The notes under the pieces are model-generated. The model was given only the letters and a program-made list of their open reading frames with translations. It did not search any database and was not told the DNA's origin. Positions 1-64,000 of a DNA stretch of 64,000 nucleotides are shown one piece after another (positions within the stretch are counted from its first letter, which is position 1; every line of letters begins with the position of its first letter). Position numbers and translations under genes: made by a program. The stretch spans positions 5,370 through 69,369 of the forward strand of contig JBDSHF010000028.1 in assembly GCA_039918595.1 (NCBI GenBank), written 5' to 3'. Origin of the DNA: Thermoanaerobaculia bacterium (GTDB taxonomy: Bacteria; Acidobacteriota; Thermoanaerobaculia; Multivoradales; UBA5704).

Positions 1-417
1 GGGCCGCACTGCTTGGCACCGTACTTAGTGCCGCTGTTGCAGGAGGTCTTCGCCGACGCTGAGAAGTCGATAGGCAGCGAGATGGTGGAGTCGTCGGTGA
101 AGCGCACTTTCACGTCGAGCGGTGCGGCGGACTGCGACCACTGCGTACCGACCGGGATGGCGACCGAGCCGTCCTTTAGGTCCAGGGCGCCTTGGAGCAC
201 CCGGTCGTCGAGCACCTGATCGCCAACCCGGACTTCGAGGATCTCACTCCGCCGGGCACCGGCGACGTAGATAGTCAGCTCGCCGTTGGAGAACTCCCAG
301 GCGATGCCGTGGCCGTGGTCTTCCGCCTGTGCGGCGACCGGGGCGAGGAGGGAAACTATGGCGAAAAGTGCAACTGTGAGGAGCAGGGTGTGCTGTTTTG
401 TAAAGTTCACTGTTAGC
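1..417 (-). CDS. Partial secreted protein of unknown function (N-terminal part; gene runs off window start)
   Basis: My own translation of the minus strand from a GTG at 415-417, preceded by AAGGAGG. It gives MNFTKQHTLLLTVALFAIVSLLAPVAAQA (signal-peptide-like) followed by a hydrophilic domain. The frame stays open to position 1. It is absent from the ORF track because it has a GTG start and no stop in the window. Confidence 0.4.
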
Positions 418-857
418 CTCCTTGGCTTCTTCAGCGTTTTGCATGTCTCTCGATCGAGTACACGTCGGGCTGCTTGGGACAAGGAGGGAGCGCGCTTTGA
501 CAGAGAAAATCAAGGAGGTTATACTTGTAAGTGGCTTTCCTGAGCGTTCTTGTCTCCGCTAAAAGATTGGACGCTTTAGGAATCTGTCACAAGGGCGCTC
601 CCCAAGAGCGCCTTTTCTATTTTACCTTCAGCATTTCCACCTCCTTATCCCCTAAATTGAAGAAGGCCGCCTGAAGTTCGGGCGGCCTTTCTCATTTACC
701 TCTGACCTAAGCCCCGCTCGCCACGGGGCAGCCGCGTTCCAGGTCTCAGAGGCGCTCTTCTCATATGGCTGGAGAGTACAACCGATCCAATCAAGCTGTC
801 AAGCAAGGTAAGTCGCCATGGCCATCTCTCGGAGTGACCAAAAACTTCCTATGAGAA

Positions 858-1115
858 TTGGGAGCACGACAAACACGAACCGGAGTTCCGGTATTGGCCG
901 GAGATCATTGCCTTCTCCGGGTACGACCCAAGGCGCGAGCCCGAGACTCTCGCGCGAAGAACCCAGGCCACACGCAAGAAGCAAGGTCTCAGCGGGAGCT
1001 TGCCCGGCGTCTCGGGCTCGACCCTTCGACCATCACCGCTTGGGAAGCCGGGACGGTGAAGAGACCCTCCCCTCGGTTCGTCCGGCTATTTGAGGAGTAC
1101 GTGGAGAGTGCCTGA
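858..1115 (+). CDS. Possible small HTH protein (XRE-like helix at C-terminus); start uncertain
   Basis: C-terminal QRELARRLGLDPSTITAWEAG resembles an HTH_XRE recognition helix. The N-terminal part is Arg-rich and of low complexity, so this may be a shorter gene or spurious. Confidence 0.3.
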   Translation: MGARQTRTGVPVLAGDHCLLRVRPKARARDSRAKNPGHTQEARSQRELARRLGLDPSTITAWEAGTVKRPSPRFVRLFEEYVESA

Positions 1116-1122
1116 AAACCAC

Positions 1123-1152
1123 AACCCCAGGAGTCACCTCCTGGGGTTTTTG
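1123..1152. terminator. Putative bidirectional intrinsic terminator (GC hairpin ccccaggag/ctcctgggg plus T5)
   Basis: Perfect 9-bp stem with a 4-nt loop followed by ttttt. It lies between the convergent ORFs 858-1115 (+) and 1170-1400 (-). Confidence 0.5.
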
Positions 1153-1169
1153 ACTTGGCCTATAACGGC

Positions 1170-1400
1170 CTAGTGCTTGCTGTCCTTGGGAGGATTTGGA
1201 TCGTTCCCGTACGAGTCGGAATCCCTGATCGTGCCATCGCGCCGGTGGATGACCACCTCCGACCTCTGGTTGATCGCGATTTCCCTTGCCCTCGCGGCGG
1301 CTTCAGCTTGGGTGTCGTGAATCGACGTGACCTTCCCGTTGCCTTCGCCCCGAACTGCCCATTCTCCATCGTGGGGAACTACATGCTGGTCCTTGCCCAT
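1170..1400 (-). CDS. DUF2188-like small protein
   Basis: 76 aa. The motif HRRDGTIRDSDSYGNDPNPPKD is typical of the DUF2188 family. Confidence 0.5.
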   Translation of the reverse strand: MGKDQHVVPHDGEWAVRGEGNGKVTSIHDTQAEAAARAREIAINQRSEVVIHRRDGTIRDSDSYGNDPNPPKDSKH

Positions 1401-2159
1401 GGCGTTGGACCTCCTTCTACGTCAGCGGACGGCACTGACTTCTGATTGAGTAGGGGACCCCGTCCTGGTCCGATGCTGCTTACACTGCAACGATCCTATC
1501 AGGCTTGAAGAAGGAAAAGCAAGGAAAAACACAACATACGGTATCGATACCCTACCTGATACCCCATCTGTTGTGGATGTCGTGGGGGAGCTGGACACAC
1601 CGGGGCATCCCCTCTGGTAGGGGGGCGGCCGACAGGCCGTGAGGTGTTTGGGCACTAGTCCTGTTGTAGGCGCTGGCCGGCTCCGCTGCCTTATTCCCCC
1701 ACGCTTCCGCGCTCCCCCAGGTGGGACCGGGACGTTGCCCCTAAAACGCACCTCGAAAAGTGCGAGTGCTGGATCGACTACCAGCCCGTAGCCCGGATTT
1801 CGTGCAGCGAACAAAGGAGCCCCTCTCGGCTCCTACCGACGGTCGGCGGCTTCGACTCCCACGTCGGGGCTCTGCCACCCCGACTACCTCGCTCTTTTGG
1901 CGCCTCACGGCGGCGGGAAGAGAGCTGTGCTTGACCCCTAGACTGTGCCGTACCGCTTACGTCCAACTACTGCCCCCGAACCTACACCCTAAAAGACTGC
2001 GAGGTCAAGAGAAAACCACAAGATCTTGTGGCGGTGACCAGCGGAGTATGGATCTATAAGGGTAAGGCGATGCCTTGGCGGAAGGCATGCGGGAAGGCTT
2101 TAAGAAAGGTATCCTGCGGCCTACCAGTTACTTCGCTCCGATGAGCTAAGGAGAGGAAA

Positions 2160-2417
2160 ATGCACACCAGCAGCATTGTTAATAGTCTAGGGCTCGTCAT
2201 CAACATTATTGGTACTTTTTTCGTATGGAAGTATGCACTTCCAAAAACTTTAGACCCAAGCGGCGTACGCCTCCGCACTCGCTCAGGGCTTGATCCGGAA
2301 GGTCCAAGCGACGAGAAGCTGCTCTTCCGCTCTCGGAACGAGCTTGGTTTCAAGTTCCTCCTGTTTGGATTTTTCCTCCAGCTCGCCAGCAATTTCCTGC
2401 AACAGCTAGGTCACTGA
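2160..2417 (+). CDS. Small membrane protein (2 predicted TM helices), AT-rich gene
   Basis: Strong RBS (AAGGAGAGG) 5 nt upstream of the ATG. Hydrophobic segments LGLVINIIGTFFVW and FKFLLFGFFLQLASNFL. Local GC is well below the window average. Confidence 0.45.
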   Translation: MHTSSIVNSLGLVINIIGTFFVWKYALPKTLDPSGVRLRTRSGLDPEGPSDEKLLFRSRNELGFKFLLFGFFLQLASNFLQQLGH

Positions 2418-2691
2418 CCGACGACGGACCTTAGACAGATTTTGCCCGCCTCCAAGTACTCCTCACACTTGCGACCACTCCCGGTGAGGAAATCGCAGGG
2501 CTTGCCGATACCTCCATTTTCGATCGCTCCTTGTGTACGTCTCAAGGTAACTTGTTCTCTGCTAAGAAAATGTCTCTGACCTGCCGGCGATTAGTCGGCT
2601 CTCGACAAGTAGCGCACCATCCCTCCAAGCAGCGAGTCCCTCGTCGGCCATGGTGGCTTGCTAGGGCGATTCGCTGCGGAAGGGAGTCGCT

Positions 2692-2973
2692 ATGGCTGGG
2701 TTCCATGTCCGAAAGATCGCGGCCGCTCTGTCCCTCGCCCTTCTCCTTGGAGGCGTCCCCTGCCGAGGAGAGTCGCGAAGAAGTCGTCCGGGAACGACAC
2801 CTCGGCCGGGAGAGAGCATCCAAGAGGAAGTCTCGAGGATCTTCCGCCACGTGTTTGGAAGCATCTTCGAGAAGACCGGGAACACTCTCGACCCGAACGG
2901 AGGCACGCGGCCGACGGCTCCGCCAAGCGGGGCTTCCTCGGACACCGGCAACACGCTTGACCCGAACGGATAA
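2692..2973 (+). CDS. Small secreted protein with duplicated GNTLDPNG motif
   Basis: RBS GAAGGGAG. Signal-peptide-like N-terminus KIAAALSLALLLGG. Two copies of TGNTLDPNGG, visible as a 27-nt direct repeat at the DNA level. Confidence 0.4.
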   Translation: MAGFHVRKIAAALSLALLLGGVPCRGESRRSRPGTTPRPGESIQEEVSRIFRHVFGSIFEKTGNTLDPNGGTRPTAPPSGASSDTGNTLDPNG

Positions 2974-2980
2974 CGAAACG

Positions 2981-3016
2981 CGGGGCGGGGCCTTCAGGGG
3001 CTCCGTCCCCTTTTTC
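2981..3016 (+). terminator. Putative intrinsic terminator after 2692-2973
   Basis: GC-rich imperfect hairpin (ggggcgggg...ccgtcccc) followed by ttttt. Confidence 0.35.
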
Positions 3017-3097
3017 CAGCATGTCACCTTCTTCTAGGTTACAACACCTTCTTTTCTAGGTACTATTCGCCTCACGAGAGAAAGGAGGGGGCACCCG

Positions 3098-4426
3098 GTG
3101 TCAAACATAGAGCACGAGCACCTGACGAGGGAGATGTTGGAGAGGTACTTCAGCACGACGCCAATTGAAGAAGTCAGCCACATGCTTCTGCATCTCCTCG
3201 CCGTCTGTCCCGAATGCCGGGAAGCGGGCGGGAGCATTCTTGCTGCCTACGAAGCGGGGGCGATCGGGATCCAGTTCTCCTCGGTCGATGTCGATCTCTT
3301 CGCGTCCAGAAGAGCCGCACGAGACCTTTGGGAGACTATCAAGCCGCTTTCCTCTGAGGACCAGCTCCGCCTGATCCGGACTGCTGACGAGTATGTAAGC
3401 TGGGGTCTTACTGAACTCCTATCGAGGGAGAGCAAGAAAGCGGGACCGCGGGACCCGTCCCGGGCGGTCGACCTCGCTTTGCTCGCCGTCGAGGTGGCAA
3501 AGCGCCTGGGCGAATGGCAGCCCTGCGAGAAGTACTGGCTCTATGAACTGCGCGCCTATGCCTTCGCCCACCTTGCGTCTGCGTACCGCATCTCGGGCAA
3601 CATGCGCGAAGCGGAGAAGGCCCAGAAGCGAGCCGACGGATGGTGGAAGGAAGGGGCGGCGAGCATGGGCGACATTCTGGGCTACGAGCCCGAGATCCTC
3701 TCCCTCAAGGCGTCTCTCCGGAAAGACCAGCGCCGCTTCGATGATGCGCTCGTGCTCCTGGACGAGGTTGTCGGGATCTACCTTGCCGGAGACCCCGAGA
3801 CCCAAGACCTGCACATGGCGGGGAGCACGTTCGTCCTCAAGGCGAAGACTTTCGAGGAAATGGGAAACCTCGAAGAGGCGCTTGCCTTCCTGCGAGAAGC
3901 TTCACCCTTGATTGACCCCGAGCGCGAGCCGCGACTCCTCCTCTGCGTGCAGCACAACCTCCTCGACTACCTCTCAAATCTTGGGCGCCCCGAGGACGCG
4001 AGAGCGATGCTTCCCAAGGTCTGGAAGCTCTCCCGGGAACTTGGAAACGAACTCGACATGGTCAGGCTTACCTGGACCGAGGGACTCATTCTAGCCGCGC
4101 TCAACGAGACTCTTCCGGCGGCAAAGCTTCTTCTCTCCGCCCGTGCCGAGTTCATCTCCCGAAACATGGGCTATGACGCTGCTCTCGTTTCTCTCAACCT
4201 TGCTCTCATCTACGCCAAAGAAGGCCGCGTCGCAGCGATCGCGGACCTCGCCCGGGAGATGGTCCCCATCTTCGACGCCCAGGATGTCCACCGCGAAGCG
4301 CTCGCCGCTCTCGCGGTCTTCCATCGAGCAGCGCTCCATGAGCACGCGACGGCCGAGCTCGTCGGGAAAGTCGCCCGCTATCTCGAAACGGCGAGAGGAA
4401 ATCCGGGGTTGAAGTTCGAGGAGTAG
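3098..4426 (+). CDS. Zinc-finger (ZAS-like H-x4-C-x2-C) plus TPR-like protein; orphan paralog of the putative anti-sigma factors at 37440, 40508 and 41907
   Basis: GTG start 6 nt after AAAGGAGGGGG. N-terminal HLLAVCPECREAG motif. Long helical-repeat body. Conserved blocks shared with the paralogs: ASLRKDQRRFDDALVLLDEV and REALAALAVFHRAA. No sigma gene is adjacent. Confidence 0.75.
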   Translation: MSNIEHEHLTREMLERYFSTTPIEEVSHMLLHLLAVCPECREAGGSILAAYEAGAIGIQFSSVDVDLFASRRAARDLWETIKPLSSEDQLRLIRTADEYVSWGLTELLSRESKKAGPRDPSRAVDLALLAVEVAKRLGEWQPCEKYWLYELRAYAFAHLASAYRISGNMREAEKAQKRADGWWKEGAASMGDILGYEPEILSLKASLRKDQRRFDDALVLLDEVVGIYLAGDPETQDLHMAGSTFVLKAKTFEEMGNLEEALAFLREASPLIDPEREPRLLLCVQHNLLDYLSNLGRPEDARAMLPKVWKLSRELGNELDMVRLTWTEGLILAALNETLPAAKLLLSARAEFISRNMGYDAALVSLNLALIYAKEGRVAAIADLAREMVPIFDAQDVHREALAALAVFHRAALHEHATAELVGKVARYLETARGNPGLKFEE

Positions 4427-4439
4427 GGAGGACGGCAGG

Positions 4440-5069
4440 TCAGAGCACCTTGTCCGCCCAGAGGTATCGCTTGCCGAACGTGAAGCCATGCCGCTCCAGG
4501 AACCTGACGACCGAGCAGCGGGTCACTTCCCCGTCCGTATAGGCAAACCCCCCGACACTCAGGGTGCCGGGGGGAATCTGCCTGAAGAGAGTCGCCATAA
4601 GCTGCGTTGCCACACCCGCGCCCCGGTACTCCCCGATCACCCCGAGGTGCCAGATGTAGACGGTCGGCCCCTCGACGGTCGCATGAACGAATCCCCAGAG
4701 GCGGCGGGCATTCTCGGCAAGGAGGGAGATCGCATTCGGCGCGAAGAGGCGCCGGCCAAACTCTATCTCTCCCATAAAGCCGGAAAGCGAACTTGCCTGC
4801 AACTCGGGAATTCGGAGGGCGAGCCGATAGACCCACCCGAGATCAGCCGGCTCGACCCGGCGGACCTTTACGCCGAGGATGACGTGCTTCTGCGTTTGCC
4901 TGAGGTACGCTTCGTCGGCGATGTCCGCGAGCCGTTCGACCTCACGGCCACCAACAACGGAGAGCCAGTCCCCGACAGAGTCGAAACCGGTGTGCTTTGC
5001 CGTGCGCTCCCAAGCCGCGCTCTGCTCATCGTCCACCTTGACCGTGTAGGTCCTGAGCTTCCGTGCCAT
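4440..5069 (-). CDS. GNAT family N-acetyltransferase
   Basis: GNAT motif A: IWHLGVIGEYRGAGVATQLMATL (Q/R-x-x-G-x-G/A). Confidence 0.7.
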   Translation of the reverse strand: MARKLRTYTVKVDDEQSAAWERTAKHTGFDSVGDWLSVVGGREVERLADIADEAYLRQTQKHVILGVKVRRVEPADLGWVYRLALRIPELQASSLSGFMGEIEFGRRLFAPNAISLLAENARRLWGFVHATVEGPTVYIWHLGVIGEYRGAGVATQLMATLFRQIPPGTLSVGGFAYTDGEVTRCSVVRFLERHGFTFGKRYLWADKVL

Positions 5070-5260
5070 GAAACCTCTTCAAAAACGGAGTGTTTAGAGC
5101 TTCTTGCATCGGGGAGGCGGGGGCGATCCAGAGGGGCCATCCCCTCGCGGTTCACCGAGGCTCAGAGCGCCTTCTTCCGCTGTAGCGCAGATACGAGTCG
5201 AGAAGGAAAAGTCGTTTCCTGAAAGTCTCATTGCGTGCCGCAGAGTAGCAAAAATTACCG

Positions 5261-5289
5261 TTGCAAGGAAAGTCGAGATCGAGTAGAGT
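5261..5289 (+). promoter_or_regulatory. Candidate sigma70-like promoter TTGCAA-17nt-TAGAGT; the predicted TSS coincides with the ATG at 5297 (possible leaderless repressor mRNA)
   Basis: -35 TTGCAA at 5261-5266 and -10 TAGAGT at 5284-5289, read directly from the sequence. No SD sequence before the 5297 ATG. Confidence 0.3.
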
Positions 5290-5296
5290 CGCGTCT

Positions 5297-5650
5297 ATGA
5301 GTGCCACTCCGCTTACGGACGCCCTTCTCCCGGACCTGGGACTGGCTTTTCGTTTCCTGCGGGAGCAACGACGAATGCAGCAAGCCGAACTCGCCCGGCG
5401 GGCGCATATAGGGAAGTCGCAGGTCTCCCTCTACGAGAACGGAAAGCAGGCGCCGAACTTGGAGACGATGCTCCGCCTTCTCGCCGCTCTCGAAGCGGAC
5501 TTCCATGACCTTCACAACGCCATCAAGATTGCCGGAGGGAAGCTCGATCAAGTGTGCTCCGGCATGCCGAATCGGGACGAGCAGGCGGCGGCTGAAAAGA
5601 TCGCCCAGGGCCTCGCGCTTCTCCTTCAGCTCCCCCGCAAATCGAACTAG
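5297..5650 (+). CDS. XRE-family HTH transcriptional regulator (paralog of 8249-8671)
   Basis: HTH_XRE signature QAELARRAHIGKSQVSLYENGKQAPNLETMLRLLAAL. The track ORF starts at 5261, but the later ATG fits the promoter geometry better. Confidence 0.65.
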   Translation: MSATPLTDALLPDLGLAFRFLREQRRMQQAELARRAHIGKSQVSLYENGKQAPNLETMLRLLAALEADFHDLHNAIKIAGGKLDQVCSGMPNRDEQAAAEKIAQGLALLLQLPRKSN

Positions 5651-5655
5651 CCGCT

Positions 5656-6033
5656 TCACGACAAACGCTCCACGGTCGAGAGGATCGTCTCAAGGAACTC
5701 CACGACGGCACTTCTGTGCCGAGGAAGGAGCGCCTGGAGGCGGAGCAGGGACCCGACGAGTTCCGTGTTCACGGAATCTCGCGCAGGCTCGCCGATGAGG
5801 CTCCCGAGAGTAATTCCAAATGCAAGCGAGAGCTGGTAGAGGGTATAGGTTCGAGGGAGCATGAGACCGGCCTCGTACCGCTCGACATAAGCGCGAGGAA
5901 GCCGGAGAACTGTCGCAAGATCCGCCTCGGTCCACCCTCGCTCAAGACGGAAGCTCCTGATTTTCGATCCGATGAGCGCGGCGAGATCGCGCCGCTTTCG
6001 AGGTGGAGGTATTTCTCGCATGCCCGAGATCAT
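5656..6033 (-). CDS. XRE-family HTH regulator
   Basis: WTEADLATVLRLPRAYVERYEAGLMLPRTYTLYQLSLAFG is an HTH_XRE-like segment. Confidence 0.6.
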   Translation of the reverse strand: MISGMREIPPPRKRRDLAALIGSKIRSFRLERGWTEADLATVLRLPRAYVERYEAGLMLPRTYTLYQLSLAFGITLGSLIGEPARDSVNTELVGSLLRLQALLPRHRSAVVEFLETILSTVERLS

Positions 6034-6232
6034 CCCGGAAACGCCGCCCCCTTGTCAACCCATATGCCGCCTCTGAGGCGGCATATGGGAGACAGCCCTC
6101 CTTTTTTAGACCGCGCCATCGGTAGCGAAGAAGGGCGCCTAATCGCCGGATTACGTGCCACACTACCCGGCGAGATTATGGACCGGCATGCCGTGGCGGC
6201 TCGCCTGAGTTCCATGATCCTGCGAGGCGACT

Positions 6233-6502
6233 ATGACTAGACGGTCTTGTTTCGGAGGAGCGGTCATCGCATTGTCCCTACTCGTTTGGCTCGGAGGATC
6301 TCGTCCGGTGAACGCGTCGCCATTCACCGCGGCAAGCATCGCTGAGCGCGTTCAGGCAATCCTGCCCAACTCTTTGGAGCGGATGCTCGATGCGCTCTCC
6401 CGGCGAGAGCATCCCCGCCGGCCTCTCAAGTGCAGTGGCGGTATCGATCCGAACGGGAAGCCCAGTCCCGCGCCGCCACCTTGCACCGCCTGCGGTAGCT
6501 GA
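6233..6502 (+). CDS. Possible small secreted/membrane-anchored protein
   Basis: N-terminal hydrophobic segment CFGGAVIALSLLVWLGG. Contains DPNG, as in 2692-2973. Weak evidence. Confidence 0.3.
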   Translation: MTRRSCFGGAVIALSLLVWLGGSRPVNASPFTAASIAERVQAILPNSLERMLDALSRREHPRRPLKCSGGIDPNGKPSPAPPPCTACGS

Positions 6503-6561
6503 AACCTCGCTTCCCCAAGCCGCTCAAGAGATCGGCCTGGGGAAGCTTTTCCTTCAACTCC

Positions 6562-7590
6562 GTGCGAGAATACGACGCACCAGGGGGCATAGTGACGAAG
6601 GACTCTGACGAGCTTCAAGACATCGATCTTCTCCTAGAGGAGAGCCGGGCGCATCGCTTCAGCGATCCCGAGAGGGTCGTCTATCTCGCCGAGCTAGCGC
6701 GTGCGGCAGCCGACCGGCTTCAAGTCTCCGTTCACGGGCGCGCCGCGGTGGCTGACACGCGGGCAAAGGTCTGGACGGAACTGGCAAACGCCTATCGCCT
6801 GTCAGACGAGCTTGATCGGGCTGAAGAAGCGCTCGGCCGGGCAGTGCGTCACTTCGAGGAAGGCAGCCGGCACCCCGATCTTCTCGCTCGTATCGTCGAC
6901 CGCTTCGCTACGCTCCTTTGCTACCGCCGCCGTTTCGATGAGGCCCTCGCCCTGCTTGATCGCCTCGCATCCTTCTACCTCGCGAGAGGAGATCGCCATC
7001 TCGCCGGCAGGACCCTCGTCACCCGTGGTCTCTATACAGAGAACGCGGGCGAAGCTCTGCGGGCAATCGAATTCACCCGCCGGGGCCTTGAGCTTATCGA
7101 CCCGGCCCGAGATCCCCACCTTCTCCTCGCGGGGGTGCATAACCTCCTCTGGTGTGCAAGCGCCCTCGGGCGGTACGCCCTGATCGAGCGCCTAGTGCCC
7201 CGGGTTCGCTTCCTCTACGGAGACGACCGGCTGAACGTACTTCGCCTTGAGTGGGTGGAGGCGCGGGCAGCCTTCGGACTCGGTAGAGGAGAGGAGGCGG
7301 AACGGCTTTATGAGAAGGTCCGGGCCGGCTTTGCCGATGCCGGGCTCATCTTTCCTACCAGCCTCGTCTCTCTAGAGCTGGCTCTTGTCTGGTTGTCACG
7401 GGGGCGGACAAGTGAGGTCGCCCTGCTTGCGGGCGAGCTTGCGACCGCCTTCCAGGGACTGAAAGTCGGACGGGAGGTCATCGTATCGCTCCTCCTCCTT
7501 CGGCGGGCAATAGAAGAGGGGCGTGCCCTTGACGAGCTGGAGGGTAGGATTCGGTCTCTCGCGATCTCGATCCGCTCTCTGGAACGGTAG
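6562..7590 (+). CDS. TPR-like protein, N-terminally shorter paralog of 3098-4426 (no zinc-finger motif)
   Basis: Shares the helical-repeat architecture and conserved blocks with the ZAS-TPR family (e.g. DPHLLLAGVHNLLWCASALGRY aligns with PRLLLCVQHNLLDYLSNLGRP). Confidence 0.65.
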   Translation: MREYDAPGGIVTKDSDELQDIDLLLEESRAHRFSDPERVVYLAELARAAADRLQVSVHGRAAVADTRAKVWTELANAYRLSDELDRAEEALGRAVRHFEEGSRHPDLLARIVDRFATLLCYRRRFDEALALLDRLASFYLARGDRHLAGRTLVTRGLYTENAGEALRAIEFTRRGLELIDPARDPHLLLAGVHNLLWCASALGRYALIERLVPRVRFLYGDDRLNVLRLEWVEARAAFGLGRGEEAERLYEKVRAGFADAGLIFPTSLVSLELALVWLSRGRTSEVALLAGELATAFQGLKVGREVIVSLLLLRRAIEEGRALDELEGRIRSLAISIRSLER

Positions 7591-7594
7591 CGCC

Positions 7595-7984
7595 CTACTC
7601 CTTACGAGGAGTGGGCGAACCCTTCTTGCTCGCTCGAATTGTCTTATGCACTGTCTCCTCTATCCGCCGGTCAAGCTCCTCTTCGCTCATGGCGGGAGGC
7701 AGGAGGATCGGGTCAGGAGCGTGCCCTTGCGAGAGTTCCTTCATGAGCCGGTCTGACAGCGGTATCTCTTTGTAGACAAGCCTGAAAAATACAAGGGGCT
7801 CCACTCTCAGCACCTGGAGGACTTCCAGGAGCTGGCGGAGCTTGATCTCCCATTGCCCCTTGAGGAGCTTGGTGAGGGAACTCTTGGCCCATCCCACACT
7901 GCGCTCAATCTCTCTCTTCGACGTCCCGGAACGGCTGATGAGTTCCTGGAGGACATCGATGTACCGGCGTATTTCCTCGTCCAT
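7595..7984 (-). CDS. HTH regulator (XRE-like)
   Basis: SKREIERSVGWAKSSLTKLLKGQWEIKLRQLLEVLQVL resembles the helix-turn-helix of the neighbouring regulators. Confidence 0.55.
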   Translation of the reverse strand: MDEEIRRYIDVLQELISRSGTSKREIERSVGWAKSSLTKLLKGQWEIKLRQLLEVLQVLRVEPLVFFRLVYKEIPLSDRLMKELSQGHAPDPILLPPAMSEEELDRRIEETVHKTIRASKKGSPTPRKE

Positions 7985-8248
7985 CGCGGCCTCATTCTAC
8001 TCCAGTGTCCGCGTCTGAAGCCCAAACTTATCCGTCTCGGGTCGCTGCATCGGCCATGAAGAGCCGGTATAGAAACTCGGGAACCTCGGCGGGAGATGGT
8101 CTTCGCACGTCCATGCTTGTTTCTTCCTTCAGACACTACGACGCGCCGGAGTTCACGGCTGTAGATTCCCTAAGTCGTTCTAGATGATCGACTTGTGAGA
8201 GATACCTGTGGGGGAGGATAGAAGTCGTCTCGATAGCATATCTTCCGC

Positions 8249-8671
8249 ATGGACATGTTCCGGAACACGGGCTTAGGTCTACGCATTCTCCGAGAGTGGC
8301 GGGGAAAGAGCATCAGGGCGCTTGCCGCCGAGGCGGGAATCGGAAAGAGCCAGCTCTCGAAGTATGAGAATGGGAGGGAGCTTCCCAAACTTGACTCCCT
8401 ACAAAAGATATTACGGGCGCTCTCTGTCGGTTCCGTCGATTTCTTCTCCCTGACTACGCTTCTCGACAGGAAGCTCGAAAGCCTCTCGAATCCGGAGAGG
8501 ACTGACGATCTTCTTACGCTTCAATCGTTCGGCCTATTTACCCCTGAGATCACGGCAGCCTTCGAGAAGATCATGAGCGCCGTCCTGGAGGCTCACCACC
8601 TGGTTGTTCGTGAACTCGCCTTGAAAGTCACAGAACTAAAGACCCGAACAGTGAGAGAGCCCCATGACTAA
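8249..8671 (+). CDS. XRE-family HTH regulator (paralog of 5297-5650)
   Basis: IRALAAEAGIGKSQLSKYENGRELPKLDSLQKILRAL is near-identical in pattern to 5297-5650. Confidence 0.7.
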   Translation: MDMFRNTGLGLRILREWRGKSIRALAAEAGIGKSQLSKYENGRELPKLDSLQKILRALSVGSVDFFSLTTLLDRKLESLSNPERTDDLLTLQSFGLFTPEITAAFEKIMSAVLEAHHLVVRELALKVTELKTRTVREPHD

Positions 8672-9092
8672 AGAAGAAATCGATGCGCTCGGAACGTATA
8701 TTTTACGCTCTCTTGGAGAGAGCCTGTCACTCATCCGCCAAACGGAAGCCTCGATTCTCTATCCTCCATTCGCCAAGATCGTGGCGAGCTTTACCTCTAT
8801 GGTCTTCGGGTTGGCTCTCGCCGAGGAACCGGTCTTCTTGCCGAGTGAGGCCCACTTCCTGGCGGCGGCGCTCTCCGACCTCGTGTCCGTACGAGACTTT
8901 CTGAAGAAAACTGCGAACCGGGAGATGCCACCGGAAACTCGTCAGTTCATGCGAGAGCAGTCGCGCGCGATCGGAACGGTATGCAAAAACTTTGAACGGC
9001 GAATTAAGGGGCTTTCCGAAGAGAAGCGCGAATCCATAGTGGTCTTTCGTCCGCGTGAGCAAGCGAGCACGAAGAAAAAATCTGGCTCTTAG
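8664..9092 (+). CDS. Hypothetical protein, translationally coupled to the upstream HTH gene (ATG overlaps the upstream stop region)
   Basis: ATGACTAAAG overlaps the TAA stop of 8249-8671. No recognisable motif. Confidence 0.45.
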   Translation: MTKEEIDALGTYILRSLGESLSLIRQTEASILYPPFAKIVASFTSMVFGLALAEEPVFLPSEAHFLAAALSDLVSVRDFLKKTANREMPPETRQFMREQSRAIGTVCKNFERRIKGLSEEKRESIVVFRPREQASTKKKSGS

Positions 9093-9099
9093 AAAGGAA

Positions 9100-9732
9100 A
9101 TGAATAGCATGGCTAGTCCTGGTCGAAAGAAGGGAGTCCCGAAAGAGAAGCCGACGCTTTCGGCGGTAGAGCTTGCAAAGCAAAGCGGCGTACCGTACCG
9201 GCTGGTCGCCGAATACACCAAACGTTATGAGACGAGGGTGTCTCACATTGTCGATGGAATGCGGGTGAAGTATTTCCCCCGGGCGATTGCCGAGCTTCAG
9301 CAGTTGAGGCGGGAGGAGCGCGCTCGCCGGCAGGTCGCCGTAGAATTCACCGAGGCCGACGCCTACAACTCTGCGCTCGGGGCGATAACCATAGTAAGGC
9401 AGAGCATGAGCGATCTCACGAGCCGAGTGAATGAAGCAGAGAGGCTTCTTCGTGCGTACCGGCCGGTGGCCGCCGCGACTATCCACACCTTGCCGGAGGG
9501 GTACCGGCCACGGCTGCCGATCTCGGTTCTCTTGGAGCCTGAAGGCAAAGGGTTCATGGCATGCATTCCCGACGTTCGACTTGATGCAAGCGGCCGGACC
9601 CGGGAAGAAGCGGTTCAGGGACTACGGGGTCTCATTGTCACCACCATTGAGCGGCTGGAGAAGCGAGAGGCGCTCTCCGATGAAGAGGGAGAGCAACTGA
9701 ACGCGCTCCTAAGCCTTGTTGACACTCAATAG
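9100..9732 (+). CDS. Putative DNA-binding protein with C-terminal HicB-like (UPF0150/antitoxin-fold) domain
   Basis: The N-terminal LSAVELAKQSGVPYRLVAEY is HTH-like. The C-terminal EPEGKGFMACIPDVRLDASGRTREEAVQGLRGLIV matches the HicB/UPF0150 pattern. The start was chosen at the ATG with the AAAGGAA RBS. Confidence 0.45.
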   Translation: MNSMASPGRKKGVPKEKPTLSAVELAKQSGVPYRLVAEYTKRYETRVSHIVDGMRVKYFPRAIAELQQLRREERARRQVAVEFTEADAYNSALGAITIVRQSMSDLTSRVNEAERLLRAYRPVAAATIHTLPEGYRPRLPISVLLEPEGKGFMACIPDVRLDASGRTREEAVQGLRGLIVTTIERLEKREALSDEEGEQLNALLSLVDTQ

Positions 9733-9744
9733 GACGGGGCAAGG

Positions 9745-10074
9745 ATGTCCATCATAGTGACGGGCGAGCTTGGACTTGATCTTGATCTTATTCGCGACTC
9801 GCGCTATCGCATTGCCCGGCATGGAGGTCCCGAGCTGGTGCGGGAGTATTTCCGCCAGTGGGACGATGACCCCTCATCCGAAGCAACCTACCTTATTCTC
9901 TGGGGCAATGTGGAGACCGACCATCTAGCAAATCCCGAGAGGCTCAATCGGGCTTTGGCTTGTCTTGTACGGCAGCACGGCGGACGCATATTCATCCCTC
10001 GCAGAGAGTGGGAAAGGCAGAGCGCAAGCGTGTCAGTCCAAATACACGATGTAGGGACGAGCATTCTTGTTTAG
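9745..10074 (+). CDS. Hypothetical protein
   Basis: 109-aa ORF with typical coding composition. No motif recognised. Confidence 0.4.
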   Translation: MSIIVTGELGLDLDLIRDSRYRIARHGGPELVREYFRQWDDDPSSEATYLILWGNVETDHLANPERLNRALACLVRQHGGRIFIPRREWERQSASVSVQIHDVGTSILV

Positions 10075-10123
10075 CCAAAAAAAGCTCCCGATTCAGGATC
10101 GAGAGCTAAGAAAGGTGCAGTGA

Positions 10124-10294
10124 TTAGGTAAGCTGTGGTTCTTTCACGGTGAGCGTTAGTTTCCCATCCGTCACGGTGATATCAACGAGGCTTCCCTCGT
10201 CGAAACCTGCGCGCTCAAGCCACTTTCCGCGCAGACGGATCATAGGAACGGTGACGTTCCCTCGAAAGGTGTAGCTGACCGTCACCTTTCGCAT
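10124..10294 (-). CDS. SymE-like / AbrB-fold small protein (56 aa), missed by the ORF track
   Basis: My own translation: MRKVTVSYTFRGNVTVPMIRLRGKWLERAGFDEGSLVDITVTDGKLTLTVKEPQLT. The pattern xLRLxGKWLExAGFxxGxxVxV is the hallmark of SymE toxin-like domain proteins. Its ATG lies 3 nt after the TGA of the upstream gene. Confidence 0.5.
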   Translation of the reverse strand: MRKVTVSYTFRGNVTVPMIRLRGKWLERAGFDEGSLVDITVTDGKLTLTVKEPQLT

Positions 10295-10297
10295 CAG

Positions 10298-10657
10298 TCA
10301 CTCCTCGCGAGCTACACCCCGAAGCAACCCCATCTCCATCAGGATCTCCGAGAGGAGAGCCATGGCGTCGTCAAGGTCGGCGGGGTCTTGCAGGTCAGCG
10401 CTCCAGGCGCGAACCGTTCGTAGGGCGGCATCCGAGAGCGTCACACTCTGTCTGGTGATCGTGACGGGCTCGCTCCCTGCCTCCGCAGAGATGATGGTTG
10501 CCTGGGCGGTGACGTGAATCTCCCGAAGGTACTCCGGAAGGTCATCGGTTTTTTCGGTGAGAAGGAGCAGCTCTCCCAGAGCGAATCCCGCCGAAGAGGC
10601 GTAGCTTGAGAGAGCGAGGGCTGAGCGGTCGGGTCGGGCGGGTCGTGTCTCGTCCAT
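10298..10657 (-). CDS. Hypothetical protein, translationally coupled (TGATG overlap) to 10657-10941
   Basis: Internal start MDETRP at 10657. Stop/start overlap with the upstream gene. Confidence 0.45.
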   Translation of the reverse strand: MDETRPARPDRSALALSSYASSAGFALGELLLLTEKTDDLPEYLREIHVTAQATIISAEAGSEPVTITRQSVTLSDAALRTVRAWSADLQDPADLDDAMALLSEILMEMGLLRGVAREE

Positions 10658-10941
10658 CAGTAGTCCTCCGGCAGGAACAGACAGGTTACGGAGCGGTCGG
10701 ATTCGGTCGCGACCAGGAGCTTGGCGCCTTGCGAGGTGCGGTACGAGGAGATGAGGCGATCCCCGATGCCGAGGGCGAGCATGTTCGCCGCCGTATCGAC
10801 CGAGGAGATCTCGCCCCAATCTCCGGTGACGTGCCGCCCGAGGTAGAGGTGCGGGTCTTCGCCGCTCTCTTCGAGGACTGCGAGCGCGCCGGGGGTTGCC
10901 ACGACGCGGCCGAGATCGAAGAGCATCCTTGTCAGAGTCAT
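10657..10941 (-). CDS. Hypothetical small protein downstream of ArdC-like gene
   Basis: Start MTLTRM with an AGGAGG RBS. 95 aa. Conserved-looking WGEISSVDTAANMLALGIGDRLISSYRT segment. Function unknown. Confidence 0.45.
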   Translation of the reverse strand: MTLTRMLFDLGRVVATPGALAVLEESGEDPHLYLGRHVTGDWGEISSVDTAANMLALGIGDRLISSYRTSQGAKLLVATESDRSVTCLFLPEDY

Positions 10942-10976
10942 GGAGCCCTCCTTGGAGTGTCGGTTGGGATGTGGAG

Positions 10977-11804
10977 CTATGCGACTGCTTCTACGGGAGA
11001 GAGCTCGCTCGCGAGGTGCTCCGCCTCGTCGAGGAGTTGCGAAACGCAGCGGCACGTCCGCTCGAGGAGGTCGGTACAGACGGAGAGCACCTTGCGGTCG
11101 TGCTTCTCGCAGTAGCCTTCGATGTAGCGGTACGTGCCGCCCGGATCGCTCTTGTCGGAGTGCCCGAGGCACTCCAGGAGGATTGACGCCCCGAGCTGCG
11201 CCACCACTTCGGCTTCAATTCCTCGGCCGGCGTGCGTCCCGAGCCGATGGTCGGCTGCGTGGACCAGCTCGTGCGCCCAGACCAGGAGATTCTCAGTTGC
11301 AAGGCCGATCCCCAGGCCAGGGGCGTAGTACCCAAGGGCTGAAGGGTTGTCCTTGATGAAATAGGTCCCCACTGACAAACCCCAGGATCGGGCAACGGCA
11401 ATGAGGGGCAAGGCATCGATGAATTCCGGCTCGTCCTCTGCGCCAGGGAGAGGATCACCATACGTCTGGAGATAGCCGAAGACAGCGATGGGTTGGTAGC
11501 CGACCAGCACCATATGGTTCTCCTCGCTCCCGGCATCCTCGTCCTTCTTGAGCTTGGGTGCGAGGATGTGGAAGGAGCGCTCGCCTTTCTTCACATGTCG
11601 GCCGATTGCCTCCCATTGGCGAAACCCCGCCGCGTAGACGTGGCCCCGGAGAATTCCGACGGTTCGGTTTGTCCAGGTCCAGCGCTTCGAGGGAACGTCA
11701 ATGTTTCTCCGGATGAACACCTGGGCGAGCGCGGCCGGCAGTGTCCCGGTCTGGAAGGCGGAGAGGAGGTCGTTTGCGATGGCTTGGATTTTCTCGTTCA
11801 CCAT
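10977..11804 (-). CDS. ardC: ArdC-like anti-restriction protein (N-terminal ssDNA-binding DUF1738-like domain plus C-terminal HExxH zincin metalloprotease)
   Basis: N-terminal GFRQWEAIGRHVKKGERSFHILAP matches the ArdC_N pattern (W-x-T/A-x-x-Q-A-x-x-x-G-x-V-x-K-G-E). C-terminal HELVH zinc-binding motif. AGGAGG RBS. Confidence 0.7.
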   Translation of the reverse strand: MVNEKIQAIANDLLSAFQTGTLPAALAQVFIRRNIDVPSKRWTWTNRTVGILRGHVYAAGFRQWEAIGRHVKKGERSFHILAPKLKKDEDAGSEENHMVLVGYQPIAVFGYLQTYGDPLPGAEDEPEFIDALPLIAVARSWGLSVGTYFIKDNPSALGYYAPGLGIGLATENLLVWAHELVHAADHRLGTHAGRGIEAEVVAQLGASILLECLGHSDKSDPGGTYRYIEGYCEKHDRKVLSVCTDLLERTCRCVSQLLDEAEHLASELSPVEAVA

Positions 11805-11813
11805 AGCTGCCTC

Positions 11814-12062
11814 CTAGATCACGCCCGCGAGAATGAGGGCGCTTGCGACCGTTCCGACGTTGCACTCCTCGCACCATCCCGCGTCCTGGTCCGGCTCATA
11901 CTCAGCGGTGTAGTCGCAGCCATTATTCGTACAGATGCCGGGTACAGCACTATCCATGGCCGCGTTCTCCAGGAGTTCATCCGCGCTCATGCCCCAGGCA
12001 TCCGCCAGCTCTTCGAGCTTGCTCTTGCGAACGGCTCGATCAATTGTCCGTCGCTGGTACAT
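11814..12062 (-). CDS. Small Cys-rich (zinc-ribbon-like) protein
   Basis: C-x5-C ... C-x2-C arrangement (CTNNGC, CEEC) in 82 aa. Confidence 0.4.
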   Translation of the reverse strand: MYQRRTIDRAVRKSKLEELADAWGMSADELLENAAMDSAVPGICTNNGCDYTAEYEPDQDAGWCEECNVGTVASALILAGVI

Positions 12063-12065
12063 TCG

Positions 12066-12500
12066 TTATCTCCTTTCCTGTTGGGGTGAAGCCGTCGTTC
12101 TTGCCGCTCTGGTGTATTGCCGCATAAGCCGCTCGACTCGCTTGCGAAGGACACGGTCCCTCGCACAGAGCAGGTACGCCTCCTCTCGTTCGACGAGGAT
12201 ATCCTCGGGCGTGCGGGAAGGCTGCCAGAGCGCCTGTACGATGTCGAAGGTCTCTCCGAGATGCTGTGATCGTTTTTGCGCACCCTGCCTCCGCAGAAGA
12301 TCAATAGCAGCATTGACTGCGGCCCGTCGCACATACGGCAGGCAGTCGAGCATGCGGTCCGCGCGCGATCTCCAAAGATTCAGGAATGTGTCCTGTATCG
12401 CGTCCTCTACGCACTCCAGAGGAAGTTGCATGCCGAAGCGAGCGACTGTCGCAGCTACGCTTCCCCGCACGGCATTAAGGTGGTCAGGTGAGAGCGCCAT
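12066..12500 (-). CDS. Sigma-70 region-2-like small protein (possible MGE-encoded ECF-type sigma fragment/regulator)
   Basis: DAIQDTFLNLWRSRADRMLDCLPYVRRAAVNAAIDLLRRQ resembles sigma70 region 2. Likely start is MALSPDH. Confidence 0.35.
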   Translation of the reverse strand: MALSPDHLNAVRGSVAATVARFGMQLPLECVEDAIQDTFLNLWRSRADRMLDCLPYVRRAAVNAAIDLLRRQGAQKRSQHLGETFDIVQALWQPSRTPEDILVEREEAYLLCARDRVLRKRVERLMRQYTRAARTTASPQQERR

Positions 12501-12662
12501 AGTGCAGCGCTTTGCCTTCGGACGGATACACGTCCGCCTTCGAGTCTTCATGGACTCCTCCTTTCGGTGGTTGCAGCGATTAAAGGAACTTATCTGGATG
12601 TCAGACTAGAGGAGGGAGTGCGGCCCACGAAGACGCACGAACCTGCCGGAGAGGTAACGCAC

Positions 12663-12689
12663 AACACCCCGCTTCAATAGCGGGGTGTT
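12663..12689. other. Hairpin (aacaccccgc-ttcaatag-gcggggtgtt) just downstream of the recombinase stop; terminator or candidate att core
   Basis: 10-bp perfect stem seen directly. Not followed by a U-run on the recombinase strand. Confidence 0.3.
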
Positions 12690-12709
12690 AGCAGCAGGAG
12701 AGTGAACGA

Positions 12710-14326
12710 CTAATTTTCTCGCATCGTCCAAGGTACACTGACAGGTACGTTGGGATGCTCTGAAAGCCAATCGTAGATCTCTGCGATTGCGTGTCTCGAT
12801 CCAAGATGAGGACTGTTTGCCGCTTCCGGCAGATCTGTACCGCTTCGAGGGGTGTACCGAGTACGTCCACCTAGTTCTGTTTCGTCGCCTTTCATAAGCA
12901 GGCGAAAAGGAAACGACAGCTCAATAACAACGTTTTCTCGGCTAACGCACCGGTTCGAGGTGAGCATTTCGAGGAATTCACGTTTTTCCTCGTCATTTCC
13001 CATTTCATGGCTCAACGAGGCCGTAGAAGCAAGTTCGAGGATTTCCCGCAGCCGGGTAGCGGTTTCGTCTTGATTCGTTCCGCCTGAAAGCTTTTCCTCA
13101 AGCTCGCGCTCTTCCATGAGAAGCCGCTTCTTACGGGGCTCGAAGGTTTCCTTGTCGATACTTCCCTCAAGGAAGGCATCTACAAGCCTGTCATGGCGAG
13201 TCTGAAGCGCCGCGAGCTGGAGCTTCCATGTCTCCTGTATACGCTTGGTATTCTCTCCGCAGGTTTCAAGGAAGGCTGTCGCTTCCATCTCCAGGGCCGT
13301 GCGTTCCGAGTCGGACAGCTTGAGCGTTGCATACGCTCCCGTGACCGCGGCATCAAGCACTTCTTCCCGCACGCCGGTCAGAGGACAGGTCTTCGAGTGG
13401 CAGCGGTAGTAGACATGACTTTTTTGCAGCTCGGCGATGAGGGAATACCCGCACTCGGCGCACTTGAACATGCGACGGTAGCGGAAGAGATTGCGTTTGG
13501 CCTGCTTCTGGGTCTTGCCGGAGAGAACCGCCTGCACGCGGTCGAAGAGATGCTTTCCGATGAGCGGCTCGTGCACTCCCTTGTATACCTCCCTTCGCTT
13601 GTGAGCAATGAGCCCTATATAGAAGGGATTGTTGAGCATGGAAGAGAGACCGTTTTTGGTGACACGCCCGCCCTGTCGGTTGCGAAGCCCCATCCGTCGA
13701 AGCTCGGCACACAATGTCTCAAGGCTATGGGCGCCGGTTGCGTATAGCTCGAAGGCTCTGCGGACCATGGGTCCAGTGACCGGGTCAATCGTTTTGACCT
13801 TGCCACGCTGGCCGTTGTTGACGTAGCCCAAGGGCGCTCCCCACGGGAGGAGCCCCTGTTTCAGGCGCCCATCTATACCCTTCCGTACCTCCTCTTTAAG
13901 GTTGCGGATGTAGTCGGTCGCAAAGACCGCCTGCACGTCGGCCAAGAGCCGCTTGCCCCGGGTACTGAGGTCGAGATTGTCGCTTGCGAAGCGGACACCG
14001 AACCCCTCGTCGGCAAGGTCGTTAATGTTGGCCCAATCGTGGTAGTTGCGGCTGGAGCGGTCCACCTTGTGCACGATGAAGCCGTCGGCTTCACCCATCC
14101 GCAGGCGCTTCGCCATGGCGGTGAAAATGGGTCGGCCCTGCTTCGCTGCGGTCTCTACCTCGCGGAACCACTCGACGATGGTCAGCCCTTCACGTTCGGC
14201 ATAGCGGGCGATAACGCTCCGCTGTTCGGTGAAGGAGGCGCCTTCGCGTGAGTCCTTGCTTCCGGGATCTCTTTCGTCGTCTTGGCTTGGATCCGAGACA
14301 CGGATGTAGGCGAAGAATCGCTTCAT
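12710..14326 (-). CDS. Large serine recombinase (resolvase/invertase N-terminal domain + recombinase domain + zinc ribbon)
   Basis: N-terminal FAYIRVSDPSQ (catalytic Ser). Recombinase-domain motifs. CAECGYSL...YYRCHSKTCP zinc ribbon. 538 aa. Confidence 0.9.
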   Translation of the reverse strand: MKRFFAYIRVSDPSQDDERDPGSKDSREGASFTEQRSVIARYAEREGLTIVEWFREVETAAKQGRPIFTAMAKRLRMGEADGFIVHKVDRSSRNYHDWANINDLADEGFGVRFASDNLDLSTRGKRLLADVQAVFATDYIRNLKEEVRKGIDGRLKQGLLPWGAPLGYVNNGQRGKVKTIDPVTGPMVRRAFELYATGAHSLETLCAELRRMGLRNRQGGRVTKNGLSSMLNNPFYIGLIAHKRREVYKGVHEPLIGKHLFDRVQAVLSGKTQKQAKRNLFRYRRMFKCAECGYSLIAELQKSHVYYRCHSKTCPLTGVREEVLDAAVTGAYATLKLSDSERTALEMEATAFLETCGENTKRIQETWKLQLAALQTRHDRLVDAFLEGSIDKETFEPRKKRLLMEERELEEKLSGGTNQDETATRLREILELASTASLSHEMGNDEEKREFLEMLTSNRCVSRENVVIELSFPFRLLMKGDETELGGRTRYTPRSGTDLPEAANSPHLGSRHAIAEIYDWLSEHPNVPVSVPWTMREN

Positions 14327-14673
14327 ACGTCCGTGTCTTCTATTTGTCTTGTAAAGGTTCGACCGGAGTCCATGCTACCGGGGTAATTCGGCGCTGTCAA
14401 AGCGGCGAGGCGCTCGCGCTCGGCCGGATCGGAAGCAATGCGAGCGTGCAGGCGCAGGATAAAAGACAGGTAGCGGCGGAGCGCATGGCGCGCCTCTTCC
14501 GCTTCCTCCGGCGCAAGGTCGGGAAAGAGAGTTTCAGGTGTGGTTTGCGATTGCATCCGTCGAGCGTACAGGCGCGGTTCGGAGTGGAGAAGTCGCGCTT
14601 CTGTGCCGGAGTCGGCAGCATGGTGCGTATTTGAGGCGGGATATAAGGGCAGTACGCTCTCCCACATGACCAT
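14323..14673 (-). CDS. Hypothetical protein overlapping the recombinase start by 4 nt
   Basis: Stop/start overlap suggests coupling, but its start overlaps the divergent Toprim gene ATG. Uncertain. Confidence 0.3.
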   Translation of the reverse strand: MVMWESVLPLYPASNTHHAADSGTEARLLHSEPRLYARRMQSQTTPETLFPDLAPEEAEEARHALRRYLSFILRLHARIASDPAERERLAALTAPNYPGSMDSGRTFTRQIEDTDV

Positions 14674-15280
14674 ACAACTTTCACAAGCGGTGAAAAATCA
14701 CCGCAACCTGCCGCCGGATTTTTGGTTTGACTTAGAGAGCCAGGGCATCAGTGCGGCTGTCATTCACTCCCGCCTCATCGGGTGGGACGAGGAGCACGTG
14801 ACCATTCCGATCGTCTCGCGGGATCGGAAAGTTATCGGCTTCGAATATGCGACGTTTGATGAAAACGGCCGGCTGGTAACAATGCCGCAGGAAGGACCCG
14901 GACCATACCTCTATGGAGAGCCGGTCCTCAATGTCAACCCACAGGAGGTCGTTTTGACTGAGGGCGTAACGGAGTCCTTGATCCTCTCAAGCCACGGATT
15001 CAATGCGCTTTCGGCAACCGGCGACGGTCTTTCATTCCGCACCGAATGGGCGCCCGTCCTTCAGAAGGTCCCGAACGTCTTTCTCTGCTTCAAGCGCGCG
15101 AGCGAAAGCATTCAGGCGGCGCTCGGCATTCGCGAGCTGGTGCCGCACGTCCGGATCGTGACGCTTCCTCCCGAGGTCGGTCAGGGAGGCGGGCTCTACG
15201 AGTTCTTCGTGGAGCTTGAAGCGACGACGGAGGACTTTCGGCAGCTCCTCAAGCGAGCTGCCACTTCTTCCGATGCCTGA
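14666..15280 (+). CDS. Toprim-domain protein (primase-like catalytic core)
   Basis: VVLTEGVTESLILSSHGFNALSATGDG matches the Toprim E...G...D pattern of DnaG-type primases. Start chosen at MTIQLS. Confidence 0.55.
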   Translation: MTIQLSQAVKNHRNLPPDFWFDLESQGISAAVIHSRLIGWDEEHVTIPIVSRDRKVIGFEYATFDENGRLVTMPQEGPGPYLYGEPVLNVNPQEVVLTEGVTESLILSSHGFNALSATGDGLSFRTEWAPVLQKVPNVFLCFKRASESIQAALGIRELVPHVRIVTLPPEVGQGGGLYEFFVELEATTEDFRQLLKRAATSSDA

Positions 15281-16652
15281 TCCTCGCCCAGAGAAGAAGC
15301 AGTTCCGGCCGGTCGTGTCCTTGACCCTGCCTACCGGTGAAATGCTCGAAACGGTATTCGACCCCGCCGCTCCGGCGACGGGGTTTATTGTGTTCGATGG
15401 CAAGAAGTGGAGAAGCGAGCGAAAGGTGGAGCTTCCGGGAGGTGTGACCCTTGTCCCGTACTCGGCAGAGAACAACCTCATCACGCATCGCGTAGTCCTG
15501 TTTCCTTCCGCGCCAGAGGAATACGGCTCCGAGGAGGAGCTGTTCGCCGACGTGCGCTCCTTCATCCATCGCTACGTGGATCTCTCCGATGGCTTCGAGG
15601 AAGTTTCCACCGCATACGTGCTCTTCTCTTGGGTCTATGACGCCTTCAACGAGGTGCCGTACCTGCGCGTGCGCGGCGACTACGGCTCGGGCAAATCGCG
15701 CTTTCTCCTCACCGTGGGGTCCCTCTGCTACAAGCCGATCTTCGCCTCGGGCGCCTCGACGGTCTCTCCGATCTTCCGCATCCTCGACGCCGTGCAAGGG
15801 ACGCTTGTCGTGGATGAGGGAGACTTCCGGGCTTCGGACGAAAAGGCCGAAATCATCAAGATCTTGAACAACGGCAACGCCAAGGGCTTCCCGGTCCTCC
15901 GAAGCGAGCAGACACCCGCGAAGGAGTTCAACCCCCGGGCCTTTCACGTCTTCGGCCCTAAGCTCGTGGCGACGCGGAACCTCTTCGATGACCGGGCGCT
16001 TGAGAGCCGTTGCCTCTCCGAGGAGATGGGTACGCGGCCTCTGCGGCCCGACATCTCCATCAACCTGCCGGAAGCCTTCGAGGAAGAGGCCCGGACTCTC
16101 CGAAACAAGCTCCTCCTCTATCGGCTGCGGACACGGGCGAGCCGCCGGCCGCTTGCCGCTGCGCCTCCGGGGCTTGAGCCGCGCCTCTCGCAGATCCTCT
16201 TGCCGCTTCTCTCTACGGCACCCTCAGAGGAGACGCGAGCGCGCCTCCTCGCGCTTGCGAAACGCTCGGGAGAGGTCATCTCGACCGAGCGGGCCATGGC
16301 GATGGAGGCCGAGGTGCTCGCCATCCTCTACGAGCTGCGGGAGGAGAAGGTCCCGCTCGCGGTTATAGAGATCGCCCAGAGATTCGCGAAGCGCCACGCC
16401 GCCGAGTATGAGTACGCGGTGACGCCCCGCTGGATCGGATCGATTTTACGGAGGAAGCTCATGTTGAACCCCCAGAAGCGCGGGGGCACCTTCACCATCC
16501 CCGCATCCGAGTACCCGAAGCTCGCCCGCCTTTTCGAGAAATACAGCGTGGGGCGCCAGGACATCGGGGACATTGGGGATGTTCAACCGGGAGAGGAGCG
16601 CGATGGCACAAGCGCGGAATCACAAGAGTCCTCGGGCTCCGTGTCCCTGTAG
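15273..16652 (+). CDS. SF3-helicase-like P-loop NTPase (D5/P4-type primase-associated helicase)
   Basis: Walker A GDYGSGKSR, Walker B LVVDEGDF, and motif C KLVATRN (hhhT-x-N), with the spacing typical of SF3 helicases. The ATG overlaps the stop of the Toprim gene (ATGCCTGA). Confidence 0.55.
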   Translation: MPDPRPEKKQFRPVVSLTLPTGEMLETVFDPAAPATGFIVFDGKKWRSERKVELPGGVTLVPYSAENNLITHRVVLFPSAPEEYGSEEELFADVRSFIHRYVDLSDGFEEVSTAYVLFSWVYDAFNEVPYLRVRGDYGSGKSRFLLTVGSLCYKPIFASGASTVSPIFRILDAVQGTLVVDEGDFRASDEKAEIIKILNNGNAKGFPVLRSEQTPAKEFNPRAFHVFGPKLVATRNLFDDRALESRCLSEEMGTRPLRPDISINLPEAFEEEARTLRNKLLLYRLRTRASRRPLAAAPPGLEPRLSQILLPLLSTAPSEETRARLLALAKRSGEVISTERAMAMEAEVLAILYELREEKVPLAVIEIAQRFAKRHAAEYEYAVTPRWIGSILRRKLMLNPQKRGGTFTIPASEYPKLARLFEKYSVGRQDIGDIGDVQPGEERDGTSAESQESSGSVSL

Positions 16653-16684
16653 AACGTCCCCAACGTCCTGATATGCCCTTGGAA

Positions 16685-16716
16685 AACCTGCCGACCCCGG
16701 CAGGTTATTGCGTCTT
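16685..16716 (+). terminator. Putative intrinsic terminator after the helicase gene
   Basis: Hairpin aacctgccg-accc-cggcaggtt followed by a T-rich tract (attgcgtcttgtattt). Confidence 0.4.
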
Positions 16717-16720
16717 GTAT

Positions 16721-16735
16721 TTGACATACTGTCAA
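16721..16735. promoter_or_regulatory. Perfect palindromic operator TTGACA-TAC-TGTCAA upstream of the XRE regulator gene
   Basis: Perfect 6-bp inverted repeat with a 3-bp spacer, 14 nt upstream of the 16749 ATG. The left half doubles as a -35 consensus. Confidence 0.45.
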
Positions 16736-16748
16736 GTATATTGCTGCG

Positions 16749-17108
16749 GTGGCTATGACATTCATACCATTACAGAACTATCTCCGTACCTACCGCAGGC
16801 GCAGTTTTCTCTCGCAGGACGAGGTTGCTTTCCTTTTGGGCGCAAAGACCGGGACACGGGTCACCCGCCATGAGGGAGCTAACCGGATTCCGAAGATGGA
16901 GACGGCGCTTGGCTACGAAGTGCTGTTCGGCGTTCCCTTGCGCGAACTGTTCGCAAGCGAGGCGCACAAGGTCGAAACCATTATCAGACAGCGTGTGCCC
17001 GAGCTGATCCGGGAGGTCGAGGAGAAGGGCGAAAGCAGAGAGAAGCTTTCCTTTCTCCGAAGCCTTTCCGAACGGCTCGCAAAGCATCATGAGAACACTT
17101 GCAATTGA
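16749..17108 (+). CDS. XRE-family HTH regulator
   Basis: SQDEVAFLLGAKTGTRVTRHEGANRIPKMETALGYEVLFGVPLRELF is HTH_XRE-like. Confidence 0.65.
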   Translation: MAMTFIPLQNYLRTYRRRSFLSQDEVAFLLGAKTGTRVTRHEGANRIPKMETALGYEVLFGVPLRELFASEAHKVETIIRQRVPELIREVEEKGESREKLSFLRSLSERLAKHHENTCN

Positions 17109-17571
17109 CCCTACTACGTCCGGCTTCGGCTTCGTGGTCCTCGAAGGAAGCGAGCGCCTGGTTGATTGGGGCCTCGGGCGACTGGAAAAGCCCGAGGATA
17201 CCCTCTTCCTGAAGCGGATCGAAAAGCTTCTTGACCGCGCAGCACCGCAGCTCCTTGTCCTTGAGGACATGGAGGACTCGCGCCGCGGCAAGAGGGCTAT
17301 CGCCTGGACGCGGCTTGCACAGATGTGCGCTGCGAAGCGCGGCATCAGGGTGGAGAGAATCGGCCGCGCGGAAGTGTCAGAGCGCTTTGCTTCCTCGGGA
17401 AAGTCGAGATGGGAGGTCGGCCTTGCGATCTCGCGCTTCTTCCCGGAGCTCGCCCCGAGCCTTCCGAAGAAACGGCGTATCTGGGAGAGCGAGGACCGGC
17501 GCATGACGATCTTCACGGCCGCCTCCTTTGCCTTGACCTTCCTGCGTCGAGCGGATCGAAGTAGAGAGTAG
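17089..17571 (+). CDS. RuvC/YqgF-fold (RNase H-like) putative resolvase/nuclease
   Basis: LAIDPTTSGFGFVVLEG (catalytic Asp in a beta-strand) and LLVLEDMED resemble RuvC-like motifs. Overlaps the HTH gene by 20 nt. Confidence 0.4.
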   Translation: MRTLAIDPTTSGFGFVVLEGSERLVDWGLGRLEKPEDTLFLKRIEKLLDRAAPQLLVLEDMEDSRRGKRAIAWTRLAQMCAAKRGIRVERIGRAEVSERFASSGKSRWEVGLAISRFFPELAPSLPKKRRIWESEDRRMTIFTAASFALTFLRRADRSRE

Positions 17572-17675
17572 CTAGCCTAGCGGTAGGCAAATCAACATCA
17601 TGTCTTTACGGAGAGGACACGGCACAAAGCTCCTCGGGTAACCTACCGGGGAGCTTTGGCGTACCCGACAGATAC

Positions 17676-18890
17676 GTGCGTCTTTGGAAGACGGGAGGAG
17701 ACGGGCACGATACGCCGATGCAATCCGACAACGACATCACCTATTTTGCCCGCATTAATCACCGCAACAAGGGGACGCCTTTCGGCATCCGGAGAGCCGA
17801 CCGCCGCACCCACATGTACGTCATCGGGAAGACCGGCACCGGGAAGTCAACGCTCTTGAAAACCCTCGCACTCCACGACATAGAACACGGCGAAGGGCTT
17901 GCATTGTTCGATCCGCACGGGGATCTTGCGGAGGAGATCGTATCGCTCGTGCCTGCGAACAGACGCGCGGATCTCATCTACCTCAACGTGCCGGATCGTT
18001 CCTTCGTCTGGCACTTCAACCCCTTTGCCGGCATTCCGGAAGAGAAGCACGCTCTTGCGGTGGCGGGCATGGTCGAGGTGTTCAAGAAGCTTTGGCCGGA
18101 CGAATGGGGGCCGCGTCTGGAGCATCTCCTCCGAAACGTGGTCTTCACGCTCCTCGCGGCCGGGGGCAACTTGGGCGACGTGCCCCGCCTGCTGTCTGAC
18201 AAGGATTATAGGAACGCAGCGGTGCGCCGGGTTACGAATGGGATGGTCCGGGAGTTCTGGGAGAAGGAGTATGCCGGGTACTCGCCCGCCTTCCGGGCGG
18301 TGGTGACGGCGCCACTCCAGAACAAGCTCGGAGCGTTCCTCACGGACCCCTTGCTCCACTTGATCCTTACCGGCGAGCGCAGCTCCTTCGACCTCAGGCA
18401 GCTCATGGACGGGGGGAAGATCCTCATCGTCAACCTCGCCAAGGGAAGGATCGGGGAGGGGCCGGCAACGCTCCTGGGGTCGCTCCTGGTATCGCACCTC
18501 TCCCTGGCAGCGCTTGAGCGTGCGGACCGGCCCCAGGAGGAGCGGAGGGACTTCTACCTCTACCTGGACGAATTCCACACCTTCGCCACGCTGACGCTCG
18601 CCACCATGCTCTCTGAACTCCGGAAGTACCGGCTAAACCTCATCCTGGCCCACCAGTATCTCTCCCAGTTGGAGACGGAGATCCGGGATGCGGTCTTCGG
18701 GAACGTGGGGACATTCATCGCCTTCCGGGTGGGGGCCTTGGACGCGTCGACCGTTGCCCGGGAGCTGGCGCCGAAGTTCGAGGCGGAGGATCTCCTGTCC
18801 CTGCCGAACTTCTCTGTTTACCTGCGGCTCATGATCCGGGGGGAGCCGTCCAAGCCGTTTAGTGCTGTCAGTTGTGCACCACTGTCTTGA
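17676..18890 (+). CDS. TraD/VirD4/HerA-like P-loop ATPase (FtsK-HerA superfamily), soluble, 404 aa
   Basis: Walker A GKTGTGKSTLLKTL. DPHGD motif. C-terminal YLDEFHTFATL (Walker B) ... LILAHQYLSQL, typical of TraG-D_C/TrwB-type coupling proteins. No TM helices seen. Confidence 0.65.
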   Translation: MRLWKTGGDGHDTPMQSDNDITYFARINHRNKGTPFGIRRADRRTHMYVIGKTGTGKSTLLKTLALHDIEHGEGLALFDPHGDLAEEIVSLVPANRRADLIYLNVPDRSFVWHFNPFAGIPEEKHALAVAGMVEVFKKLWPDEWGPRLEHLLRNVVFTLLAAGGNLGDVPRLLSDKDYRNAAVRRVTNGMVREFWEKEYAGYSPAFRAVVTAPLQNKLGAFLTDPLLHLILTGERSSFDLRQLMDGGKILIVNLAKGRIGEGPATLLGSLLVSHLSLAALERADRPQEERRDFYLYLDEFHTFATLTLATMLSELRKYRLNLILAHQYLSQLETEIRDAVFGNVGTFIAFRVGALDASTVARELAPKFEAEDLLSLPNFSVYLRLMIRGEPSKPFSAVSCAPLS

Positions 18891-18919
18891 CGCATCTGAT
18901 AAAGGCATGCGATAGTGAT

Positions 18920-19879
18920 GCCATGGCTAAACAAATCGCGGCCCGCTCTCAGGTGACGAGTCCTCACAAGCGTGATTGGCCCTTGGCTATTATTGTATTG
19001 TTCTTTGTCTTTATTTCAGGTTTCACTTTGTCAGCTCAGCCCGCAAGGAAGACTCTGTACACGAGCCAAGATGCCAAAATCGACGAACTGAAGTGTTCAT
19101 CCAAAGACAAGATTTTTCTACCTATTCTTCCGAAAAAGTCAATTTACGGAAAGGTGATCGAACCTGAAGATGTCCTACGCTCGGCGCCTCCTTCGAATCT
19201 TGCAAGTGATGCGGATGAATCTAGGAATTTAGTAGGATATTCGGGACCCTATTACAACGTGGAGGAGCTGACTGGAAATGTCGCCGTGCTCGAAAGGACT
19301 TTATATAACTGGCCGACTAATAATTGGCATGTAACAGGGTTGCTTCGAAATCAAACATGCATGGACATTCGAGTCTCGTCCATAACCGCCCACCTTATCG
19401 GGCCAAGCGGTAAGGAAGTGCGCATTGAAACTGCTACCGTTCCTATTAGTGATTTGAGACCGGGTGAGCCGGCCCCTTTTGATCTAAGTTCTCCAATCCC
19501 AAGAGAGAACGTTGAGCGCGTGGAATGGCAGATTGGATACGCAACAACGACAGAATCGCCCGTTCGGACTTTCTCATTTCTGGTATATCAGTCACGCCAG
19601 ATCACAAGTTCCTCGTACCTGCTTTTCGGCAGTATCCAGAACCTAGGGAGTTCCAGTGCGAGGGGAACTCACATTGTGGCGGCCTGGCTAGATAGTAGCG
19701 GCAGGGTTCGCTATGTAGCATCACCTCTGATTCAACTGGCGACCGGTCCATTGAGTCGAAGAAATAAAATAAATTTGGTGGGCAACGATTTTGAAGATTT
19801 CGTCTTTTCCGCTAATGATCCGCTGCTAGCATCAACGTTGAGTCAGGCAAACGTCGCAATCTGGGGTGTTGCAAATTGA
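18920..19879 (+). CDS. Membrane-anchored hypothetical protein (low-GC cargo)
   Basis: N-terminal TM LAIIVLFFVFISGFTL. Lower GC than the flanks. No motif recognised. Start taken at MAKQIA. Confidence 0.45.
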   Translation, partial: AMAKQIAARSQVTSPHKRDWPLAIIVLFFVFISGFTLSAQPARKTLYTSQDAKIDELKCSSKDKIFLPILPKKSIYGKVIEPEDVLRSAPPSNLASDADESRNLVGYSGPYYNVEELTGNVAVLERTLYNWPTNNWHVTGLLRNQTCMDIRVSSITAHLIGPSGKEVRIETATVPISDLRPGEPAPFDLSSPIPRENVERVEWQIGYATTTESPVRTFSFLVYQSRQITSSSYLLFGSIQNLGSSSARGTHIVAAWLDSSGRVRYVASPLIQLATGPLSRRNKINLVGNDFEDFVFSANDPLLASTLSQANVAIWGVAN

Positions 19880-22800
19880 AATATTCAGCCTGGGCCTTAT
19901 CAGTGATCGTCCTAATTCTCTCGGGAGAAGGACAAGCGGCAGCGCATGACTTTGGCAGTATACCCTATGACGATGTGGTCTACGCGGCCCAAGTCTATAA
20001 TCAATGCAGGGATACTCTCCCGACTGACAAATTGGTTGCTTACATGCTCGCGCCGACATGGCGAGAATTAACCAATGGCAATACCAATCTAACGCCATCC
20101 CCTATGACATTGGGCAGAGGGGATAACGATTTGGATCTATATCCAGATGGTCAGTCCGGCGCAACTGCTCCGCACCGTCGCGCTTTTTGGCACCCGGGTA
20201 TTGGTCTCTGGCAACTCGATGATATCGGTCTTGGAAAAGACATTAGCACAGAGAAATTCAACTCAAGAGACGCGGCTCAGGTTGCAGCTACCATAATCTC
20301 AACTCGATATTGTAAATCGCCAACAGCTGCGTATATATATGGAGGTATCTGGATTGCTTGTGGGGCGGATGGGAGTCTTTGTCAGGATATTGTCAACCAA
20401 CTCTACAACCCTAATGGCCCTCCAGCGTATACAGTTGGTCGCGACAATAGTGTTGGTCGGTACGGTGGTTCGCAGTTGCATACGTGTAAACTAGCGGGCG
20501 ACACTAGGTATTTCGATTGCCTATATGTTAAGCCTGCCAACCCAGATGGAACACGAGCCAACGCCGAGGGTACTATATCAAGTTGGATTTACCAGCCATT
20601 AGAGGGTCTTTATCCCCCCAATACACCGTCTCCGCTAACAATGCCATTTTATGTCTATCGAGAGGATGCAACTGGAGGGGGATTCGAGTGGCGATATTGG
20701 CTAGCTGCTGATACAGGCTTCGGAAAAGATTATGCTGCTAGACGAACCTATGGCGCCAACTCTCGGGCAGGTCTCCATTGGGTTTCAGATGCGTCAACCA
20801 GCTTAGCTCTCTGTGATGTTACCCTTACACGCGGTGCCTGTGGAGGTATTCCCCAGGCACCTTCGATATCCAACATAGCACAGCTATCGTACGACGGGTC
20901 GCCACTTTCAGTCGGCGCTATTACACAAGCTGGAACCGTTATACTCCGAGGTACACTTGCTGGTTCTCAGGGTCAACAAGTACGAATTGAGCTAGAGGTT
21001 CGGAGAATCTCTGACCCGTTCTTAGGTGAACCGAATTACCTTGGAAACTACGTCACCAGTGGGAGCGTAAGCAAGTGTGTCACGGGACTGCAAGACGCCA
21101 AATATCATTGGCAGGCACGAGTGAGGAGCGATAGTGGACAGTTCAGTCAATGGCTTCAGTTCGGGGGAAACTCTGAAGCCAGTCCTGATTTCGAGGTACA
21201 GGCTAATAGATGTGCTATTTGCACTGCGTCTGGCGCATCTGCTGTGGTCACAAAGTATGGCCGTATTGGAATATCCTGTGGCGTACCCCTGGCTGTAGAA
21301 CTTGCAGCGTCTGTCAACAATGGTATTACCCTGCTTAATGGTGTAAGTCTGACGGCATCGGTGAGTGGTTCGGAAACCGGCACTATAAATTACACGTTTT
21401 ATTGTAATCGTCCCGATGGAGGAATTGATGTTAGATCTGGATGGATTGCCAAGTACGATGGGATTTCGGCGAATCCGAAAACAGCATATGACGTATGTGA
21501 CTATGTTGGGCCGGGTATTTATACTGCAAAGGTGATCGCTGAGCGTGGATCAAGCGCAGCTGAATCACGGACACTCATCACCGTTTCGGCACCTTCAACG
21601 CAAACTCCTTCGGTTACAACGAGTGGCTCGGCAAATGTGACCCAAAGTAGTGCGACTCTCAGTTTATCTGTTAATCCAAACGGGTCTGATACTTCAGCCT
21701 GGTTTGATTGGGGGACGAGCACCTCCTTCTGCTGTAACACGAGTCAGCAGACAGTCGCGGCTAGTTCGGGAGCGTCACTGCTTAGTATGACCGTAGGCGC
21801 CCTTCAATGCGACACAACCTACTACTTCCGAGCCCACGCACAAAGTGTAGGCGGAGAAGCCACAGGAAGCACCTTGTCATTCCGAACGGGTGCATGTGGC
21901 AACGGCCCCCAAACCGTTCAACTTGTGCCTGATCCAGGCTTCGAGCAAGGAAACAATGCGTGGTGGGTAGCGAGCCCAGCGTTCTATATCGATCATGCTC
22001 CCACCTTCCCGAATCCGCGCAATGGAAGTTACTACGCTTTCCTTTCCACGTCCAACGGCTCGGCGGGCAACAATTTGCAGGGCGGCGTGATATCGCCCCA
22101 AGTCACCATTCCTTCAAACGCAAGCGGAGCTGAACTGCGCTTCTGGTATAGCGTTTCGACACAGGAGACGAGTACATCAATCTTTGATACCCTCAAGGCT
22201 TACCTAGTTAAGCCGGGGAATCAAGCGACACTCTTTGCAACCATCTCAAACTTGGACAATTCTGGCACAACGTATAGAGAGAAGGTTGTCGGCATTCCCT
22301 CCTCATTTTTCGGCGGCCCGGTGCAGATCTTTTTCTCTGGCGCAACAGACGGTAGCTTGCCTACCGTCTTCCGCGTAGACGATGTGACGCTTTCTGCCTT
22401 CATCCCTGCGACGGCCGGTTCGCCTGTCGTTAGCACGGGGTCTGTTGACCAAATTACCTCGTCTAGCGGACGGCTCAGCATGACTGTCAACCCCAACGGT
22501 GCCGACACTCAGGTGTGGTTTGATATAGAAACGAACAATCCGCCGAACTCTGAGACAGAGCACGTAGCTATAGGAACCGGGCAGCAGGCCGAGGGCGTTA
22601 GCATTAGTGTATTCGGCTTGCGATGCGACACGACCTACTACTATCGGGCTGATGCCGTCAATTCGTACGGATCACAGCTAGGCTCTGTGAGTTCTTTTAG
22701 AACCAGTACTTGTCCCGTTCAAGCCCCCTCAGTATCAACCACTGTTGCTGACAGTATAACGTCCACCTCTGCGCGTTTGGTTGGGAGCGTCAATCCAAAC

Positions 22801-24789
22801 GGCTTCTCAACAACGGTTTGGTTCGCTTGGGGAACCGATACGACGCTCGGAAATTCTACGCCTAGCCAGAACGTCGGCAGTGGTAATTCTTCAGTGAGCT
22901 TCGCGGCTACACTCAATAACCTTCAGTGCGGCACTACCTACTACTACCGTGCCAAGGGGCAGAACAGCGGCGGGCAGACATCCGGTGCGCTCTACAACGT
23001 AACAACTTCCCCTTGCAGCCAAATACCCGTTATAACGATAACGGCAAGCGATCCGACTGCGACTGAAAATCCCATGACTACGGGGGAGTTTCTCATCCAG
23101 CGAACAGGAGATCTTTCTAGTGCGTTATCGGTGGCATACACCGTGGGAGGAACCGCCATCGTTGGGGTAGATCACACGCTTGGAGGCGGGAGCGTGACCA
23201 TCCCCTCTGGATCAGCCTCGACTACTTTGACCGTCTTTCCGATCGACGATTCACTGGTCGAACCAGATGAGACCGTCGTTGTGACGCTTCAGCCGCAGTC
23301 CCAATATACAGTTGGTACCCCAAGCGGTGCCACTGTTACAATTACGAGTGATGATACGGGATGTGCCTTAAGTGTCATAAGGCCGCAAGGTGGAGAGGTG
23401 TGGACAAAAGGATCACCTCATACCGTTCAGTGGAGTGCGAACTCTGATTGCGTGGACTTTGCCTTTATTCTATACAGAAATGGTAACTTTGATGGCTACC
23501 TGACAGGTTCTCTGTCCGGGAGCCAATTTAGCTGGACACCTCCGGCGTGGCTCGTACCAAGTCCCGGGCTGCAGATTGATGTTGTAGGATTCAACGCTGA
23601 TGGCACTGGTGTTTCGGCGCGTTCAAACAACTTTACGCTTATCAACCCTGCGGTCCTTCCCGCAGTCATATTCCAGGACACTGTAGAGACTAACGATGAG
23701 TTCAACTACTACTCCGAAGGATGGGGAGTGACAAATTTCACCTCGCACAGCCCCACGCATTCGCGCGCGGATAGTCCTGCTTTCTACGGCAACAACACGA
23801 ACAGCTCACTTATAACACCTAAAATCGATGTTAGTAGCCGCACCTCCCTCTCTCTCAGCTTCTGGCATCGCTTTAGTCTTGCGGACTTCGACTTCGTGAA
23901 CGTCTGGGTTAAGACCGATCAAGGAGATTGGATCTTCTTGCAGGGCTTTACCGGAATCCAATCTGACTGGCGACAGGTCACAATTAACCTGAACGCTTTC
24001 CTTGGCCAACCGTCTGTTCAGGTCGCTTTTCAGATAGTATCTGATGATGCTCTGACTGCCGATGGCTGGTATATCGACGACATCGTATTGAGTGGGGCGA
24101 GTGACACTAATAAAATTTTCTCTAATGGTTTTGAGTCCGGTGATCTTTCGGCATGGTTGGTGGCGCCGCCGAGCGACGGAAGCATCGTTTCTGTTTTGGA
24201 GCAGGGTGTCCCAGGGCAACCCGGAAAGGATATTTGGACAACGAGCAACTATTCATTTGCGCCGGGCGGCAACACGCCGGGAGGTGGGTTGGACAACGAA
24301 GAGCTTGTAGTAGGAGGATGGGGCGACAATTACTACAGCCTCCTTGAGTTCAATCTCGCAGGGCTTCCAAGTCACGCATCCTCGGCAGTGCTCAAGCTCT
24401 TTTGCTACCGGACTCGTGCTACCGAAACGATTGGCATGTATGTCGAGCGTATAACCCAGATATGGGATTGGCGTACCCAAGGCACCGGCCGAGATAGGGA
24501 GAGGTTATGGTGGGCAGACCAACCGCAGTCACTCAATTGGATAGGCTTGCCGGTCACGAAGCCGACGGTAGGGCAGTGGTACTCAATCGACATCACGGAT
24601 CTCTATAACGCATGGCAGAACGGATCTGTGCCAAACTACGGCATCAAGCTCACACCGGTTGATAATGGTAACGAGTGGAGCGAGTTTTACAGCGCAAACT
24701 ACTCTGATCCGGCCTTCCGGCCTCGGCTCGTAATTCGGCCGGATCAATCTACCGTTAAACGTTCTCCTCTATCTAGGAAGCCACGGTAG
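19876..24789 (+). CDS. Giant secreted multi-domain surface protein (signal peptide; at least four tandem FN3-like repeats; Calx-beta-like domain; lectin/MAM-like C-terminal region)
   Basis: TTG start overlapping the upstream stop. Signal peptide MKYSAWALSVIVLILSGEGQAAA. Repeats containing SxVxPNGxxTxxWFxWGT...CDTTYYYRA occur four times. A Calx-beta-like block appears at ITITASDPTATENP...VVVTLQP. GC content is markedly lower than the window average. Confidence 0.8.
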   Translation: MKYSAWALSVIVLILSGEGQAAAHDFGSIPYDDVVYAAQVYNQCRDTLPTDKLVAYMLAPTWRELTNGNTNLTPSPMTLGRGDNDLDLYPDGQSGATAPHRRAFWHPGIGLWQLDDIGLGKDISTEKFNSRDAAQVAATIISTRYCKSPTAAYIYGGIWIACGADGSLCQDIVNQLYNPNGPPAYTVGRDNSVGRYGGSQLHTCKLAGDTRYFDCLYVKPANPDGTRANAEGTISSWIYQPLEGLYPPNTPSPLTMPFYVYREDATGGGFEWRYWLAADTGFGKDYAARRTYGANSRAGLHWVSDASTSLALCDVTLTRGACGGIPQAPSISNIAQLSYDGSPLSVGAITQAGTVILRGTLAGSQGQQVRIELEVRRISDPFLGEPNYLGNYVTSGSVSKCVTGLQDAKYHWQARVRSDSGQFSQWLQFGGNSEASPDFEVQANRCAICTASGASAVVTKYGRIGISCGVPLAVELAASVNNGITLLNGVSLTASVSGSETGTINYTFYCNRPDGGIDVRSGWIAKYDGISANPKTAYDVCDYVGPGIYTAKVIAERGSSAAESRTLITVSAPSTQTPSVTTSGSANVTQSSATLSLSVNPNGSDTSAWFDWGTSTSFCCNTSQQTVAASSGASLLSMTVGALQCDTTYYFRAHAQSVGGEATGSTLSFRTGACGNGPQTVQLVPDPGFEQGNNAWWVASPAFYIDHAPTFPNPRNGSYYAFLSTSNGSAGNNLQGGVISPQVTIPSNASGAELRFWYSVSTQETSTSIFDTLKAYLVKPGNQATLFATISNLDNSGTTYREKVVGIPSSFFGGPVQIFFSGATDGSLPTVFRVDDVTLSAFIPATAGSPVVSTGSVDQITSSSGRLSMTVNPNGADTQVWFDIETNNPPNSETEHVAIGTGQQAEGVSISVFGLRCDTTYYYRADAVNSYGSQLGSVSSFRTSTCPVQAPSVSTTVADSITSTSARLVGSVNPNGFSTTVWFAWGTDTTLGNSTPSQNVGSGNSSVSFAATLNNLQCGTTYYYRAKGQNSGGQTSGALYNVTTSPCSQIPVITITASDPTATENPMTTGEFLIQRTGDLSSALSVAYTVGGTAIVGVDHTLGGGSVTIPSGSASTTLTVFPIDDSLVEPDETVVVTLQPQSQYTVGTPSGATVTITSDDTGCALSVIRPQGGEVWTKGSPHTVQWSANSDCVDFAFILYRNGNFDGYLTGSLSGSQFSWTPPAWLVPSPGLQIDVVGFNADGTGVSARSNNFTLINPAVLPAVIFQDTVETNDEFNYYSEGWGVTNFTSHSPTHSRADSPAFYGNNTNSSLITPKIDVSSRTSLSLSFWHRFSLADFDFVNVWVKTDQGDWIFLQGFTGIQSDWRQVTINLNAFLGQPSVQVAFQIVSDDALTADGWYIDDIVLSGASDTNKIFSNGFESGDLSAWLVAPPSDGSIVSVLEQGVPGQPGKDIWTTSNYSFAPGGNTPGGGLDNEELVVGGWGDNYYSLLEFNLAGLPSHASSAVLKLFCYRTRATETIGMYVERITQIWDWRTQGTGRDRERLWWADQPQSLNWIGLPVTKPTVGQWYSIDITDLYNAWQNGSVPNYGIKLTPVDNGNEWSEFYSANYSDPAFRPRLVIRPDQSTVKRSPLSRKPR

Positions 24790-24792
24790 GAT

Positions 24793-25635
24793 GTGCTACC
24801 TGGATTGACTGATAAGGAACGGCAAGAGTATGTTCTAAAGTCAAATCTCGATGTCGCAGAATGTAAATTCCTCTATTTGAACTCTCTCCCGGGTCTTGCT
24901 AGTCTCATTCGTACCAACCGAAGTACGGAGGATCCCCGCATGCCCCGACACTCTGACGGAGTAGTGCTGTCCAACTGGCATACCCTCTTCGAGGACTTCT
25001 CGACCTCGACCCAGGACTTCTATGCCGCTGTTGAAGCCGCGATTGCAGACCGGAACCTCCCAGACATCAAACTCTCCCGCGTCTTCTTCAGTGAGGGCGG
25101 CATCGGTTCCGCCAAGCGCGAATACCTCCGCATCGAGCGCCAGCGGATCGTCTTCGACATCTGCTCCGCGCCATACGGCAAGGGGCACTTCTTCTCCTGG
25201 TGGCTTGCCAAGATCCCAGCGAAGTATGGTCTTTTCATCGTTCTCGGTATTGCCCTCGGATGTCTTCCACTCTGTCTCATCTTCCTTGGCATCCTCTTGA
25301 AAATCTTCGAGGGCTCCCTCTTCGGCATGGTCGTCCTTCCCTTCATCTCCCTCCTCGTCATCCCGGCGATCTTCCTTCTCCTCGGTCTCGGCGTCGAGCG
25401 AGGGCTCATCGGCGACGAGGAATGGGTCCTCTCCATCCCCTGGGTCGGATACCTGTACTACGTAGTCTTCAACCCTGTCTCATACTACCGCCTCGACACC
25501 GCCATGATGTTCCGCGACTCGATACGCTCGGCCGTGAACGAGGTCTTGAACGACCTGCGGGAAGAGAAGGGCCTGCGGCTCCTCGGGGACGAGGAACTCC
25601 GGCCCGACGCCGACGAGGGAGAGGCCACGGCGTAG
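24793..25635 (+). CDS. Multi-pass membrane protein (4-5 TM helices), unknown function
   Basis: Hydrophobic segments GLFIVLGIALGCLPLCLIFLGILL and VVLPFISLLVIPAIFLLLGLGV. Lies immediately upstream of the ATPase-nuclease gene, with a 6-nt gap. The true start may be the internal MPRHSD. Confidence 0.55.
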   Translation: MLPGLTDKERQEYVLKSNLDVAECKFLYLNSLPGLASLIRTNRSTEDPRMPRHSDGVVLSNWHTLFEDFSTSTQDFYAAVEAAIADRNLPDIKLSRVFFSEGGIGSAKREYLRIERQRIVFDICSAPYGKGHFFSWWLAKIPAKYGLFIVLGIALGCLPLCLIFLGILLKIFEGSLFGMVVLPFISLLVIPAIFLLLGLGVERGLIGDEEWVLSIPWVGYLYYVVFNPVSYYRLDTAMMFRDSIRSAVNEVLNDLREEKGLRLLGDEELRPDADEGEATA

Positions 25636-25641
25636 CGGGGT

Positions 25642-28600
25642 ATGGCGAGCCGGGTTGAGGAGCGCACCCACCATTTCTTCCGGTGGGAACGGCGGGGCCG
25701 CGGACGGCGGAGCTTCCTGTCTCCCGTCTCGCTTGAGCCGCCCTTCACTCCCTTTTGGTTCGTGAAACATGCCGCGCCCGCCCTCGATGACGGCAGGCAT
25801 CACACCTTCTTGTCAGCCTTCCTCGAACGGTTCTCTGGTAAGCGGGAGGCGCCGCCACCTGAGCCCGAGATCGAAGAGCCGGAGGCGGAACCCGGAGACG
25901 AGGGGGAGCCTGTCGAGCTACGGGTCCTCCTGCCGCAGGAGCTTTCCGTCACGGCGGCGCTCTCCGAAGGCTTCCTCAAGAGCCTTGCGGCCGTCCATAC
26001 GCCGCTCTCGCTGGAACTGGTCGGCATAGGCGGAGAGGTGGCGGTTTCCCTCACCAGCCGCAGGACGGCGGTGCCGATCCTCTCCTCCCAACTGCGGGCC
26101 TTCTTCCCGGAGGTACGCCTGGAGGAGGAAGAAGATCTCCTCCTCACTGCCTGGGAGTCGGGAGTGGAGGGTGTCTTCGGCGCCGTCGAGCTTGGCCTGT
26201 CCCGCGAGTTCATGCTACCCCTCGGCCGTCCGCGAAACTTCACGCCCGATCCCTTGACCGCGATCGTGGGAGCGCTTGCGGAGACTGCGCCCGGCGAGGT
26301 TGTCATCGTCCAGGTGCTCTTTCAGGGAGTGCGGTCGCCGTGGGCGGAGAACATCGTGCGGTCGGTGACCACACCCTCCGGCGAGCCCTTCTTCGCTGAC
26401 GCTCCCGAGGTCACCAAGCTTGCCCGCGAGAAAGTATCCGCACCGCTCTTCGCCGTTGCCGTTCGCGTCGTGGCGCGGGGAGCAACCGAGGAGCGGCTGT
26501 GGACGCTTCTCTCGGGTAGCCTTGGCGCGCTCGTGGGCGCAACGAGAGGTGACAACGAACTTGTGCCGCTCGGGACGGATGACAGTACCGAGATCTTGGG
26601 AGACGTGCTCCTGCGCAGGACCCACCGGAGCGGCTTTCTCCTCTCGCTTCCCGAGCTGCTTCCCCTGGTTCACCTTCCGTCGCCCTCGATCCCCGGCATC
26701 GCCCGGGACACCGGCCGCACCAAGCTCCTCCCCGAGGAGGCACAGGAAGGCGGGCTCTTCCTCGGGTACAACGTCCATGCGGGAAGGGAGCGCGAGGCGC
26801 GGCTCTCGACGGACGCGCGCCTCCGCCACGTGCATGTCGTGGGGGCTTCGGGCACCGGCAAGTCAACGCTTCTGGTGTCCATGATCCTCCAGGACATTGC
26901 CGCCGGGCACGGCGTGGGCGTCATCGACCCGCACGGCGATCTCATCGACCACGTGCTCGGCGGGATTCCTGAAAACCGAGCGGCGGACGTAATCCTCTTT
27001 GACCCGGCCGACCCGGAGCATGTCGTCGGCTGGAACATACTCTCCGCGCACTCCGAAGCAGAGAAAGACATGCTCTCCTCGGACCTCGTTGCGGTCTTCC
27101 GCAGGCTTTCGACCTCCTGGGGCGACCAGATGACGGCGGTCCTTGCGGGCGCGATTCTCGCCTTCCTGGAGTCAGAGCGGGGCGGCACGCTCCTCGATCT
27201 GCGGCGGTTCCTCGTGGACCAGGGCTTCCGGCGGGAGTTTCTCGCCACCGTCCGCGACGAGTATGCCCGAGACTTCTGGACGAGAGAGTTTCCGGTGCTC
27301 AAGGGCTCGCCTCAGGCGTCGATCGTGACCCGGCTCGATACGCTTCTCCGGGGCAAGCTCGTGCGCGGGGTGGTGACGGCCAGAGACAAGCCCCTGGACT
27401 TCCGGGGAGTGGTGGACGACCGGCGGATCTTCCTGGCGAAGCTCTCGCAGGGTGCCATCGGCGAGGAGAACGCTGCGCTCCTGGGGTCGCTTCTCGTCTC
27501 GAAGATCCACCAAGTATGCCTTCTGCGGCAGGATCAGGCCGAGGGTTCGCGCCGGCCGTTCTTCCTCTACCTCGACGAGTTCCACAACCTCGCGACGCCC
27601 TCCATGGCGACGCTCTTCTCCGGGGCGCGCAAGTACCGCCTCGGGGTGACCGTCGCGCATCAGGATCTCTACCAGCTCCACGCCTCCGTTCCCGAAGTCG
27701 AACGGGCCGTCCTCGGGAACGCATACACCCGGATCTGCTTCCGCCTCGGCGACGAGGACGCCCGGACCTTATCTGCGGGCTTCTCCTTCTTCACGGCAGA
27801 CGACCTCGGGAACCTCGACACCGGAAGAGCGATCTGCCGGGTGGGCAGGAAGGAGCACGACTTCAACCTCTCCGTCGTGCCGATGGAGCATGGAGACCCT
27901 GAGGCGCATGAAGCGAGGCGCCGGGATGTCCGGGCGCGGTCGCTTGCGAGGTGGGGCGCGCCGCGCTCTGCGGAGCCGCCGGCGGCTCCCGCACCTCCCG
28001 AGAGGCCACGAGCGGAAGCACCGCCACGAGTCGAAGTGCCACTGGCGCAGCCGCAACCCAAACGAGAGACAGCCCCGCCGCCTTCGGCTCCGCCCCCTCT
28101 ACCCGCACAGGTGCAAGCTCCCGAGCCACCTCCGGTCGAACCGCGCCGCCCGGGCAAAGGCGGGCCGGAGCACACGTATCTCCAGGAACTCATCAAGCGG
28201 TGGGGAGAGGAGAAGGGCTTCCGGGCAGTGGTCGAGGAGCAGATTGCGGGCGGCAGGGAAAGCATAGACATCGCCCTCTACCGGGGCGACCTCAAGATCG
28301 CCTGCGAGGTCTCGGTCACGACGCCTCTTGAATATGAGGTCGGGAACGTGGAGAAGTGCCTTGCGGCCGGATTCGGGACGGTGGCGGTCGTGTCTCTCAA
28401 GAAGGCCCGACTCGCGAAGCTCGGAAAGCTCCTCGACGAAGCCATTCCTTCCGAGAGCCGGGCCAAGGTCCACCTATTCACGACGGAGGAGTTGCTCTCA
28501 TGGCTTGAGGGGCAGCCGGTCCACGAGGAGGTGAAAACTGTCAGGGGATGGAAGGTCAAGGTCAAGTACCGCGATCCGGGAGATGACCGCATGAAGCGCG

Positions 28601-28650
28601 TCGCCGAGATCCTGGCCCGGAGTACGAGCGGGCTAGAGAAGGATGGGTAG
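25642..28650 (+). CDS. Large TraD/HerA-like P-loop ATPase fused to a Pro-rich linker and a C-terminal nuclease-like (possible PD-(D/E)xK) domain
   Basis: Paralog of 17676-18890: HVHVVGASGTGKSTLLVSMI, DPHGD, FFLYLDEFHNLATP...VTVAHQDLYQL. Unique roughly 330-aa N-terminal region. Linker PAAPAPPERPRAEAPPRVEVP.... C-terminal block ESIDIALYRGDLKIACEVSV resembles a restriction-endonuclease-like core. Confidence 0.7.
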   Translation: MASRVEERTHHFFRWERRGRGRRSFLSPVSLEPPFTPFWFVKHAAPALDDGRHHTFLSAFLERFSGKREAPPPEPEIEEPEAEPGDEGEPVELRVLLPQELSVTAALSEGFLKSLAAVHTPLSLELVGIGGEVAVSLTSRRTAVPILSSQLRAFFPEVRLEEEEDLLLTAWESGVEGVFGAVELGLSREFMLPLGRPRNFTPDPLTAIVGALAETAPGEVVIVQVLFQGVRSPWAENIVRSVTTPSGEPFFADAPEVTKLAREKVSAPLFAVAVRVVARGATEERLWTLLSGSLGALVGATRGDNELVPLGTDDSTEILGDVLLRRTHRSGFLLSLPELLPLVHLPSPSIPGIARDTGRTKLLPEEAQEGGLFLGYNVHAGREREARLSTDARLRHVHVVGASGTGKSTLLVSMILQDIAAGHGVGVIDPHGDLIDHVLGGIPENRAADVILFDPADPEHVVGWNILSAHSEAEKDMLSSDLVAVFRRLSTSWGDQMTAVLAGAILAFLESERGGTLLDLRRFLVDQGFRREFLATVRDEYARDFWTREFPVLKGSPQASIVTRLDTLLRGKLVRGVVTARDKPLDFRGVVDDRRIFLAKLSQGAIGEENAALLGSLLVSKIHQVCLLRQDQAEGSRRPFFLYLDEFHNLATPSMATLFSGARKYRLGVTVAHQDLYQLHASVPEVERAVLGNAYTRICFRLGDEDARTLSAGFSFFTADDLGNLDTGRAICRVGRKEHDFNLSVVPMEHGDPEAHEARRRDVRARSLARWGAPRSAEPPAAPAPPERPRAEAPPRVEVPLAQPQPKRETAPPPSAPPPLPAQVQAPEPPPVEPRRPGKGGPEHTYLQELIKRWGEEKGFRAVVEEQIAGGRESIDIALYRGDLKIACEVSVTTPLEYEVGNVEKCLAAGFGTVAVVSLKKARLAKLGKLLDEAIPSESRAKVHLFTTEELLSWLEGQPVHEEVKTVRGWKVKVKYRDPGDDRMKRVAEILARSTSGLEKDG

Positions 28651-28662
28651 GTAGGTACTCTC

Positions 28663-28700
28663 CGGCGCCGCATCCCGCCACAGGGGCACCTTGTGGCGTC
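28663..28700 (+). terminator. Putative intrinsic terminator after the ATPase gene
   Basis: Hairpin cgccacagg-ggcac-cttgtggcg followed by tctttcc. Confidence 0.4.
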
Positions 28701-28791
28701 TTTCCGGCTACCATCGGCGCGCGTACGGTGGGCGAAGAGTGTTCTTCACACCTTCAACCCTCCGCGAGAGCGGATCTCTTTGGAGACAAGG

Positions 28792-30375
28792 ATGATGCGT
28801 CCCCGAACCCCTAACAGCGAAGGCAAACGGGTGGGGCTCTGGATCAGAGTCTCGACCGAAGACCAAGCACGGGGCGAGAGTCCCGAGCACCACGAAGCGC
28901 GCGCCCGGATGTATGCCGAGAGCAAGGACTGGACCGTCATAACGGTCTACCACCTCGAAGGCGTGTCAGGGAAGTCGGTCATGCAGCACCCCGAGGCACA
29001 GCGGATGCTTGCCGATGTCAGGCAAGGGTCGATCTCCGGCCTCATCTTCTCCAAGCTCGGCCGCCTAGCCCGGAACACGACCGAGCTACTGGAGTTTGCC
29101 GCGATCTTCGAGCAGCACGGTGCCGACCTCATTTCCCTCGGCGAGTCGATCGACACCTCCACTCCCGCCGGCCGTCTCTTCTACACCTTGATCGCCGCCA
29201 TGGCGACCTGGGAGCGAGAGGAGATCGCCTCTCGGGTCGCGGCTTCCGTGCCTATCCGGGCCAAGCTCGGGAAGAAGCTCGGCGGAGCCGCCCCCTACGG
29301 CTACGCCTGGAAGGACGGCAAGCTCGCCCCTGAAGAGAAAGAGGCGCCTGTCCGGAAGCTCATGTATGAACTCTTCCGACAGACCAAGCGCGTGCGGACG
29401 GTTGCCCGGCTCTTGAACGAGCAAGGATACCGGACCCGAAACGGAAGCCTCTTCACCCATGTCACGGTGCGGCGCCTCATCCTCGACCCCACCGCTAAGG
29501 GGGTACGCCGCGCCAACTACACCAAGAGCCTGGGTGACGGGAAGAAGTGGAAGCTCAAGCCCGAAAGCGAATGGGTAGAGCTGCCAGTCCCCCCGATCGT
29601 GGACGAAGCGGTCTGGGAATCGTGCGCCTCGATCCTCCGGGAGAGGGCGAACGGCCGCAAGCCCGGTCCCCGGACAGTCCACCTCTTCACTGGCGTTGTC
29701 TTCTGCCATTGTGGGCGGAAGATGTACGTGCCCTCGAACAACCCTAAGTGGATCTGCCAGGGGTGCCACAACAAGATCCCCATTCCGGACCTTGAGGCCG
29801 TCTTCGAAGAACGGCTTCAGGCGCTCGTCTTCTCCCCTGAGCAGTTTGACGTCCACCTTCGGGAAACAGAGGCGACGATCGAGGCAAAGCGGGAGGAGCT
29901 GGCAGTGCTACTGCGGGAAGAAGACTCCGTAAAGGCTGAGTCCGACAAGCTCTACCGCCTCTACCTCGAAGGGGGCCTCCCGGTCCCGGCCTTTCGGGAA
30001 AGGAACGATCCTCTGGAGGAGCGGAAAGAGCAACTGCGGCTCCAGATTCCCCGGCTCAAGGGAGAGATAGACTTCCTCGTGATACGGCAGCTCGGAAGTA
30101 CAGAGACTCTTGTCGAGGCCCAGACCCTCTACGAGAAGTGGGCGATCCTCTCCTTCGGGATCAAGCGGGAGATCGTCGAAACCATCGTGGAGCGGATCGA
30201 CGTCGGGGTGGGCGATGTCGAGATCACCCTCTCTTGCGACATACCCGAGCCCCCCGACTTCCCCCTTTCCCCTGAACTCATGGCAGAAGGGGAACGAATC
30301 TCCAGGGATTCATCGCGGCGAGCAGGGAAAACCGGGCCGGGAAGACCAGCCGGGCGCGGGCCCGCACGACGCTGA
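28792..30375 (+). CDS. Large serine recombinase (second copy); 3' end fused across the insertion junction into comM-derived sequence
   Basis: [11 protein letters not shown] catalytic motif. Resolvase and recombinase domains. C-x2-C...C zinc ribbon ([10 protein letters not shown]...CQGCHNK). Start chosen at MMRPRT. The last roughly 23 codons overlap the truncated comM on the opposite strand. Confidence 0.9.
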
Positions 30376-31351
30376 CGTTCCCCTCTTCGAGCGGCTGGCG
30401 CAGGGCTTCCAGGGTGTCGCGCCGGAATTCCGGGAGCTCGTCGAGGAAGAGGACGCCGTTGTGGGCCAGGCTCGCCTCGCCCGGCCGCGGGTTGCTGCCG
30501 CCGCCGATCATCCCCGCCGTGCTGGTCCCGGTGTGCGGGCTGCGGAACGGCCGCTGGCGCAGCAGCCCCGCCGGCGGCTCCTCGGCCACCAGGGAGTGGA
30601 CCTTGGTGACCGCGATCGACTCCGCCAGGGTGAGCGGCGGCAGGATCCCCGGCAGGCGGCGGGCGAGCATGGTCTTCCCTGAGCCTGGAGGCCCGAGGAA
30701 GAGGAGGTTGTGGCCGCCGGCCGCGGCCACCTCCAGAGCCCGTTTCGCCATCTCCTGCCCCCGCACCTCGGAGAGGTCGGGCGCCCCCATCAGCAACTCA
30801 ATGGAAAAGGGGGGAGCCGGGACGGCCGGCAGCTCCGCCTCACCCGTAAGGTGCTGGACGGCCTCGGCAAGCCCCCGGAGACCGAAGACCGGGACGGCTT
30901 CGAGGGCAGCCGCCTCGGCGGCGTTGGCCGCCGGCAGCAGGACCTCGCGGACTCCCATGCGGCGCCCGAGGTCGGCGATGGCCAGACCGCCGCGCACGGA
31001 GCGGATGGCGCCGTCGAGCCCCAGCTCGCCGCAGATCAGCCGCCCGGCGAGGGCGTCCTGCGGGATCTGCTCGTAGGCCGCGAGCATCGCCAGGGCAATG
31101 GCGAGGTCGAGGTGGTTGCCCTCCTTGCGGAGGTCGGCCGGCGCGAGATTGATGATGATGGACTTGGGTTCCAGGTCGAAGCCGCAGTTTTTGATCGCGG
31201 CGCGCACCCGCTCGCGGCTCTCGCGGACCGCGGCATCGGCAAGTCCCACGATCTGAATCTGCGGGAGTCCGTTCTGGACGTCGACCTCTACCTGGACGGG
31301 GCGTGCTTCGATCCCCCATGGCGTGGCGGTGGTGGCTCTGGCTAGCATCAA
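30278..31351 (-). pseudogene. comM: comM/yifB (Mg-chelatase-like AAA+ ATPase) truncated after about 350 aa by insertion of the mobile element
   Basis: N-terminal Lon-like domain. Walker A GPPGSGKT. Walker [11 protein letters not shown]. Ends ...AAMNP followed by unrelated residues. The Mg_chelatase C-terminal domain (CPCG motif) that normally follows is missing. comM is a well-known integration hotspot. Confidence 0.65.
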
Positions 31352-31461
31352 CCCAGATAAGACGTAAAATCCACCTCCAATCTTCTTCGCCCTAGAACGG
31401 CGGGGGTTTGCGGACCCCCTTTTGATCTACTTCGAAACTTCATGAAACGAAAGAATAGACT

Positions 31462-32619
31462 GTGAACGTCCTCGTCGTCGCCACCAAAGCGCCCTGGCCG
31501 GCGATCGACGGCGGGCGCTTCCTGCTCCTCAACACCCTCCGGGGCCTTACCGGAGCAGGCTGCCACGTCACGCTGGTGGCACCGGTCGATCCGGCGCGGT
31601 TCGAGCTCTCCGAGGTCGCTCGCGAGCTCTCCGCCGTCTGTACACCGGCGCTGGTCCCGGCGTCTCCCTTGCCCCCCGCGGTGGCGCTGCTCCGTTCCGG
31701 CGGAACGCCGTTGTCGATCGCCCGCCACTCGCTCCCCGCCGTGCGGCGTGAGGTGGAGCGCCGGATCGCGGCGGAGCGCTTCGACCTCGTCCACGCCGAG
31801 CAGCTCCAGGCGCTGCCGCAGGCCGAGCCCGCCTACGCCCGGCGGATTCCAGTGGTGCTGCGGGCGCAGAACGTGGAGAGCGATCTCTGGGCGGCCACGG
31901 CCCGGCAGGGGAGAGGGCCGCGGGGACTCCTACTGCGCCGGGAAGCGAAGAAGCTGGCGGCCTGGGAAGGGAGCGCGGTCCGCCGGGCCGCCGCGACTCT
32001 GGCGCTGACGGCGGAGGACGCGGCCCGATTGCGCGAGTTGGCCGGCGGAGAAGGGCGAGTCGCGGTCGTCCGCGCGGCCTTCCCGGATCTCCCTCCGGGA
32101 ACGGGACGGCTGGAAGGCGATCCGGCGGTGACGGTCTTCGGCAGCCGAGGGTGGCTGCCCAATGAGGAGTCGACCGCCTGGTTCGCCGCCGAGGTCTGGC
32201 CCGCCGCGCGCGCCGAGTCTCCTGGCGCGGTCCTCCATCTCTTCGGATCAGAAGCGCCCGGCGCCGTTTCACACCCTTCGCCGGCCGATAGCAGCGAGGT
32301 CTACGCGCCGGGCTCGATCCTCGCCGTCCCCCTGCGCATCGCCTCCGGGGTACGTATCAAGATCCTGGAAGCCTGGGCCCGCGGCATCCCGGTGGTCGCG
32401 ACCCCCGCCGCCCTCGCCGGCCTGGAGGCGGAGGATGGGCGGGAGGCCCTGGTCGCCCGCGATGCAGGAGAGTTTGCCGTCGCGATCGGCCGGATTCACC
32501 GCGATCCCGCGCTCGCCGCGGCGCTCGTCGAAGCGGGCCACCGGGCGCGGCGGGAGCGGCATGATCCAGGAGCGGTGGCGCGGAGGTTGATGGAGGAATA
32601 TGAGAAGGCGGCGGGTTAA
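31462..32619 (+). CDS. Glycosyltransferase family 1 (GT4-like)
   Basis: C-terminal RIKILEAWARGIPVVATP...GLEAEDG (E-x7-E region) is typical of GT-B GT4 enzymes. Confidence 0.7.
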   Translation: MNVLVVATKAPWPAIDGGRFLLLNTLRGLTGAGCHVTLVAPVDPARFELSEVARELSAVCTPALVPASPLPPAVALLRSGGTPLSIARHSLPAVRREVERRIAAERFDLVHAEQLQALPQAEPAYARRIPVVLRAQNVESDLWAATARQGRGPRGLLLRREAKKLAAWEGSAVRRAAATLALTAEDAARLRELAGGEGRVAVVRAAFPDLPPGTGRLEGDPAVTVFGSRGWLPNEESTAWFAAEVWPAARAESPGAVLHLFGSEAPGAVSHPSPADSSEVYAPGSILAVPLRIASGVRIKILEAWARGIPVVATPAALAGLEAEDGREALVARDAGEFAVAIGRIHRDPALAAALVEAGHRARRERHDPGAVARRLMEEYEKAAG

Positions 32620-33554
32620 AACTCCCCCACCAGCGAAATCTCCACCTCCAACCGATATCCCGTCTCCTTCTCGACCCCCTTCTGGCAACGGGCGATCAGC
32701 GCCCGCACGTCCGCCGCGGTGGCGCCTCCGGTATTGATGAAGATGTTGGCGTGGCGCTGGGTGATCATGGCGCCGCCGATGCGCGTGCCCTTCAAACCGC
32801 ACTGGTCGATCAGGCGGCCGGCACCGATCCCCTCGATCTTCTTGAAGATGGAGCCGGCGCTCGGCTCGGTGTCCAGGGGCGGGTGGCGCTCGTGGCGCCA
32901 CTGGAGGTTCTCCTCGACGATCCGCCGCATCCGCTCCGGGTCCTCCGGCGCTAGCTGAAAAGTGGCGGCGAGCACCACGTCCGGCCGGTGGTGGAGGACC
33001 GAAGTGTCGTAGCCGAATTCGAAGTAGTCGACGCCCACCGTCCGGCGCTTCCCCTCCGCGGTCAGGATCTCCGCTCCCTTCGTCACCTCGGCGATGAACA
33101 TCGTCCGCTCGCGGGCCGGGGCGGGGGAGAGGAAATGAAGGTTCTGCCAGAGCGCGCCCCCCACGGTCGAGGGGATGCCCACGTAGTGCTCCAGCCCGGA
33201 GAGGCCGTGCGCGGTCGCCGCCTCGATCAGATCGGGCCAGACGATCGCTCCGCTCTCGGCGCGCACCGTCCCCTCCCCGGGGGAGAATTCGAGATGCCGC
33301 GCCAGGTTCCGGATCACCAATCCCCGGAACCCGCGGTCGCCGATCAGGATGTTGGCGCCCAGCCCGAGCAGGAAGAATGGAACTCCGTGATCGCGGGCGG
33401 CGAGGAGGGCCGCCGCCAATTCGTCCGCCGTCGCCGGCTCATAGAAGAGGTCGGCCGGACCGCCGATCTTGAAGGTGGTATAGGGGGCCAGGACCTCGCC
33501 GGTCCGCACCCGGTCCGGTCCCAGCGCCCGGCGGAGGGCCTCGTACCCCTTCAC
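32616..33554 (-). CDS. murB: UDP-N-acetylenolpyruvoylglucosamine reductase
   Basis: FAD-binding N-terminus with KIGGPADLF and GLGANIL. MurB C-terminal domain GIPSTVGGALWQN. Confidence 0.85.
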   Translation of the reverse strand: MKGYEALRRALGPDRVRTGEVLAPYTTFKIGGPADLFYEPATADELAAALLAARDHGVPFFLLGLGANILIGDRGFRGLVIRNLARHLEFSPGEGTVRAESGAIVWPDLIEAATAHGLSGLEHYVGIPSTVGGALWQNLHFLSPAPARERTMFIAEVTKGAEILTAEGKRRTVGVDYFEFGYDTSVLHHRPDVVLAATFQLAPEDPERMRRIVEENLQWRHERHPPLDTEPSAGSIFKKIEGIGAGRLIDQCGLKGTRIGGAMITQRHANIFINTGGATAADVRALIARCQKGVEKETGYRLEVEISLVGEF

Positions 33555-33982
33555 GGCTCGTCGATCATCTGGATCCGCCGGACGTGCCGGCCCCCCTCGA
33601 ACGGGGTGTCGAGCCAGATCTGCACGATGGAGAGGGCGAGCTCGATCGGCATCATCCGCTGACCGAGGGAGAGCATGTTGGCGTCGTTGTGCTGGCGGCC
33701 GAGCTGGGCGGACTCCTCATTCCAGCAGAGGACGCAGCGGATGCCGCGCACGCGGTTGGCGGTGATCGCCTCGCCGTTCCCCGAGCCGCCGAGCACGATC
33801 CCGCGCTCGACCTTGCCCGCCGCCACCGCCAGGGCGACCGGCCGGATGAACGCCGGATAGTCGACGGTCATCTCCGATTTCGTCCCGAAGTCCTGCACCT
33901 CGTGGCCGCGTTTGGCGAGGTACTTCTTGATCTCTTCCTTATAGCGATAGCCGGCGTGGTCGGAGCCGATGCCGATCTTCAT
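33551..33982 (-). CDS. rpiB: Ribose-5-phosphate isomerase B
   Basis: MKIGIGSDHAGY...RGIVLGGSGNGEAITANRVRGIRC is the RpiB/LacAB signature. Confidence 0.85.
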   Translation of the reverse strand: MKIGIGSDHAGYRYKEEIKKYLAKRGHEVQDFGTKSEMTVDYPAFIRPVALAVAAGKVERGIVLGGSGNGEAITANRVRGIRCVLCWNEESAQLGRQHNDANMLSLGQRMMPIELALSIVQIWLDTPFEGGRHVRRIQMIDEP

Positions 33983-34036
33983 CTTGCACTCCTTGGAATG
34001 GACTACGGTTCGGGTCCAGGATTGTACGCCAAGTCG

Positions 34037-34836
34037 CTATAACTCCGCCGTATGGCCCCGCCGCCGCACCTCGAACAGCACCAGCGCCGCCGCCACCGTC
34101 GCGTTGAGCGACTCCACCGCCGCCGCCATCGGGATCGTCAAGCGCAGGCCGGCGCGATCGAGGAGGGCGGGGGAGAGGCCCGGGCCCTCGGCGCCCACGG
34201 CGAGGACCAGGGTACCCGCGAGTGGGGCGTGATAAAGATCCTCGCCGTCGCGGGGGACGAGGGCGGCCCAGCGCGGGTGGGCGGCGGCGAGATGGGCGTC
34301 CAAGGCTTCGGGCTCGACGCCCACCGCCACCGGCAGGCGCAGGAGGCTGCCGGCCGAGGCGCGGAGGGCGCGGGGGTGGTTCGGGTGGACGCAGCCGGGG
34401 GAGAGAGCGAGGCCCGCGGCGCCGGCCGCCTCGGCCACGCGGGCGAGAGCGCCGAGGTTGCCCGGGTCCTGGAGGCCATCCAGATAAAGGTAGGGGCGGT
34501 CCGTCTCGACCGGCAGGGACGCGACCCCGGAGCGGGGGAGGAGAGCCACGGCGAGGAGGCCGCGAGGGGAGTCGGCGTCGGTCAGCTCGTCCAGGACCTC
34601 GGGGCTCACCTCCAGCGGCGACCCCGCCAGCCCCGGCAGCCTCGACAGCAGATGGGCGAGCCGCCGCCCTTCGGGGGTGTCCAGGAAGCCGGGGGTCGCC
34701 AGCACCTCCTCGAGAACGAGACCCGCCGCCAGGGCTTCCGCGACGAGATGAGGCCCCTCGAGCAAGGCGCGGTCGCCTTTACTTCGCCGGAGCCGCCGAA
34801 TATCCTTGACCCTTTGGTTGTGACGACTGGAGATCA
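34037..34836 (-). CDS. TrmH/SpoU-family RNA 2'-O-methyltransferase
   Basis: SpoU_methylase motifs LYLDGLQDPGNLGALARVAEAAG and VGAEGPGLS...ESLNATVAAAL. Start at MISSRHN; the upstream ORF extension is non-protein-like. Confidence 0.7.
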
Positions 34837-35429
34837 TGAGCACGGATCTTAAGAACTTCTGGCAAAGGCTCCAAGCGGGCGTCGAGGTGGCGGTGGCGGG
34901 CCACGCTTCGGACAAGCTTCTCGGGGTGCGCGACGGCTTCCTCCGCTTCTTCCACGACGGCATGGACCGCACGCTGTCGGTCGTCGTGGTGCCGCAGTCG
35001 GTGGAGGAGGAGCCGGTGGGTCTCCTGGTATCGGACGAAGAGGTGGTGCGCGAGGCCCGCAAGAAGGCGATCGGGCTCGAGGAGAGGCTGCGCGACACCT
35101 ACCATTTCTACATCTCCAGCGAGGGGGGCATCGAGTCTCTCGAGGTGGATGGCGGCCAACGTTACTTCGTACGCAACTGGACCGTCCTGCGCAGCCCACT
35201 GGGCGAGGCCTGGGGTTCCAGCGGCGCGGTGCAGCTACCGGATCGCCTGGTGTCAGGGCTCGACAGCGCCCAGATCCCCTTCGCCGTGCCGGGTACCCGG
35301 CGCAGCGGCGGCATCATGAGCTCGCTCACCGGCGGGCTGGAGACACGGCGCAAAAACATCGCCCTGTCCACCTTCCACGCGTTGTCGACACTCTTCTATG
35401 GGGTCCTGGAGAGCCGTCCCATCCGTTGA
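34836..35429 (+). CDS. YjjX-like non-canonical purine NTP phosphatase (inosine/xanthosine triphosphatase family)
   Basis: C-terminal SGGIMSSLTGGLETRRKNIALSTFHAL aligns with the YjjX [22 protein letters not shown] block. Confidence 0.5.
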   Translation: MSTDLKNFWQRLQAGVEVAVAGHASDKLLGVRDGFLRFFHDGMDRTLSVVVVPQSVEEEPVGLLVSDEEVVREARKKAIGLEERLRDTYHFYISSEGGIESLEVDGGQRYFVRNWTVLRSPLGEAWGSSGAVQLPDRLVSGLDSAQIPFAVPGTRRSGGIMSSLTGGLETRRKNIALSTFHALSTLFYGVLESRPIR

Positions 35430-35527
35430 TGCCGGGTCGACGCGCGCGTTTGACCCATTTTTCACCAGTTGGTAGCATTCACGACAAGCCCCGTGTCTGA
35501 TCCGAACGTCACGCTAGAGGTGCGAAC

Positions 35528-36706
35528 ATGAGCGAACGAGATATCCACCTGTTCACGTCGGAGTCCGTGACCGAAGGTCATCCGGACAAAGTGGCCGACC
35601 AGATTTCCGATGCCGTCCTCGACGAGGTCCTGCGCCAGGATCCGCGAGGCCGTGTGGCGTGCGAGACCCTGGTGACCACCGGCACGGTCTTCCTCGCCGG
35701 CGAGATCACCACCAACGCCTACGTCGATTTTCCCGGTGTCGCCCGGCGGGTGGTGCGTGAGATCGGCTACACCCGGGCCGAGTTCGGCTTCGACTACGCC
35801 ACCTGCGGCGTGCTGTCGGCGATCGACCCGCAGTCGCCCGACATTGCCCAGGGGGTGGACACCGGCGGTGCCGGCGACCAGGGGCTGATGTTCGGCTTCG
35901 CCTGCCGCGAGACGCCCGAGCTGATGCCGCTGCCGATCGCCCTCGCCCACAAGCTGACCAACCGTCTCGCCAAGGCGCGCAAGTCGGGCGCCCTCCCCTG
36001 GCTGCGGCCGGACGGCAAGAGCCAGGTGACCATCGAGTACGAGGGGACCCTCCCGGTGCGGGCGCACACGGTGGTCATCTCGACGCAGCACGATCCCGAG
36101 GTCTCCAACGAGCAGATCCGCGACGAGGTGATCGAGCAGGTCATCAAGGTCGAGGTCCCGGCGGAGCTCCTGGACGAGCGGACGATCTACCACATCAATC
36201 CGACCGGCCGGTTCGTGATCGGCGGTCCGCAGGGGGACTGCGGCCTGACCGGCCGCAAGATCATCGTCGACACCTACGGCGGCTACGGCCGGCACGGTGG
36301 CGGTGCCTTCTCGGGGAAGGATCCGACAAAAGTCGACCGCTCGGCCTGCTACATGGCCCGGCACGTCGCCAAGAATCTGGTGGAGGCCGGGATCGCCGAG
36401 CGCGTCGAGGTGCAGCTCGCCTATGCGATCGGCGTCGTCGAGCCGGTGTCGATCCGGGTGGACTCCTTCGGCACGGGGGTGATCGGCGACCGCCAGATCG
36501 AGCGCCTGGTGCGCGAGCACTTCCCGCTTTCGCCGCGGGGCATCATCGAGGACCTCGACCTGCGCCGCCCGATCTACCAGCAGACGGCGGCCTATGGCCA
36601 CTTCGGCCGCAGCGGCAAGGACTTCCCCTGGGAGAGCACCCACCGGGCGGCCGACCTGCGCGCCGCGGCCGGTCTCGAAGGGGTCCCGCTGGCCGTTTCC
36701 GCCTGA
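35528..36706 (+). CDS. metK: S-adenosylmethionine synthetase
   Basis: [24 protein letters not shown] and [17 protein letters not shown] signatures. Confidence 0.95.
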
Positions 36707-36747
36707 CCTGGGCCGGCATTCGCGTCCCATTCCGGCACCGGTTTGTG

Positions 36748-36781
36748 ACGGCGGCCTCGCGGGGCCGCCGTTTCGTTTTCG
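36748..36781 (+). terminator. Intrinsic terminator after metK
   Basis: Stem cggcggcc/ggccgccg followed by tttcgttttc. Confidence 0.5.
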
Positions 36782-36895
36782 CATCCTGATCGCCGTCCGG
36801 ATCGGGAGTCCTTTCCGGGACCCGATAGATTCCCGGTCCACTATGGACAGTGGGCGAACGGGGTGTTAGCCTAGCGGCTGTCGACGGCAAACAAC

Positions 36896-37447
36896 GTGGC
36901 TATGGCAACTCTTGACCATCCTGAACTGCGGGAATCGCTCAACATTCTGCTGAAGAGCTCCAGGCCACGCCTGGAGCGCGTTCTCAGGAACTTCGAGATT
37001 CCACCCGAAGACGCCGAGGACATTCTGCAGGATGCGCAACTGACTCTGCTCTACAAGTGGGACAAGATCCGCAGTCCCGAGAGCTGGTTGATCGGGACGG
37101 TCAAGAAGAAGTGCATCATGTACTGGCGCAAGCGCCGGGGGAGCCTCTGCGAGGCTGTGGATACGGCCATCCTCGACCTGCTCGCCGTCCCCCAGGCACC
37201 GGATCAGGAAAAGACCGAGCTGACGTACGACCTCAACCGGGTGATGTTGCGCCTGTCGACCCGCTGCCGCTCGCTGCTCAATTTGCGCTACGGTCTCGGC
37301 TACGGCCCGACCGAGGTCGCGGAGCAGATGGGCTACCGCACATCCAGCATCCGCAAGGTCACCAATCGCTGTCTCGCGGCTCTCACCCGGCAGCTCCTGG
37401 CGGTCGGGTTCGATCAGGAGCCGCAGGGGGAGCCCCACGATGAATAA
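36896..37447 (+). CDS. ECF-type RNA polymerase sigma factor (sigma-70 regions 2 and 4)
   Basis: Region 2: DAEDILQDAQLTLLYKWDKI. Region 4 HTH: RCRSLLNLRYGLGYGPTEVAEQMGYRTSSIRKVTNRCLAAL. Confidence 0.8.
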   Translation: MAMATLDHPELRESLNILLKSSRPRLERVLRNFEIPPEDAEDILQDAQLTLLYKWDKIRSPESWLIGTVKKKCIMYWRKRRGSLCEAVDTAILDLLAVPQAPDQEKTELTYDLNRVMLRLSTRCRSLLNLRYGLGYGPTEVAEQMGYRTSSIRKVTNRCLAALTRQLLAVGFDQEPQGEPHDE

Positions 37448-38834
37448 GCACCCGCATCCGACGCTGCTCGCGCGGTTCGGCCGCGGCCGGCTGCAGCGCC
37501 ACCGGAACCGTGAGGTCGTACGGCACCTCCTCACCGACTGCGACGACTGCCGTCGCGTCACCTCCCATCTCCTTCCCACGGCTGATGTGTCGGCTCGCCT
37601 GGAGGAGGAGAGCGCTCCTCTGTCCGTCGACATGCCGGGCGCCGCCCAAGGTGATATGCCGGCGATCGAGTACGGCTCGGCCTTCGAGCGTTCCTGGCGC
37701 GAGGTCAAGCGGCTGCAGATCACCCTGGCGGCCGAGCGTTCGGAGGCTTTCGAGCTGATGCGCGAGCTGCTGACCCAGCCGTTCGAGCGCCAGTGGGAGA
37801 GCGTGACCGACGCCTCGCGGCAACCCACCTGGGCTTTTTGCGATCTGCTTCTGGATACCGCCCGGGAATGGGGCTTCCAGGAGCCGGGCCGGGCGCTGGA
37901 GCTGTCGCGGCTCGGCGTCGAGGTGGCGCAACGCCTCGATGGAGCGGCCTATGGCGAGTCGCGCGTCCACGACCTCGTCGCGCGCGCCTGGGCGGGCCTG
38001 GGCAACGCGCAGCGCATCCGGTCGGACTTTCCCGCAGCGGAGAAGAGCTTCGCCCGCGCCGAGCGGCTGCTCAAGAACGGCACCGGCGACCCGGTGGAGA
38101 AGGCCCAGGTGCTCCTGCTCAAGGCCTCGTTGCGCGGCAATCAGCAGCGCTTCCGCGAAGCCTTTCTGCTACTCGATCGGGTGATGTCGCTCGGCGACCA
38201 GTGCGACGATTCGCACCTGTGCGGCAAGGCGCTGATCATGCGCGGCTTCTTCCTCGGGCTCGCCAACGACCCGGAGGCCGCCATCCGTCATCTGACGGAA
38301 GGGCTGGAGAAGGTCGATCCCGCGGCCGATCCGCGCTTGGTGATCGTGGCTCAGCACAACCTGACCCTGTACCTGGCCGAGGGGGGCCGGTACTGCGAGG
38401 CCGTGCGGCTGCTCGAGAGCGCACGGCCGCTCTATTATCAGATCGGCGACCAGATGAGTCTCCTGCGCCTGCGCTGGCTGGAGGGGAAGATCGCCAGCGC
38501 CCTGGGGCACTTCACGGAAGCGGAGGAGTTCCTGCGCGGCGTGCAGAAAGAGCTGATCGAGCGCGAGCTCGGCTACGACGCCGCCCTGCTCTCCCTGGAT
38601 CTGGCCACCATCTACGCCCGCCAGGGACGGAGCGCCGAGATGCGGCGCCTGGCCGAGGAGATGCTCCCCATCTTCAAGTCGCAGGATATCCATCGGGAGG
38701 CCATCGCCGCGCTGTTCGTCTTCCAGAAGGCGGCGGAGATGGAGCGCGTCACCCTGGGGCTGATCCGGGACGTGACCGGCTATCTCAAAGAATCCCGCGC
38801 CACCTGGAGCCTCCGCTCCAGGGAATCCCGCTGA
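37440..38834 (+). CDS. Putative anti-sigma factor: ZAS-like zinc-finger N-terminus plus TPR-like body
   Basis: Its ATG overlaps the sigma gene stop by 8 nt. HLLTDCDDCRR motif. Paralog of 3098, 40508 and 41907. Confidence 0.7.
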   Translation: MNKHPHPTLLARFGRGRLQRHRNREVVRHLLTDCDDCRRVTSHLLPTADVSARLEEESAPLSVDMPGAAQGDMPAIEYGSAFERSWREVKRLQITLAAERSEAFELMRELLTQPFERQWESVTDASRQPTWAFCDLLLDTAREWGFQEPGRALELSRLGVEVAQRLDGAAYGESRVHDLVARAWAGLGNAQRIRSDFPAAEKSFARAERLLKNGTGDPVEKAQVLLLKASLRGNQQRFREAFLLLDRVMSLGDQCDDSHLCGKALIMRGFFLGLANDPEAAIRHLTEGLEKVDPAADPRLVIVAQHNLTLYLAEGGRYCEAVRLLESARPLYYQIGDQMSLLRLRWLEGKIASALGHFTEAEEFLRGVQKELIERELGYDAALLSLDLATIYARQGRSAEMRRLAEEMLPIFKSQDIHREAIAALFVFQKAAEMERVTLGLIRDVTGYLKESRATWSLRSRESR

Positions 38835-38950
38835 GATCCTCTTCCTTCGCTCGGGAGGCGCGGAGCCTCCCCTCATCGATCTTCTCCCGCCGCTGGACAA
38901 GCTGTGGAAGGGGCTGATACGCTGAGATATTCGGTACACTTAGGCACTAG

Positions 38951-39478
38951 ATGAATTCTTCGGTCCCACCCGATCTGGCGGAGCCTTCCTTCGAGGAGAT
39001 CCTCGCGCGGGCCGAGCCCAGGCTCAAGCGGGTCTTGAGCCGCTATCAAATTCCCGCCCAGGACGCCGACGACCTGCTGCAGGAGACCTTCCTGATCATG
39101 GTCTCCAAAGCGGGGAGCATCCGGAACTACGATGCCTGGCTCGTGGGGACCCTCGCTAATCGCTGCATCATCTACTGGCGGAAGCACCGTTCGAAGCTCT
39201 GGGACCTGGTCGACTCCGCCATTCTCGAGCTGCTGGCCGACGTCGAGGCTCCCCCCCAGGAGAACGCCGATCTGCGGTATGACCTCGACTCCCTGCTTTC
39301 CAACTTGCCGGACCGTTGCCGCTCCCTGCTCCGCCTTCGCTATGGATTCGGCTGCAGCACTGCCGAGACGGCGGAGCGGATGGGCTATTGCAAGTCGAGC
39401 ATCCGGAAGGTGACCCGCCGCTGCCTGGCGGCGTTGACCGAGCAGCTCCTCGGGGCCGGCTTCCAGCCCGATCCCTGA
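38951..39478 (+). CDS. ECF-type sigma factor (paralog)
   Basis: DADDLLQETFLIMVSK... and RCRSLLRLRYGFGCSTAETAERMGYCKSSIRKVTRRCLAAL. Confidence 0.8.
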   Translation: MNSSVPPDLAEPSFEEILARAEPRLKRVLSRYQIPAQDADDLLQETFLIMVSKAGSIRNYDAWLVGTLANRCIIYWRKHRSKLWDLVDSAILELLADVEAPPQENADLRYDLDSLLSNLPDRCRSLLRLRYGFGCSTAETAERMGYCKSSIRKVTRRCLAALTEQLLGAGFQPDP

Positions 39479-39644
39479 CCCCCGATCCCCTCAGCCGGTC
39501 CCTCCGGATGCCGTGCGGCATCCGGAGGGAACCCGTTCTTCTTCTCCTGTGTCCTCTGAGACGACCCTGCGGTAACTCTACTTCAGAGCGCACACATGCC
39601 TATGGCTATTCGGCCACACAGGCGATTAGGAAAAGGAGATCGTC

Positions 39645-39866
39645 ATGGTTCATCCGAAGCTTCGCCACGTCCTCGCCGCCTCGGCACTGGTAGCTGCCGT
39701 TTCGCTGGTCCCGGTCGCCAGCGCCAATGCCGCCGTCCACGAACGGGCGCACCGGATCTCCGCCGCCGCTTCCCGGGTCGAGGCCGGGGCTTCGTGGCTG
39801 CGGGATCTGGTGAACCATGTCCTGGTGAAGGTCGGAGTGAGGATCGACCCCGACGGAGATCACTGA
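39645..39866 (+). CDS. Small secreted protein (73 aa, signal peptide) embedded in the sigma/anti-sigma array
   Basis: RBS AAAAGGAG 6 nt before the ATG. N-terminal KLRHVLAASALVAAVSLVPVASANA with an AxA cleavage-like site. Confidence 0.5.
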   Translation: MVHPKLRHVLAASALVAAVSLVPVASANAAVHERAHRISAAASRVEAGASWLRDLVNHVLVKVGVRIDPDGDH

Positions 39867-39980
39867 CGCCCACGGCGAGGTACGGCAAAAACGCGCGGCG
39901 GGAAGGGTTTTTGGCTGGACACTGTTCCGGTATGGTGTTAGTGTGTCACGAAGTTTAGAATAGACGTTCAACCGCATAAG

Positions 39981-40511
39981 ATGAGTGCACTGGACCACCC
40001 CCAAGTCGAGTCGTCGCTTGAGGGCTTTCTCGAGAAGGTCCGGCCCCGTCTGAAGTCGCTGTTCGCCCACTACCGGATCCCGCCACAGGACACGGAGGAC
40101 ATTTTGCAGCAGGCGCTGCTGGCCCTGATCTATCACCGCGAGGGGATCCGGGACTCGGAAGCGTGGCTGCTGGGAACCCTCCGCAACAAGTGTCTCCTGT
40201 ACTGGCGGGAGCGGCGGCGCAAGCTCTATGACGCCGTCGACGCCGCGGTTCTCGAGGCGATGGCCGAGCCGATCGAGCCCGCCCAGGAGGGGGCGGACCT
40301 CCATCGGGATCTGACCACCGCTCTCGAGCACCTGCCGGAGCGCTGCCGGTCGTTGCTCTGGCTGCGGTACCGCCAGGGGTACGATCCGCCGGAGGTTGCG
40401 GTGCGGCTGGGCTACAGCCCGGCGAGCATCAGCAAGGTCACCACGAGGTGCCTCGCCGCGCTGACGCGGCAGCTGGTCACCGCTGGGATCTACCGGAGGA
40501 AAGCGGAATGA
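39981..40511 (+). CDS. ECF-type sigma factor (paralog)
   Basis: DTEDILQQALLALIYHREGI... and RCRSLLWLRYRQGYDPPEVAVRLGYSPASISKVTTRCLAAL. Confidence 0.8.
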   Translation: MSALDHPQVESSLEGFLEKVRPRLKSLFAHYRIPPQDTEDILQQALLALIYHREGIRDSEAWLLGTLRNKCLLYWRERRRKLYDAVDAAVLEAMAEPIEPAQEGADLHRDLTTALEHLPERCRSLLWLRYRQGYDPPEVAVRLGYSPASISKVTTRCLAALTRQLVTAGIYRRKAE

Positions 40512-41887
40512 CCGGCCCTCATCCGACAGCCGGCGCGCTCGAGCAGTTCGTGCTCGGGCAGCTCGCCCCGGCGGAGATGCGCGAGGTCGCCCGTCACCTG
40601 CTCACCGGCTGCCTGTTCTGCCAGGAGATCACCGCCAACCTCTGGGAGCCCGCCGATATCTTCGAGGACCCGCAGACGCTCGCCACGGTTGAGCTCGGGG
40701 CCATGGACGCCCGGGACAGCTACGACGCGATCCTCGACCGGGTTTTCGAGAAGGTCGTCGCCACCGAGTCCCTGCTTGCGGAGCAGCGATCGCTGGGGCG
40801 CAAGCTCTACGAGGAGCTGCTGCAGTGTCCGGCGGAGCGCCGGCAGTTGCTGCTGGTCAACAGCCAGCGCTTCCGCAACCGGATGCTCTGCGAGCGGCTC
40901 GTCGAGAGCAGCTACGAGGCCTGCTTCGAGGAACCCCGCCGCGCGATCGAGATGGCCCAGCTGGCGGTTTCGTCCGCGGACCGTCTGACCGTGGAGGATT
41001 GCGGTGGGGAAGAGGCGCTCGCCGGGCTGCGAGCCCGGGCCTGGGCCCATCTCGGCAACGCTTTCCGGACCAACTTCGACCTCGCGAGCTCCGAGGGCGC
41101 GTTCGCGGTCGTCGAGACCCTGCTCGACGAGAGCCGCATCACCCTGTTCGAGAAGGCGAAGGTGCTCTCCTTTCTGGCCTCCTGGCGAAAGGCGCAGCAG
41201 CGGTTCGGCGAGGCCCTCCAGATCTTCGACCGCGTCGCCGCGATCTACAAGAAGCTTGGGCAGTGGAACCTCCTCGGCCGTACGCTCCTCCAGAAGGCGC
41301 TGGTCTGCGGCGAAGCGGGCGACGGCGAGGGGGAAATGACGCTGCTGCGGCGGGCCCTCGATCTGATCGATCCGCAGGCCGATCCCCGCGTCTTCCTGGC
41401 CGCCCGTCACAACCTGATCAACGCCCTCTATGAGAGCGGCCGGGTGCGCGAGGCGTTCGCCTTGCTGTACCACACGCGCCCTCTCTACCTGAAGGCTGGC
41501 GACCGCATGAACCTGCTGAAGCTCCGCTGGCTCGAGGGGCTGGTGGCTTTCGGCCTGCACCGTATCGAGCAGGCCGAGGCGGCGTTCCGCGAGGTCCGCG
41601 ATTCTTTTCTCGAGCTCGGCCTCGACTATGACGCCGCGCTGGCCTCCCTCGACCTTGCCGGCGTGTACATCGTGCAGGGGCGCTCCGCCGACGTGAGCCG
41701 CGTCGCCGAGGAGACCCTGGCGATCTTCCACTCCTATAACACCCACCGCGAGGCGATGGCGGCGCTCCTGGTCTTCTGCGGCACCGCCCGCTTGAATCAG
41801 GCGCGCATCGAGCTCGTCCGCGAGGTCTCCAGTTTTCTCAAACGGGTGCGCAACAACCCGGATCTCCGCTTCCCTCAGCCTTCCTGA
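40508..41887 (+). CDS. Putative anti-sigma factor, ZAS-like plus TPR-like (paralog)
   Basis: Its ATG overlaps the sigma TGA (ATGA). HLLTGCLFCQEI motif. Conserved blocks shared with 3098 and 37440. Confidence 0.7.
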   Translation: MTGPHPTAGALEQFVLGQLAPAEMREVARHLLTGCLFCQEITANLWEPADIFEDPQTLATVELGAMDARDSYDAILDRVFEKVVATESLLAEQRSLGRKLYEELLQCPAERRQLLLVNSQRFRNRMLCERLVESSYEACFEEPRRAIEMAQLAVSSADRLTVEDCGGEEALAGLRARAWAHLGNAFRTNFDLASSEGAFAVVETLLDESRITLFEKAKVLSFLASWRKAQQRFGEALQIFDRVAAIYKKLGQWNLLGRTLLQKALVCGEAGDGEGEMTLLRRALDLIDPQADPRVFLAARHNLINALYESGRVREAFALLYHTRPLYLKAGDRMNLLKLRWLEGLVAFGLHRIEQAEAAFREVRDSFLELGLDYDAALASLDLAGVYIVQGRSADVSRVAEETLAIFHSYNTHREAMAALLVFCGTARLNQARIELVREVSSFLKRVRNNPDLRFPQPS

Positions 41888-41906
41888 GCTGCCCGTCCGG
41901 CAGCGC

Positions 41907-43247
41907 GTGTCGTTTTGTTGCGGCCGTTCTGCTAAAATGTTGTCAGTGCATAATTCTGACGAGCACTCACGATTTCTGCGGGGTGAGCTGAACACCGGAG
42001 AGAACCGCCGGGTCGTTCGCCATTTGCTGGCCCGGCGGGGGAGCCGGCAGCCGCCCTCGGGCGCATGCTCGGCGGCGGCCGATTACAGCCAGGCGTTCGG
42101 CGGCCTCGTCTCCCATCTGGCGGATCACACCCGGACGCTCGCGCGCGAGCGACAGCGTCTCCCCGGGTTGATTGAACTCCTGCGCGACCTGCCGCCCTCC
42201 GCTTGGCACGACCTTTTAGGCTCCGATCCGTCGTTCCACAACTGGCCGTTCGGCGAGTGGCTGATCGAGGAGAGCCGTAATCTCGCCGACTCCGATCCGG
42301 GCCGCGCCGGAGAGCTGGCGACCGACGCCCTGCTGATCATGGAGGCGCTGATCCCCGGAACCTATGGGACCGCTCTCATCGAAGACTTCAAGGCACGGGC
42401 GTGGGCGGCCAGGGGCGAGGCGCTACGGCGGCTCTCCGACTTGCGCGGGGCCGAGGATGCATTCGCCAGCGCCGAAGAGTGCCTCCTCGAGGGGACGGAA
42501 GATCCCCTGGAAGAGGCTCGGATTCTCGAGCTCAAGGCGGCGCTATATCGCGATCAGCGGCGGGTGGAGAAGGCGCATCTCCTGCTCGACGACGTCATCG
42601 CCATCTACCGGCAGTACCGCGATCCCCATCTCCTGGGCCGGGCTTTCATTCAGAAGGGGCGTGTCGAGGGAAAAGTGAACGCCCTGGAGCCGGCGATCCG
42701 GTGGCTGCGCAAGGGGCTCGGACTGATCGATCCGGCGCGCGAGCGGTCCCTCGACCTCTCGGCCCGGCACAGCCTCATGCTCTACCTGAACGAGAGCGGC
42801 CGCCCCCGGGAGGCCCGCTTCCTGCTCAAGGCTTCGGGACTCGATTTCCTGCGGCACGGCAACCCCCTGCTGAACCTCCGGCTCCGCTGGCTCGAAGGCA
42901 AGATCTACGACTCCCTCGGCTTCCTGGGAGAAGCGGAGAAGGCGCTGATCGACGCCCGCCAGGGGTTCGCCGACCTCGGGGTCGGCTTCAGCGCCGCCGC
43001 CGTCTCCCTGGACCTCGCCGGCCTCTACGCGGTCCATGGACGCGCCGCGGAGCTGAGGAGCCTTGCCGAAGAGATGCTGCCGATCTTCCAGTCGCGCGAC
43101 CTTCAGCAGGAGACGATCGCCGCCCTCCTGGCGTTCCAGCAGGCGGCGCGGATGGAGAGGATGATTGAGACGAAGATAAACGCCGAGATCCTGGCCTGTC
43201 TCGACCGCGCCCGCCAGGATCCGAAGCTTCGCCTCGAGCCCCTCTGA
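41907..43247 (+). CDS. TPR-like paralog with degenerate zinc motif (second tandem copy)
   Basis: HLLARRGSRQ replaces the Cys pair. The rest is homologous (LKAALYRDQRRVEKAHLLLDDV; QETIAALLAFQQAARMERM). Confidence 0.65.
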   Translation: MSFCCGRSAKMLSVHNSDEHSRFLRGELNTGENRRVVRHLLARRGSRQPPSGACSAAADYSQAFGGLVSHLADHTRTLARERQRLPGLIELLRDLPPSAWHDLLGSDPSFHNWPFGEWLIEESRNLADSDPGRAGELATDALLIMEALIPGTYGTALIEDFKARAWAARGEALRRLSDLRGAEDAFASAEECLLEGTEDPLEEARILELKAALYRDQRRVEKAHLLLDDVIAIYRQYRDPHLLGRAFIQKGRVEGKVNALEPAIRWLRKGLGLIDPARERSLDLSARHSLMLYLNESGRPREARFLLKASGLDFLRHGNPLLNLRLRWLEGKIYDSLGFLGEAEKALIDARQGFADLGVGFSAAAVSLDLAGLYAVHGRAAELRSLAEEMLPIFQSRDLQQETIAALLAFQQAARMERMIETKINAEILACLDRARQDPKLRLEPL

Positions 43248-43263
43248 ATCCGCCGCTTCCGCC

Positions 43264-45702
43264 TTACGTCCTCACACCCAGGAACAGATAGCCCGCGAGC
43301 AGCGAGAAGACCGCTCCAGGGCTCCAGACCGCCACGATCGGCGGCAGGGCGCCCGCCGCGCCGAGCTTGGTGAAGAAGGCGTAGATCGCCAGAAAGGCGA
43401 AGCCCAGGACCAGGGAGAGCCCGATGCCGTAGAGCGCCCCCTGCCGCCCGAGGCGGAAGGCGAAGGGGAGGGCGACCAGCGACATGATCAGCGAGGCCAC
43501 GGGCAGCGCGATTTTGTCCTCCAGCTCGACCTCCAACTCGGGGACCGACTGGCCGCTCTCCTTCAGCTCCTGAATGTACCCCTTGAGCTCGCCGTAGCGC
43601 ATCTGCTCCGGGGGGCGGATCTCGGAGTCGAAGTAGGCCGGCGTCTCGGGATAGCGGACGATCTTCGGCTCCTTGAACCGCGCGTAGCTGGTGACGTCCA
43701 CCCCTTTGAACGAGCGTGCCCAGCCGTTGTTGAACACCCAGGCGTCGCCGATGTAGTGGGCCTCCTCGGTGAAGAGGCGGCGCGTCAGCCGGTGCTGATC
43801 GTCGAAGTCGAACACCTGCAACCGCTGCAGACTCGCCCGCGCCGGGTCGTAGTGGGTGTAGTTGTAGATATACCGCCCTTGGCCGAAGAGCCACTGGCGA
43901 TCGGCGCGCCGGTAGGTGCGGGCGGTCTCCCGGCCGTGAATCTGGTCCTTGAGCTTCGCCACCTTCTCGTTCGAGGCCGGCAGGATCGCCGACTCCAGAT
44001 AGCCGCAGAAGAGGCTCACCAGCAGCGCCGAGAACACCGCCGGCAGAGCGATGCGGTAGAGGCTCAACCCCAGCGACTTGCAGGCGGTGATCTCGTTCGT
44101 CCGCGCCAGCAGGCTGAAGGTCAGCAGCGTCGAGACCAGGATCACGATCGGGGCGATCTCGTAGAACATTTGCAGCGACAGGTACTTGTAATAGCTCAGC
44201 AGCACCCCGGTAGCGACCTTGTTTTTCAGCAGCTCGTCGAAGTTCTCCGACAGGTCGAAGATGATGACGAGAGCGAGCCCGGAGAGGACGACCAGCACGA
44301 AGACCCAGCCGAACAGCCGCGCAACATAGCGGTCGAGGAGGTTCGGGAAGACGATTCGCAGGCGGGGGAGGAGGAACACCAGCCGCGGGATGCGGGCCTC
44401 GGTCTGCTTCTTCGGGCGCTCGGCCCTGCGGCGCTGCCGCTCCGCCCTGAGCTCCCGCCGCCGTTCCCGGCGGATCCCCTTGAGGGCCTGGATCCCCCCC
44501 CAGACGTCCTCCCGGATCCAGCGGTCGATGCGGGTCAGCAGCAGGCTCTTGTCCCGGTTGCGCCGGATCAGGAGGAAGACTCCGAGGGTTGCCAGCAGGA
44601 TGTTCGGCGACCACATCGCCAGCCAGGCCGGGATCTTGCCGAAGCGCGCCGCTTCCTCGCCGTTGTTGAGCAGAACGTAGTAGACGATCAGGATGGCGAT
44701 CGACAGCGCGAAGCCGGAAGCCTTGCCGCCGCGGCGGTTGTTGATCCCCAGCGGCAGGGCGAAGAGCCCGAAGACCATGCAGGCGACCGGGATCGCGAAC
44801 TTCTTGTGGATCTCGACCCGGGCGAGGTTGCGCTGCTCGGAGTCGGTCGCGGAGTCGCGCTCGAGGTCGCGGAGCTCCCGGAGGTTAAGCTCGCGAATCC
44901 CCTTGGACGCCGAGATCTTGGCCTTCTGCCCGGTGGTGAACTGGTCGTCGAGGACGAGGTCGAGCCGCCGGTGGCGGCTGATCTCATAGCGGTCGGGGGA
45001 GTAGAGGTCCACCTTCTGCTGGATGGCGTTGTACAGCCGCAGGACCACCCGTTCGCCGGCCTGGTCGACCAGGATCTCCCCCCAGTCCGCGGTGGTGATC
45101 TGATTCCGCTCGCTCGACGGGATCGACTCGGCGAGGAAGACCCCCTTCCATCGTTTGCCGCCGGGGGGGACCTCGAAGACATAGACGACCTTGCCCTCCC
45201 ATTCCTCGTAGAACACCCGCGGCTCGACCTGCTGCGACACCGTCTGGGTGGTGATCTCGAGCCGCAGTTCCTGGAGGGAATGGTTGCCCCAGGGGAGCAC
45301 GTAGATCATCAGCAGCGCGTTGAGGACGGTCAGCACCCCGGAGAGCAGCAGGATGGGCCGGTAGAGGGTCAGCAGGCTCACCCCCGAGGCCCGCATGGCG
45401 ATCAGCTCGCTGTCGGACGACAGCCGGCCGACCGCGATCAGGGTGCCGAACAGGAGCGACATCGGGAGGGTGAGGACGACGATGTTTGGCAGGGTCAGCA
45501 GCAGGAGCCGGCCGACGATCGACACCGGCAGTCCGCGGCGGATGATCATCTCGGCGGACGCGAAGAGAAAGCGCAGGAGCAGGATGAAGGTATAGACCAG
45601 GAACCCCAGCCCGAGGGGGCCGAGGATCTCCGTCATCAGGTAGCGATCGAGCTTCCGCACGGGCGTCACTATACCTTGGGAAAGATATAGTGGGACAGCC
45701 AT
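43264..45702 (-). CDS. lptFG: LPS export ABC permease, fused LptF-LptG (YjgP/YjgQ family) in one 812-aa ORF
   Basis: Two tandem YjgP/YjgQ-like halves, each with an N-terminal TM bundle, a periplasmic beta-jellyroll region and C-terminal TMs (e.g. LMTEILGPLGLGFLVYTFILL...). Confidence 0.7.
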   Translation of the reverse strand: MAVPLYLSQGIVTPVRKLDRYLMTEILGPLGLGFLVYTFILLLRFLFASAEMIIRRGLPVSIVGRLLLLTLPNIVVLTLPMSLLFGTLIAVGRLSSDSELIAMRASGVSLLTLYRPILLLSGVLTVLNALLMIYVLPWGNHSLQELRLEITTQTVSQQVEPRVFYEEWEGKVVYVFEVPPGGKRWKGVFLAESIPSSERNQITTADWGEILVDQAGERVVLRLYNAIQQKVDLYSPDRYEISRHRRLDLVLDDQFTTGQKAKISASKGIRELNLRELRDLERDSATDSEQRNLARVEIHKKFAIPVACMVFGLFALPLGINNRRGGKASGFALSIAILIVYYVLLNNGEEAARFGKIPAWLAMWSPNILLATLGVFLLIRRNRDKSLLLTRIDRWIREDVWGGIQALKGIRRERRRELRAERQRRRAERPKKQTEARIPRLVFLLPRLRIVFPNLLDRYVARLFGWVFVLVVLSGLALVIIFDLSENFDELLKNKVATGVLLSYYKYLSLQMFYEIAPIVILVSTLLTFSLLARTNEITACKSLGLSLYRIALPAVFSALLVSLFCGYLESAILPASNEKVAKLKDQIHGRETARTYRRADRQWLFGQGRYIYNYTHYDPARASLQRLQVFDFDDQHRLTRRLFTEEAHYIGDAWVFNNGWARSFKGVDVTSYARFKEPKIVRYPETPAYFDSEIRPPEQMRYGELKGYIQELKESGQSVPELEVELEDKIALPVASLIMSLVALPFAFRLGRQGALYGIGLSLVLGFAFLAIYAFFTKLGAAGALPPIVAVWSPGAVFSLLAGYLFLGVRT

Positions 45703-46120
45703 GAAGATCGCCCTCGAACGCCGCTATCGATTCAGCGCCAGCCACCTGTACCGCCGCCCGGATTGGAGCGAGGCCGAGAACCGGACCCGCTTCGGCAAAT
45801 GCGCCAACCTGCCGGGGCACGGCCACAACTACCGCCTGTACGTCACCGTGGGCGGGGAGATCGACCCGGCCACCGGCTTCGTGGTCGACCTCGGCGCGCT
45901 CGATGCGCTGGTCCAGGAGCGCGTCGTCGAGCGGCTCGACCATCAGCACCTCAACGCCGCGCTGCCGGAATTCGGAGCCGGGGGAGCGATCCCTTCCAGC
46001 GAGAATCTCGTCCGCTGGATCTACGAGCAGCTCGCGGACCGGCTGCCGTCCGGCAGCCACCTGGCAAAGCTCCGCCTCGAAGAAGACGAAGACCTCGCCG
46101 CCGAGTGGACCGCCGGCTGA
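45701..46120 (+). CDS. queD: 6-carboxy-5,6,7,8-tetrahydropterin synthase
   Basis: CANLPGHGHNYRLYVTVGGEIDPATGFVVDLGAL is the PTPS/QueD signature (Cys, His-x-His). Confidence 0.8.
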   Translation: MKIALERRYRFSASHLYRRPDWSEAENRTRFGKCANLPGHGHNYRLYVTVGGEIDPATGFVVDLGALDALVQERVVERLDHQHLNAALPEFGAGGAIPSSENLVRWIYEQLADRLPSGSHLAKLRLEEDEDLAAEWTAG

Positions 46121-46207
46121 GAAGCCGATGGCCAAATGCCGGCTCGGTCGCGGCCGTATATTAACATAATACACCTTATCGGCTTTTTGTGTGTGGCGGG
46201 GAAACCC

Positions 46208-46309
46208 CGGACGAACAGGGACGGACAAGGACGGACAAGGACTAACAGGACAATCAGAGACTCCAGGATCTGGCGTCCCTGATCGTCCTTGTTAGTCCCT
46301 GTTCGTCCG
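46208..46309. repeat. Imperfect long inverted repeat containing tandem ggacggacaagg units, between convergent queD and parB
   Basis: The left arm ggacgaacagggac...ggactaacaggac and the right arm gtccctgatcgtccttgttagtccctgttcgtcc are reverse complements with a few indels. Confidence 0.45.
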
Positions 46310-46317
46310 TGATTTTC

Positions 46318-47205
46318 TTAGGAGGGGTTCTGGCGCAGATCCGCCAGGATCTGTTCGAGGGCTCTGATCAGGTCTTCGGGATCGACCTCGCTCTGCCGGA
46401 AGCTCAGCGACAGACTGAACGTCCGGTCCGGCGCCTTGAAGCGGAAGACGTACGGCTTGCGGCGGCCGGACTTGCCCCCCTTGTCGCCGCGCCGCAGGCG
46501 CTGGCGGAGGTCGTCTCGGTTGAGGCCGCGGCGGGCCACCTCTTCCAGGAGGTCGATCATCTCCCCCTCGCTGCCAGCCTTCAGCACCTCCAGCAGCAGC
46601 GACTTTGAAGTGATCCCCAGCGCCTGGACGGTGTCGCGTACCCGTGGCGGCATCTGCAGCAGCGACAGGCTTTCGGTGACCACCGTGCGTGATTTGCCGA
46701 CCGAGTCCGAGATCTCCTCGTGGGTGTAGCCATGGCTTTCGGCGAGCATCCGGTACCCCTCGGCCTCCTCGAACGGGGTCAGATCCTTGCGCTGGAGATT
46801 CTCGATCAGGGCGATCTCAAGCGCTTCCTCGTCGGTTACGTCCATCTCGATCGCCGGCACCTCGTACAATCCAGCTTCCTGAGCCGCGCGGTAGCGCCGC
46901 TCGCCGGAGATGATCCGGTACAGGATGCCGCTGCCGGCTTCAATCGCTCCGAGATCGCCGCCCGGCGGCCAGGGGCGGACCAGGATCGGCTCCAGAATTC
47001 CTTTGTCACGAATGGAAGCTACGAGGTCGTCCAGATCGCCCATGGTCGAGCGCGGCTGCTTCGGGTCGGGCTCGATGGCGGACAGGGGGATCATCTTCCC
47101 CACCGGTGTCTCGTGACGCGCCGTGAGCTCCTCGACGAAGTGGGTGTCGTGACGCATCTTGACGCGCATGGGAAGGCCACCACGCTTGCGGACCGGTTCA
47201 GACAC
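46318..47205 (-). CDS. parB: Chromosome partitioning protein ParB/Spo0J
   Basis: ParB box GERRYRAAQEAGL and the HTH region. Confidence 0.85.
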   Translation of the reverse strand: MSEPVRKRGGLPMRVKMRHDTHFVEELTARHETPVGKMIPLSAIEPDPKQPRSTMGDLDDLVASIRDKGILEPILVRPWPPGGDLGAIEAGSGILYRIISGERRYRAAQEAGLYEVPAIEMDVTDEEALEIALIENLQRKDLTPFEEAEGYRMLAESHGYTHEEISDSVGKSRTVVTESLSLLQMPPRVRDTVQALGITSKSLLLEVLKAGSEGEMIDLLEEVARRGLNRDDLRQRLRRGDKGGKSGRRKPYVFRFKAPDRTFSLSLSFRQSEVDPEDLIRALEQILADLRQNPS

Positions 47206-47956
47206 GGCTCAACACCTCCTCCGAAAGACGATAGTACTCATAGGCTCCCGTCGACCTGGGCGCGAAGGTGAAGATCGACTCCCGATAGGCCGGGCTCTCC
47301 TCCAGCCGCACGCTCTTGGTGATCACCGTCTCGAAAACCTTGACGCCGAACACCCGCTGGATCTGCTCGTAGATGTCCTTGGCCAGCAGGGTCCGCTTGT
47401 CGTACATCGTGATCAGGGCCCCCAGGATCTGGAGCTGGGGGTTGGCCCGCACCTTGATCTTGTCGATCGTCTCCAGGAGATCGTCCGTTCCCTCCAGGGC
47501 GAAGTAGCTCGCCTGGATCGGGATCAGGACATGGGTTGCCGCTACCAGGGCATTCACCGTGATGATCCCCAGGGTCGGCGGCGTGTCGATGATGACGTAA
47601 TCGAAGTCGTCCTGGATGCGCTGGAGCTCGTCCTTCAGCCGGTAGTGGCTGTCCAGCTCGCCGATGAGCTTCGCCTCGACCTTGGCCAGGGCGATCGTCG
47701 AAGGGGCGATGTAGAGGTTTTCAATCTTCTCCGCCGGCCTGAGGATGTCCGAGAGGTGGACCTGATCATCGGTCAGGGCGTCGTAGATCGACATCCGTAG
47801 ATCGTGGATGTCGAGATAGGACATGGAGCTGTTGGCCTGGGGATCGAGATCCACCAGAAGCGTCTTCCTCCCCTTGCTGGCGAGGGCCGCGGCGAGGTTG
47901 ATGGCGGTGGTGGTCTTGCCGACTCCACCCTTCTGATTGGTGATGGCAATGATCAT
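47198..47956 (-). CDS. parA: Chromosome partitioning ATPase ParA/Soj
   Basis: Deviant Walker A KGGVGKTTTAINLAAALA. Overlaps parB by 8 nt. Confidence 0.9.
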   Translation of the reverse strand: MIIAITNQKGGVGKTTTAINLAAALASKGRKTLLVDLDPQANSSMSYLDIHDLRMSIYDALTDDQVHLSDILRPAEKIENLYIAPSTIALAKVEAKLIGELDSHYRLKDELQRIQDDFDYVIIDTPPTLGIITVNALVAATHVLIPIQASYFALEGTDDLLETIDKIKVRANPQLQILGALITMYDKRTLLAKDIYEQIQRVFGVKVFETVITKSVRLEESPAYRESIFTFAPRSTGAYEYYRLSEEVLSRV

Positions 47957-48012
47957 AGGAGGGGGGCAGTCTAAGGAAAGGCTCCGACCAGGTCAAGCGA
48001 GCACCGGCGCGA

Positions 48013-48034
48013 TGTCGGCGCGCCGACATTGCGG
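48013..48034. repeat. 22-nt palindromic motif tgtcggcgcgccgaca-ttgcggg (copy 1 of 2), upstream of parA
   Basis: The core GTCGGCGCGCCGAC is a perfect 14-bp palindrome. A second near-identical copy is at 62998-63021. Confidence 0.5.
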
Positions 48035-48080
48035 GTAAATGCATGATTTTTCGAGAGTTCCGGCCGCGGACGCCCCCTCA

Positions 48081-48581
48081 TCACATGGTCCACTTGCCGA
48101 GATCGTCGGGGCTGATCTCCTCGAGCCATTTCTTGAGCTTCTCTTCGTCGGTCGCGTCGGTCACGAGATCGACCGCCTGGGCCTTGTCGAGCACGGAGCG
48201 CAGGACGAAGATCGGCGAGCCGGTCCGCAGGGCGAGGGCAATGGCGTCGCTCGGCCGGGCATCGACGGTCGTGGCGCGCTCCTGGTTACGGATATGGATC
48301 ATGGCGAAGAAGGTGCTCTCCCGCAGGTCGGAGATCACGATCTTCTCGACCTGGCCGCCGAGCTGCTCGAGCAGCGAGCGCAGCAGGTCGTGGGTCATCG
48401 GCCGGGGGGGTTCCACTCCCTCGATGCGAAGCGCGATGGCGTTCGCCTCGAAGACGCCGATCCAGATCGGCAGGAACAACTGACTCCCGATGTCCCGGAG
48501 AATGACGATCGGGACGTTCGACGAGGGGTCCAGCATCAACCCCTTCACTTCCACCTGGAGCTCTTCGTTTGGGTTGCTCAT
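48081..48581 (-). CDS. Bifunctional nuclease family protein (DUF151/BFN domain)
   Basis: PIVILRDIGSQLFLPIWIG...ARPSDAIALALR pattern of the BFN domain. Confidence 0.65.
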   Translation of the reverse strand: MSNPNEELQVEVKGLMLDPSSNVPIVILRDIGSQLFLPIWIGVFEANAIALRIEGVEPPRPMTHDLLRSLLEQLGGQVEKIVISDLRESTFFAMIHIRNQERATTVDARPSDAIALALRTGSPIFVLRSVLDKAQAVDLVTDATDEEKLKKWLEEISPDDLGKWTM

Positions 48582-48625
48582 GCCCTATTCTGGGCGCGGG
48601 CAACGGGGCAGGTCAAGGACGGATT

Positions 48626-49966
48626 TCAGGAGGGGGCGAGGACTGGAACCGGCAGGCGCCGGCCGAGCAGGCTGTGTGGCAGAGCGGTCTCCACTTGGAC
48701 GCGGGTGACGCTGCCCAGGAGCGCCGGCTCGGGGCCGGTCGCGAAGTGGACCACGCGGTGGCAGGGGGTACGGCCGGTCTGGGTCCCCGGCTGCTTCCCC
48801 CACCCCGTCACGATCACCTCGAGCTCCTCCCCCACCAGCTCCCGGTTGATCTCTTCCTGGATCCCGTTCTGAAGCTGGAAGAGGCGCTGCAGCCGCTCGG
48901 AGGCGACCTCCGGTTGGACCGGGTCGCTCAGGCGCGGCGCCGCGGTGCCCGGCCGCGGCGAGTACATGAAGGCGTACATCGCGGCGAAGCGCACCTCGCG
49001 CACCAGCTCGAGGGTGCTCTCGAAGTCTTCTTCCGTCTCGCCCGGAAAGCCGACGATGAGATCGGTCGAGAGCGCCAGGTCGGGCCGCGCCCGGCGGAGC
49101 TGCCCGACGAGGTCGAGATACTCGCCACGGGTATAGCCGCGCCCCATGCGGCGCAGCACGCGGTCGGAGCCGGACTGCACGGGCAGATGCAGGTAGGGGC
49201 AGATGTTGGAGTGGCGCCCGATCTGCTCCACCATTCGCGGCGTGAAGTCGCGCGGATAGGAGGTGACGAAGCGCAGCCGCTGTACGCCCGGCATGCGGGC
49301 GATCTGGTCGAGAAGGTCGGCGAAGTCCCAGTCCCCCTCCGGCTCGCGCCAGTGGTTGACGGTCTGGCCCAGCAGCTCGATCTCCTGGAAGCCGTAGTCG
49401 AGGAGGTGCCGGACCTCGCGCAGGATTTCGGCGCTCGGCCGGCTCCGCTCGGGGCCGCGGGTCTTGGGGACGATGCAGAAGGTGCAGTTCTTGTTGCACC
49501 CTTCGATGATCGTCACCATCCCCTTGTACTCCCCGGCCCGGGAAACCGCGTCGATGTCGTACTGGCGGTTCTCCGGGAAGCCGGTCGCCACCACCCGCTC
49601 CCCCGCCCGGCGGCGCGCCACCACATCCTGCAGCTCGCCGACGCGCGCCGGCCCGAGCACGAAGTCGAGATCCGGCACCCGCTCGAGAGCTTTCTCCCCC
49701 TCCTGCTGGGCGACGCAGCCGCAGAGGCCGATCAGCAAGTCGCCGCGATTCCGCTTGAGCTGCCGGTACTCCCCCAGCCGCGAGTAGACCTTCTGCGCCG
49801 CTTTCTCGCGCACGCTGCAGGAGTTGAGAAGGATGATGTCCGCCTCTTCCGGCTCGCGGGTGGGGAGGATTCCCTGCTGCATGAGCTGACCCGCCATGCG
49901 CTGGGTATCCAGCTCGTTCATCTGGCAGCCCCAGGTCTCGATGAAGAAGCGGCGGGGGGGATTCAT
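48626..49966 (-). CDS. miaB: tRNA-2-methylthio-N6-dimethylallyladenosine synthase
   Basis: FFIETWGCQMNELD. Radical-SAM CNKNCTFC. TRAM domain. Confidence 0.9.
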   Translation of the reverse strand: MNPPRRFFIETWGCQMNELDTQRMAGQLMQQGILPTREPEEADIILLNSCSVREKAAQKVYSRLGEYRQLKRNRGDLLIGLCGCVAQQEGEKALERVPDLDFVLGPARVGELQDVVARRRAGERVVATGFPENRQYDIDAVSRAGEYKGMVTIIEGCNKNCTFCIVPKTRGPERSRPSAEILREVRHLLDYGFQEIELLGQTVNHWREPEGDWDFADLLDQIARMPGVQRLRFVTSYPRDFTPRMVEQIGRHSNICPYLHLPVQSGSDRVLRRMGRGYTRGEYLDLVGQLRRARPDLALSTDLIVGFPGETEEDFESTLELVREVRFAAMYAFMYSPRPGTAAPRLSDPVQPEVASERLQRLFQLQNGIQEEINRELVGEELEVIVTGWGKQPGTQTGRTPCHRVVHFATGPEPALLGSVTRVQVETALPHSLLGRRLPVPVLAPS

Positions 49967-50853
49967 CAGCGGCCTCGAAGGCTCGGAGGTGGGGACTTGA
50001 TGCTGTCGTTCTCGATCACCGGCGGCTCGATCGACTGCAGGGCCGGCACCGGCTCTTTCCGCTTGCCGCTCTCGTCCGCGGGCTCCTCTTCAGACCCTTC
50101 GTCCAGCCAGCCGGGCTGGGCGCCGGCGGCCCGCCCCTCCTCGAGGAACTTGGCGAGGTCCCGGCGGGCGGTGTCGACGTCGAGCCGCGCCTGCCGCAGA
50201 CGGTCGAGAACCCGGTCCCAATCCGGCTTGACCTGGGTGTCGCGCAGGAAGGTATCGGTCTCGCCGTAGAACTTCTGGCGCAGCTCGGCGGACTTCCGCT
50301 CCAGCTCCTTGACCTCGTCGGCCACGTGGCGCCAGCTCTCGCGGAGCTGGCGAGCCCGGCTGCGCCAGTGCTGCTCGTCGCGGGCTTCGGCCTCGGCGGC
50401 CGCGACCAGCGGGCTCGCCGTTTTGGTCTTGTTCTTGTCTTTCTTCGTGTCGGCGATGGTGATCTGCCCCTTGCTCGCGTACCTGGGCAAGGTTTTGTCG
50501 TTGATCACCACGCTCGATTTCTTGCCGGCGCCGGCGCGCCGCTGCCGTTCGGCGTGAGCGGCTTCGAACAGGGTGGCCGGCGCCAAGGCGGCGTCCTCCA
50601 CACCGGCATCGACGACCACCGGCGCGGCGTCCCCCGTCTTCTCGCGCGCGGCGGCGATCTCGACCGGTGCCGGAGCCTGGGGCGGCGCGTCGGCGGTGGC
50701 GGCGGGAGCCGGCTGCTCTTTCGGCGCCTCAGGGGCCTTGGAACGGGTGACCGGCTGGGGGGCGCTACGGCATCCCGCGATGCTGAGCGTGACGCCCAGG
50801 GCCAGGAGGGCCGCGATCAACAGGGCGATGCGGAACGATCTAAGCTCGGCCAT
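49966..50853 (-). CDS. Putative lipoprotein with Ala/Pro-rich and coiled-coil regions
   Basis: N-terminal LLIAALLALGVTLSIAGC lipobox-like sequence. Low-complexity body. Confidence 0.5.
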   Translation of the reverse strand: MAELRSFRIALLIAALLALGVTLSIAGCRSAPQPVTRSKAPEAPKEQPAPAATADAPPQAPAPVEIAAAREKTGDAAPVVVDAGVEDAALAPATLFEAAHAERQRRAGAGKKSSVVINDKTLPRYASKGQITIADTKKDKNKTKTASPLVAAAEAEARDEQHWRSRARQLRESWRHVADEVKELERKSAELRQKFYGETDTFLRDTQVKPDWDRVLDRLRQARLDVDTARRDLAKFLEEGRAAGAQPGWLDEGSEEEPADESGKRKEPVPALQSIEPPVIENDSIKSPPPSLRGR

Positions 50854-51193
50854 AACGATCCTCGAGTCTCACCACGTCGTCGAGCTCCGGGGTGGAGACC
50901 TCGATGATGTCGCAGCCGTTCTCGCCCGCGACCATCCGGTGCTTGGTTCCGGGCGTGATGCGGTAGGAATCCCCGCCGCGGAGGACGGTGCTGACCAGCG
51001 CGCCCTCCTCCTCCACCACCAGCTCCACCTCCCCCTCGGAGAGGTAGAGGGTCTCGTCCTTGATCTCATGGTACTGAAGCGAGAGCGCCTCTCCGGCGTT
51101 GACGTGCAGGATCTTTCCGACGTAGCGGTCGGTATGGGCGAAGATCAGCTCGTAGCCCCAGGGCTTCTCCACTCGGCGAATCGGCAAACGCAT
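50840..51193 (-). CDS. Cupin-domain protein (mannose-6-phosphate isomerase type II C-terminal-like)
   Basis: EKPWGYELIFAHTDRYVGKILHVNAGEALSLQYHEIKDETLYLSEGEVEL is a cupin_2 motif. It forms the 3' part of a long shadow ORF in the track. Confidence 0.55.
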   Translation of the reverse strand: MRLPIRRVEKPWGYELIFAHTDRYVGKILHVNAGEALSLQYHEIKDETLYLSEGEVELVVEEEGALVSTVLRGGDSYRITPGTKHRMVAGENGCDIIEVSTPELDDVVRLEDRYGRA

Positions 51194-51219
51194 TGCAAGT
51201 CCCTCTCGGAAGTCGATTT

Positions 51220-52995
51220 CTAGACGCCGGATGCGCTCACCCGCAAGGGTAGGGAGCACTCGAAGTAACGGCTCATGTGGCGCTCCACCTCGGCGGCGGT
51301 GCTGTGCTCCATGCACCCCTCGACGAGCTCGGCCAAGCCGGACGCGGTCGCCTCGCGGAGCCAGCTCTTGACCTCGGGGATCTGGCGCGGGCTCATCGAG
51401 AGGCGCCGCAGCCCCAGGCCCACCAGCAGCAGCGCGAAGCGCGGATCCGCGGCCATCTCGCCGCAGAGCCCCACCTCGATTCCCGCCGCTCGAGCGCTGT
51501 CGATGACAAAGCGTAACATGCGCAGAATCGCCGGATGCAGCGGCTGATAGAGGCTCGCCACGTGCTCGTTGTTGCGGTCGACCGCCATCGAGTACTGGAT
51601 GAGGTCGTTGGTGCCGATCGAGAAGAAGTCGACCTCGCGCGCCAGGATGTCGGCGATGACGGCGGCGGCGGGGACCTCGATCATGACGCCGAGCCGCACG
51701 TCGCGGCGGAAGGGCAGCCCCTCCCGCTCGAGCTCGGCCATGACCTCGTCGGCGAAGGCGCGGAACTGCCGCACCTCCTCGACGGTGCTCACCAGCGGCA
51801 GCATGATCCAGAGATTGCCGTACAGCCCGGCGCGATAGAGCGCCCGGATCTGGCTGCGGAAGACCTCCGGACGCGCCAGGGTCAGGCGGATGCCGCGCAG
51901 CCCCAGGACCGGGTTCTCCTCGCGCGTCGCCATCATCTCGCGCGCCAGCTTGCGCCCTCCCAGATCGTAGGTGCGGATGATCGCCGGGTGGGGCGCCGCG
52001 AACTCGACCAGGCGGCGGTAGATCTGGACGTGCTCCTCCTCGGTCGGCATCTGCGGGCTCTTCTCGATGTAGAGGAACTCGCTGCGGTAGAGGCCGACGC
52101 CGGCGGCGCCGAACATCGGCACCTCGTCGACCTCCTCGGGGAGGTCGATGTTGGCCATGAGCTGGACCTCGACCCCGTCCCGGGTCACCGCCGCGAGCTC
52201 GGCGGTCGCCAGCAGGTCGCGATCGCGGAGCTCGATCTCGATCTTGCGCTTGCGGTACTGCTGGAGCACCTCTTCGGTGGGATAGAGGATCACCGAGCCG
52301 GTCTCGCCGTCGACGATGATCGGGGCCTCGTCGCGCATCATGCTCATCACCCCCACCAGGCCGGCCACGGCCGGGATGTTGAGGGAACGGGCGATGATCG
52401 TGGTGTGCGAGGTCCGGCCGCCGGAGCCGATGGCGAAGCCGATCACCCGTTCGCGGCCGAGACGGATGGCGTCGGAGGGGGTGAGGTCGTCGGCCACGAT
52501 GACGATGTCCGCCGGCAACTCGGAGAGATCGTGATGGGCGATCCCCTGCAGGCTGCGCAGCAGGTGGCGGCTGACGTCGGTCAGATCCTCGCTGCGCTCG
52601 CGGATGTAAGGGTCGTCCATGTGCGCGAAGCGGTGGTCGAGCTCCTCGGCGGTCTTGTGCACCGCCCACTCGGCATTGACCTGCTGGGTGCGGATCCGCT
52701 CCTCCACCCGGCCCAGGAACTTGACGTCCGAAAGCAGGAGGACATGGGCGTCGAAGATGGCGGCGAGGTCGTTGCCAAGGTCTTCCTCGGCCCGCGCGCG
52801 CAGGCGCTGCAGCTCGCCGCGGGCATGGCGGGCCCCCTCGCGCAGGCGGGCGACCTCCCCTTCCACCTGGGATTCGGGAATGTGGAGGCGGAAGACCTCC
52901 GGGCCGCGGGTCTCCAGACAGACGGCGCGGCCGATGGCGATGCCGTCGGAGACCCCCATTCCCTGTAGGACCTGCATCGGCTCGGCTGCCCGCAT
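51220..52995 (-). CDS. ptsI: Phosphoenolpyruvate-protein phosphotransferase (PTS Enzyme I)
   Basis: GIGVSDGIAIGRA. The catalytic His region GGRTSHTTIIARSLNIPAV. PEP-utilizing C-terminal domain. Confidence 0.9.
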   Translation of the reverse strand: MRAAEPMQVLQGMGVSDGIAIGRAVCLETRGPEVFRLHIPESQVEGEVARLREGARHARGELQRLRARAEEDLGNDLAAIFDAHVLLLSDVKFLGRVEERIRTQQVNAEWAVHKTAEELDHRFAHMDDPYIRERSEDLTDVSRHLLRSLQGIAHHDLSELPADIVIVADDLTPSDAIRLGRERVIGFAIGSGGRTSHTTIIARSLNIPAVAGLVGVMSMMRDEAPIIVDGETGSVILYPTEEVLQQYRKRKIEIELRDRDLLATAELAAVTRDGVEVQLMANIDLPEEVDEVPMFGAAGVGLYRSEFLYIEKSPQMPTEEEHVQIYRRLVEFAAPHPAIIRTYDLGGRKLAREMMATREENPVLGLRGIRLTLARPEVFRSQIRALYRAGLYGNLWIMLPLVSTVEEVRQFRAFADEVMAELEREGLPFRRDVRLGVMIEVPAAAVIADILAREVDFFSIGTNDLIQYSMAVDRNNEHVASLYQPLHPAILRMLRFVIDSARAAGIEVGLCGEMAADPRFALLLVGLGLRRLSMSPRQIPEVKSWLREATASGLAELVEGCMEHSTAAEVERHMSRYFECSLPLRVSASGV

Positions 52996-53264
52996 CAGCT
53001 CTCCTCGTCGAATCGATTGGCGATGAGCGTCGTCACGGCCCGCACGGCGTCTTCCTCGTCCTGCCCCTCGGCGCGGACGGTCACCTGGCTCCCCTGACCC
53101 GCCGCCAGCAGGAGAATGCCGAGGATGCTCTTGGCGTCGACCTCCTCGCCGTCTTTCACCACCGTGATCCGGCTCTGGAAGTTACCGGCGGTGTGCACCA
53201 GCTTGGCGGCCGCCCGCGCGTGCAGGCCCAGCCGGTTGACGATCTCCGTCTGGCGCTCGATCAT
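52995..53264 (-). CDS. ptsH: Phosphocarrier protein HPr
   Basis: GLHARAAAKLV (His15 region) and KSILGILLLAAGQGSQV (Ser46 region). Start MIERQ with a GGAGGAG RBS. Confidence 0.85.
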   Translation of the reverse strand: MIERQTEIVNRLGLHARAAAKLVHTAGNFQSRITVVKDGEEVDAKSILGILLLAAGQGSQVTVRAEGQDEEDAVRAVTTLIANRFDEES

Positions 53265-53722
53265 GAGGGCTCCTCCGCCTTGACCGGGACCGGGATCGCG
53301 CAGCTCGGCCCGCAGCTTCGCCCTTTGTCCAGATCCCCGGCCAGGCAGACGCTGCGCTGCCCCTTGTCCTGCAGCCAGTGGGCGAGCTCGGAGACGGTGC
53401 CTTTCTCGGCTCCCGTCTGGCAGGCCAGGCGCAGGACCATCGGCAGGTTCACCCCGGTCAGCACCTCGAACTTGTCCGCCTGGTAGAAGGTCATCGAGAT
53501 GTTGCAAGGCGTGCCGCCGTACATGTCGGTCAGGATGAGCACCCCCTGCCCCTGGTCGAGCCGCTCCAGGGCGGCGGCCACCTTGCTCCGCGCCTCGTCG
53601 AAGCCGTCGCTCCAGTCGAGCGACAGCGCCTCGAACCCGTTCAGCGAGCCCGAGATGGTATTCGCAGCGGCCAGGAGCTCGCGCGCCAGACCGCCATGAG
53701 TCAGGATCAGTTTTCCGATCAT
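53261..53722 (-). CDS. PTS EIIA component, mannose/fructose class
   Basis: MIGKLILTHGGLA...LILTDMYGGTP are EIIA-Man signatures. Its stop overlaps the ptsH ATG (ATGA). Confidence 0.8.
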   Translation of the reverse strand: MIGKLILTHGGLARELLAAANTISGSLNGFEALSLDWSDGFDEARSKVAAALERLDQGQGVLILTDMYGGTPCNISMTFYQADKFEVLTGVNLPMVLRLACQTGAEKGTVSELAHWLQDKGQRSVCLAGDLDKGRSCGPSCAIPVPVKAEEPS

Positions 53723-53809
53723 CGGCTTAGAAACACTCCCAGAATGGTAACCCGCTTGTTCTCCCCACGATTCCGCCCGCTCGGCACCGGATCAATCAAC
53801 ACCCGTGAA

Positions 53810-54712
53810 TCAGCGAGCGATGTCGCGGTGGATCACCCGCGCCGGCCAATCCTGCTCTTCCAGCGCCAGCTTCAGTCGTTCGGCGACGGCCACCGACCGG
53901 TGCCGCCCCCCCGTGCAGCCGATCGCCACCGAGAGATAGCTCCGGTTCTCGCGGCGGTAACGCGGCAGCAGATAGACCAGCAGGTCGGTCAGCCGGCCGA
54001 CCAGCTCCGCGAAGTCCGGCTGCTGGTCGAGATAGTCTTGTACCCCTTCGTCCTGCCCCGTCTGCTCGCGCAACCCGGGAACGAAGTGCGGGTTGGGCAG
54101 GAACCGCACGTCGAAGAGCAGGTCGGTACCGTAGGGGATGCCGTGCTTGAAACCGAAGCTTACCAGGGAGACGACCATTCCGGGCTCTTCGCCGGGATTG
54201 GTGGCGAACTCGCGGTAGACCTGGCTGCGGATCTCGTGGATCGACCAGGAGCTGGTGTCGAACACCATGTCGGCGCGGGCGCGCAGCTCCGCCAGCACCT
54301 CCCGCTCGCGGCGGATCCCCTCGATCACCGGCTGGTCCGGCGCCAGGGGGTGGGGGCGCCGGGTCTCGGAGAAGCGCCGCACCAGCACCTCGTCCGAGGC
54401 TTCGAGGAAGAGCAGCCGGGGGTCGATGCGGTCGCGGTCGATCTCGGCGAACAGGCGCGGGAACTCCTCGGCGAAGCCGGGAGCGCGCACATCGGTGACC
54501 ACGGCGATGCGGTCGTTGCCGCGCACCAGCTCCAGCGGGTTGTCGAGGAAGAGGCGCAGCAGGGGGAGCGGGAGGTTGTCGACCGTGTAATACGAGAGAT
54601 CCTCGAAGCACTTGGCGACCACGCTCTTGCCCGACCCCGAGAGGCCGGTGATGATGACGAGCCGGGCGGTACTCACCAAGGAGCTACCGGGGGGCTTTGC
54701 GGTTTCGTTCAA
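53810..54712 (-). CDS. rapZ: RNase adapter protein RapZ (YhbJ/YvcJ)
   Basis: Walker A ITGLSGSGKSVV. C-terminal GCTGGRHRS motif. Confidence 0.85.
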   Translation of the reverse strand: MNETAKPPGSSLVSTARLVIITGLSGSGKSVVAKCFEDLSYYTVDNLPLPLLRLFLDNPLELVRGNDRIAVVTDVRAPGFAEEFPRLFAEIDRDRIDPRLLFLEASDEVLVRRFSETRRPHPLAPDQPVIEGIRREREVLAELRARADMVFDTSSWSIHEIRSQVYREFATNPGEEPGMVVSLVSFGFKHGIPYGTDLLFDVRFLPNPHFVPGLREQTGQDEGVQDYLDQQPDFAELVGRLTDLLVYLLPRYRRENRSYLSVAIGCTGGRHRSVAVAERLKLALEEQDWPARVIHRDIAR

Positions 54713-55679
54713 GCTGAGCCTCGAGTTTGCGCGCGAACTCCCGGGCCGAGTGGTGCCCCTGCAGCTTCAGCACGTGGTTGCGCGCCGCGATCTCGACCAG
54801 GATGCTGATGTTGCGCCCCATGGCGACCGGCATGCGGATGTAGGGGCAGGGGGTCTCCAGGATGTGGAACACCGTCTCGTCGAGGCCGAGCCGGTCGTAG
54901 GTCCGGCCGTCGCGCCAGTGCTCCAGCTCGATCACCAGGTCGATCGTGGTCCGCTCGCGCACCGAGGCGAGGCCGAACAGGTCCTGGACGTTGATGATCC
55001 CGATCCCCCGCAGCTCCATGTGGTGGCGCAGCGGCCCCTCGTTGTAGCCGACCAGCTCGCCGTTCGGGTAGCGCTTGACCTGCACCTTGTCGTCCGCCAC
55101 CAGGCTGTGGCCGCGGGTGATCAGGTCGAGGGCCGACTCGCTCTTGCCCACCCCGCTCTCGCCGATCAGCAGCACGCCGAGACCGTAGATCTCGAGCAGC
55201 ACGCCGTGCAGCGAGGTCGAGGGGACCAGGTGGTCCTCCAGGAAGTAGCTGATCCCCTTGATGACGTTCGACGACAGGGCGGGCGAGGAGAGGACGGGCA
55301 CCTCGCGGTTCTGGCAGAGCGAGAGGAAGCCGGGGAGCGGCGGCAGCCCCTTGGTGATGACGAACACCGGCACCGGCAGGCTGGTGATGCGGTCGAGCCG
55401 CTCCAGCCGCTCCTCCTCCTCGAGCGTCTTCAGGTACTCGGCCTCGCTCTCGCCGATGATCTGCACCCGCCCCGGCTTGATGTAGGCGTAATAGCCGGCG
55501 AAGGCGAGCCCCGGCTTCTGCACCCGTGGATGGGTGATCAGATTGTCCAGGTGCGACTGGCCGGAGAGGATGCTGAGGCGGAGGTAGCTCAGCTCCTCCC
55601 CCATCAGCTCCGCGACCGGCACCGCGCCGCTCCCGGGCTCCATCAGATACGTTTCCGGATGCGTTTCGCTCTCCATCAC
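54684..55679 (-). CDS. hprK: HPr kinase/phosphorylase
   Basis: GVLLEIYGLGVLLIGESGVGKSESALDLI is the P-loop. HprK C-terminal domain. Confidence 0.9.
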   Translation of the reverse strand: MMESETHPETYLMEPGSGAVPVAELMGEELSYLRLSILSGQSHLDNLITHPRVQKPGLAFAGYYAYIKPGRVQIIGESEAEYLKTLEEEERLERLDRITSLPVPVFVITKGLPPLPGFLSLCQNREVPVLSSPALSSNVIKGISYFLEDHLVPSTSLHGVLLEIYGLGVLLIGESGVGKSESALDLITRGHSLVADDKVQVKRYPNGELVGYNEGPLRHHMELRGIGIINVQDLFGLASVRERTTIDLVIELEHWRDGRTYDRLGLDETVFHILETPCPYIRMPVAMGRNISILVEIAARNHVLKLQGHHSAREFARKLEAQLERNRKAPR

Positions 55680-55864
55680 CCATCCTCATCGCGCAGGAGA
55701 TCGTACACCCGCGCCGCGTCGTGCAGGCCGAGGAGCCGGCCGGCATGACCGTCCGCCTTGATCCAGCGCGAGATGGCGGCCAGGGCGCGCAACACTCCGG
55801 GTCGATCGGTCGCCGGCAGATCCGGGAAGATCAGCTCCGGCCGGGTCAGCGCGCCGAGGCCCAC
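55676..55864 (-). pseudogene. ptsN: Possible ptsN (EIIA-Ntr) N-terminal remnant, 62 aa, ending where GSTGIG...AIPH would begin
   Basis: ELIFPDLPATDRPGVLRALAA...VYDLLRDEDG aligns with the PtsN N-terminus up to the conserved ...REKLG position, then stops. Its stop overlaps the hprK ATG. No continuation in other frames. Confidence 0.3.
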
Positions 55865-55865
55865 C

Positions 55866-57323
55866 TCAGAAGATCTGCTTCCGGTCGGTCGACGAGGGGA
55901 TGTTGAGCTCGTCCCGGTACTTCGCCACCGTGCGGCGGGCGATCTGGATCCCCTCGCGGTTCAAGATCCGCATCAGCTCGCTGTCGGACAGCGGCCGCTT
56001 CGGATCCTCGGCCTGGATCATCTGCTCGATCTTGCGCTTCACCGTCAGCGAGGAGATGTTGTCGCCGTACTCGCGGTCGATGCCGCTGTGGAAGAAGAAC
56101 TTCATCGGGAAGAGGCCGCGCTGGGTGTGGATGTACTTGTTGGAGACCACCCGGCTGACCGTCGACTCGTGCATGCCGATGTCCTCGGCCACGTCGCGCA
56201 GCACCATCGGCCGCAGGTGGTCGATGCCGCGGTCGAGGAACTCGCGCTGCTGGCGGACGATCGAGTCCGCCACCTTGTAGATCGTCCGCTGGCGCTGGTC
56301 GAGGCTCTTGATCAGCCAGACCGCCGAGCGGATCTTGTCCTTGATGAACGCCTGCGCCTCGCTCTGCCGCCCCTCGCTGCGCATGGTCTGCAGCATGCGC
56401 CGGTAGGCGCGGCTGACCCGCAGCCGGGGGAGGCCGTCGTCGTTGAGCTGGATGACGTACTCTTCGCCGACCCGGCGGACGAAGACGTCGGGCTCGATGT
56501 AGTGCGGCCGGTCGGTGCTGAACTGGCGCCCGGGATGAGTCTCCAGCGTGCGCACCACCTCGAGCGCCGCTTCCAGCTCCGGCAGATCGACGTTCAGCTT
56601 CTTGGCCACCGCCGGGAACTGCCGGCGCAGGAAGAGGTCCCAGGCCTCGTCGACCATCCGCCGCGCCAGCGACTCCGGCTCGATCCCCTTCATGTCCATC
56701 TGCAGCAGCAGGCTCTCGCGCAGGTCGACGCAGGCGATGCCCGGCGGATCGAAGGAGCGCACGATGGCGAGCGCCTCCTCGATCTCCGCCATGGTGTACT
56801 CGCGCCCCTCGGCGTCGCCCATCCCGAGGATCTCGTCGAGGGTGGCGACCAGGAAGCCGTCCGGGTTGAGGTTGCCGATGATCAGCTCGACGATCTCGCG
56901 CTGGCGGGGACCGATCTCCGCCATGTGGAGCTGCCAGAGGAGGTGGTCGTAGAGGTCGGCCTCGCGGGAGAGGCTGTTTTCGATCGGCGGCTCTTCCCGC
57001 TCCTCCATCATCGACGACGCCCCGGAGCCCTCCCAGTAGTCGCCGAAGTAGGCGTCGAGGTCGATGTTCTCCATCGACTTCTCGTGGTCGAGGGTCTCAC
57101 CGTTGGCCGGCGCCTCGGGAGCCGCTTCCTCTTCCCGCTGGGGCGTCTCCTCCTCGGTGATGTCCCCCGACTCCTCGAGGACTGGATTCTCCACCAGCTC
57201 CTGAGTGAGCAGCGTGTCGAGCTCCATACGCGTCATCTGCAGCAGCTTGATCGCCTGCTGCAAAGAAGGCGTCATCACAAGCTTCTGTGACATCTTCAAC
57301 GATAGTTTTTGCTCTAACGCCAT
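55866..57323 (-). CDS. rpoN: RNA polymerase sigma-54 factor
   Basis: RpoN box ARRTVAKYRDELNIPSS. Core-binding and HTH domains. Confidence 0.9.
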   Translation of the reverse strand: MALEQKLSLKMSQKLVMTPSLQQAIKLLQMTRMELDTLLTQELVENPVLEESGDITEEETPQREEEAAPEAPANGETLDHEKSMENIDLDAYFGDYWEGSGASSMMEEREEPPIENSLSREADLYDHLLWQLHMAEIGPRQREIVELIIGNLNPDGFLVATLDEILGMGDAEGREYTMAEIEEALAIVRSFDPPGIACVDLRESLLLQMDMKGIEPESLARRMVDEAWDLFLRRQFPAVAKKLNVDLPELEAALEVVRTLETHPGRQFSTDRPHYIEPDVFVRRVGEEYVIQLNDDGLPRLRVSRAYRRMLQTMRSEGRQSEAQAFIKDKIRSAVWLIKSLDQRQRTIYKVADSIVRQQREFLDRGIDHLRPMVLRDVAEDIGMHESTVSRVVSNKYIHTQRGLFPMKFFFHSGIDREYGDNISSLTVKRKIEQMIQAEDPKRPLSDSELMRILNREGIQIARRTVAKYRDELNIPSSTDRKQIF

Positions 57324-57335
57324 TACACTTTCAGC

Positions 57336-58091
57336 CTACAGAGTGAAGTCTTCTCCAAGATAGATTTTTCGGACTTGCGCGTCCGTCGAAAGCTCATGCG
57401 GGGTGCCGGAGCGCAGAATTTCGCCGTTGTTGATGATATAGGCCCGGTCGGTTATTTTCAATGTTTCCCGCACGTTATGGTCGGTGATCAGAATTCCGAT
57501 CCCCATCGACTTCAGGTGCCTGATGATGCCCTGGATGTCGAGCACCGCGATCGGGTCGATCCCAGCGAACGGTTCGTCGAGAAGGATATACCACGGGTTG
57601 ATGACCAGCGCCCGCGCGATCTCGACCCGCCGCCGCTCGCCGCCCGACAGCAGGGCCCCGCGGGTGCGCCGCACCTTGGACAGTCCGAGGTCGGCGATGA
57701 GCTGGTCGATGCGCCGTTCCTGCTCCGCGTGCGAGAGGTCGACCGTCTCGAAGATCGCCCGCAGATTGTTCTCCACCGACATGCGGCGGAAGACCGACGG
57801 CTCCTGCGGCAGATAGCTGATCCCGCGCTGCGCCCGCAGGTACATCGGCAGCTCGGTGATGTCCTCGTCGCCGAGCAGGACGGTCCCCGAATCGGGCGGC
57901 GTCAGCCCGACCACCATGTAGAAGGTCGTCGTCTTGCCGGCGCCGTTGGGGCCCAGCAGCCCCACGATCTCCCCCGGGCCGACCTCGATCGACACGTCCT
58001 GCACCACGGCCCGGCCGCGGTACACCTTGCGCAGGTTGGCCGTCGCGAGCTTCCGCGCCTCCCCGGTCCTTTCGCTCAACGGCTCGGTCAT
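57336..58091 (-). CDS. lptB: LPS export ABC transporter ATP-binding protein
   Basis: Walker [15 protein letters not shown] signature [15 protein letters not shown]. Confidence 0.9.
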
Positions 58092-60226
58092 CTTTCCTTT
58101 CCTGGTGGCTTCGCCGGCGCCGGCTTCGGCGGCTTGGCCGACGGCCGGGTCTGGATGGCGGGGGCCGGATTGGCCTCCCCTTCCTTGCCCTGCACCACCG
58201 CCCGGCCGTCGTCGACGTAGTAGAGCACCCGCTTGCCGCGCACCTGGTTGCCGTCCTTGTCGGTCATCGTCACCGGCTCGCCGGTGATGTCGATCTGCCG
58301 CTGGCTCACCTGGTAGAGCGCCTTCTGCCCGTCGATCTTCCGCCCCACCTTGGGGTCGTTCAGCTTGGTGTCGCCGCTGCAGGTCATCGTCTTCGCCTGG
58401 CGGTCCGCCCCGAGATCGACCTCCAGCCGCTGGCAGGTGAGGGTCTTCCCCTCCTGGTCCACCCGCACGTTGCCGGTGTAGAGAAGGAGGCCGGCCTTCG
58501 GCGGCTCGCCCTCCCCCTTCTGCCCGCCCTTTTCTGAGCCCTTTTCCGAATACTGGAGATCGCCCGCCGAGACCTGGATCGGCGTCGGCTTCTTCCCTCC
58601 CGCGCCCGCTTTACCCGCCTGCTCCTGGGTGGGATAGAACAGCGTCTTCACCCCGCCCGTGGCGGTGAGCTGGTCCGCCGCCTTGTCCCCGCGCAGCTCC
58701 GGCGCCAGCAGCAGGTTGTCCCCGCGCCAGGCGCGCACGTCGCCACGGAAGATGAATGAGGACGGCTGCTGCCGCCAGAATGCCTCCTGCGATTCTACAT
58801 GCACTGGACCCTGCCCATTAGCAAGCGGCGTGCCAGAGAGCGCCGTCTCCTCCACCTTCTGCAGCAGCGCCTTCACGCCGCCGCGGGCGTTCACGATCTG
58901 CTGATCGGTGTTGTAGACCATTCTCGGCGCCTCGATCCGCCCGCGGTCACTGGTCACCACCACCGGGTCGCCGACGAACTCGCCGCGCCCCTGCTCCATG
59001 TCGAGCGCCCCGTGCTTGCCGGTGGCGGTGACCTGGCCGTCGTGGTAGACGACGTTGTTGTCGAAGCTCATGGTGGCGAGCTGGCCGTCCGGCTTGAAGG
59101 TGGCCGCGCCGCGCTGGCCGGTGGCCTGGCGCAGGACCGGCTTGCCGGCCACCCGCGAGACCTCGCGGATCTCGACGCCGCCGAAGGCGTCCGCCGCGTT
59201 CAGCACGCCGTTCTCCATCGTCCCTTCCAGGCGGCGCGCGGTGAGGGTGCGCGAGACGCCGCCGCCCGTCGAATCCATCTGCACGCGGCCGTTCTCCGGC
59301 GCCGAATACTCCACCCGCCGCGCCTGGTTCCCCTCCGGCTGAAAGACCACCGCGAGGTCCTTCCCCCCCTTGAAGCGGATGGTCGTCGGCTGCGCCGCGG
59401 CTTTTCCAGGAGAAGACAGCCCTGGCGCCAGCGCCGTCGTCGAGTGGGTCTCCCCCTCGATGGCCCAGAAGGCATGGACGAACTTGAGCCCGGTCTCGTC
59501 GTCCGACAGGTTGCCGTAGATGCGCACGGCCGCCAGCCGGTCCTGCCCGCGGCGGATCCGGGTGCCCCCCTCGGCGCGCATCCAGAGCTTCTGGCGGTCG
59601 TAGATCAAGCGCTGCGCGGTGACCTGGACCGGCGGCTCCACCCCCGGGACGCTGTCGATGCGGGCTCCCTGCCGCAGCGTGTAGACCTCGCCGGGGATGT
59701 CGATGTTCAGCCGGCCGGCGTGCGCGATGTACTTGCCGCCATAGTTGATCTCGACCGGCGTCTCGCTTTGCACCACGTCCCCCTTCTGCTGGAGGTTGAG
59801 GCGGGCGGTGCGCAGCTCGAGCTCGTTGGGGCCGCGGACGACGACGTTGCCCTGCAATTGCCCCTCGTTGGATTCGCGGTTGAAGCTCGCCTTCCGGCTT
59901 TCGAGGTGGAAGATCCGCCCCTGGCGGTCCCAGAGCGTGACGCCGACGCGGTCCAGGTAGATCGTCCCCTCGCGGTCCGCCTTGATGCTCTCCCCCTTGA
60001 TGTGGAAGACCGGCCGGGAGCCGTCGGTGAAGGTGTAGTCGAAATCCTCGCCGATCAGCGTCATCCCCTTGGAGCCACCGGTCTCCTCCGCCGTCGCCGG
60101 CTTGTCCCGCCGCTGGCCGGCCTTGCCGAACATGAAGAGTCCGACCACCCCCACGACGAGCAGCACCAGCGCAAGGAGCAGCAGCTTGCGGAAGAGGGAG
60201 ACGTAAGAGCGGGCTTTGCGCGCCAT
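58088..60226 (-). CDS. LptC/LptA-like protein with N-terminal membrane anchor and multiple OstA-like (beta-jellyroll) repeats, 712 aa
   Basis: N-terminal [21 protein letters not shown]. Repeated OstA/LptA-like beta-strand repeats. Sits in the lptC-lptA position upstream of lptB. Confidence 0.6.
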
Positions 60227-60278
60227 CGGCGATGAATTCTAAGTTCGATCGAGAGTTTCAGGAAAAGATCCAGGCCGT

Positions 60279-61940
60279 TCAAGAAGGCCGGCTGTCCACC
60301 AGCCGCAGCACCGGACCGCCGCGATAGGAGTCGTCCTCGACACAGGCGAGAACCTCGAAGCTGCCGCGCAGATCCCGCGCGCGCTCCGCCCACCGCCACC
60401 CTACCAGCTCGACGGTAGCGCCGTCTCCCCCGCGGGCCCGCGCCGACAGATGGCCGTTGCCGAAATTGCGCGGCTCCCCCTCGATCCGCAGCGGACCGGT
60501 GCGCAGGAGCGGCCGCGGATTCCCCTGGCCGAACGGCTCGAGCTTCGCGAGCTGCGCCAGCAGGCGGGGCGACACCTCGCCCGGCGCCATGTGCAGCTCA
60601 TATTCGACCCGCCGCACCAGCATCTCCTCCGGCCACTCCGCCCCCGCCGCCTCCCATGCGCCCCGCAGCTCCTCCAGGCGGTCGGTCGCCACCGTCAGCC
60701 CGATCGCCTGCGAGTGGCCGCCGAATTTCTCCATCCGATCTTTCCAGGCCGAGAGGAAGCCGTGCAGCTCGAGGCCCGGCAGGCTGCGCCCCGAGCCGGT
60801 CGCCGTCGCCCCCTCGACCGCCAGCAGCACCACGGGGCGGTGGAGATCCTTGGCCACGCGGCCGGCCGCGATCCCCACCACGCCCTTATGCCAGCTCTCG
60901 CTCCAGGCCACCAGGATCGGCGGCAGCGGCGAGCGCTGGGCGAACTGGCCCATGGCCTCCTCCACTACTCGCATCTCCGTGGTCTGCCGCTCGCGGTTCC
61001 AGCCGTCGAGCTCGGCCGCCAGCGCCGCGGCGCGGCCGGCGTCGCGGCTCAGCAGCAGCTCCAGCGCCCGCTCGGGATCGTGCAGCCGCCCCGCCGCGTT
61101 GATCCGCGGCCCCATGCGAAAGCCGACGTCCGCCGCCGTGAACGGCGGCTTCATCCCGGACTGCAGGATGAGCGCCTTTAAACCCTGCGATTTCGCCTCG
61201 GCGAGCGCCTTGAGACCGAGCGCCGCGATCACCCGGTTCTCCCCGTGGAGCGGCACCAGGTCGGCGATCGTGCCCAGGCAGGCCACCCGCAGCAGCGGCG
61301 CCGGATCCAGCGTCTTGCCGCACCGCACCGCCAGGGCCAGCGCCAGCTTGAAGGCGAGCCCGACCGCCGCGAGATCCCGGAACGGGTAGGTGCAATGAGA
61401 TTGGTGGGGGTTGATGTGCAGCGCACCCGCCGGCAGCTCGCACCCCGGCAGGTGATGATCGGTGACGATGACGCCGATCCCGGCCGCCATAGCCGCCTCC
61501 ACCGCCTCGACCGAGGAGCTGCCGCAATCGGCGGTGACGATCAGGCCGCACCCCAGCTCGCGAGCCCGCTCCACGTGGACCGGCTGAAAGCCATACCCCT
61601 CGCGCAGCCGGTGCGGCATCACCGCCTTCGCCTCGATGCCGCAGGCCGCGAACACGGCGAGCAGCAGAGCGGTCGCGGAGATGCCGTCGACGTCGTAGTC
61701 GCCGACCACCGCGACCTTCTCCTTGCGCTCGCGGGCCCCCAGCAGCCGGGCCACCGCCTCCTCCATGCCGGCGAGCAGAAAGGGATCGTGAAGCTGATCG
61801 AGGGTTGGGTGCAGGAAGAGCTCGGCCCCGCGCGAGTCCTCGACGCCCCGCCGGGCGAGCAGCGCCGCGAGCCAGGGGGCTACCCCGTCCCGTTCGAGAC
61901 CGGCCGCGCACGCCGGCACCGGCGCGGCCACCCACTCCAC
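60279..61940 (-). CDS. recJ: Single-stranded-DNA-specific exonuclease RecJ
   Basis: DHH motifs VVGDYDVDGISA, VIVTDHH. DHHA1 GGGH-like region. Confidence 0.85.
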   Translation of the reverse strand: MEWVAAPVPACAAGLERDGVAPWLAALLARRGVEDSRGAELFLHPTLDQLHDPFLLAGMEEAVARLLGARERKEKVAVVGDYDVDGISATALLLAVFAACGIEAKAVMPHRLREGYGFQPVHVERARELGCGLIVTADCGSSSVEAVEAAMAAGIGVIVTDHHLPGCELPAGALHINPHQSHCTYPFRDLAAVGLAFKLALALAVRCGKTLDPAPLLRVACLGTIADLVPLHGENRVIAALGLKALAEAKSQGLKALILQSGMKPPFTAADVGFRMGPRINAAGRLHDPERALELLLSRDAGRAAALAAELDGWNRERQTTEMRVVEEAMGQFAQRSPLPPILVAWSESWHKGVVGIAAGRVAKDLHRPVVLLAVEGATATGSGRSLPGLELHGFLSAWKDRMEKFGGHSQAIGLTVATDRLEELRGAWEAAGAEWPEEMLVRRVEYELHMAPGEVSPRLLAQLAKLEPFGQGNPRPLLRTGPLRIEGEPRNFGNGHLSARARGGDGATVELVGWRWAERARDLRGSFEVLACVEDDSYRGGPVLRLVDSRPS

Positions 61941-61956
61941 CGGCGAGCTCAGATCG

Positions 61957-62922
61957 TTAGCCCTCGTCGTACGCCCCGAGGGCCCGGAACTTCTCGTAGC
62001 GGCGCGCGATCAGCTCTTTGGTCGAGAGGCGCTGCAGGTCGTTGAGCGCCCGCTCGACGACATCGCCCACCCGCCGGCACGCTGCATCCGGATCGGTGTG
62101 GGCGCCGCCGGCGGGCTCGGGGATGATCTCGTCGACGACGCCGAGGGCCAGGAGGTCGGGCGCCGTGATCTTCATCGCCTCGGCGGCCTCGTTCTTGCGG
62201 TCCTGGTCCTTCCAGAGGATGGCGGCGCACCCCTCGGGCGAGATCACCGAGTAGGTGGCATATTCCAGCATGTACACCCGGTCGCCCACCCCGAGCGCCA
62301 GCGCGCCGCCGCTCCCCCCCTCGCCGGTGACGGTGACGACGATCGGCACCTCCAGCACGGCCATCTCGATGAGGTTGCGGGCGATCGCCTCGGCCTGCCC
62401 CCGCTCCTCGGCGTCGAGGCCGGGATAGGCGCCGGCGGTGTCGATGAAGGTGAGGACGGGGCGGCCGAACCGCTCCGCCATCTTCATCACCCGCAGCGCT
62501 TTGCGGTACCCCTCGGGGCGCGGCTGGCCGAAGTTGCGGAGGATCCGCTCCCGGGTGTCGCGCCCCTTCTGATGGCCGATCACCGCGACGCTCCGGCCGC
62601 GGAACGTGGCGAACCCGGAGACGATGGCGGGATCGTCCCCGAAGGCGCGGTCGCCATGGATCTCTACCCAGTCGGTCATCAGCGCCTGCACGTACTCGAG
62701 GGTATAGGGGCGGTCCTGATGGCGGGCCACCAGGGTCTTCTGCCAGCGGTTGAGGCCGCCGTAGACGTCGGAGGTGGACTTGCGCAGCGTGTTGCGCAGG
62801 CGATCCAGCTCCTTCTCCTGCCCGCTCCCGGGCGGGAAGCCTTCCAGCTCCTGGATCTGGCGGCGGAGCTCGTTCAGGGGCTCGTCGAAATTGGAATCGG
62901 AGATTGCCATGCCGCCCGGCAA
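61957..62922 (-). CDS. accA: Acetyl-CoA carboxylase carboxyltransferase subunit alpha
   Basis: FIDTAGAYPGLDAEERGQAEAIARNL and GEGGSGGALALGVGDRVYMLEYA signatures. Confidence 0.9.
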   Translation of the reverse strand: MPGGMAISDSNFDEPLNELRRQIQELEGFPPGSGQEKELDRLRNTLRKSTSDVYGGLNRWQKTLVARHQDRPYTLEYVQALMTDWVEIHGDRAFGDDPAIVSGFATFRGRSVAVIGHQKGRDTRERILRNFGQPRPEGYRKALRVMKMAERFGRPVLTFIDTAGAYPGLDAEERGQAEAIARNLIEMAVLEVPIVVTVTGEGGSGGALALGVGDRVYMLEYATYSVISPEGCAAILWKDQDRKNEAAEAMKITAPDLLALGVVDEIIPEPAGGAHTDPDAACRRVGDVVERALNDLQRLSTKELIARRYEKFRALGAYDEG

Positions 62923-62997
62923 ACTAGCATAAAGCGGGGGGCGGAGGTCAACGCGGACGAAGCTGAGAATCTACCTTAGATGTATCGCTTGAGCCTT

Positions 62998-63021
62998 TGT
63001 CGGCGCGCCGACAGTGCGGGA
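62998..63021. repeat. 22-nt palindromic motif ttgtcggcgcgccgaca-gtgcggg (copy 2 of 2), upstream of accA
   Basis: Same 14-bp palindrome GTCGGCGCGCCGAC plus the tgcggg extension as at 48013. Confidence 0.5.
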
Positions 63022-63048
63022 TGGCCAAGAGAAGAGGCCGGCGGCGGC

Positions 63049-63139
63049 GTTGAGGGCGACCGCAGGTCGCCCCTACAACCTGGGCCCCACATACACCTTG
63101 CGCCGGAGGTTGTAGGGGCGACCTGCGGTCGCCCTCAAC
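63049..63139. repeat. Perfect 32-bp inverted repeat with a 27-nt loop; each arm contains a nested palindrome (gggcgaccgcaggtcgccc)
   Basis: gttgagggcgaccgcaggtcgcccctacaacc ... ggttgtaggggcgacctgcggtcgccctcaac, read directly. Located in the divergent accA/Uma2 intergenic region. Confidence 0.6.
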
Positions 63140-63240
63140 GCCACGGTGTCAGGATCGGCTTAGCTCGCCCGCCGGATCGATGAAGTCGCCGGTTCCGGAT
63201 AAATTTGACCACCTCGGCAAGACCTCCCTATACTTCCGTC

Positions 63241-64000
63241 ATGGCCCAGCCCGCCCGCAAGATGCCGCCTCATGGGGAGCCGGAGACCGTTCTCCCGAGC
63301 GGCGATCCCTTCCGCTACGGATCGCGATGGCGGCGCGTCCGTCTGCCCAGCGGCGAAGTCACCGAGCAGCAGATTCCCTTGACGCCGGACGATCTTCTCG
63401 ACCCGCAGCTCGGAGACGAAGTGACCCAGAGTCGACCGCATGCCAAACTCGTCACCACCTTGAACGACTTGCTGGAGAGACACTTCGACCAAGACCCGGA
63501 CGTGCAGGTCCTTTTCGACATGAAGATTCTCTGGGGTCTGCCCGGCCTCCCCGATCCTTCCCCCGATATCGCGGTCGTCCGGGGTGCCCCCCTGAACGAG
63601 AGCCGGTCGACCTTCAAAGTTGCCGAGGAAGGCGTACTCCCCTGCCTGATCATCGAGGTCGTCTCCTACTCAGACGCCGAGATGTACCGGAACGACCATG
63701 AGAAGAAGGTCGAGCTCTACCAGCGGGTCGGGATCCCCGAATACCTGGTCGTCGATCCCTCCTTCTCCGCCGAAGATCCGCTCCGGCTGACGGGCTATCG
63801 CATGGCGTCCGACCGGCGGTATCGGCAGATCGAGCCCGATGCTCGGGGATGTCTGCGCTCTGAAACCACGAGCCTCCTTTTTGCTCCGTCCGAAAATGGC
63901 CGCACGATCCGAGTCGGCGATGCCGGGACCGGCGAGTGGCTGCTCACCGCGAAAGAGGAAGAGACTGCCCGCAAAGCCGCCGAGGCCGAGCTTGCCCGGC
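63241..64000 (+). CDS. Uma2-family endonuclease (DUF820, PD-(D/E)xK-like), partial: runs off window end
   Basis: My own translation of frame 1: ...PDIAVVRGAPL...PCLIIEVVSYSD...KKVELYQRVGIPEYLVVDP matches the Uma2 conserved core. Not in the ORF track because there is no stop within the window. Confidence 0.6.
   Translation, partial: MAQPARKMPPHGEPETVLPSGDPFRYGSRWRRVRLPSGEVTEQQIPLTPDDLLDPQLGDEVTQSRPHAKLVTTLNDLLERHFDQDPDVQVLFDMKILWGLPGLPDPSPDIAVVRGAPLNESRSTFKVAEEGVLPCLIIEVVSYSDAEMYRNDHEKKVELYQRVGIPEYLVVDPSFSAEDPLRLTGYRMASDRRYRQIEPDARGCLRSETTSLLFAPSENGRTIRVGDAGTGEWLLTAKEEETARKAAEAELAR

Follow-up and report, generated by a model that had tools for sequence, protein, structure and literature searches.

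VirB3 docks VirB4 on the cytoplasmic membrane, FtsK has a Pro-rich linker, and DNA transfer of the TraB type requires very few genes. VirB3 proteins are small (10-15 kDa, ~100 aa) and have short cytoplasmic extensions. Their published criteria are two transmembrane (TM) helices and a gene immediately beside virB4 (PMC12857230). The coupling proteins (T4CPs) of type IV secretion systems (T4SS), which include TrwB/VirD4/TraD and DotL, carry an N-terminal anchor of two TM helices. In pIP501, the small two-TM protein TraI is the proposed anchor of TraJ, a T4CP devoid of TM segments (PMC12857230). Streptococcal integrative mobilizable elements (IMEs) of class 8 combine a VirD4 coupling protein with a MOBC relaxase and a serine integrase (PMC5357655); Replic_Relax proteins form the MOBC relaxase superfamily (PMC5357655; PMC12857230).

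The locus described here lies in a 64-kb stretch of DNA, referred to in its entirety as the window, and consists of a gene for a membrane protein followed by a gene for an ATPase. The pair most likely moves the DNA of the island in which it resides between cells and does not serve phage defence. With a probability of roughly 0.58, it represents a membrane-anchored, VirB3/VirB4-like ATPase module for DNA transfer, which belongs to an integrative conjugative or mobilizable element and is equipped with a tethered DNA-processing nuclease domain. DNA translocation, which the initial annotation had offered as the alternative to defence, is the favoured reading. The ATPase gene and its parts are as follows.

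25642..28650, plus strand: ATPase gene, 1002 aa, comprising an N-terminal motif, a VirB4-NTD-like domain, a TrwB-like motor, a Pro-rich linker and a domain of predicted PD-(D/E)xK fold
25657..25815, plus strand: conserved N-terminal motif, aa 6-58, with F12, W15, E16, G19, R20, G21, V29 and P33 invariant
25903..26691, plus strand: predicted VirB4-type N-terminal domain, aa ~88-350, equal to Pfam DUF8128
26800..27876, plus strand: FtsK/HerA-superfamily P-loop core of the T4CP (TrwB) type, aa 387-745, identified by Pfam, profile matches and invariant residues
26842..26868, plus strand: Walker A, within the ATPase core
27562..27582, plus strand: Walker B (hhhhDE), within the ATPase core
27889..28149, plus strand: low-complexity linker rich in Pro, Ala, Arg and Glu, aa ~750-836, differing from one homologue to another in both length and sequence
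28150..28647, plus strand: predicted PD-(D/E)xK (restriction-endonuclease-like) fold, aa 837-1002, which ends in a beta-hairpin and a helical tail

The 1002-aa reading frame is a real gene, with a codon-position GC content (0.72/0.47/0.80) typical of coding DNA and more than 3800 homologues, the majority of which are full length at ~1000 aa. The P-loop motifs listed in the initial annotation were located at aa 401-409 (GASGTGKST), 429-433 (DPHGD), 643-652 (YLDEFHNLAT) and 671-679 (VAHQDLYQL), and the Walker A residue K407 and the Walker B residues D645/E646 are invariant among 27 homologues. The assignment of the core to the TraD/TrwB/HerA superfamily is borne out by three Pfam models that score above their cut-offs, TrwB_AAD_bind (PF10412; 35.0, cut-off 20.5), T4SS-DNA_transf (PF02534; 36.8, cut-off 20.1) and TraG-D_C (PF12696; 26.9, cut-off 22), the last of which is shared with T4CPs, and by profile comparison, in which TrwB (6e-9) is the best solved relative, followed by DotL (7e-5) and HerA (6e-3). 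As judged from sequence, the motor is closest to the coupling proteins TrwB/VirD4, and it contains the nucleotide-binding and all-alpha domain of the TrwB type. However, no TM helix precedes the motor in the ATPase, which therefore lacks the same-polypeptide anchor of T4CPs and instead has a predicted soluble VirB4-type N-terminal domain and a separate membrane protein. A P-loop domain of the FtsK/HerA class with intact Walker A and B motifs is also what is expected of VirB4, but the curated VirB4 models are not matched by the ATPase (TIGR00929, 18.5 bits where the cut-off is 643.1; PF03135, CagE_TrbE_VirB, no match). With FtsK and Streptomyces TraB the protein shares a hexameric motor of the FtsK/HerA class and a C-terminal DNA-directed domain; it differs from them in its VirB4-like N-terminal domain and in a C-terminus that is predicted to form a nuclease fold and not a winged helix, and PF01580 (FtsK/SpoIIIE) reaches 17 bits against a cut-off of 24.

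The N-terminal region, regarded in the initial annotation as a unique domain of ~330 aa, turned out to correspond over ~385 aa to Pfam DUF8128 with a VirB4-type fold. In comparisons of the modelled domain VirB4 was the sole match, and the region is assigned as a soluble VirB4-like domain. The whole protein has the architecture of the T4SS ATPase VirB4, in which a hexameric motor of the FtsK/HerA class comes after the VirB4-type N-terminal domain. The mean pLDDT of 77.6 and the Foldseek TM-score of ~0.4 of the N-terminal model count against the VirB3/VirB4-like reading, and the structural models were derived from shallow alignments, with 21-39 sequences each. The conserved motif at aa 6-58, predicted with low confidence to form a helix and then an extended segment, is probably a site of protein-protein contact.

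The gene upstream of the ATPase encodes the presumed membrane partner.

24940..25635, plus strand: membrane partner gene, the probable true open reading frame of 231 aa from the start chosen by the gene caller (the longest frame begins at GTG 24793)
25231..25383 (25231-25287 and 25327-25383), plus strand: two predicted TM helices of the membrane partner, Kyte-Doolittle peaks 2.86 and 2.85

The product had been described as a membrane protein with four to five TM segments. It is a membrane protein, but two hydrophobic helices were computed, and the start was moved from 24793 to ATG 24940 as the most likely site, because GGAGGA is located 6-7 nt upstream, the gene caller selected the same codon, and the homologues agree in length (median 219 aa) and in alignments that begin at about residue 50-58 of the longest frame, which has 280 aa. 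Two TM peaks were obtained in 39 of 77 homologues and mostly none or one in the remainder, under a strict Kyte-Doolittle threshold. The helices form a hairpin between a conserved cytoplasmic N-terminal domain of ~90 aa and a conserved C-terminal domain of ~70 aa. The stop codon at 25633-25635 and the ATG of the ATPase at 25642 leave a gap of 6 nt, as originally stated, and the membrane gene lies directly 5' of the ATPase gene on the same strand at 76 of 83 loci from about ten phyla. Of the proposed two-gene operon, a conserved cassette of the two genes is borne out; the pair is embedded in a co-directional array that extends from 14540 to 30375. In its two TM helices and its place immediately beside the ATPase gene, the membrane partner agrees with the published attributes of VirB3. 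The membrane partner nevertheless has twice the size of VirB3, possesses long cytoplasmic domains and yields no VirB3 match in Pfam or NCBIfam; indeed, no model of Pfam, NCBIfam, PADLOC or PHROG matches it. The pair thus differs from VirB4 (TrwK of R388) and VirB3 (TrwM), the sequence models of neither of which it matches, and it adds to them a PD-(D/E)xK domain on a Pro-rich linker. TraI-TraJ of pIP501 resembles it in providing an anchor in trans for a soluble T4SS ATPase, an analogy of function only.

The Pro/Ala-rich linker reported previously is present at aa ~760-836 and leads to a C-terminal domain (aa ~837-1002) that is kept in 114 of 120 homologues and sets the ATPase apart from T4CPs. 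The initial annotation had named the lack of a nuclease fold as evidence against its proposal. Modelling instead indicates a restriction-endonuclease-like fold with the alpha-beta-beta-beta-alpha-beta core of the PD-(D/E)xK superfamily. The pattern E-x-IDIAL...D-x-KIACEV that had pointed to such a fold is conserved in part: D876 (99%) and E889 (96%) are retained whereas E873, D883 and K885 vary. H844, Q848 and E865 are conserved as well, and E899, N902 and K905 (98%) reside on the following helix. Since S, A, C or T stands where the (D/E)xK motif has its canonical Lys, the domain is only a putative nuclease. In some relatives the extreme C-terminal tail is exchanged for an excisionase-type HTH_17 DNA-binding domain, which implies a DNA-directed role for this region. 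The domain was also compared with the MOBC relaxase Replic_Relax (PF13814), with an hhalign probability of 2.3% and no Pfam match, and this assignment was rejected.

The genes downstream of the ATPase define the end of an island.

28795..30375, plus strand: large serine recombinase gene that forms the right end of the island, 526 aa when read from the called start; Pfam Resolvase, Recombinase and Zn_ribbon_recom
30278..31351, minus strand: truncated comM/yifB, the integration target, with the N-terminal ~350 of ~509 residues; Pfam ChlI and Mg_chelatase, cut at profile position 159 of 207

The GC content steps from 0.50-0.64 in the island to 0.65-0.71 in the host DNA, with the junction at ~30300-30305, and a break of comM at residues 346-352 recurs in 19 related loci. 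Computationally, the integration of the element is established by the GC step, by the comM gene cut at about residue 350 and by the presence of a large serine recombinase at the junction. The recombinase, which matches CcrB/XisF-like NCBIfam models below their cut-offs, starts 144 nt 3' of the ATPase gene on the same strand, and its last ~23 codons cross the junction into comM. The pair is therefore located at the recombinase end of a comM-inserted low-GC island, of which ~30 kb are visible and the left end lies outside the window. In another reading, the C-terminal domain would act as an XisH-like protein, or as a recombination directionality factor for the adjacent recombinase, and would couple excision to the ATPase; XisH has a nuclease fold and is the 'excision controlling factor' in the XisF serine-recombinase system. 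Such a function is very improbable: 2okf ranked only 14th, the XisH models show no sequence similarity, loci that have a tyrosine integrase or no adjacent recombinase retain the domain as well, and the ATPase, the VirB4-like domain and the membrane anchor would be left unexplained.

The gene order membrane gene, ATPase, serine recombinase and truncated comM is repeated in contigs of Acidobacteriota and Planctomycetota. Of the related loci, 35 have a serine recombinase, which lies 3' of the ATPase at a median distance of 93 nt, and 12 have a tyrosine integrase; in the mapped loci the gene just 5' of the pair invariably encodes a large polytopic or secreted protein. Genes for DnaG-type primase, ArdC and RadC recur, and 9 related loci contain a Replic_Relax/MOBC gene. 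The genomic relatives number at least 589 and include Acidobacteriota, Gemmatimonadota, Planctomycetota, Verrucomicrobiota, Bacteroidota, Binatia, Desulfobacterota and Chloroflexota, as opposed to only 3 full-length relatives in 2.9 million IMG/VR contigs. Mucilaginibacter phenanthrenivorans BJC16-A38 and Lacibacter luteus TTM-7 are culturable bacteria that carry a related element. The distribution bears on the proposal that the ATPase packages or delivers a viral genome, be it that of a cryptic prophage or of a virus with a membrane, to which a match to phrog_5156 (unknown function; E = 8e-43), a weak terminase-like PHROG match and a related ATPase core in Bacillus phage proteins might point. 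The phage matches are limited to the P-loop core at 21-25% identity and no capsid, portal or tail genes were found in the island, so that a viral role is extremely improbable. The pair is the conserved core that unites an uncharacterised but widespread family of mobile DNA islands.

The same conservation argues against a defence cargo, in which a membrane-associated HerA/FtsK-like ATPase would sense or translocate invading phage or mobile-element DNA and the tethered nuclease would degrade it. The pair does share a P-loop of the same superfamily and a PD-(D/E)xK domain with HerA/FtsK-ATPase-nuclease systems and with MADS, and in the PADLOC search the ATPase matched mad8. This was the sole match; 12 other island proteins gave none, and no defence context was found. 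HHpred/PDB hits were the basis of the mad8 HMM, which therefore behaves as a generic profile of TrwB/HerA-type P-loop ATPases. Membership in MADS was rejected, as the mandatory MAD6 and MAD7, along with the other components of such systems, are missing. Moreover, the pair forms a fixed core set beside the integrase and not variable cargo, it co-occurs in related loci with relaxase, ArdC and primase genes, and its N-terminal domain matches only VirB4. The defence function proposed initially is therefore improbable.

Transfer is further suggested by a second ATPase of the island.

17676..18890, plus strand: short soluble TrwB-like paralog, 404 aa (390 aa from 17718 according to the gene caller)

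This protein, noted earlier as a soluble shorter paralog 7 kb upstream, was confirmed: over 348 aa its core shares 36% identity with that of the long ATPase, and TM segments are lacking. It resembles T4CPs and is a candidate coupling protein for the island element. Related loci contain ~28 additional members of the ATPase cluster, and where mapped, the short paralog often adjoins, or lies close to, the Replic_Relax/MOBC gene. The initial annotation considered conjugation not obviously supported. That argument is not supported, in view of the position of the pair at the recombinase end of the comM element, the predicted VirB4-like domain, the T4CP-like paralog, and relatives with a MOBC relaxase, primase, ArdC and RadC. 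No relaxase gene, of the Replic_Relax type or otherwise, was detected in the 64-kb window, and none was recognisable in the visible 30 kb of the island, which counts against the VirB3/VirB4-like reading. In the window, which ends short of the left end of the island, and among the recurrent neighbours, no VirB6/8/9/10-like genes, pilin gene or canonical VirB4 HMM matches were recognised; as the hosts are diderm, a complete channel is not accounted for.

The lack of recognised channel components would fit an IME specialised for mobilisation that makes no channel itself. Its two TrwB-like ATPases and the anchor would serve as coupling and docking proteins specific to the element and would pass its DNA to the T4SS of a conjugative element in the same cell. 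The relatives are also compact: within the ±10-kb flanks, ~10 genes lie between the short paralog and the integrase, both included. T4CP models give the best scores for the motor, and the class-8 IMEs, with a VirD4 coupling protein, a MOBC relaxase and a serine integrase, follow the same logic as the island relatives, in which a short TrwB-like ATPase adjoins Replic_Relax and serine integrases are used. Beyond class 8, however, the relatives, which belong to diderm phyla, have further components: the long VirB4-like ATPase with its membrane partner, a primase, ArdC, RadC and a large surface protein. IMEs have been described with coupling proteins and not with VirB4-type proteins (PMC5357655), and the VirB4-type domain and the dedicated anchor suggest that the element builds an inner-membrane complex of its own. 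A further point against this reading is the large protein always encoded 5' of the pair. Mobilisation only is accordingly unlikely, albeit not negligible.

In the VirB3/VirB4-like model, the two-TM protein, possibly translationally coupled to the ATPase, would dock the TM-less ATPase on the cytoplasmic membrane via the N-terminal region of the latter. The ATPase would power the export of the excised element DNA, with the short paralog as substrate receptor. The PD-(D/E)xK domain, on its flexible Pro-rich tether of ~90 aa, would bind the element DNA at the channel entrance and probably cut or nick it there.

Two signals flank the pair.

28676..28698, plus strand: 10-bp GC-rich hairpin and then UCUUU, 3' of the ATPase stop codon, at best a weak terminator
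24805..24834, plus strand: promoter-like hexamers TTGACT-18-TATGTT, a consensus match only

The terminator claimed after the ATPase was not called by a consensus scan, and its folding energy is unremarkable (z = 0.19). The hexamers lie in an AT-richer spacer of 150 nt 5' of the membrane gene. The window also encodes an ArdC-N-like and a primase-like protein.

The membrane gene and the ATPase gene that follows it are read here as a membrane-anchored VirB4-like DNA-transfer ATPase module of an integrative element, with a tethered nuclease-fold domain, at a probability of roughly 0.58. This reading builds on what was established computationally, namely the folds, the integration context, the conserved pairing of the genes, and ATPase and putative nuclease residues that are intact. 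The ATPase is encoded by a 1002-aa ORF at 25642-28650 (plus strand) with a coding-type GC distribution over the codon positions (0.72/0.47/0.80), and its more than 3800 database homologues are mostly about 1000 aa long and align end to end. All four P-loop motifs recognized in the initial annotation were found (aa 401-409, 429-433, 643-652 and 671-679); Walker A K407 and Walker B D645/E646 do not vary in a 27-sequence alignment. The Pro/Ala-rich linker (aa ~760-836) is likewise real, as is the C-terminal domain, which is conserved and was found in 114 of 120 homologues, where it starts with G[RK]GGxxHxY[LIMV]Q.

The longest ORF in front of the ATPase gene, 24793-25635 (plus strand), comprises 280 aa, and the true start of the membrane protein is very probably ATG 24940, which yields 231 aa. 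GGAGGA is located just 5' of this ATG, which was also picked by the gene caller run on the identical public contig, and the homologues, with a median of 219 aa, give alignments that begin at residue ~50-58. Instead of the 4-5 TM segments originally proposed, the protein contains two hydrophobic helices with conserved soluble N- and C-terminal regions on either side. The 6-nt spacing between the two genes was borne out. The genes lie inside a co-directional array (14540-30375), and directly 5' of the membrane gene is an AT-richer 150-nt spacer with promoter-like hexamers. The terminator suggested to follow the ATPase gene was not called by a consensus scan, and folding energy in this stretch is unremarkable (z = 0.19). 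The features surrounding the pair are as follows.

12710-14326, minus strand: second large serine recombinase, just upstream of the plus-strand array
17676-18890, plus strand: short TrwB-like ATPase, an island gene
28676-28698: 10-bp hairpin with UCUUU on its 3' side, after the ATPase gene
28795-30375, plus strand: first gene past the ATPase gene, coding for a large serine recombinase (Resolvase, Recombinase and Zn_ribbon_recom domains)
30278-31351, minus strand: comM/yifB, cut after ~350 of 509 residues, next after the recombinase on the opposite strand

The motor of the ATPase is T4CP-like by sequence, with Pfam T4SS-DNA_transf, TrwB_AAD_bind and TraG-D_C all above their cut-offs, and a comparison of the family profile with solved structures placed TrwB first (6e-9), DotL second and HerA third. 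The protein as a whole has a VirB4 architecture that carries this T4CP-like motor. Since the cut-offs of the curated VirB4 sequence models were not reached, it is termed VirB4-like and no family membership is assigned. The closest relative of the motor is the element's own short paralog, with which it shares 36% identity over 348 residues, a much closer relation than VirB4-VirD4 pairs typically show. With a VirB4-type N-domain on a T4CP-like motor, the family bears on the divergence of the VirB4 and VirD4 ATPases. A strongly conserved N-terminal motif, FYxWERRGRGW...PV.LEPPF.PF...DDGR, followed by an acidic low-complexity spacer, is encoded at 25657-25815 (plus strand); it is probably a docking peptide, modelled at low confidence. 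A role of the motor in viral packaging is very improbable, as phage matches in tblastn were confined to the P-loop core at 21-25% identity and IMG/VR contained only three full-length relatives.

For the C-terminal domain, sequence searches with Pfam (E<=10) and phmmer against the PDB gave nothing meaningful, and its PD-(D/E)xK fold was resolved by structure prediction only. Among 226 diverse sequences, E899 (99.6%), D876 (99%), K905 (98%), E865 and E889 (96% each), H844 and N902 (94% each) and Q848 (92%) are conserved. The position two after E889 is occupied by S/A/C/T in place of the canonical Lys, for which K905 on the next helix may substitute. The domain appears largely confined to the long-ATPase family: it matched 2950 representative proteins at E<=1e-3 and was located at the extreme C-terminus in all 150 matches listed. 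In some relatives an excisionase-type HTH_17 domain takes the place of the last beta-hairpin and the helix tail, indicative of a DNA-directed role. These HTH_17 variants, together with the neighbouring XisF-like recombinase, would also suit an XisH-type control of excision; this is quite improbable, however, because it leaves the motor unexplained and the domain is retained where no serine recombinase is adjacent.

GC is 0.50-0.64 from position 1 to ~30300 and 0.65-0.71 beyond. The recombinase next to the ATPase gene and the truncated comM place the pair at the recombinase end of a comM-integrated element. A search of the window for the left end (attL) revealed neither a repeat of the attR region nor a comM C-terminal piece; the sole matching public contig found stops at window position ~1029, and the left end of the element lies outside the window. 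The recombinase ORF reaches ~70 nt beyond the island/comM junction (~30300-30305), so that antisense comM DNA codes for its last ~23 residues, which would differ after excision. The same overlap occurs in another of the loci compared, L003 (recombinase 4174-5724, comM 5696-6754), and may reflect an integration-dependent control of the recombinase. The second recombinase indicates either two recombinases per element, as with CcrAB, or nested or tandem elements; the window's order of a minus-strand serine recombinase and a plus-strand short ATPase recurs in two further loci, L022 and L065.

The island also contains an ArdC-N-like gene, XRE regulators and a primase-like gene. Region 14540-16652 (plus strand) encodes a 246-aa protein that weakly matches a PHROG DNA primase (1e-6), followed by a 459-aa protein in which no family was detected; both may be replication or DNA-processing genes of the element, in whose visible 30 kb the DnaG and Replic_Relax genes known from relatives were not found. 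A relaxase hidden in the window was sought by comparing the 459-aa protein and the island's 335-aa single-pass membrane protein with the Replic_Relax profile (probability <0.1%); the array genes were also searched for a relaxase with NCBIfam and Pfam, and two of them against the PDB, with negative results. The 335-aa protein and a 1637-aa secreted multidomain protein with MAM, Calx-beta, CBM96 and Ig-like repeats are encoded at 18872-24789 (plus strand), where GC (0.50-0.53) is below that elsewhere in the island. The position directly 5' of the membrane gene is always taken, in relatives, by a different large polytopic or secreted protein, for example one of 800 aa (5 TM helices plus a beta-propeller), one of 603 aa, or an 896-aa Flg_new/He_PIG protein; this large protein looks like a fast-evolving envelope or contact component. 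Genes for TPR, GNAT, XRE and SymE-like toxin proteins lie in region 1-12700, which may represent a separate cargo. The SymE_toxin-like ORF (56 aa, 10124-10294, minus strand) lies beside unknown small ORFs towards the island's left side; its coordinates were inferred by offset from 9096-9266 of the matching contig (L087), and the Pfam match is precomputed, from the public contig annotation.

The arrangement recurs widely. Three loci with distant homologues (50-72% identity) each show the order small protein, ~1000-aa ATPase and serine recombinase, and on a Planctomycetota contig the truncated comM comes next after the recombinase. A genome scan that sampled one genome per species revealed at least 589 relatives, including matches in Acidobacteriota, Gemmatimonadota, Planctomycetota, Verrucomicrobiota, Bacteroidota (among them the isolates Mucilaginibacter phenanthrenivorans, Mucilaginibacter sp. 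OK098 and Lacibacter luteus), Binatia, Desulfobacterota and Chloroflexota. In 76 of 83 loci a membrane-protein homologue lies directly 5' of the ATPase, on the same strand and within a few nt; a serine recombinase follows at a median of 93 nt 3' of the ATPase in 35/83, a tyrosine integrase is present in 12/83, and comM is interrupted at residues 346-352 in 19/83. This break lies around the AAMNP motif, the 19 loci span several phyla, and both orientations of the element relative to comM occur. The ATPase cluster of the 83 loci takes in ~28 additional short paralogs. Recurring neighbours are Replic_Relax proteins (Pfam E = 1.4e-17), DnaG-type primases, ArdC, RadC and XRE regulators; a compact verrucomicrobial order reads short ATPase, Replic_Relax, primase, RadC/ArdC, large polytopic/secreted protein, membrane protein, long ATPase and integrase. 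Replic_Relax is equated with the MOBC relaxase superfamily, itself a PD-(D/E)xK family (PMC5357655, PMC3424549, PMC12857230). The C-terminal domain of the ATPase, compared by hhalign with the Replic_Relax/MOBC proteins of related elements, gave a probability of 2.3% and was rejected as a MOBC relaxase; because it co-occurs with such proteins, it is unlikely to be the sole relaxase.

By their gene content, the related loci represent a conjugative or mobilizable element rather than a defence island. The initial annotation had proposed a candidate defence or DNA-translocation module, and a PADLOC match to mad8 of the MADS system (1.8e-20) looked strong. However, the mad8 HMM, built from HHpred/PDB hits, acts as a generic profile of ATPases, two mandatory components, MAD6 and MAD7, are missing, PADLOC matches none of the other island proteins tested, partner genes included, and the pair is core rather than cargo, all of which makes a defence role improbable. 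In genome scanning, a HerA/TraD ATPase with a nuclease and a membrane protein beside an integrase should thus not be assumed to serve defence.

In the DNA-transfer module, the 2-TM protein would hold the TM-less ATPase at the inner membrane via the N-terminal region of the ATPase. There are precedents for such an anchor: VirB3 docks the VirB4 NTD, and in pIP501 TraI has been proposed to do so for TraJ (PMC12857230). The ATPase and the short T4CP-like paralog would drive export of the excised element, and the tethered nuclease-fold domain would bind the DNA substrate and probably cut it, so that the fusion would physically couple DNA pumping and cutting. The main weakness of this reading is that no channel proteins are recognizable, although the hosts are diderm; for this reason a module for mobilisation only (IME) is retained as an unlikely alternative. 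Tentatively, and with considerable doubt, the element might represent a minimal conjugation system not recognized before, in effect a new mating-pair-formation class of diderm phyla. Such a system might consist of VirB4-like and VirD4-like ATPases that are unusually close as paralogs, with motors 36% identical, a trans-acting 2-TM anchor and a large variable envelope protein; the nuclease tethered to the VirB4-like motor might process the transferred DNA at the channel. It might operate in Acidobacteriota, Verrucomicrobiota, Planctomycetota, Gemmatimonadota and parts of Bacteroidota, where conjugation is barely described.

In databases the family is labelled 'type IV secretion system DNA-binding domain-containing protein' or hypothetical protein, with DUF8128. 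The literature searched on DUF8128, on VirB4 in the carrier phyla and on elements combining comM, serine recombinases and coupling proteins describes neither the family nor the elements, and no description of a VirB4-nuclease fusion was found in these papers. If the DNA-transfer reading is true, a compact, self-contained element for DNA transfer is present in thousands of genomes of poorly studied phyla from soil and water, and current tools for detecting conjugation probably overlook it; its genes all stay below the curated VirB4 models, and channel genes were not recognized. The idea can be tested in three cultured carriers, Lacibacter luteus and the two Mucilaginibacter strains. Relatives on plasmids match the core only, and the best ones resemble the short paralog. 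On the Sulfitobacter mediterraneus plasmid NZ_CP081110.1, typed as non-mobilizable, a 395-aa relative of the short paralog lies ~1.3 kb 3' of a gene for a 515-aa serine recombinase and adjoins a DUF3768 gene; the pairing of short ATPase and recombinase therefore also occurs outside the comM-island family.

Follow-up and report, generated by a model that had tools for sequence, protein, structure and literature searches.

A large serine recombinase element in comM of a Thermoanaerobaculia bacterium, with a probable attP site inside the recombinase reading frame

The window analysed here, 64,000 nucleotides of contig JBDSHF010000028.1 from a Thermoanaerobaculia bacterium, contains a comM (yifB) gene interrupted by an element with its own large serine recombinase (LSR1). 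We consider it probable (about 0.8) that the element is about 31 kb long and has its attP site within the LSR1 reading frame, and that an HTH module is severed from the recombinase on integration. Direct observations were the junction with its crossover dinucleotide, the palindromic attP, and a reading frame that stays open through attP both in circles reconstructed from relatives and in natural contiguous genes. As attP is inside the recombinase gene, integration would cut a DNA-binding tail off the recombinase. The original prediction of an LSR-borne element inserted in comM was supported by an intact comM and by two complete relatives. The features are listed in Table 1.

Table 1. Positions of the element, its genes and the interrupted comM in the window
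Feature	Position	Strand	Basis or remark
Element part in the window, left end outside	1–30302		GC profile, host flank genes
Left-most element DNA: 5' half of a secreted CHAP-domain gene (3–410, off the window edge) and upstream region	1–827	-	Colinearity with complete element a
Decayed extra copy of the recombinase C-terminal HTH module (end of HTH1 and HTH2)	845–1115	+	Frame translations compared with excised LSR tails
LSR2, second large serine recombinase, different family	12710–14326	-	Pfam Resolvase, Recombinase, Zn_ribbon_recom
Second TrwB/TraD-like ATPase, 404 aa	17676–18890	+	Pfam; 85% identical protein in complete element a (L012)
280-aa conserved hypothetical protein, third member of the LSR-proximal module	24793–25635	+	Homologues at the same position in 23 related loci
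1002-aa ATPase with similarity to VirD4/TraD/TrwB coupling proteins; DUF8128 in relatives	25642–28650	+	Pfam
LSR1, large serine recombinase, 526 aa in its truncated, integrated form	28795–30375	+	Pfam; 526-aa gene call in L001
attR	30279–30328		P half-site and B half-site around CA
Crossover dinucleotide of attR	30303–30304		CA on +; read as TG in comM, where it forms positions 1 and 2 of the Cys349 codon
comM (yifB) 5' fragment	30304–31348	-	Codons 1–348 and one base of the crossover TG
Host flank right of comM: GT4	31462–32619		Matches the comM flank in relatives
Host flank right of comM: MurB	32616–33554		Matches the comM flank in relatives

The comM fragment and its junction with the element

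The comM ORF as called (30278..31351, minus strand) encoded a Lon-like ChlI domain (PF13541, E 2e-42), Walker A (GPPGSGKT), Walker B (VLFLDE) and a Mg_chelatase match (PF01078, E 1.5e-70) spanning only profile positions 1-159 of 207, while Mg_chelatase_C (PF13335) was absent from this ORF in the Pfam scan. The ORF extends past the junction through eight element-encoded codons (WRFVPLLP, then a stop). Residues 1-349 of the 507-aa ComM protein P0001 matched positions 31348..30302 with 93% identity (tblastn), and the identity with full-length ComM proteins ceased after Pro348, in agreement with the earlier estimate of an ORF intact for about 350 aa and ending after AAMNP. The break had been placed at the start of the C-terminal domain; it lies instead within the AAA+ module (PF01078), with about 50 positions of the profile still to follow, at the DNA for the conserved MNP/CPCG motif of ComM.

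ComM residues 350-507 of a full-length relative had no tblastn match in the 64 kb, and the C-terminal 167 residues (340-507) as a separate query gave only chance matches in the window. The comM 3' remnant is missing from the window, as had been noticed at the outset, and a contiguous full-length C-terminal domain was looked for there and not found. The comM of the window is a gene fragment; it has the ChlI domain and the Walker A/B motifs of the AAA+ module, and it lacks the complete AAA+ module and the Mg_chelatase_C domain of a ComM/YifB protein of about 507 aa. The split is predicted to abolish ComM helicase function until excision. The GC content was 0.48-0.67 in the element part versus 0.64-0.72 in the right host flank (composition profile).

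The proposed comparison with an uninterrupted comM showed divergence at TG (in L002, immediately 3' of ATGAATCCnTG), and attB, attL and attR were defined in the relatives. TG was the sole sequence common to these three sites in the two complete relatives, and all 22 integrated relatives examined, like the window itself, had CA at the junction. The crossover was placed at 30303/30304, next to the 30300 first given for attR. The attR consisted of an element-derived P half-site, GGCAGAAGGGGAACGAATCTC (30282-30302), and a comM-derived B half-site, GGGATTCATCGCGGCGAGCAG (30305-30325). Its P arm fitted the P-arm consensus of relatives, ..GCAAAAGnGCAACGnAnCnn-CA, and occurred once in the window, where a search for a second P or P' arm with up to three mismatches found only attR. 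The reconstructed attP of relatives was an inverted repeat of 14-16 nt centred on CA. These short sites, with an attP that is an imperfect palindrome and a non-palindromic 2-bp core, conform to the pattern of LSR att sites.

The two complete relatives contained both junctions, with elements of 25.9 and 33.4 kb. The 5' and 3' parts of comM were located at 3789-4835 and 30727-31173 of Ga0672836_0000281 (complete element a), and at 96617-97747 and 131124-131525 of Ga0190265_10000018. comM was targeted by this LSR family across phyla. A lineage with a flipped central dinucleotide inserts in the opposite orientation; in such sister lineages the LSR was fused to the ComM C-terminus instead. In L007, LSR-like DNA was present and no LSR gene was called.

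The recombinase reading frame across attP

The LSR1 ORF (28693..30375, plus strand) matched Resolvase (PF00239, E 9.4e-29) and Recombinase (PF07508, E 8e-19), and the 526-aa gene call starting at 28795 comes from an independent assembly. Bases 28795-30303 are element-encoded and contain the resolvase-type catalytic domain, with WIRVSTEDQ visible in the translation, the recombinase domain and a zinc ribbon (CHCG...CQGCHNK) with an embedded coiled coil in the heptad-rich stretch that follows, as in other LSRs; Zn_ribbon_recom was detected weakly in close relatives. LSR1 and comM converge, with an ORF overlap at 30278-30375. The LSR1 frame crosses the junction (...ATC TCC/AGG GAT...) and continues through 23 comM-antisense codons (30304-30372) to a TGA (30373-30375), which confirmed the read-through of about 23 codons noted before. 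The end of the frame ranged from -20 to +23 codons relative to the crossover among relatives, and the tails that passed the crossover were 2 to 23 codons long. Because the tail length differs in this way, the 23-codon tail is incidental, and it was rejected as a conserved feature.

The reconstructed circles of two relatives encoded LSRs of 657 and 653 aa, versus 537 and 531 aa in the integrated state. In both circles, the LSR read in frame over about 140 codons into the HTH ORF of the left end, and the excised-form LSRs contained two HTH_3/HTH_31 domains (Pfam). The recombinase 3' end had originally been described as fused across the junction. The read-through itself stood, but the fusion is only the visible half of a split gene, with its native 3' end, encoding the two HTH domains, at the far end of the element.

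Natural contiguous LSR-HTH genes of 616-678 aa were also found in assemblies. L021 (678 aa) and L030 (676 aa) had a palindrome around CA within the ORF, with 14/14 and 13/14 matching arm positions, respectively, and the palindrome of L046 was only weak. The L030 gene, with attP in its ORF, was intact on a 341-kb contig, which does not readily fit the arrangement proposed below. Among the best ten 50%-cluster representatives of LSR1, six were 637-674 aa long, and C-terminal HTH domains were present in all four of these six that were scanned with Pfam.

We propose that LSR1 inserts the element into comM by strand exchange at one TG (30303-30304). The circular form would encode a protein of about 650 aa, in which the LSR core is followed by an attP-encoded linker and then by two HTH domains of the Cro/C1 type. 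Integration would cut the LSR gene at attP; the full core would stay at the right end and gain an arbitrary comM-antisense tail, 23 codons in this case, and the HTH module would be left behind at the opposite, left end. Binding of element DNA by the HTH domain could serve autoregulation or favour integrative synapsis. The two LSR isoforms may differ in activity or regulation, and the truncated core together with a putative directionality factor may perform excision. No candidate for a directionality factor was found in Pfam, PHROGs, NCBIfam and PADLOC scans of the main ORFs. More tentatively, the isoforms could be specific to the state of the element (about 650 aa with tandem HTH domains in the circle, a core of about 510 aa with an incidental tail when integrated), and loss of the HTH module could act as an integration-state sensor that helps to set directionality or expression.

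The continuity between the LSR and HTH frames might also be without functional meaning, the HTH protein being a separate regulator and the read-through being noise of GC-rich DNA. Even without the tail, the LSR has all of its canonical domains in full, and in one clade (L016, L023, L097, L098 and L101), which takes in the Ramlibacter/Burkholderiaceae loci, the LSR stopped 8-20 codons before the crossover, so that read-through into the HTH is neither universal nor required for recombination. Locus L097 is from Ramlibacter lithotrophicus RBP-1, a cultivable host. Gene callers also annotated an HTH gene of 92-95 aa at the left end of relatives. However, the called gene begins at an internal GTG within the first HTH and is therefore without a natural start of its own. 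Together with the frame of both circles, the contiguous genes with a palindrome in the ORF (clear in two of them) and the predominance of long forms among the closest cluster representatives, this makes a meaningless continuity unlikely.

Left end, size and cargo of the element

The left end was approached through L010, which carries complete element a (25.9 kb). Positions 3..827 of the window showed 84.7% nucleotide identity to L010 8956..8138, and the next colinear block, 1597-2332, corresponded to L010 7594..6857. Since the left edge of the window is colinear with the interior of element a, the element continues leftwards past position 1. The attL of L010 is at 9968, some 1.0 kb further out than the L010 position aligned with position 3 of the window. 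By this colinearity, attL of the present element would lie about 1 kb to the left of position 1 and the total length would be about 31 kb; the 3' 159 codons of comM are predicted about 1 kb to the left of the window, and the predicted P' arm at the left end is about CGTTCCCCTTCTGCC. Neither its own attL nor its comM 3' fragment was seen, and for this reason the excised form of this particular element could not be reconstructed. GTDB genomes and JGI metagenomes, scanned with exact 42-mers, gave no match extending the sequence leftwards, and a Logan contig with the same element stopped at window position 1029. The partial CHAP protein as a query gave one unrelated 77% match, and a ComM C-terminal fragment, P0131 (97% identical), came from another sample, where it is part of a relative inserted in the opposite orientation (L094).

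The decayed HTH module was the only copy in the window. An in-frame stop immediately precedes it and its frame shifts by a net -1 near 998-1003; it matched L010 9534-9806 and L011 (tblastx). Its truncated and frameshifted state, the absence of the comM 3' fragment from the window, the break of the independent assembly inside this remnant and the existence of decayed relatives such as L007 would fit a locked-in remnant, with the left end, attL and comM 3' part deleted or rearranged, comM permanently dead and no excision. We consider this quite improbable, because the two blocks colinear with the intact element a indicate that the HTH remnant is internal and that the element extends beyond position 1; the LSR1 ORF and the conserved module next to it are also intact.

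This module, composed of the LSR, an ATPase of about 1000 aa and a protein of about 250 aa, was found in dozens of loci. Homologues of the 1002-aa ATPase adjoined the LSR in 41 loci, making it a conserved LSR partner. The ATPase matched TrwB_AAD_bind, T4SS-DNA_transf and TraG-D_C in Pfam, and its NCBIfam matches were far below the cutoffs. The 280-aa protein had no family match in Pfam, PHROGs, NCBIfam and PADLOC scans of the main ORFs. Judging from their domains, the coupling-protein-like ATPases may serve transfer. No relaxase or VirB4 was found above threshold, and the only ICE-related signals were a weak ArdC-like match and the two ATPases with their distant likeness to VirD4/TraD/TrwB. 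A PHROGs comparison covering the 10 larger ORFs in the element's right part gave no capsid, portal, terminase or tail gene, the matches being phrog_5156, of unknown function, and a weak terminase-like P-loop similarity of the ATPases; IMG/VR contained one distant LSR relative only. Prophage, canonical ICE and defence-island readings were unsupported by Pfam, PHROGs, NCBIfam and PADLOC for the main ORFs.

The original prediction had offered either an element of more than 30 kb or two elements in tandem, with LSR2 as the second recombinase. The former is better supported, by the left-edge colinearity with the 25.9-kb relative. A tandem of independent elements would account for the two LSR genes, and the fragment of an element-end module near the left edge suggests past recombination between elements. 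However, LSR2 was only 23% identical to LSR1 and in the opposite orientation, and no second P arm or att-like site was present in the window. LSR2 forms a module with 246-aa and 478-aa ORFs (14540-16652) that is found again at a distance of a few kb to LSR1 homologues in three other loci (L018, L015 and L039), as expected of cargo, and the total length fits single elements of the family (25.9-33.4 kb). The tandem is thus very unlikely and was rejected. A chimeric assembly is practically negligible as a source of the comM/LSR junction even with metagenomic data, because a Logan contig from SRR26386590 independently reproduced window positions 1029..32667 with one mismatch and was identical across the junction, 22 related loci broke at the same dinucleotide, and more than 35 loci, spread over many samples and phyla, had the same junction.

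Comparison with known systems and significance

In Durrant et al. 2022 (PMC10083194), the Mg-chelatase/ATP-dependent-protease gene is the target of 12.4% of predicted site-specific LSRs, and competence genes are enriched among LSR targets. Because comM is documented there as the most frequent LSR target, the core finding is an ordinary one. The element shares with those of that study the recombinase class, the target gene and the disruption of comM; it differs in its Thermoanaerobaculia host and in its unclassified cargo, neither phage nor canonical ICE. What is new here is an attP within the LSR reading frame and a detachable tandem-HTH C-terminus. No LSR with attP inside its own gene or with a C-terminal HTH was found in the literature searched, including PMC10083194, although this coverage is incomplete and does not prove novelty.

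Serine-integrase elements that interrupt genes reversibly include A118 in comK of Listeria, and SPbeta in spsM and skin in sigK of B. subtilis (PMC3556126, PMC7192596). These share with the present element an LSR, short att sites, a 2-bp crossover, insertion within a coding sequence and a target gene that excision may restore, but no sign of regulated excision was seen here. To our knowledge, the integrase gene is not split by attP in any of the three. The 'suicidal' tyrosine integrases of SSV1-type archaeal viruses and plasmids carry the site inside their own gene, which is fragmented by integration (PMC8371274). The recombination site within the integrase's own gene is shared with LSR1. However, the SSV1-type enzyme is a tyrosine recombinase and is destroyed, whereas LSR1 is a serine recombinase cut past its complete core with only the accessory pair of HTH domains lost, and it is not a member of that type. 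Myxophage Mx8 (intP/intX) has attP in the 3' part of int, and integration alters the C-terminus of its integrase. LSR1 is similar in that its C-terminus is changed by integration. The Mx8 enzyme is a tyrosine integrase with a tRNA-linked attB, and its C-terminal change involves no HTH module.

AbaR/Tn6022-type islands in Acinetobacter comM are among the elements listed as disrupting this gene (review PMC12378983). There too comM is disrupted, but not by an LSR. These islands move by a Tn7-like transposition mechanism. The present element adds one more case of comM targeting by mobile elements, in the little-studied Thermoanaerobaculia, and the insertion fits the view that mobile elements disable a host function able to remove them. 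The att sites are usable directly, being about 50 bp each with a TG core and with natural flipped-core variants that reverse the orientation of insertion. If the proposed arrangement is true, LSR1 would be a serine-recombinase counterpart of the archaeal split integrase, but a non-suicidal one. Should the split prove functional, it would represent a new means by which a serine integrase senses its integration state, and it would bear on the control of directionality in LSRs, which is of practical interest as these enzymes are genome-engineering tools.

Truncation of comM and the recombination site

The prediction that comM is cut short by a recombinase element was confirmed, with Pfam and tblastn in agreement. 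The Mg_chelatase match covered profile positions 1-159 out of 207, and no Mg_chelatase_C domain was found by Pfam in the comM ORF. Residues 1-349 of P0001, a full-length 507-aa ComM, aligned in tblastn to window 31348..30302, and residues 350-507 had no credible match in the whole 64 kb window. The break was inside the AAA+ module and not, as had been proposed, at a domain border. The nearest relatives were Thermoanaerobaculia YifB/ComM proteins (top one, P0001, 93% identical), and nearly all untruncated ones were ~507 aa long. About one tenth of the closest ComM homologues were also truncated just after AAMNP, with short tails similar to the WRFVPLLP of the window.

The minus strand of the window aligned with the intact comM of the related locus L002 through ...GCCGCGATGAATCCnTG, followed by complete divergence. 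Two contigs contained both comM halves, Ga0672836_0000281 (element a, locus L010/L012) and Ga0190265_10000018 (element b, locus L011). In both elements, TG was the sole sequence common to attB, attL and attR, and this crossover TG is bases 1-2 of the Cys349 codon of comM. The attP sites rebuilt by joining the element ends had inverted arms of 14-16 nt, for example GCAGAAAGGGAACG-AATCGT-CA-TCCCTG-CGTTCCCTTTCTGC. The central dinucleotide of the window was CA (30303-30304); the P arm in front of it, GGCAGAAGGGGAACGAATCTC, occurs once in the window. CA at the junction and a similar P arm were found in all 22 integrated relatives examined. Furthermore, an independent Logan assembly contained the identical junction and spanned window 1029..32667 with one mismatch.

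Sister lineages (L094 1040-1260; L033 2100-2260; L108 and L116) used the same comM dinucleotide with the opposite insertion orientation, the large serine recombinase (LSR) gene adjoining the 3' part of comM in sense orientation. The L094 LSR showed 73% DNA identity to that of the window, and L094 had the same type of P arm as the window. The central dinucleotide in the LSR sense was TG, versus CA, at the two junctions read (L094 and L033). In serine-integrase reactions, polarity is set by the central dinucleotide alone, and the flipped TG with reversed insertion matches this rule. One representative protein, P0242 (648 aa), was an in-frame chimera of LSR and the ComM C-terminus.

Features of the window and of related loci
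Feature	Sequence	Coordinates	Strand	Description
LSR ORF	window	28693..30375	plus	Resolvase and Recombinase domains (Pfam)
comM ORF	window	30278..31351	minus	Pfam ChlI (E 2e-42), Mg_chelatase (E 1.5e-70)
Secreted protein gene	window	19876-24789	plus	1637 aa; MAM, Calx-beta, CBM96, Ig-like domains; in 48-54% GC block
SymE-like toxin gene	window	10124-10294		cargo
LSR2 trio	window	12710-16652		unrelated LSR (LSR2, 12710-14326), 246-aa ORF (weak primase-like match), 478-aa ORF
HTH tail copy	window	845-1115	plus	decayed
DUF2188 gene	window	1170-1400	minus	
Element a	Ga0672836_0000281	comM 5' 3789-4835; comM 3' 30727-31173		~25.9 kb
Element b	Ga0190265_10000018	comM 5' 96617-97747; comM 3' 131124-131525		~33.4 kb
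Intact comM homologue	L036	4961-6427	minus	1.6 kb upstream of LSR
Disrupted comM 5' fragment	L036	9550-9669		adjoins LSR
LSR-HTH gene	L030	9944-11974		full length, on 341-kb contig
LSR-like DNA	L007	11014-12600		72% nucleotide identity, at comM junction

Extent and content of the element

Window 3..827 matched L010 8956..8138 with 84.7% identity, which is the 5' half and upstream region of a CHAP-domain secreted gene in the interior of the complete element a. Window 1597..2332 matched L010 7594..6857, with order and orientation kept. Beyond the CHAP gene, L010 has a small HTH ORF (9534-9812), then attL (TG at 9968) and then the 3' part of comM. By this colinearity, the attL of the window is predicted ~1.0 kb to the left of position 1, so the element would be ~31.3 kb, in line with the original prediction of more than 30 kb. 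The alternative proposed with it, a tandem of two elements, was rejected: LSR2 was only 23% identical to the LSR at the junction, LSR2 and two neighbour ORFs recurred as a module a few kb from homologues of that LSR at other loci, and no second att-like site was present in the window. The observation was thus confirmed, and a single element longer than 30 kb is the supported interpretation.

An internal extra copy of the recombinase HTH tail module was directly preceded by a stop and carried a net frameshift of -1 near 998-1003. This copy and the DUF2188 gene stand in place of a 211-aa gene of the complete relative, which suggests past recombination between related elements. The independent assembly ended at 1029, 26 nt past the frameshift.

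Contigs with truncated comM showed a recurring layout of comM 5' part, converging LSR, ~1000-aa TrwB/TraD-like ATPase and ~230-280-aa protein. Besides the LSR, the conserved module contained 1002-aa and 404-aa ATPases, distantly related to VirD4/TraD/TrwB coupling proteins, and a 280-aa conserved protein. The closest complete relative lacked the GC block carrying the 1637-aa protein gene, and this block has the look of a recent cargo acquisition. Other variable cargo included TPR proteins, a GNAT acetyltransferase, a weak ArdC-like protein and LSR2. The LSR2 trio recurred near homologues of the junction LSR in L018 and L015, so this module could be nested or hitch-hiking. Defence-type cargo can also be carried by this family, since the left part of element b (L011 1-7700) encoded SIR2-STAND, SMODS, a caspase-helicase fusion and a SymE toxin. 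Scans of the main element ORFs detected no relaxase, VirB4, capsid or terminase families, and the element family was almost absent from IMG/VR. We therefore regard it as an unclassified integrative element, possibly moved by an unconventional DNA-translocase route.

The recombinase gene and its C-terminal tail

In the independent assembly, the LSR gene call was 526 aa with a start at 28795. The LSR and comM ORFs are convergent and overlap. The expected read-through of ~23 codons was found, the 23 LSR codons past the crossover being comM antisense. This tail is incidental, because the stop in relatives ranged from 20 codons before CA to 23 codons after.

In the reconstructed circles of elements a and b, the LSR frame crossed attP without a stop and continued in frame into the left-end HTH ORF, giving 657 and 653 aa versus 537 and 531 aa when integrated. 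The part added by circularisation contained two HTH_3/HTH_31 domains (Pfam). The start of the left-end HTH gene was checked for the 92-aa call of element a: its GTG lies inside the first HTH, so this gene lacks an independent natural start. The call in element b is 95 aa. Contiguous genes in L021 (678 aa) and L030 (676 aa) contained the intact palindrome around CA within the ORF, with arm matches of 14/14 and 13/14, respectively. Of the ten 50%-identity cluster representatives closest to the window LSR, six were 637-674 aa long, and the four of these six scanned with Pfam all had C-terminal HTH domains. Judged from these contiguous genes and long representatives, attP within the LSR frame is not an artefact of reconstruction. 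The catalytic domain, recombinase domain, zinc ribbon and coiled coil that form the LSR core all lie in full ahead of attP, so what integration removes is an accessory domain and not the enzyme. Read-through into the HTH domains is clade-specific: a Ramlibacter/Burkholderiaceae clade, L016 and L023 had their own LSR stop ahead of the crossover.

The L030 gene contained an apparently intact attP palindrome; its element either sits on a large replicon and has not used this attP, or is held by another integrase. At L007, no LSR gene was called and an opposite-strand ORF was annotated instead; this copy is probably decaying and immobilised.

comM as an integration locus and comparison with known systems

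Among the loci collected here, the same LSR family was found in comM of Acidobacteriota, Gemmatimonadota, Alpha- and Betaproteobacteria, Bacteroidota and Verrucomicrobiota. The intact comM homologue of L036 could be an element-borne replacement of the gene destroyed or a local duplication. SecA and Peptidase_M23 were upstream of GT4-comM in L002 and downstream of comM in L010. Gene order around comM thus varied among close relatives (L002 versus L010/L012 and window 31462-33554), which points to a local inversion or rearrangement near this integration hotspot.

Durrant et al. (PMC10083194) report that 12.4% of predicted site-specific LSRs target the Mg-chelatase/ATP-dependent-protease gene and that LSR targets are enriched in competence genes. 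Many mobile elements disrupt comM (2025 review, PMC12378983). The core finding is ordinary, because LSR insertion into comM is already well documented and the family was found across phyla.

The integrase of myxophage Mx8 has its recombination site inside its own gene. Archaeal SSV-type integrases share this arrangement with the window enzyme, but they are tyrosine integrases (PMC8371274), whereas the window enzyme is a serine recombinase. In the literature searched, with incomplete coverage, no description was found of a serine recombinase with an att site in its own gene or with a detachable tandem-HTH C-terminus. The split recombinase gene is a modestly novel variant with a putative function.

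What the first reader, a model, noticed from the sequence alone, without database searches (positions are those of the whole stretch)
39645..39866. Small signal-peptide ORFs adjacent to TPR paralogs: a possible peptide-sensing (RRNPP-like) input to the sigma/anti-sigma pairs
A 73-aa ORF with a good RBS and a classical signal peptide (AxA site) sits between sigma 2 and sigma 3 of the array. Analogous short secreted ORFs lie immediately upstream of the two in-element TPR paralogs (2692-2973, with a duplicated GNTLDPNG motif, and 6233-6502). TPR receptors adjacent to small exported pro-peptides are the defining architecture of RRNPP quorum-sensing systems. Here the TPR domain is fused to an anti-sigma-like zinc finger rather than an HTH. 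That would be an undescribed wiring of peptide signalling to ECF sigma control.
Basis: inference. Interest (0 to 1): 0.6.

Follow-up and report, generated by a model that had tools for sequence, protein, structure and literature searches.

The report
Secreted pro-peptide paired with TPR anti-sigma
The 73-codon gene is real: it belongs to an undescribed family of small exported pro-peptides that sit next to one family of cytoplasmic TPR regulators in soil Acidobacteriota. That layout looks like Gram-positive peptide quorum sensing, but here it is wired to an ECF sigma factor in a Gram-negative-type bacterium.

Summary
The three small ORFs (39645-39866, 2692-2973, 6233-6502) are homologues. Each has a Sec-type signal peptide, a Trp-containing helix, and one or more C-terminal copies of a core K-x-G-x-x-[ILM]-D-P-[ND]-G.

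I call this family 'p'.
- p lies on the same strand upstream of the TPR gene in 60 of 73 Thermoanaerobaculia loci retrieved with the TPR protein.
- In the reverse test, six of seven contigs retrieved from p carried the TPR gene. The seventh, 1.2 kb long, was too short to tell.

The TPR protein ('T') has no membrane segment. Its N-terminus is a zinc-binding anti-sigma domain (profile match to RslA, E 5e-5), and its gene is translationally coupled to an ECF sigma gene.

In soil-metagenome relatives the same TPR domain is fused to an XRE helix-turn-helix instead. p is still adjacent there, with 2-5 Cys-flanked cores. That is the canonical RRNPP layout.

No maturase, Opp or exporter is conserved nearby. 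A two-box promoter-like motif precedes p.

Peptide binding, export, processing and re-import are all inferred, not shown. Which T in the chromosomal array senses p is unresolved, and one clade has lost p.

Verdict: a probable RRNPP-analogous peptide-to-anti-sigma signalling cassette. It is a new variant of a known kind, in a new phylum.

The parts
39645..39866 (+). p (array copy): 73-aa pro-peptide. Signal peptide residues 1-27/29, variable spacer, Trp helix (about 38-62), C-terminal core GVRIDPDG followed by DH.
   Evidence: AlphaFold gives two helices and an unstructured tail, with no globular fold.
39843..39857 (+). Core motif IDPDG, the putative mature-peptide epitope.
   Evidence: D68 and P69 are invariant; I67, D70 and G71 are nearly invariant in 37 orthologues. 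The motif is shared with both element copies.
39633..39638 (+). Shine-Dalgarno AAGGAG, 6 nt before the ATG.
   Evidence: An AAGGAG-like site at the same spacing precedes nearly all family members.
39550..39576 (+). Two-box promoter-like element TGTCC-N14-GCGGTAAC.
   Evidence: 47 hits in 915 kb, all on the strand of p. About 45 lie 91-117 nt before the ATG of p and 2 lie before a sigma gene. There is only one in this window. TGTC and GCGG.AAC are invariant at fixed spacing. No consensus RNA fold.
39599..39616 (+). Conserved non-coding element CCTATGGCTATTCGGCCA in the leader of p. Related GCCGTGGCGGCT elements precede p in p-T modules.
   Evidence: The reading frame differs between orthologues, so it is not coding. 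Function unknown.
36896..37447 (+). ECF sigma 1.
   Evidence: Sigma70_r2/r4. TIGR02937 58 bits against a cut-off of 42.9.
37440..38834 (+). T1: ZAS-TPR anti-sigma. Overlaps the end of sigma1 by 8 nt.
   Evidence: HLLTDCDDC motif.
38951..39478 (+). ECF sigma 2, with no T gene of its own directly downstream.
39981..40511 (+). ECF sigma 3, 114 nt downstream of p.
   Evidence: No terminator-like site between p and sigma3.
40508..41887 (+). T2: ZAS-TPR anti-sigma. Its ATG overlaps the sigma3 stop (ATGA).
   Evidence: AlphaFold pLDDT 85: three short N-terminal helices, a disordered linker at residues 46-69, then a TPR superhelix. N-terminal profile matches RslA at E 5e-5. No TM segment.
41907..43247 (+). 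T3: T paralogue without the CxxC and without its own sigma.
   Evidence: Present in most arrays that have p and in none of the seven arrays that lost p.
2692..2973 (+). p (element copy 1), 93 aa, two copies of GNTLDPNG, ending at the final G.
3098..4426 (+). T (element copy 1), ZAS motif HLLAVCPEC plus TPR, no adjacent sigma.
6233..6502 (+). p (element copy 2), 89 aa, KCSGGIDPNG followed by a Cys-containing tail.
6562..7590 (+). T (element copy 2), 342 aa, TPR part only, with no N-terminal output domain. Flanked by separate XRE HTH genes.

Best explanation
p and T form a peptide-signal/receptor cassette analogous to RRNPP (most like Rap-Phr) systems.

Proposed steps:
1. p is made from a dedicated promoter and exported by Sec.
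2. Its signal peptide is removed, and the pro-region is cut to release one or several short peptides carrying the x-x-[ILM]-D-P-[ND]-G core. In the Cys-flanked subfamily these are probably disulfide-looped outside the cytoplasm.
3. The peptide accumulates in the periplasm or outside the cell and is taken up again.
4. It binds the concave face of the TPR superhelix of the cytoplasmic T protein.
5. In this window, T carries an N-terminal zinc-binding anti-sigma domain that holds an ECF sigma factor. For the array copy this is sigma3 and perhaps the orphan sigma2; for the element copies it is a sigma encoded elsewhere. Peptide binding would change sigma sequestration and so switch the ECF regulon.
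6. If the promoter in front of p-sigma3-T2 is read by that sigma, the loop is self-reinforcing.

Shown: the gene family, its anatomy, its linkage to T in two orientations and with two output domains, the ZAS domain, the soluble TPR fold, and the promoter-like motif.

Inferred: export, processing, re-import, binding, and the sign of the effect on sigma.
For: (1) Linkage from the T side. 60 of 73 Thermoanaerobaculia loci have p upstream on the same strand. The layouts are S-T-S-p-S-T(-T), p-S-T, or p-T alone.

(2) Linkage from the p side. Of seven contigs retrieved from divergent p clusters, six carry T next to p; the seventh (1.2 kb) is too short to tell.

(3) p follows the TPR sensor, not the output domain. 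T-family TPR (E 3e-91) fused to an XRE HTH (HTH_3, 32.5 bits) lies next to p in L078. 25 of 37 further metagenome loci have p. 9 of 10 sampled T proteins there carry an HTH above the Pfam cut-off.

(4) p looks like a pro-peptide.
- 65 of 68 members have a Sec-like signal peptide.
- There is no globular fold.
- The spacer evolves fast while the core is invariant.
- There are 1-5 tandem 10-13-aa units at the extreme C-terminus.
- Cys-flanked cores imply an oxidised extracytoplasmic form.

(5) T is cytoplasmic, has a ZAS domain and is translationally coupled to ECF sigma. Its TPR superhelix resembles peptide-binding TPRs, including RapJ-PhrC, RapH and RapF.

(6) Paralogous cassettes in one genome have different residues flanking the core. 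Cassettes also sit on an integrative, conjugative-like element.

(7) No conserved enzyme or transporter neighbours, so the cassette is self-contained.
Against: - No experiment or co-folding shows peptide binding.
- The organism is diderm (Lpt genes), so the signal must cross or stay within the outer membrane and be re-imported. No Opp-type importer is in the window or conserved near cassettes.
- The D-P-[ND]-G core is nearly the same in cassettes whose T proteins are only 35% identical. That is unlike the strong divergence of RRNPP pheromones and hints at a shared function such as processing or a turn.
- Seven species lost p and its promoter but kept sigma3-T2. At least one of those MAGs has another p-T elsewhere (L020/L070).
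- Three species have a p of 27-30 aa with no signal peptide.
- The arrays contain one p for two or three T proteins, and the mirror-tree test does not favour T2.
- TPR similarity to Rap is generic; LGN and kinesin light chain score better.
Confidence: 0.5

Rival explanations
1. p is an output, not an input. It is a small secreted or periplasmic effector or envelope protein whose gene is simply the first gene of the ECF-sigma-controlled operon. The TPR domain of T senses some other cytoplasmic cue or partner protein.
For: - A dedicated promoter-like motif lies in front of p and, in two loci, in front of sigma.
- No terminator separates p from sigma3.
- p can be lost while sigma3-T2 persists.
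- ECF regulons often include adjacent small exported proteins (general knowledge).
Against: - p stays with T when no sigma is adjacent: 8 genome loci plus both element copies.
- p also stays with T when T is an HTH regulator in convergent or divergent orientation.
- Tandem short C-terminal repeats and the lack of a fold fit a processed peptide better than an effector protein.
Confidence: 0.2
2. Secretion-coupled or intracellular sensing. T binds the C-terminal core of p in the cytoplasm before export (or, in the signal-peptide-less forms, without export). Sigma activity would then report the flux or backlog of p rather than cell density, by analogy with TPR chaperone/co-activator circuits such as IpgC-MxiE and with FlgM export.
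For: - A clade has a 27-30-aa p that keeps the Trp helix and core but has no signal peptide.
- No importer is conserved nearby.
- T is strictly cytoplasmic.
Against: - Conserved Cys pairs flanking the core in a large subfamily make sense only for an oxidised, extracytoplasmic form.
- Sec signal peptides are retained in 65 of 68 members.
- Multiple tandem cores suggest released peptides.
Confidence: 0.12
3. p is a RiPP or bacteriocin-type precursor with a multi-core peptide, and T is its pathway regulator or an immunity-linked factor.
For: Repeated core units and Cys-flanked loops resemble multi-core natural-product precursors.
Against: - No maturase, protease or ABC exporter is conserved next to p in arrays or in p-T modules; the neighbours are heterogeneous.
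- p has a Sec signal peptide rather than a leader recognised by a RiPP enzyme.
Confidence: 0.06
4. The small ORFs are chance ORFs in GC-rich intergenic DNA.
For: High-GC genomes produce many spurious ORFs. The two element copies have weak codon-position GC contrast.
Against: Conserved length, start codon, RBS, signal peptide and core across 79 clusters and more than 90 loci.
Confidence: 0.01

Closest known systems
Rap-Phr cassettes of Bacillus (RRNPP family)
   Same: - A small Sec-exported pro-peptide gene is next to a cytoplasmic TPR receptor.
- The active part is at the C-terminus of the pro-peptide, sometimes in several copies.
- The receptor has no DNA-binding domain and acts by holding or releasing a partner protein through an N-terminal helical domain.
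- There are many paralogous cassettes per genome, and copies sit on mobile elements.
- Rap structures are among the Foldseek matches (4gyo E 3.7e-5, 3q15, 3ulq, 8rsv).
   Different: - The N-terminal domain here is a zinc-binding anti-sigma domain and the partner is an ECF sigma factor, not Spo0F or ComA.
- Gene order is p before T.
- The host is a diderm acidobacterium.
- No sequence-level homology is shown (RapF E 0.005 against generic TPR E 3e-7).
PlcR-PapR, NprR-NprX, PrgX, Rgg-SHP, AimR-AimP (HTH-TPR RRNPP receptors)
   Same: Relatives of T in soil metagenomes are XRE-HTH plus TPR proteins of about 490-545 aa with p adjacent. This meets the operational RRNPP_detector definition (PMC10075063). 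AimR-AimP and this window's element copies share carriage on a mobile element.
   Different: - In the window itself, T has an anti-sigma domain or no output domain instead of an HTH.
- The pro-peptides carry 2-5 Cys-flanked cores.
- RRNPP systems are described only from Firmicutes and their mobile elements (PMC10075063).
- Opp dependence is unknown.
ComR-ComS control of sigma X in streptococci
   Same: A peptide pheromone sensed by a cytoplasmic TPR receptor ends in activation of an alternative sigma factor (my own knowledge).
   Different: ComR is a transcription factor that induces the sigma gene. Here the receptor would control the sigma protein directly, by sequestration.
ZAS anti-sigma factors (RsrA, RslA, ChrR, DdvA)
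   Same: H-x3-C-x2-C motif. Profile match to RslA in the SigL-RslA structure 3hug at E 5e-5, DdvA at 0.08, ChrR at 0.5. The gene lies directly downstream of, and overlaps, an ECF sigma gene.
   Different: Known ZAS proteins sense redox state, singlet oxygen or envelope signals, and are small or membrane-anchored. None is described with a roughly 350-residue TPR sensor and a linked pro-peptide. The ECF reclassification paper (PMC7826278) lists no such group in the passages I read.
ECF42 sigma factors with a C-terminal TPR extension
   Same: A TPR domain regulates an ECF sigma factor (PMC7826278).
   Different: In ECF42 the TPR is fused to the sigma itself and there is no anti-sigma. Here the TPR is on the anti-sigma, and a secreted peptide gene is linked.

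Membership tests
RRNPP peptide quorum sensing (operational definition of RRNPP_detector, PMC10075063) | Receptor of about 250-500 aa containing TPRs. | tested here: met
   The T proteins are 342-464 aa. TPR_12 is above the Pfam cut-off for T1, T2 and element copy 2; T3 and element copy 1 score below it, though element copy 1 passes TPR_8 and TPR_10. AlphaFold gives a TPR superhelix with pLDDT 85.
RRNPP peptide quorum sensing (operational definition of RRNPP_detector, PMC10075063) | An adjacent gene for a 10-100-aa pro-peptide with a Sec signal peptide (or SHP type). | tested here: met
   p is 73, 93 and 89 aa. It is directly adjacent to T in the element copies and separated from T by sigma3 in the array. 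Signal peptides were judged by heuristic only, because SignalP was not available.
RRNPP peptide quorum sensing (operational definition of RRNPP_detector, PMC10075063) | The receptor is intracellular. | tested here: met
   No 19-aa window exceeds Kyte-Doolittle 1.76 in 156 T proteins (median of per-protein maxima 1.23). T carries sigma-binding or DNA-binding N-terminal domains.
RRNPP peptide quorum sensing (operational definition of RRNPP_detector, PMC10075063) | The output domain is an HTH, or a Rap-type partner-binding domain. | tested here: inconclusive
   The window's T proteins have a ZAS anti-sigma domain or none. Metagenome relatives have an XRE HTH. The ZAS output is functionally Rap-like but is not a known RRNPP output.
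RRNPP peptide quorum sensing (operational definition of RRNPP_detector, PMC10075063) | Homology of the TPR sensor to Rap/NprR/PlcR/PrgX/Rgg/AimR. | tested here: inconclusive
   Foldseek ranks Rap proteins from 19th (E 3.7e-5) behind LGN/Pins. In the sequence-profile search RapF scores E 0.005 and kinesin light chain scores better.
RRNPP peptide quorum sensing (operational definition of RRNPP_detector, PMC10075063) | The mature peptide is re-imported (Opp) and binds the TPR groove. | not testable with these tools
   There is no Opp in the window or near cassettes.
RRNPP peptide quorum sensing (operational definition of RRNPP_detector, PMC10075063) | Host is Firmicutes/Bacillota or one of their mobile elements (the known range). 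| tested here: not met
   All 73 genome loci are Thermoanaerobaculia/Acidobacteriota MAGs. Lpt genes show a diderm envelope.
ECF sigma / ZAS anti-sigma pair | A sigma with regions 2 and 4 only, in the ECF superfamily. | tested here: met
   Sigma70_r2 and r4 match; for sigma1 the region 4 matches fall below the Pfam cut-off. TIGR02937 scores 58-67 bits against a cut-off of 42.9.
ECF sigma / ZAS anti-sigma pair | The anti-sigma gene is immediately downstream and co-transcribed. | tested here: met
   sigma1/T1 overlap by 8 nt. sigma3/T2 overlap by 4 nt (ATGA). The same is seen across loci.
ECF sigma / ZAS anti-sigma pair | An N-terminal anti-sigma domain with H-x3-C-x2-C. | tested here: met
   The T N-terminal profile matches RslA (3hug_B) at E 5e-5 over the motif. 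The motif is present in T1, T2 and element T1, lost in T3, and the whole domain is absent in element T2. Pfam zf-HC2 itself did not hit at E<0.1.
ECF sigma / ZAS anti-sigma pair | Physical sigma-anti-sigma binding. | not testable with these tools
   Inferred from the domain match and the gene arrangement only.
RiPP biosynthetic gene cluster | The precursor is co-located with a conserved maturase or transporter. | tested here: not met
   Neighbours of p-T modules are unrelated to each other: M28 peptidase, dioxygenase, MBL, amidohydrolase, MacB, transposase, rhodanese and others. The arrays are flanked by metK and lptFG.

The most novel reading that the evidence does not exclude
Thermoanaerobaculia and related soil Acidobacteriota use a large, previously unrecognised family of genetically encoded peptide pheromones. 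These are multi-copy, D-P-N-G-cored peptides, sometimes disulfide-looped. They are sensed by one family of cytoplasmic TPR receptors whose output module has been swapped between an XRE repressor and a zinc anti-sigma domain. This would be the first RRNPP-type cell-cell signalling outside Firmicutes, and the first case of a peptide signal acting directly on ECF sigma sequestration. Cassettes carried on an integrative conjugative-like element would let the element read or manipulate host sigma factors.
Probability: 0.4. Interest if true: 0.88.

Novelty: new variant of a known kind. Interest (0 to 1): 0.78.

Why it matters
Peptide-receptor quorum sensing of the RRNPP type is regarded as a Firmicutes speciality (PMC10075063). 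ECF sigma factors are thought to be controlled by envelope stress, redox state, proteolysis, phosphorylation or fused domains (PMC7826278).

If this cassette works as proposed:
- It extends genetically encoded peptide signalling to an abundant, almost uncultured soil phylum with an outer membrane.
- It adds 'secreted peptide' to the list of ECF inputs.
- It offers a natural experiment in output-domain swapping on one sensor (anti-sigma versus HTH).

It is also directly testable. The candidate ligands can be read from the genes, so synthetic peptides plus recombinant T and sigma would settle the question. Orthogonal peptide/anti-sigma/sigma triplets would be useful parts for synthetic biology.

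Tried and rejected
- Pfam and NCBIfam on the three small ORFs gave no family.
- The first related-loci run with all five T paralogues failed because no stretch was conserved enough. It worked with the three array copies.
- phmmer of the single T2 N-terminus against PDB found nothing. The profile was needed.
- RNA explanation for the conserved leader: RNAalifold found no consensus structure and Rfam found nothing in 36-44 kb. I read the element as DNA (promoter-like), not as a riboswitch or attenuator.
- The sigma-70 promoter scan found none. The terminator scan found only the metK terminator and chance-level hits.
- The mirror-tree test, meant to decide which T partners p in the array, was uninformative: r(p,T1) 0.53, r(p,T2) 0.41, r(p,sigma3) 0.54.
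- RiPP reading: there are no conserved enzyme neighbours.
- Large proteins hit by the p profile (P0159, P0222, P0228) are repeat artefacts, not relatives.
- Literature searches for the motif strings and for RRNPP with anti-sigma, Acidobacteria or Gram-negative found nothing relevant.
- Co-folding of T with peptide was not attempted.

Full report
**Observation.** The ORF at 39645-39866 (+) encodes 73 aa: MVHPKLRHVLAASALVAAVSLVPVASANAAVHERAHRISAAASRVEAGASWLRDLVNHVLVKVGVRIDPDGDH.
- It has an AAGGAG Shine-Dalgarno 6 nt before the ATG.
- Its N-terminus is Sec-like: two basic residues, a hydrophobic core, and ASA/ANA sites.
- Its codon-position GC is 0.78/0.47/0.77, like neighbouring genes.
- It lies between two ECF sigma genes in the array metK - sigma1 (36896-37447) - T1 (37440-38834) - sigma2 (38951-39478) - p - sigma3 (39981-40511) - T2 (40508-41887) - T3 (41907-43247) - lptFG.

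They lie 124 and 59 nt upstream of TPR paralogues 3098-4426 and 6562-7590. Each ends in K-x-G-x-x-[IL]-D-P-[ND]-G (VRIDPDG; NTLDPNG twice; GGIDPNG) after a signal peptide and a helix.

**The small protein is a real, conserved gene family ('p').**
- A word-indexed search found 36 full-length homologues at 64-92% identity.
- In their alignment the signal peptide, a W-L motif and AGVRIDPDG are nearly invariant, while the spacer is variable.
- Between close orthologues, non-synonymous codon differences outnumber synonymous ones and are concentrated in the spacer. That is the pattern expected of a pro-peptide.
- A profile search of 1.84 billion representatives gave 79 clusters at E<1e-3. Nearly all are 64-143-aa proteins matched end to end. 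The three long hits I inspected are repeat artefacts.
- Members carry one to five tandem units of about 10-13 aa, such as KAGVRIDPDG, KSGARIDPNG and KLGVRIDDNG. In one subfamily the core is flanked by cysteines, as in GCRIDPNGRC.
- 65 of 68 members in the genome loci pass a signal-peptide heuristic. Nearly all have an AAGGAG-type RBS.
- AlphaFold predicts no globular fold for p: a signal-peptide helix, a second helix (residues 38-62) and an unstructured C-terminal tail holding the core.

**Linkage to the TPR protein ('T').**
A genome scan with the three array T proteins returned 73 loci, all Thermoanaerobaculia/Acidobacteriota MAGs. HMM annotation shows p on the same strand, upstream of sigma or T, in 60 of them. 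The layouts are:
- the conserved chromosomal array S-T-S-p-S-T(-T);
- S-T-p-S-T;
- p-S-T;
- p-T with no sigma nearby, which is also the layout of both copies on the window's element.

The motif [ILVM]DP[ND]G occurs 62 times in all six frames of 915 kb. Of these, 52 lie in the C-terminal end of a short ORF on the same strand as the TPR gene, most of them upstream of it.

The reverse test started from divergent p clusters rather than from T. It found a T-family gene beside p on six of the seven contigs recovered; the seventh (1.2 kb) was too short to tell.

Neighbours of p-T modules are otherwise unrelated to each other. The cassette is therefore self-contained, with no conserved maturase, exporter or Opp.

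**What T is.**
- T proteins have no transmembrane segment.
- The T2 model (pLDDT 85) shows three short N-terminal helices, a disordered linker, a long helix and a TPR superhelix.
- A profile of the N-terminus matches the zinc anti-sigma factor RslA of the SigL-RslA structure at E 5e-5 across H-x3-C-x2-C. Weaker matches are DdvA and ChrR.
- The T genes overlap the preceding sigma genes by 8 and 4 nt. The sigmas pass the ECF superfamily cut-off only.
- The TPR part is a generic peptide-binding-type superhelix. LGN/Pins score best, and Rap proteins (RapJ-PhrC, RapH-Spo0F, RapF-ComA, phi3T Rap) come a little lower.
- At sequence-profile level, kinesin light chain TPRs beat RapF.
- So 'ZAS anti-sigma fused to a soluble TPR sensor' is supported. 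Homology to RRNPP receptors is not established.

**Output-domain swap.**
On contig L078, p carries five Cys-flanked cores and is convergent with a 511-aa protein. The TPR part of that protein is clearly T-family (E 3e-91), but its N-terminus is an XRE helix-turn-helix above Pfam's cut-off.
- A metagenome scan with this protein and two relatives gave 37 loci.
- 25 of them contain p, usually in the layout T(HTH)-> <-p T(HTH)->.
- 18 of the 21 loci with enough downstream flank contain p.
- 9 of 10 sampled T proteins have an HTH above the cut-off.

p therefore travels with the TPR sensor whether the output is an anti-sigma domain or a DNA-binding domain, and in either gene orientation. I consider this the strongest comparative argument that p and the TPR domain work together. 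HTH-TPR plus an adjacent secreted pro-peptide is exactly the RRNPP layout (PMC10075063).

**Cis elements.**
A two-box motif TGTCY-N14-GCGGWAAC (39550-39576 in the window) occurs 47 times in the 915 kb, always on the strand of p.
- About 45 copies lie 91-117 nt before the ATG of p, and two lie before a sigma gene. The window has only one.
- TGTC and GCGG.AAC are invariant at fixed spacing in 35 sequences.
- There is no consensus RNA structure and no Rfam match.
- I read it as a dedicated, probably alternative-sigma, promoter for p(-sigma3-T2). No terminator separates p from sigma3. Which sigma reads it is unknown.
- A second conserved leader element (CCTATGGCTATTCGGCCA, 39599-39616) is unexplained.

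**Context.**
- The left 30 kb of the window has lower GC. It encodes two large serine recombinases, two TraG/TrwB-like coupling ATPases, an ArdC-like protein, four XRE regulators and a GNAT. This is an integrative, conjugative-like element carrying the two p-T modules.
- The right side is core genome: lptFG, ptsI, rapZ, hprK, rpoN, recJ, accA. It shows a diderm envelope.

**Mechanism.**
The best-supported reading (confidence about 0.5) is a Rap-Phr-like circuit:
1. p is exported and processed to short core-containing peptides.
2. These return to the cytoplasm and bind the TPR domain of T.
3. Binding alters sequestration of an ECF sigma by the ZAS domain.

Several points argue for caution:
- Binding, export and import are all inferred.
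- No importer is linked.
- The core is unusually invariant between distant paralogues, although the flanking residues differ. Examples are VRIDPDG, NTLDPNG and GGIDPNG in this window, and five different cores in MAG SMAG_U12005.
- Seven species lost p and its promoter but kept sigma3-T2.
- Three species have a 27-30-aa p lacking a signal peptide.
- The array has one p for up to three T proteins, and a mirror-tree test does not single out T2.

The rival explanations are:
- p as a sigma-controlled output (0.2);
- cytoplasmic or secretion-coupled sensing (0.12);
- a RiPP or bacteriocin precursor (0.06);
- spurious ORFs (0.01).

**Comparison and novelty.**
The system works like RRNPP, especially Rap-Phr, and meets the operational definition. 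It fails the known taxonomic range, and homology of the sensor is unproven. I therefore do not file it as a member.

I found no description of it in Pfam, NCBIfam, the ECF reclassification paper or the searchable literature.

I rate it a new variant of a known kind, with high interest. The candidate ligands are readable from the genes, so the hypothesis can be tested directly.

Noticed in passing
window 1-30400: A lower-GC (0.51-0.62) integrative, conjugative-like element. It has two large serine recombinases (12710-14326 -, 28693-30375 +), two TraG/TrwB-like coupling ATPases (17676-18890, 25642-28650), an ArdC-N protein (10977-11804 -), four XRE HTH genes, a GNAT (4440-5069 -) and DUF2188 (1170-1400 -). 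Its ends and attachment sites were not determined.
   Followed up: partly
window 19876-24789 (+): A 1637-aa protein in the lowest-GC part of the element (0.51), with MAM, Calx-beta, CBM96 and PhoD-N/purple-acid-phosphatase-N-like domains. It looks like a large surface or adhesion cargo protein.
   Followed up: no
window 39550-39576 and 43 related loci (alignment A8): The two-box motif TGTCY-N14-GCGGWAAC is found almost only in front of p, always on its strand. It does not look like the usual ECF GGAAC...CGT pattern or like sigma-70 or sigma-54 consensus. The cognate sigma is unknown.
   Followed up: partly
window 39599-39616; also 2650-2670 and 6195-6215 (approximate): A conserved non-coding element (CCTATGGCTATTCGGCCA, or GCCGTGGCGGCT in p-T modules) lies 25-45 nt before the ATG of p in both array and element copies. 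Function unknown.
   Followed up: partly
L007 5269-5352, L010 5272-5355, L011 5263-5355: In one clade p is only 27-30 aa: the start codon is fused to the Trp helix and core, and the signal peptide and spacer are missing. The ORF and core are still conserved among the three species. This implies export by another route or an intracellular role.
   Followed up: partly
L017, L019, L020, L022, L023, L026, L045 (between sigma2 and sigma3): Seven species lack p and its promoter motif, with sigma2 and sigma3 only 9-85 nt apart where measurable, and they also lack T3. MAG SMAG_U5499 has such an array (L020) plus a separate p-T module (L070).
   Followed up: partly
L078 2446-7091; L084-L120: Soil-metagenome relatives have the layout T(HTH)-> <-p T(HTH)->, with p carrying 2-5 Cys-flanked cores (GC.[IL]DP.G.C). 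Some second receptors are short (about 260 aa: an HTH plus a partial T region). The taxonomy of these contigs was not determined.
   Followed up: partly
window 41907-43247 and 6562-7590: T3 has lost the CxxC of the zinc motif. The element's second T lacks the whole N-terminal domain and is flanked by separate XRE HTH genes (5656-6033 -, 7595-7984 -). These may be receptor-only or decoy forms.
   Followed up: no
alignment of array loci: Sigma1 is far more conserved across species (mean distance 0.06) than sigma2 (0.15), sigma3 (0.22), T1 or T2 (0.30-0.34) or the p core region (0.65).
   Followed up: no
core motif of p, e.g. window 39843-39857: The variable position before the final Gly alternates mainly between Asn and Asp (DPNG/DPDG). 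Asn-Gly is the most deamidation-prone dipeptide and yields Asp or isoAsp, and Asp-Pro is acid-labile. A built-in chemical timer or cleavage is conceivable but untested (my own knowledge).
   Followed up: no
window 43264-45702 (-) and 58088-60226 (-): LptF and LptG appear fused into one 812-aa protein. In L001 the locus is called as two genes. A 712-aa protein combines LptC and LptA/LptD-N domains.
   Followed up: no
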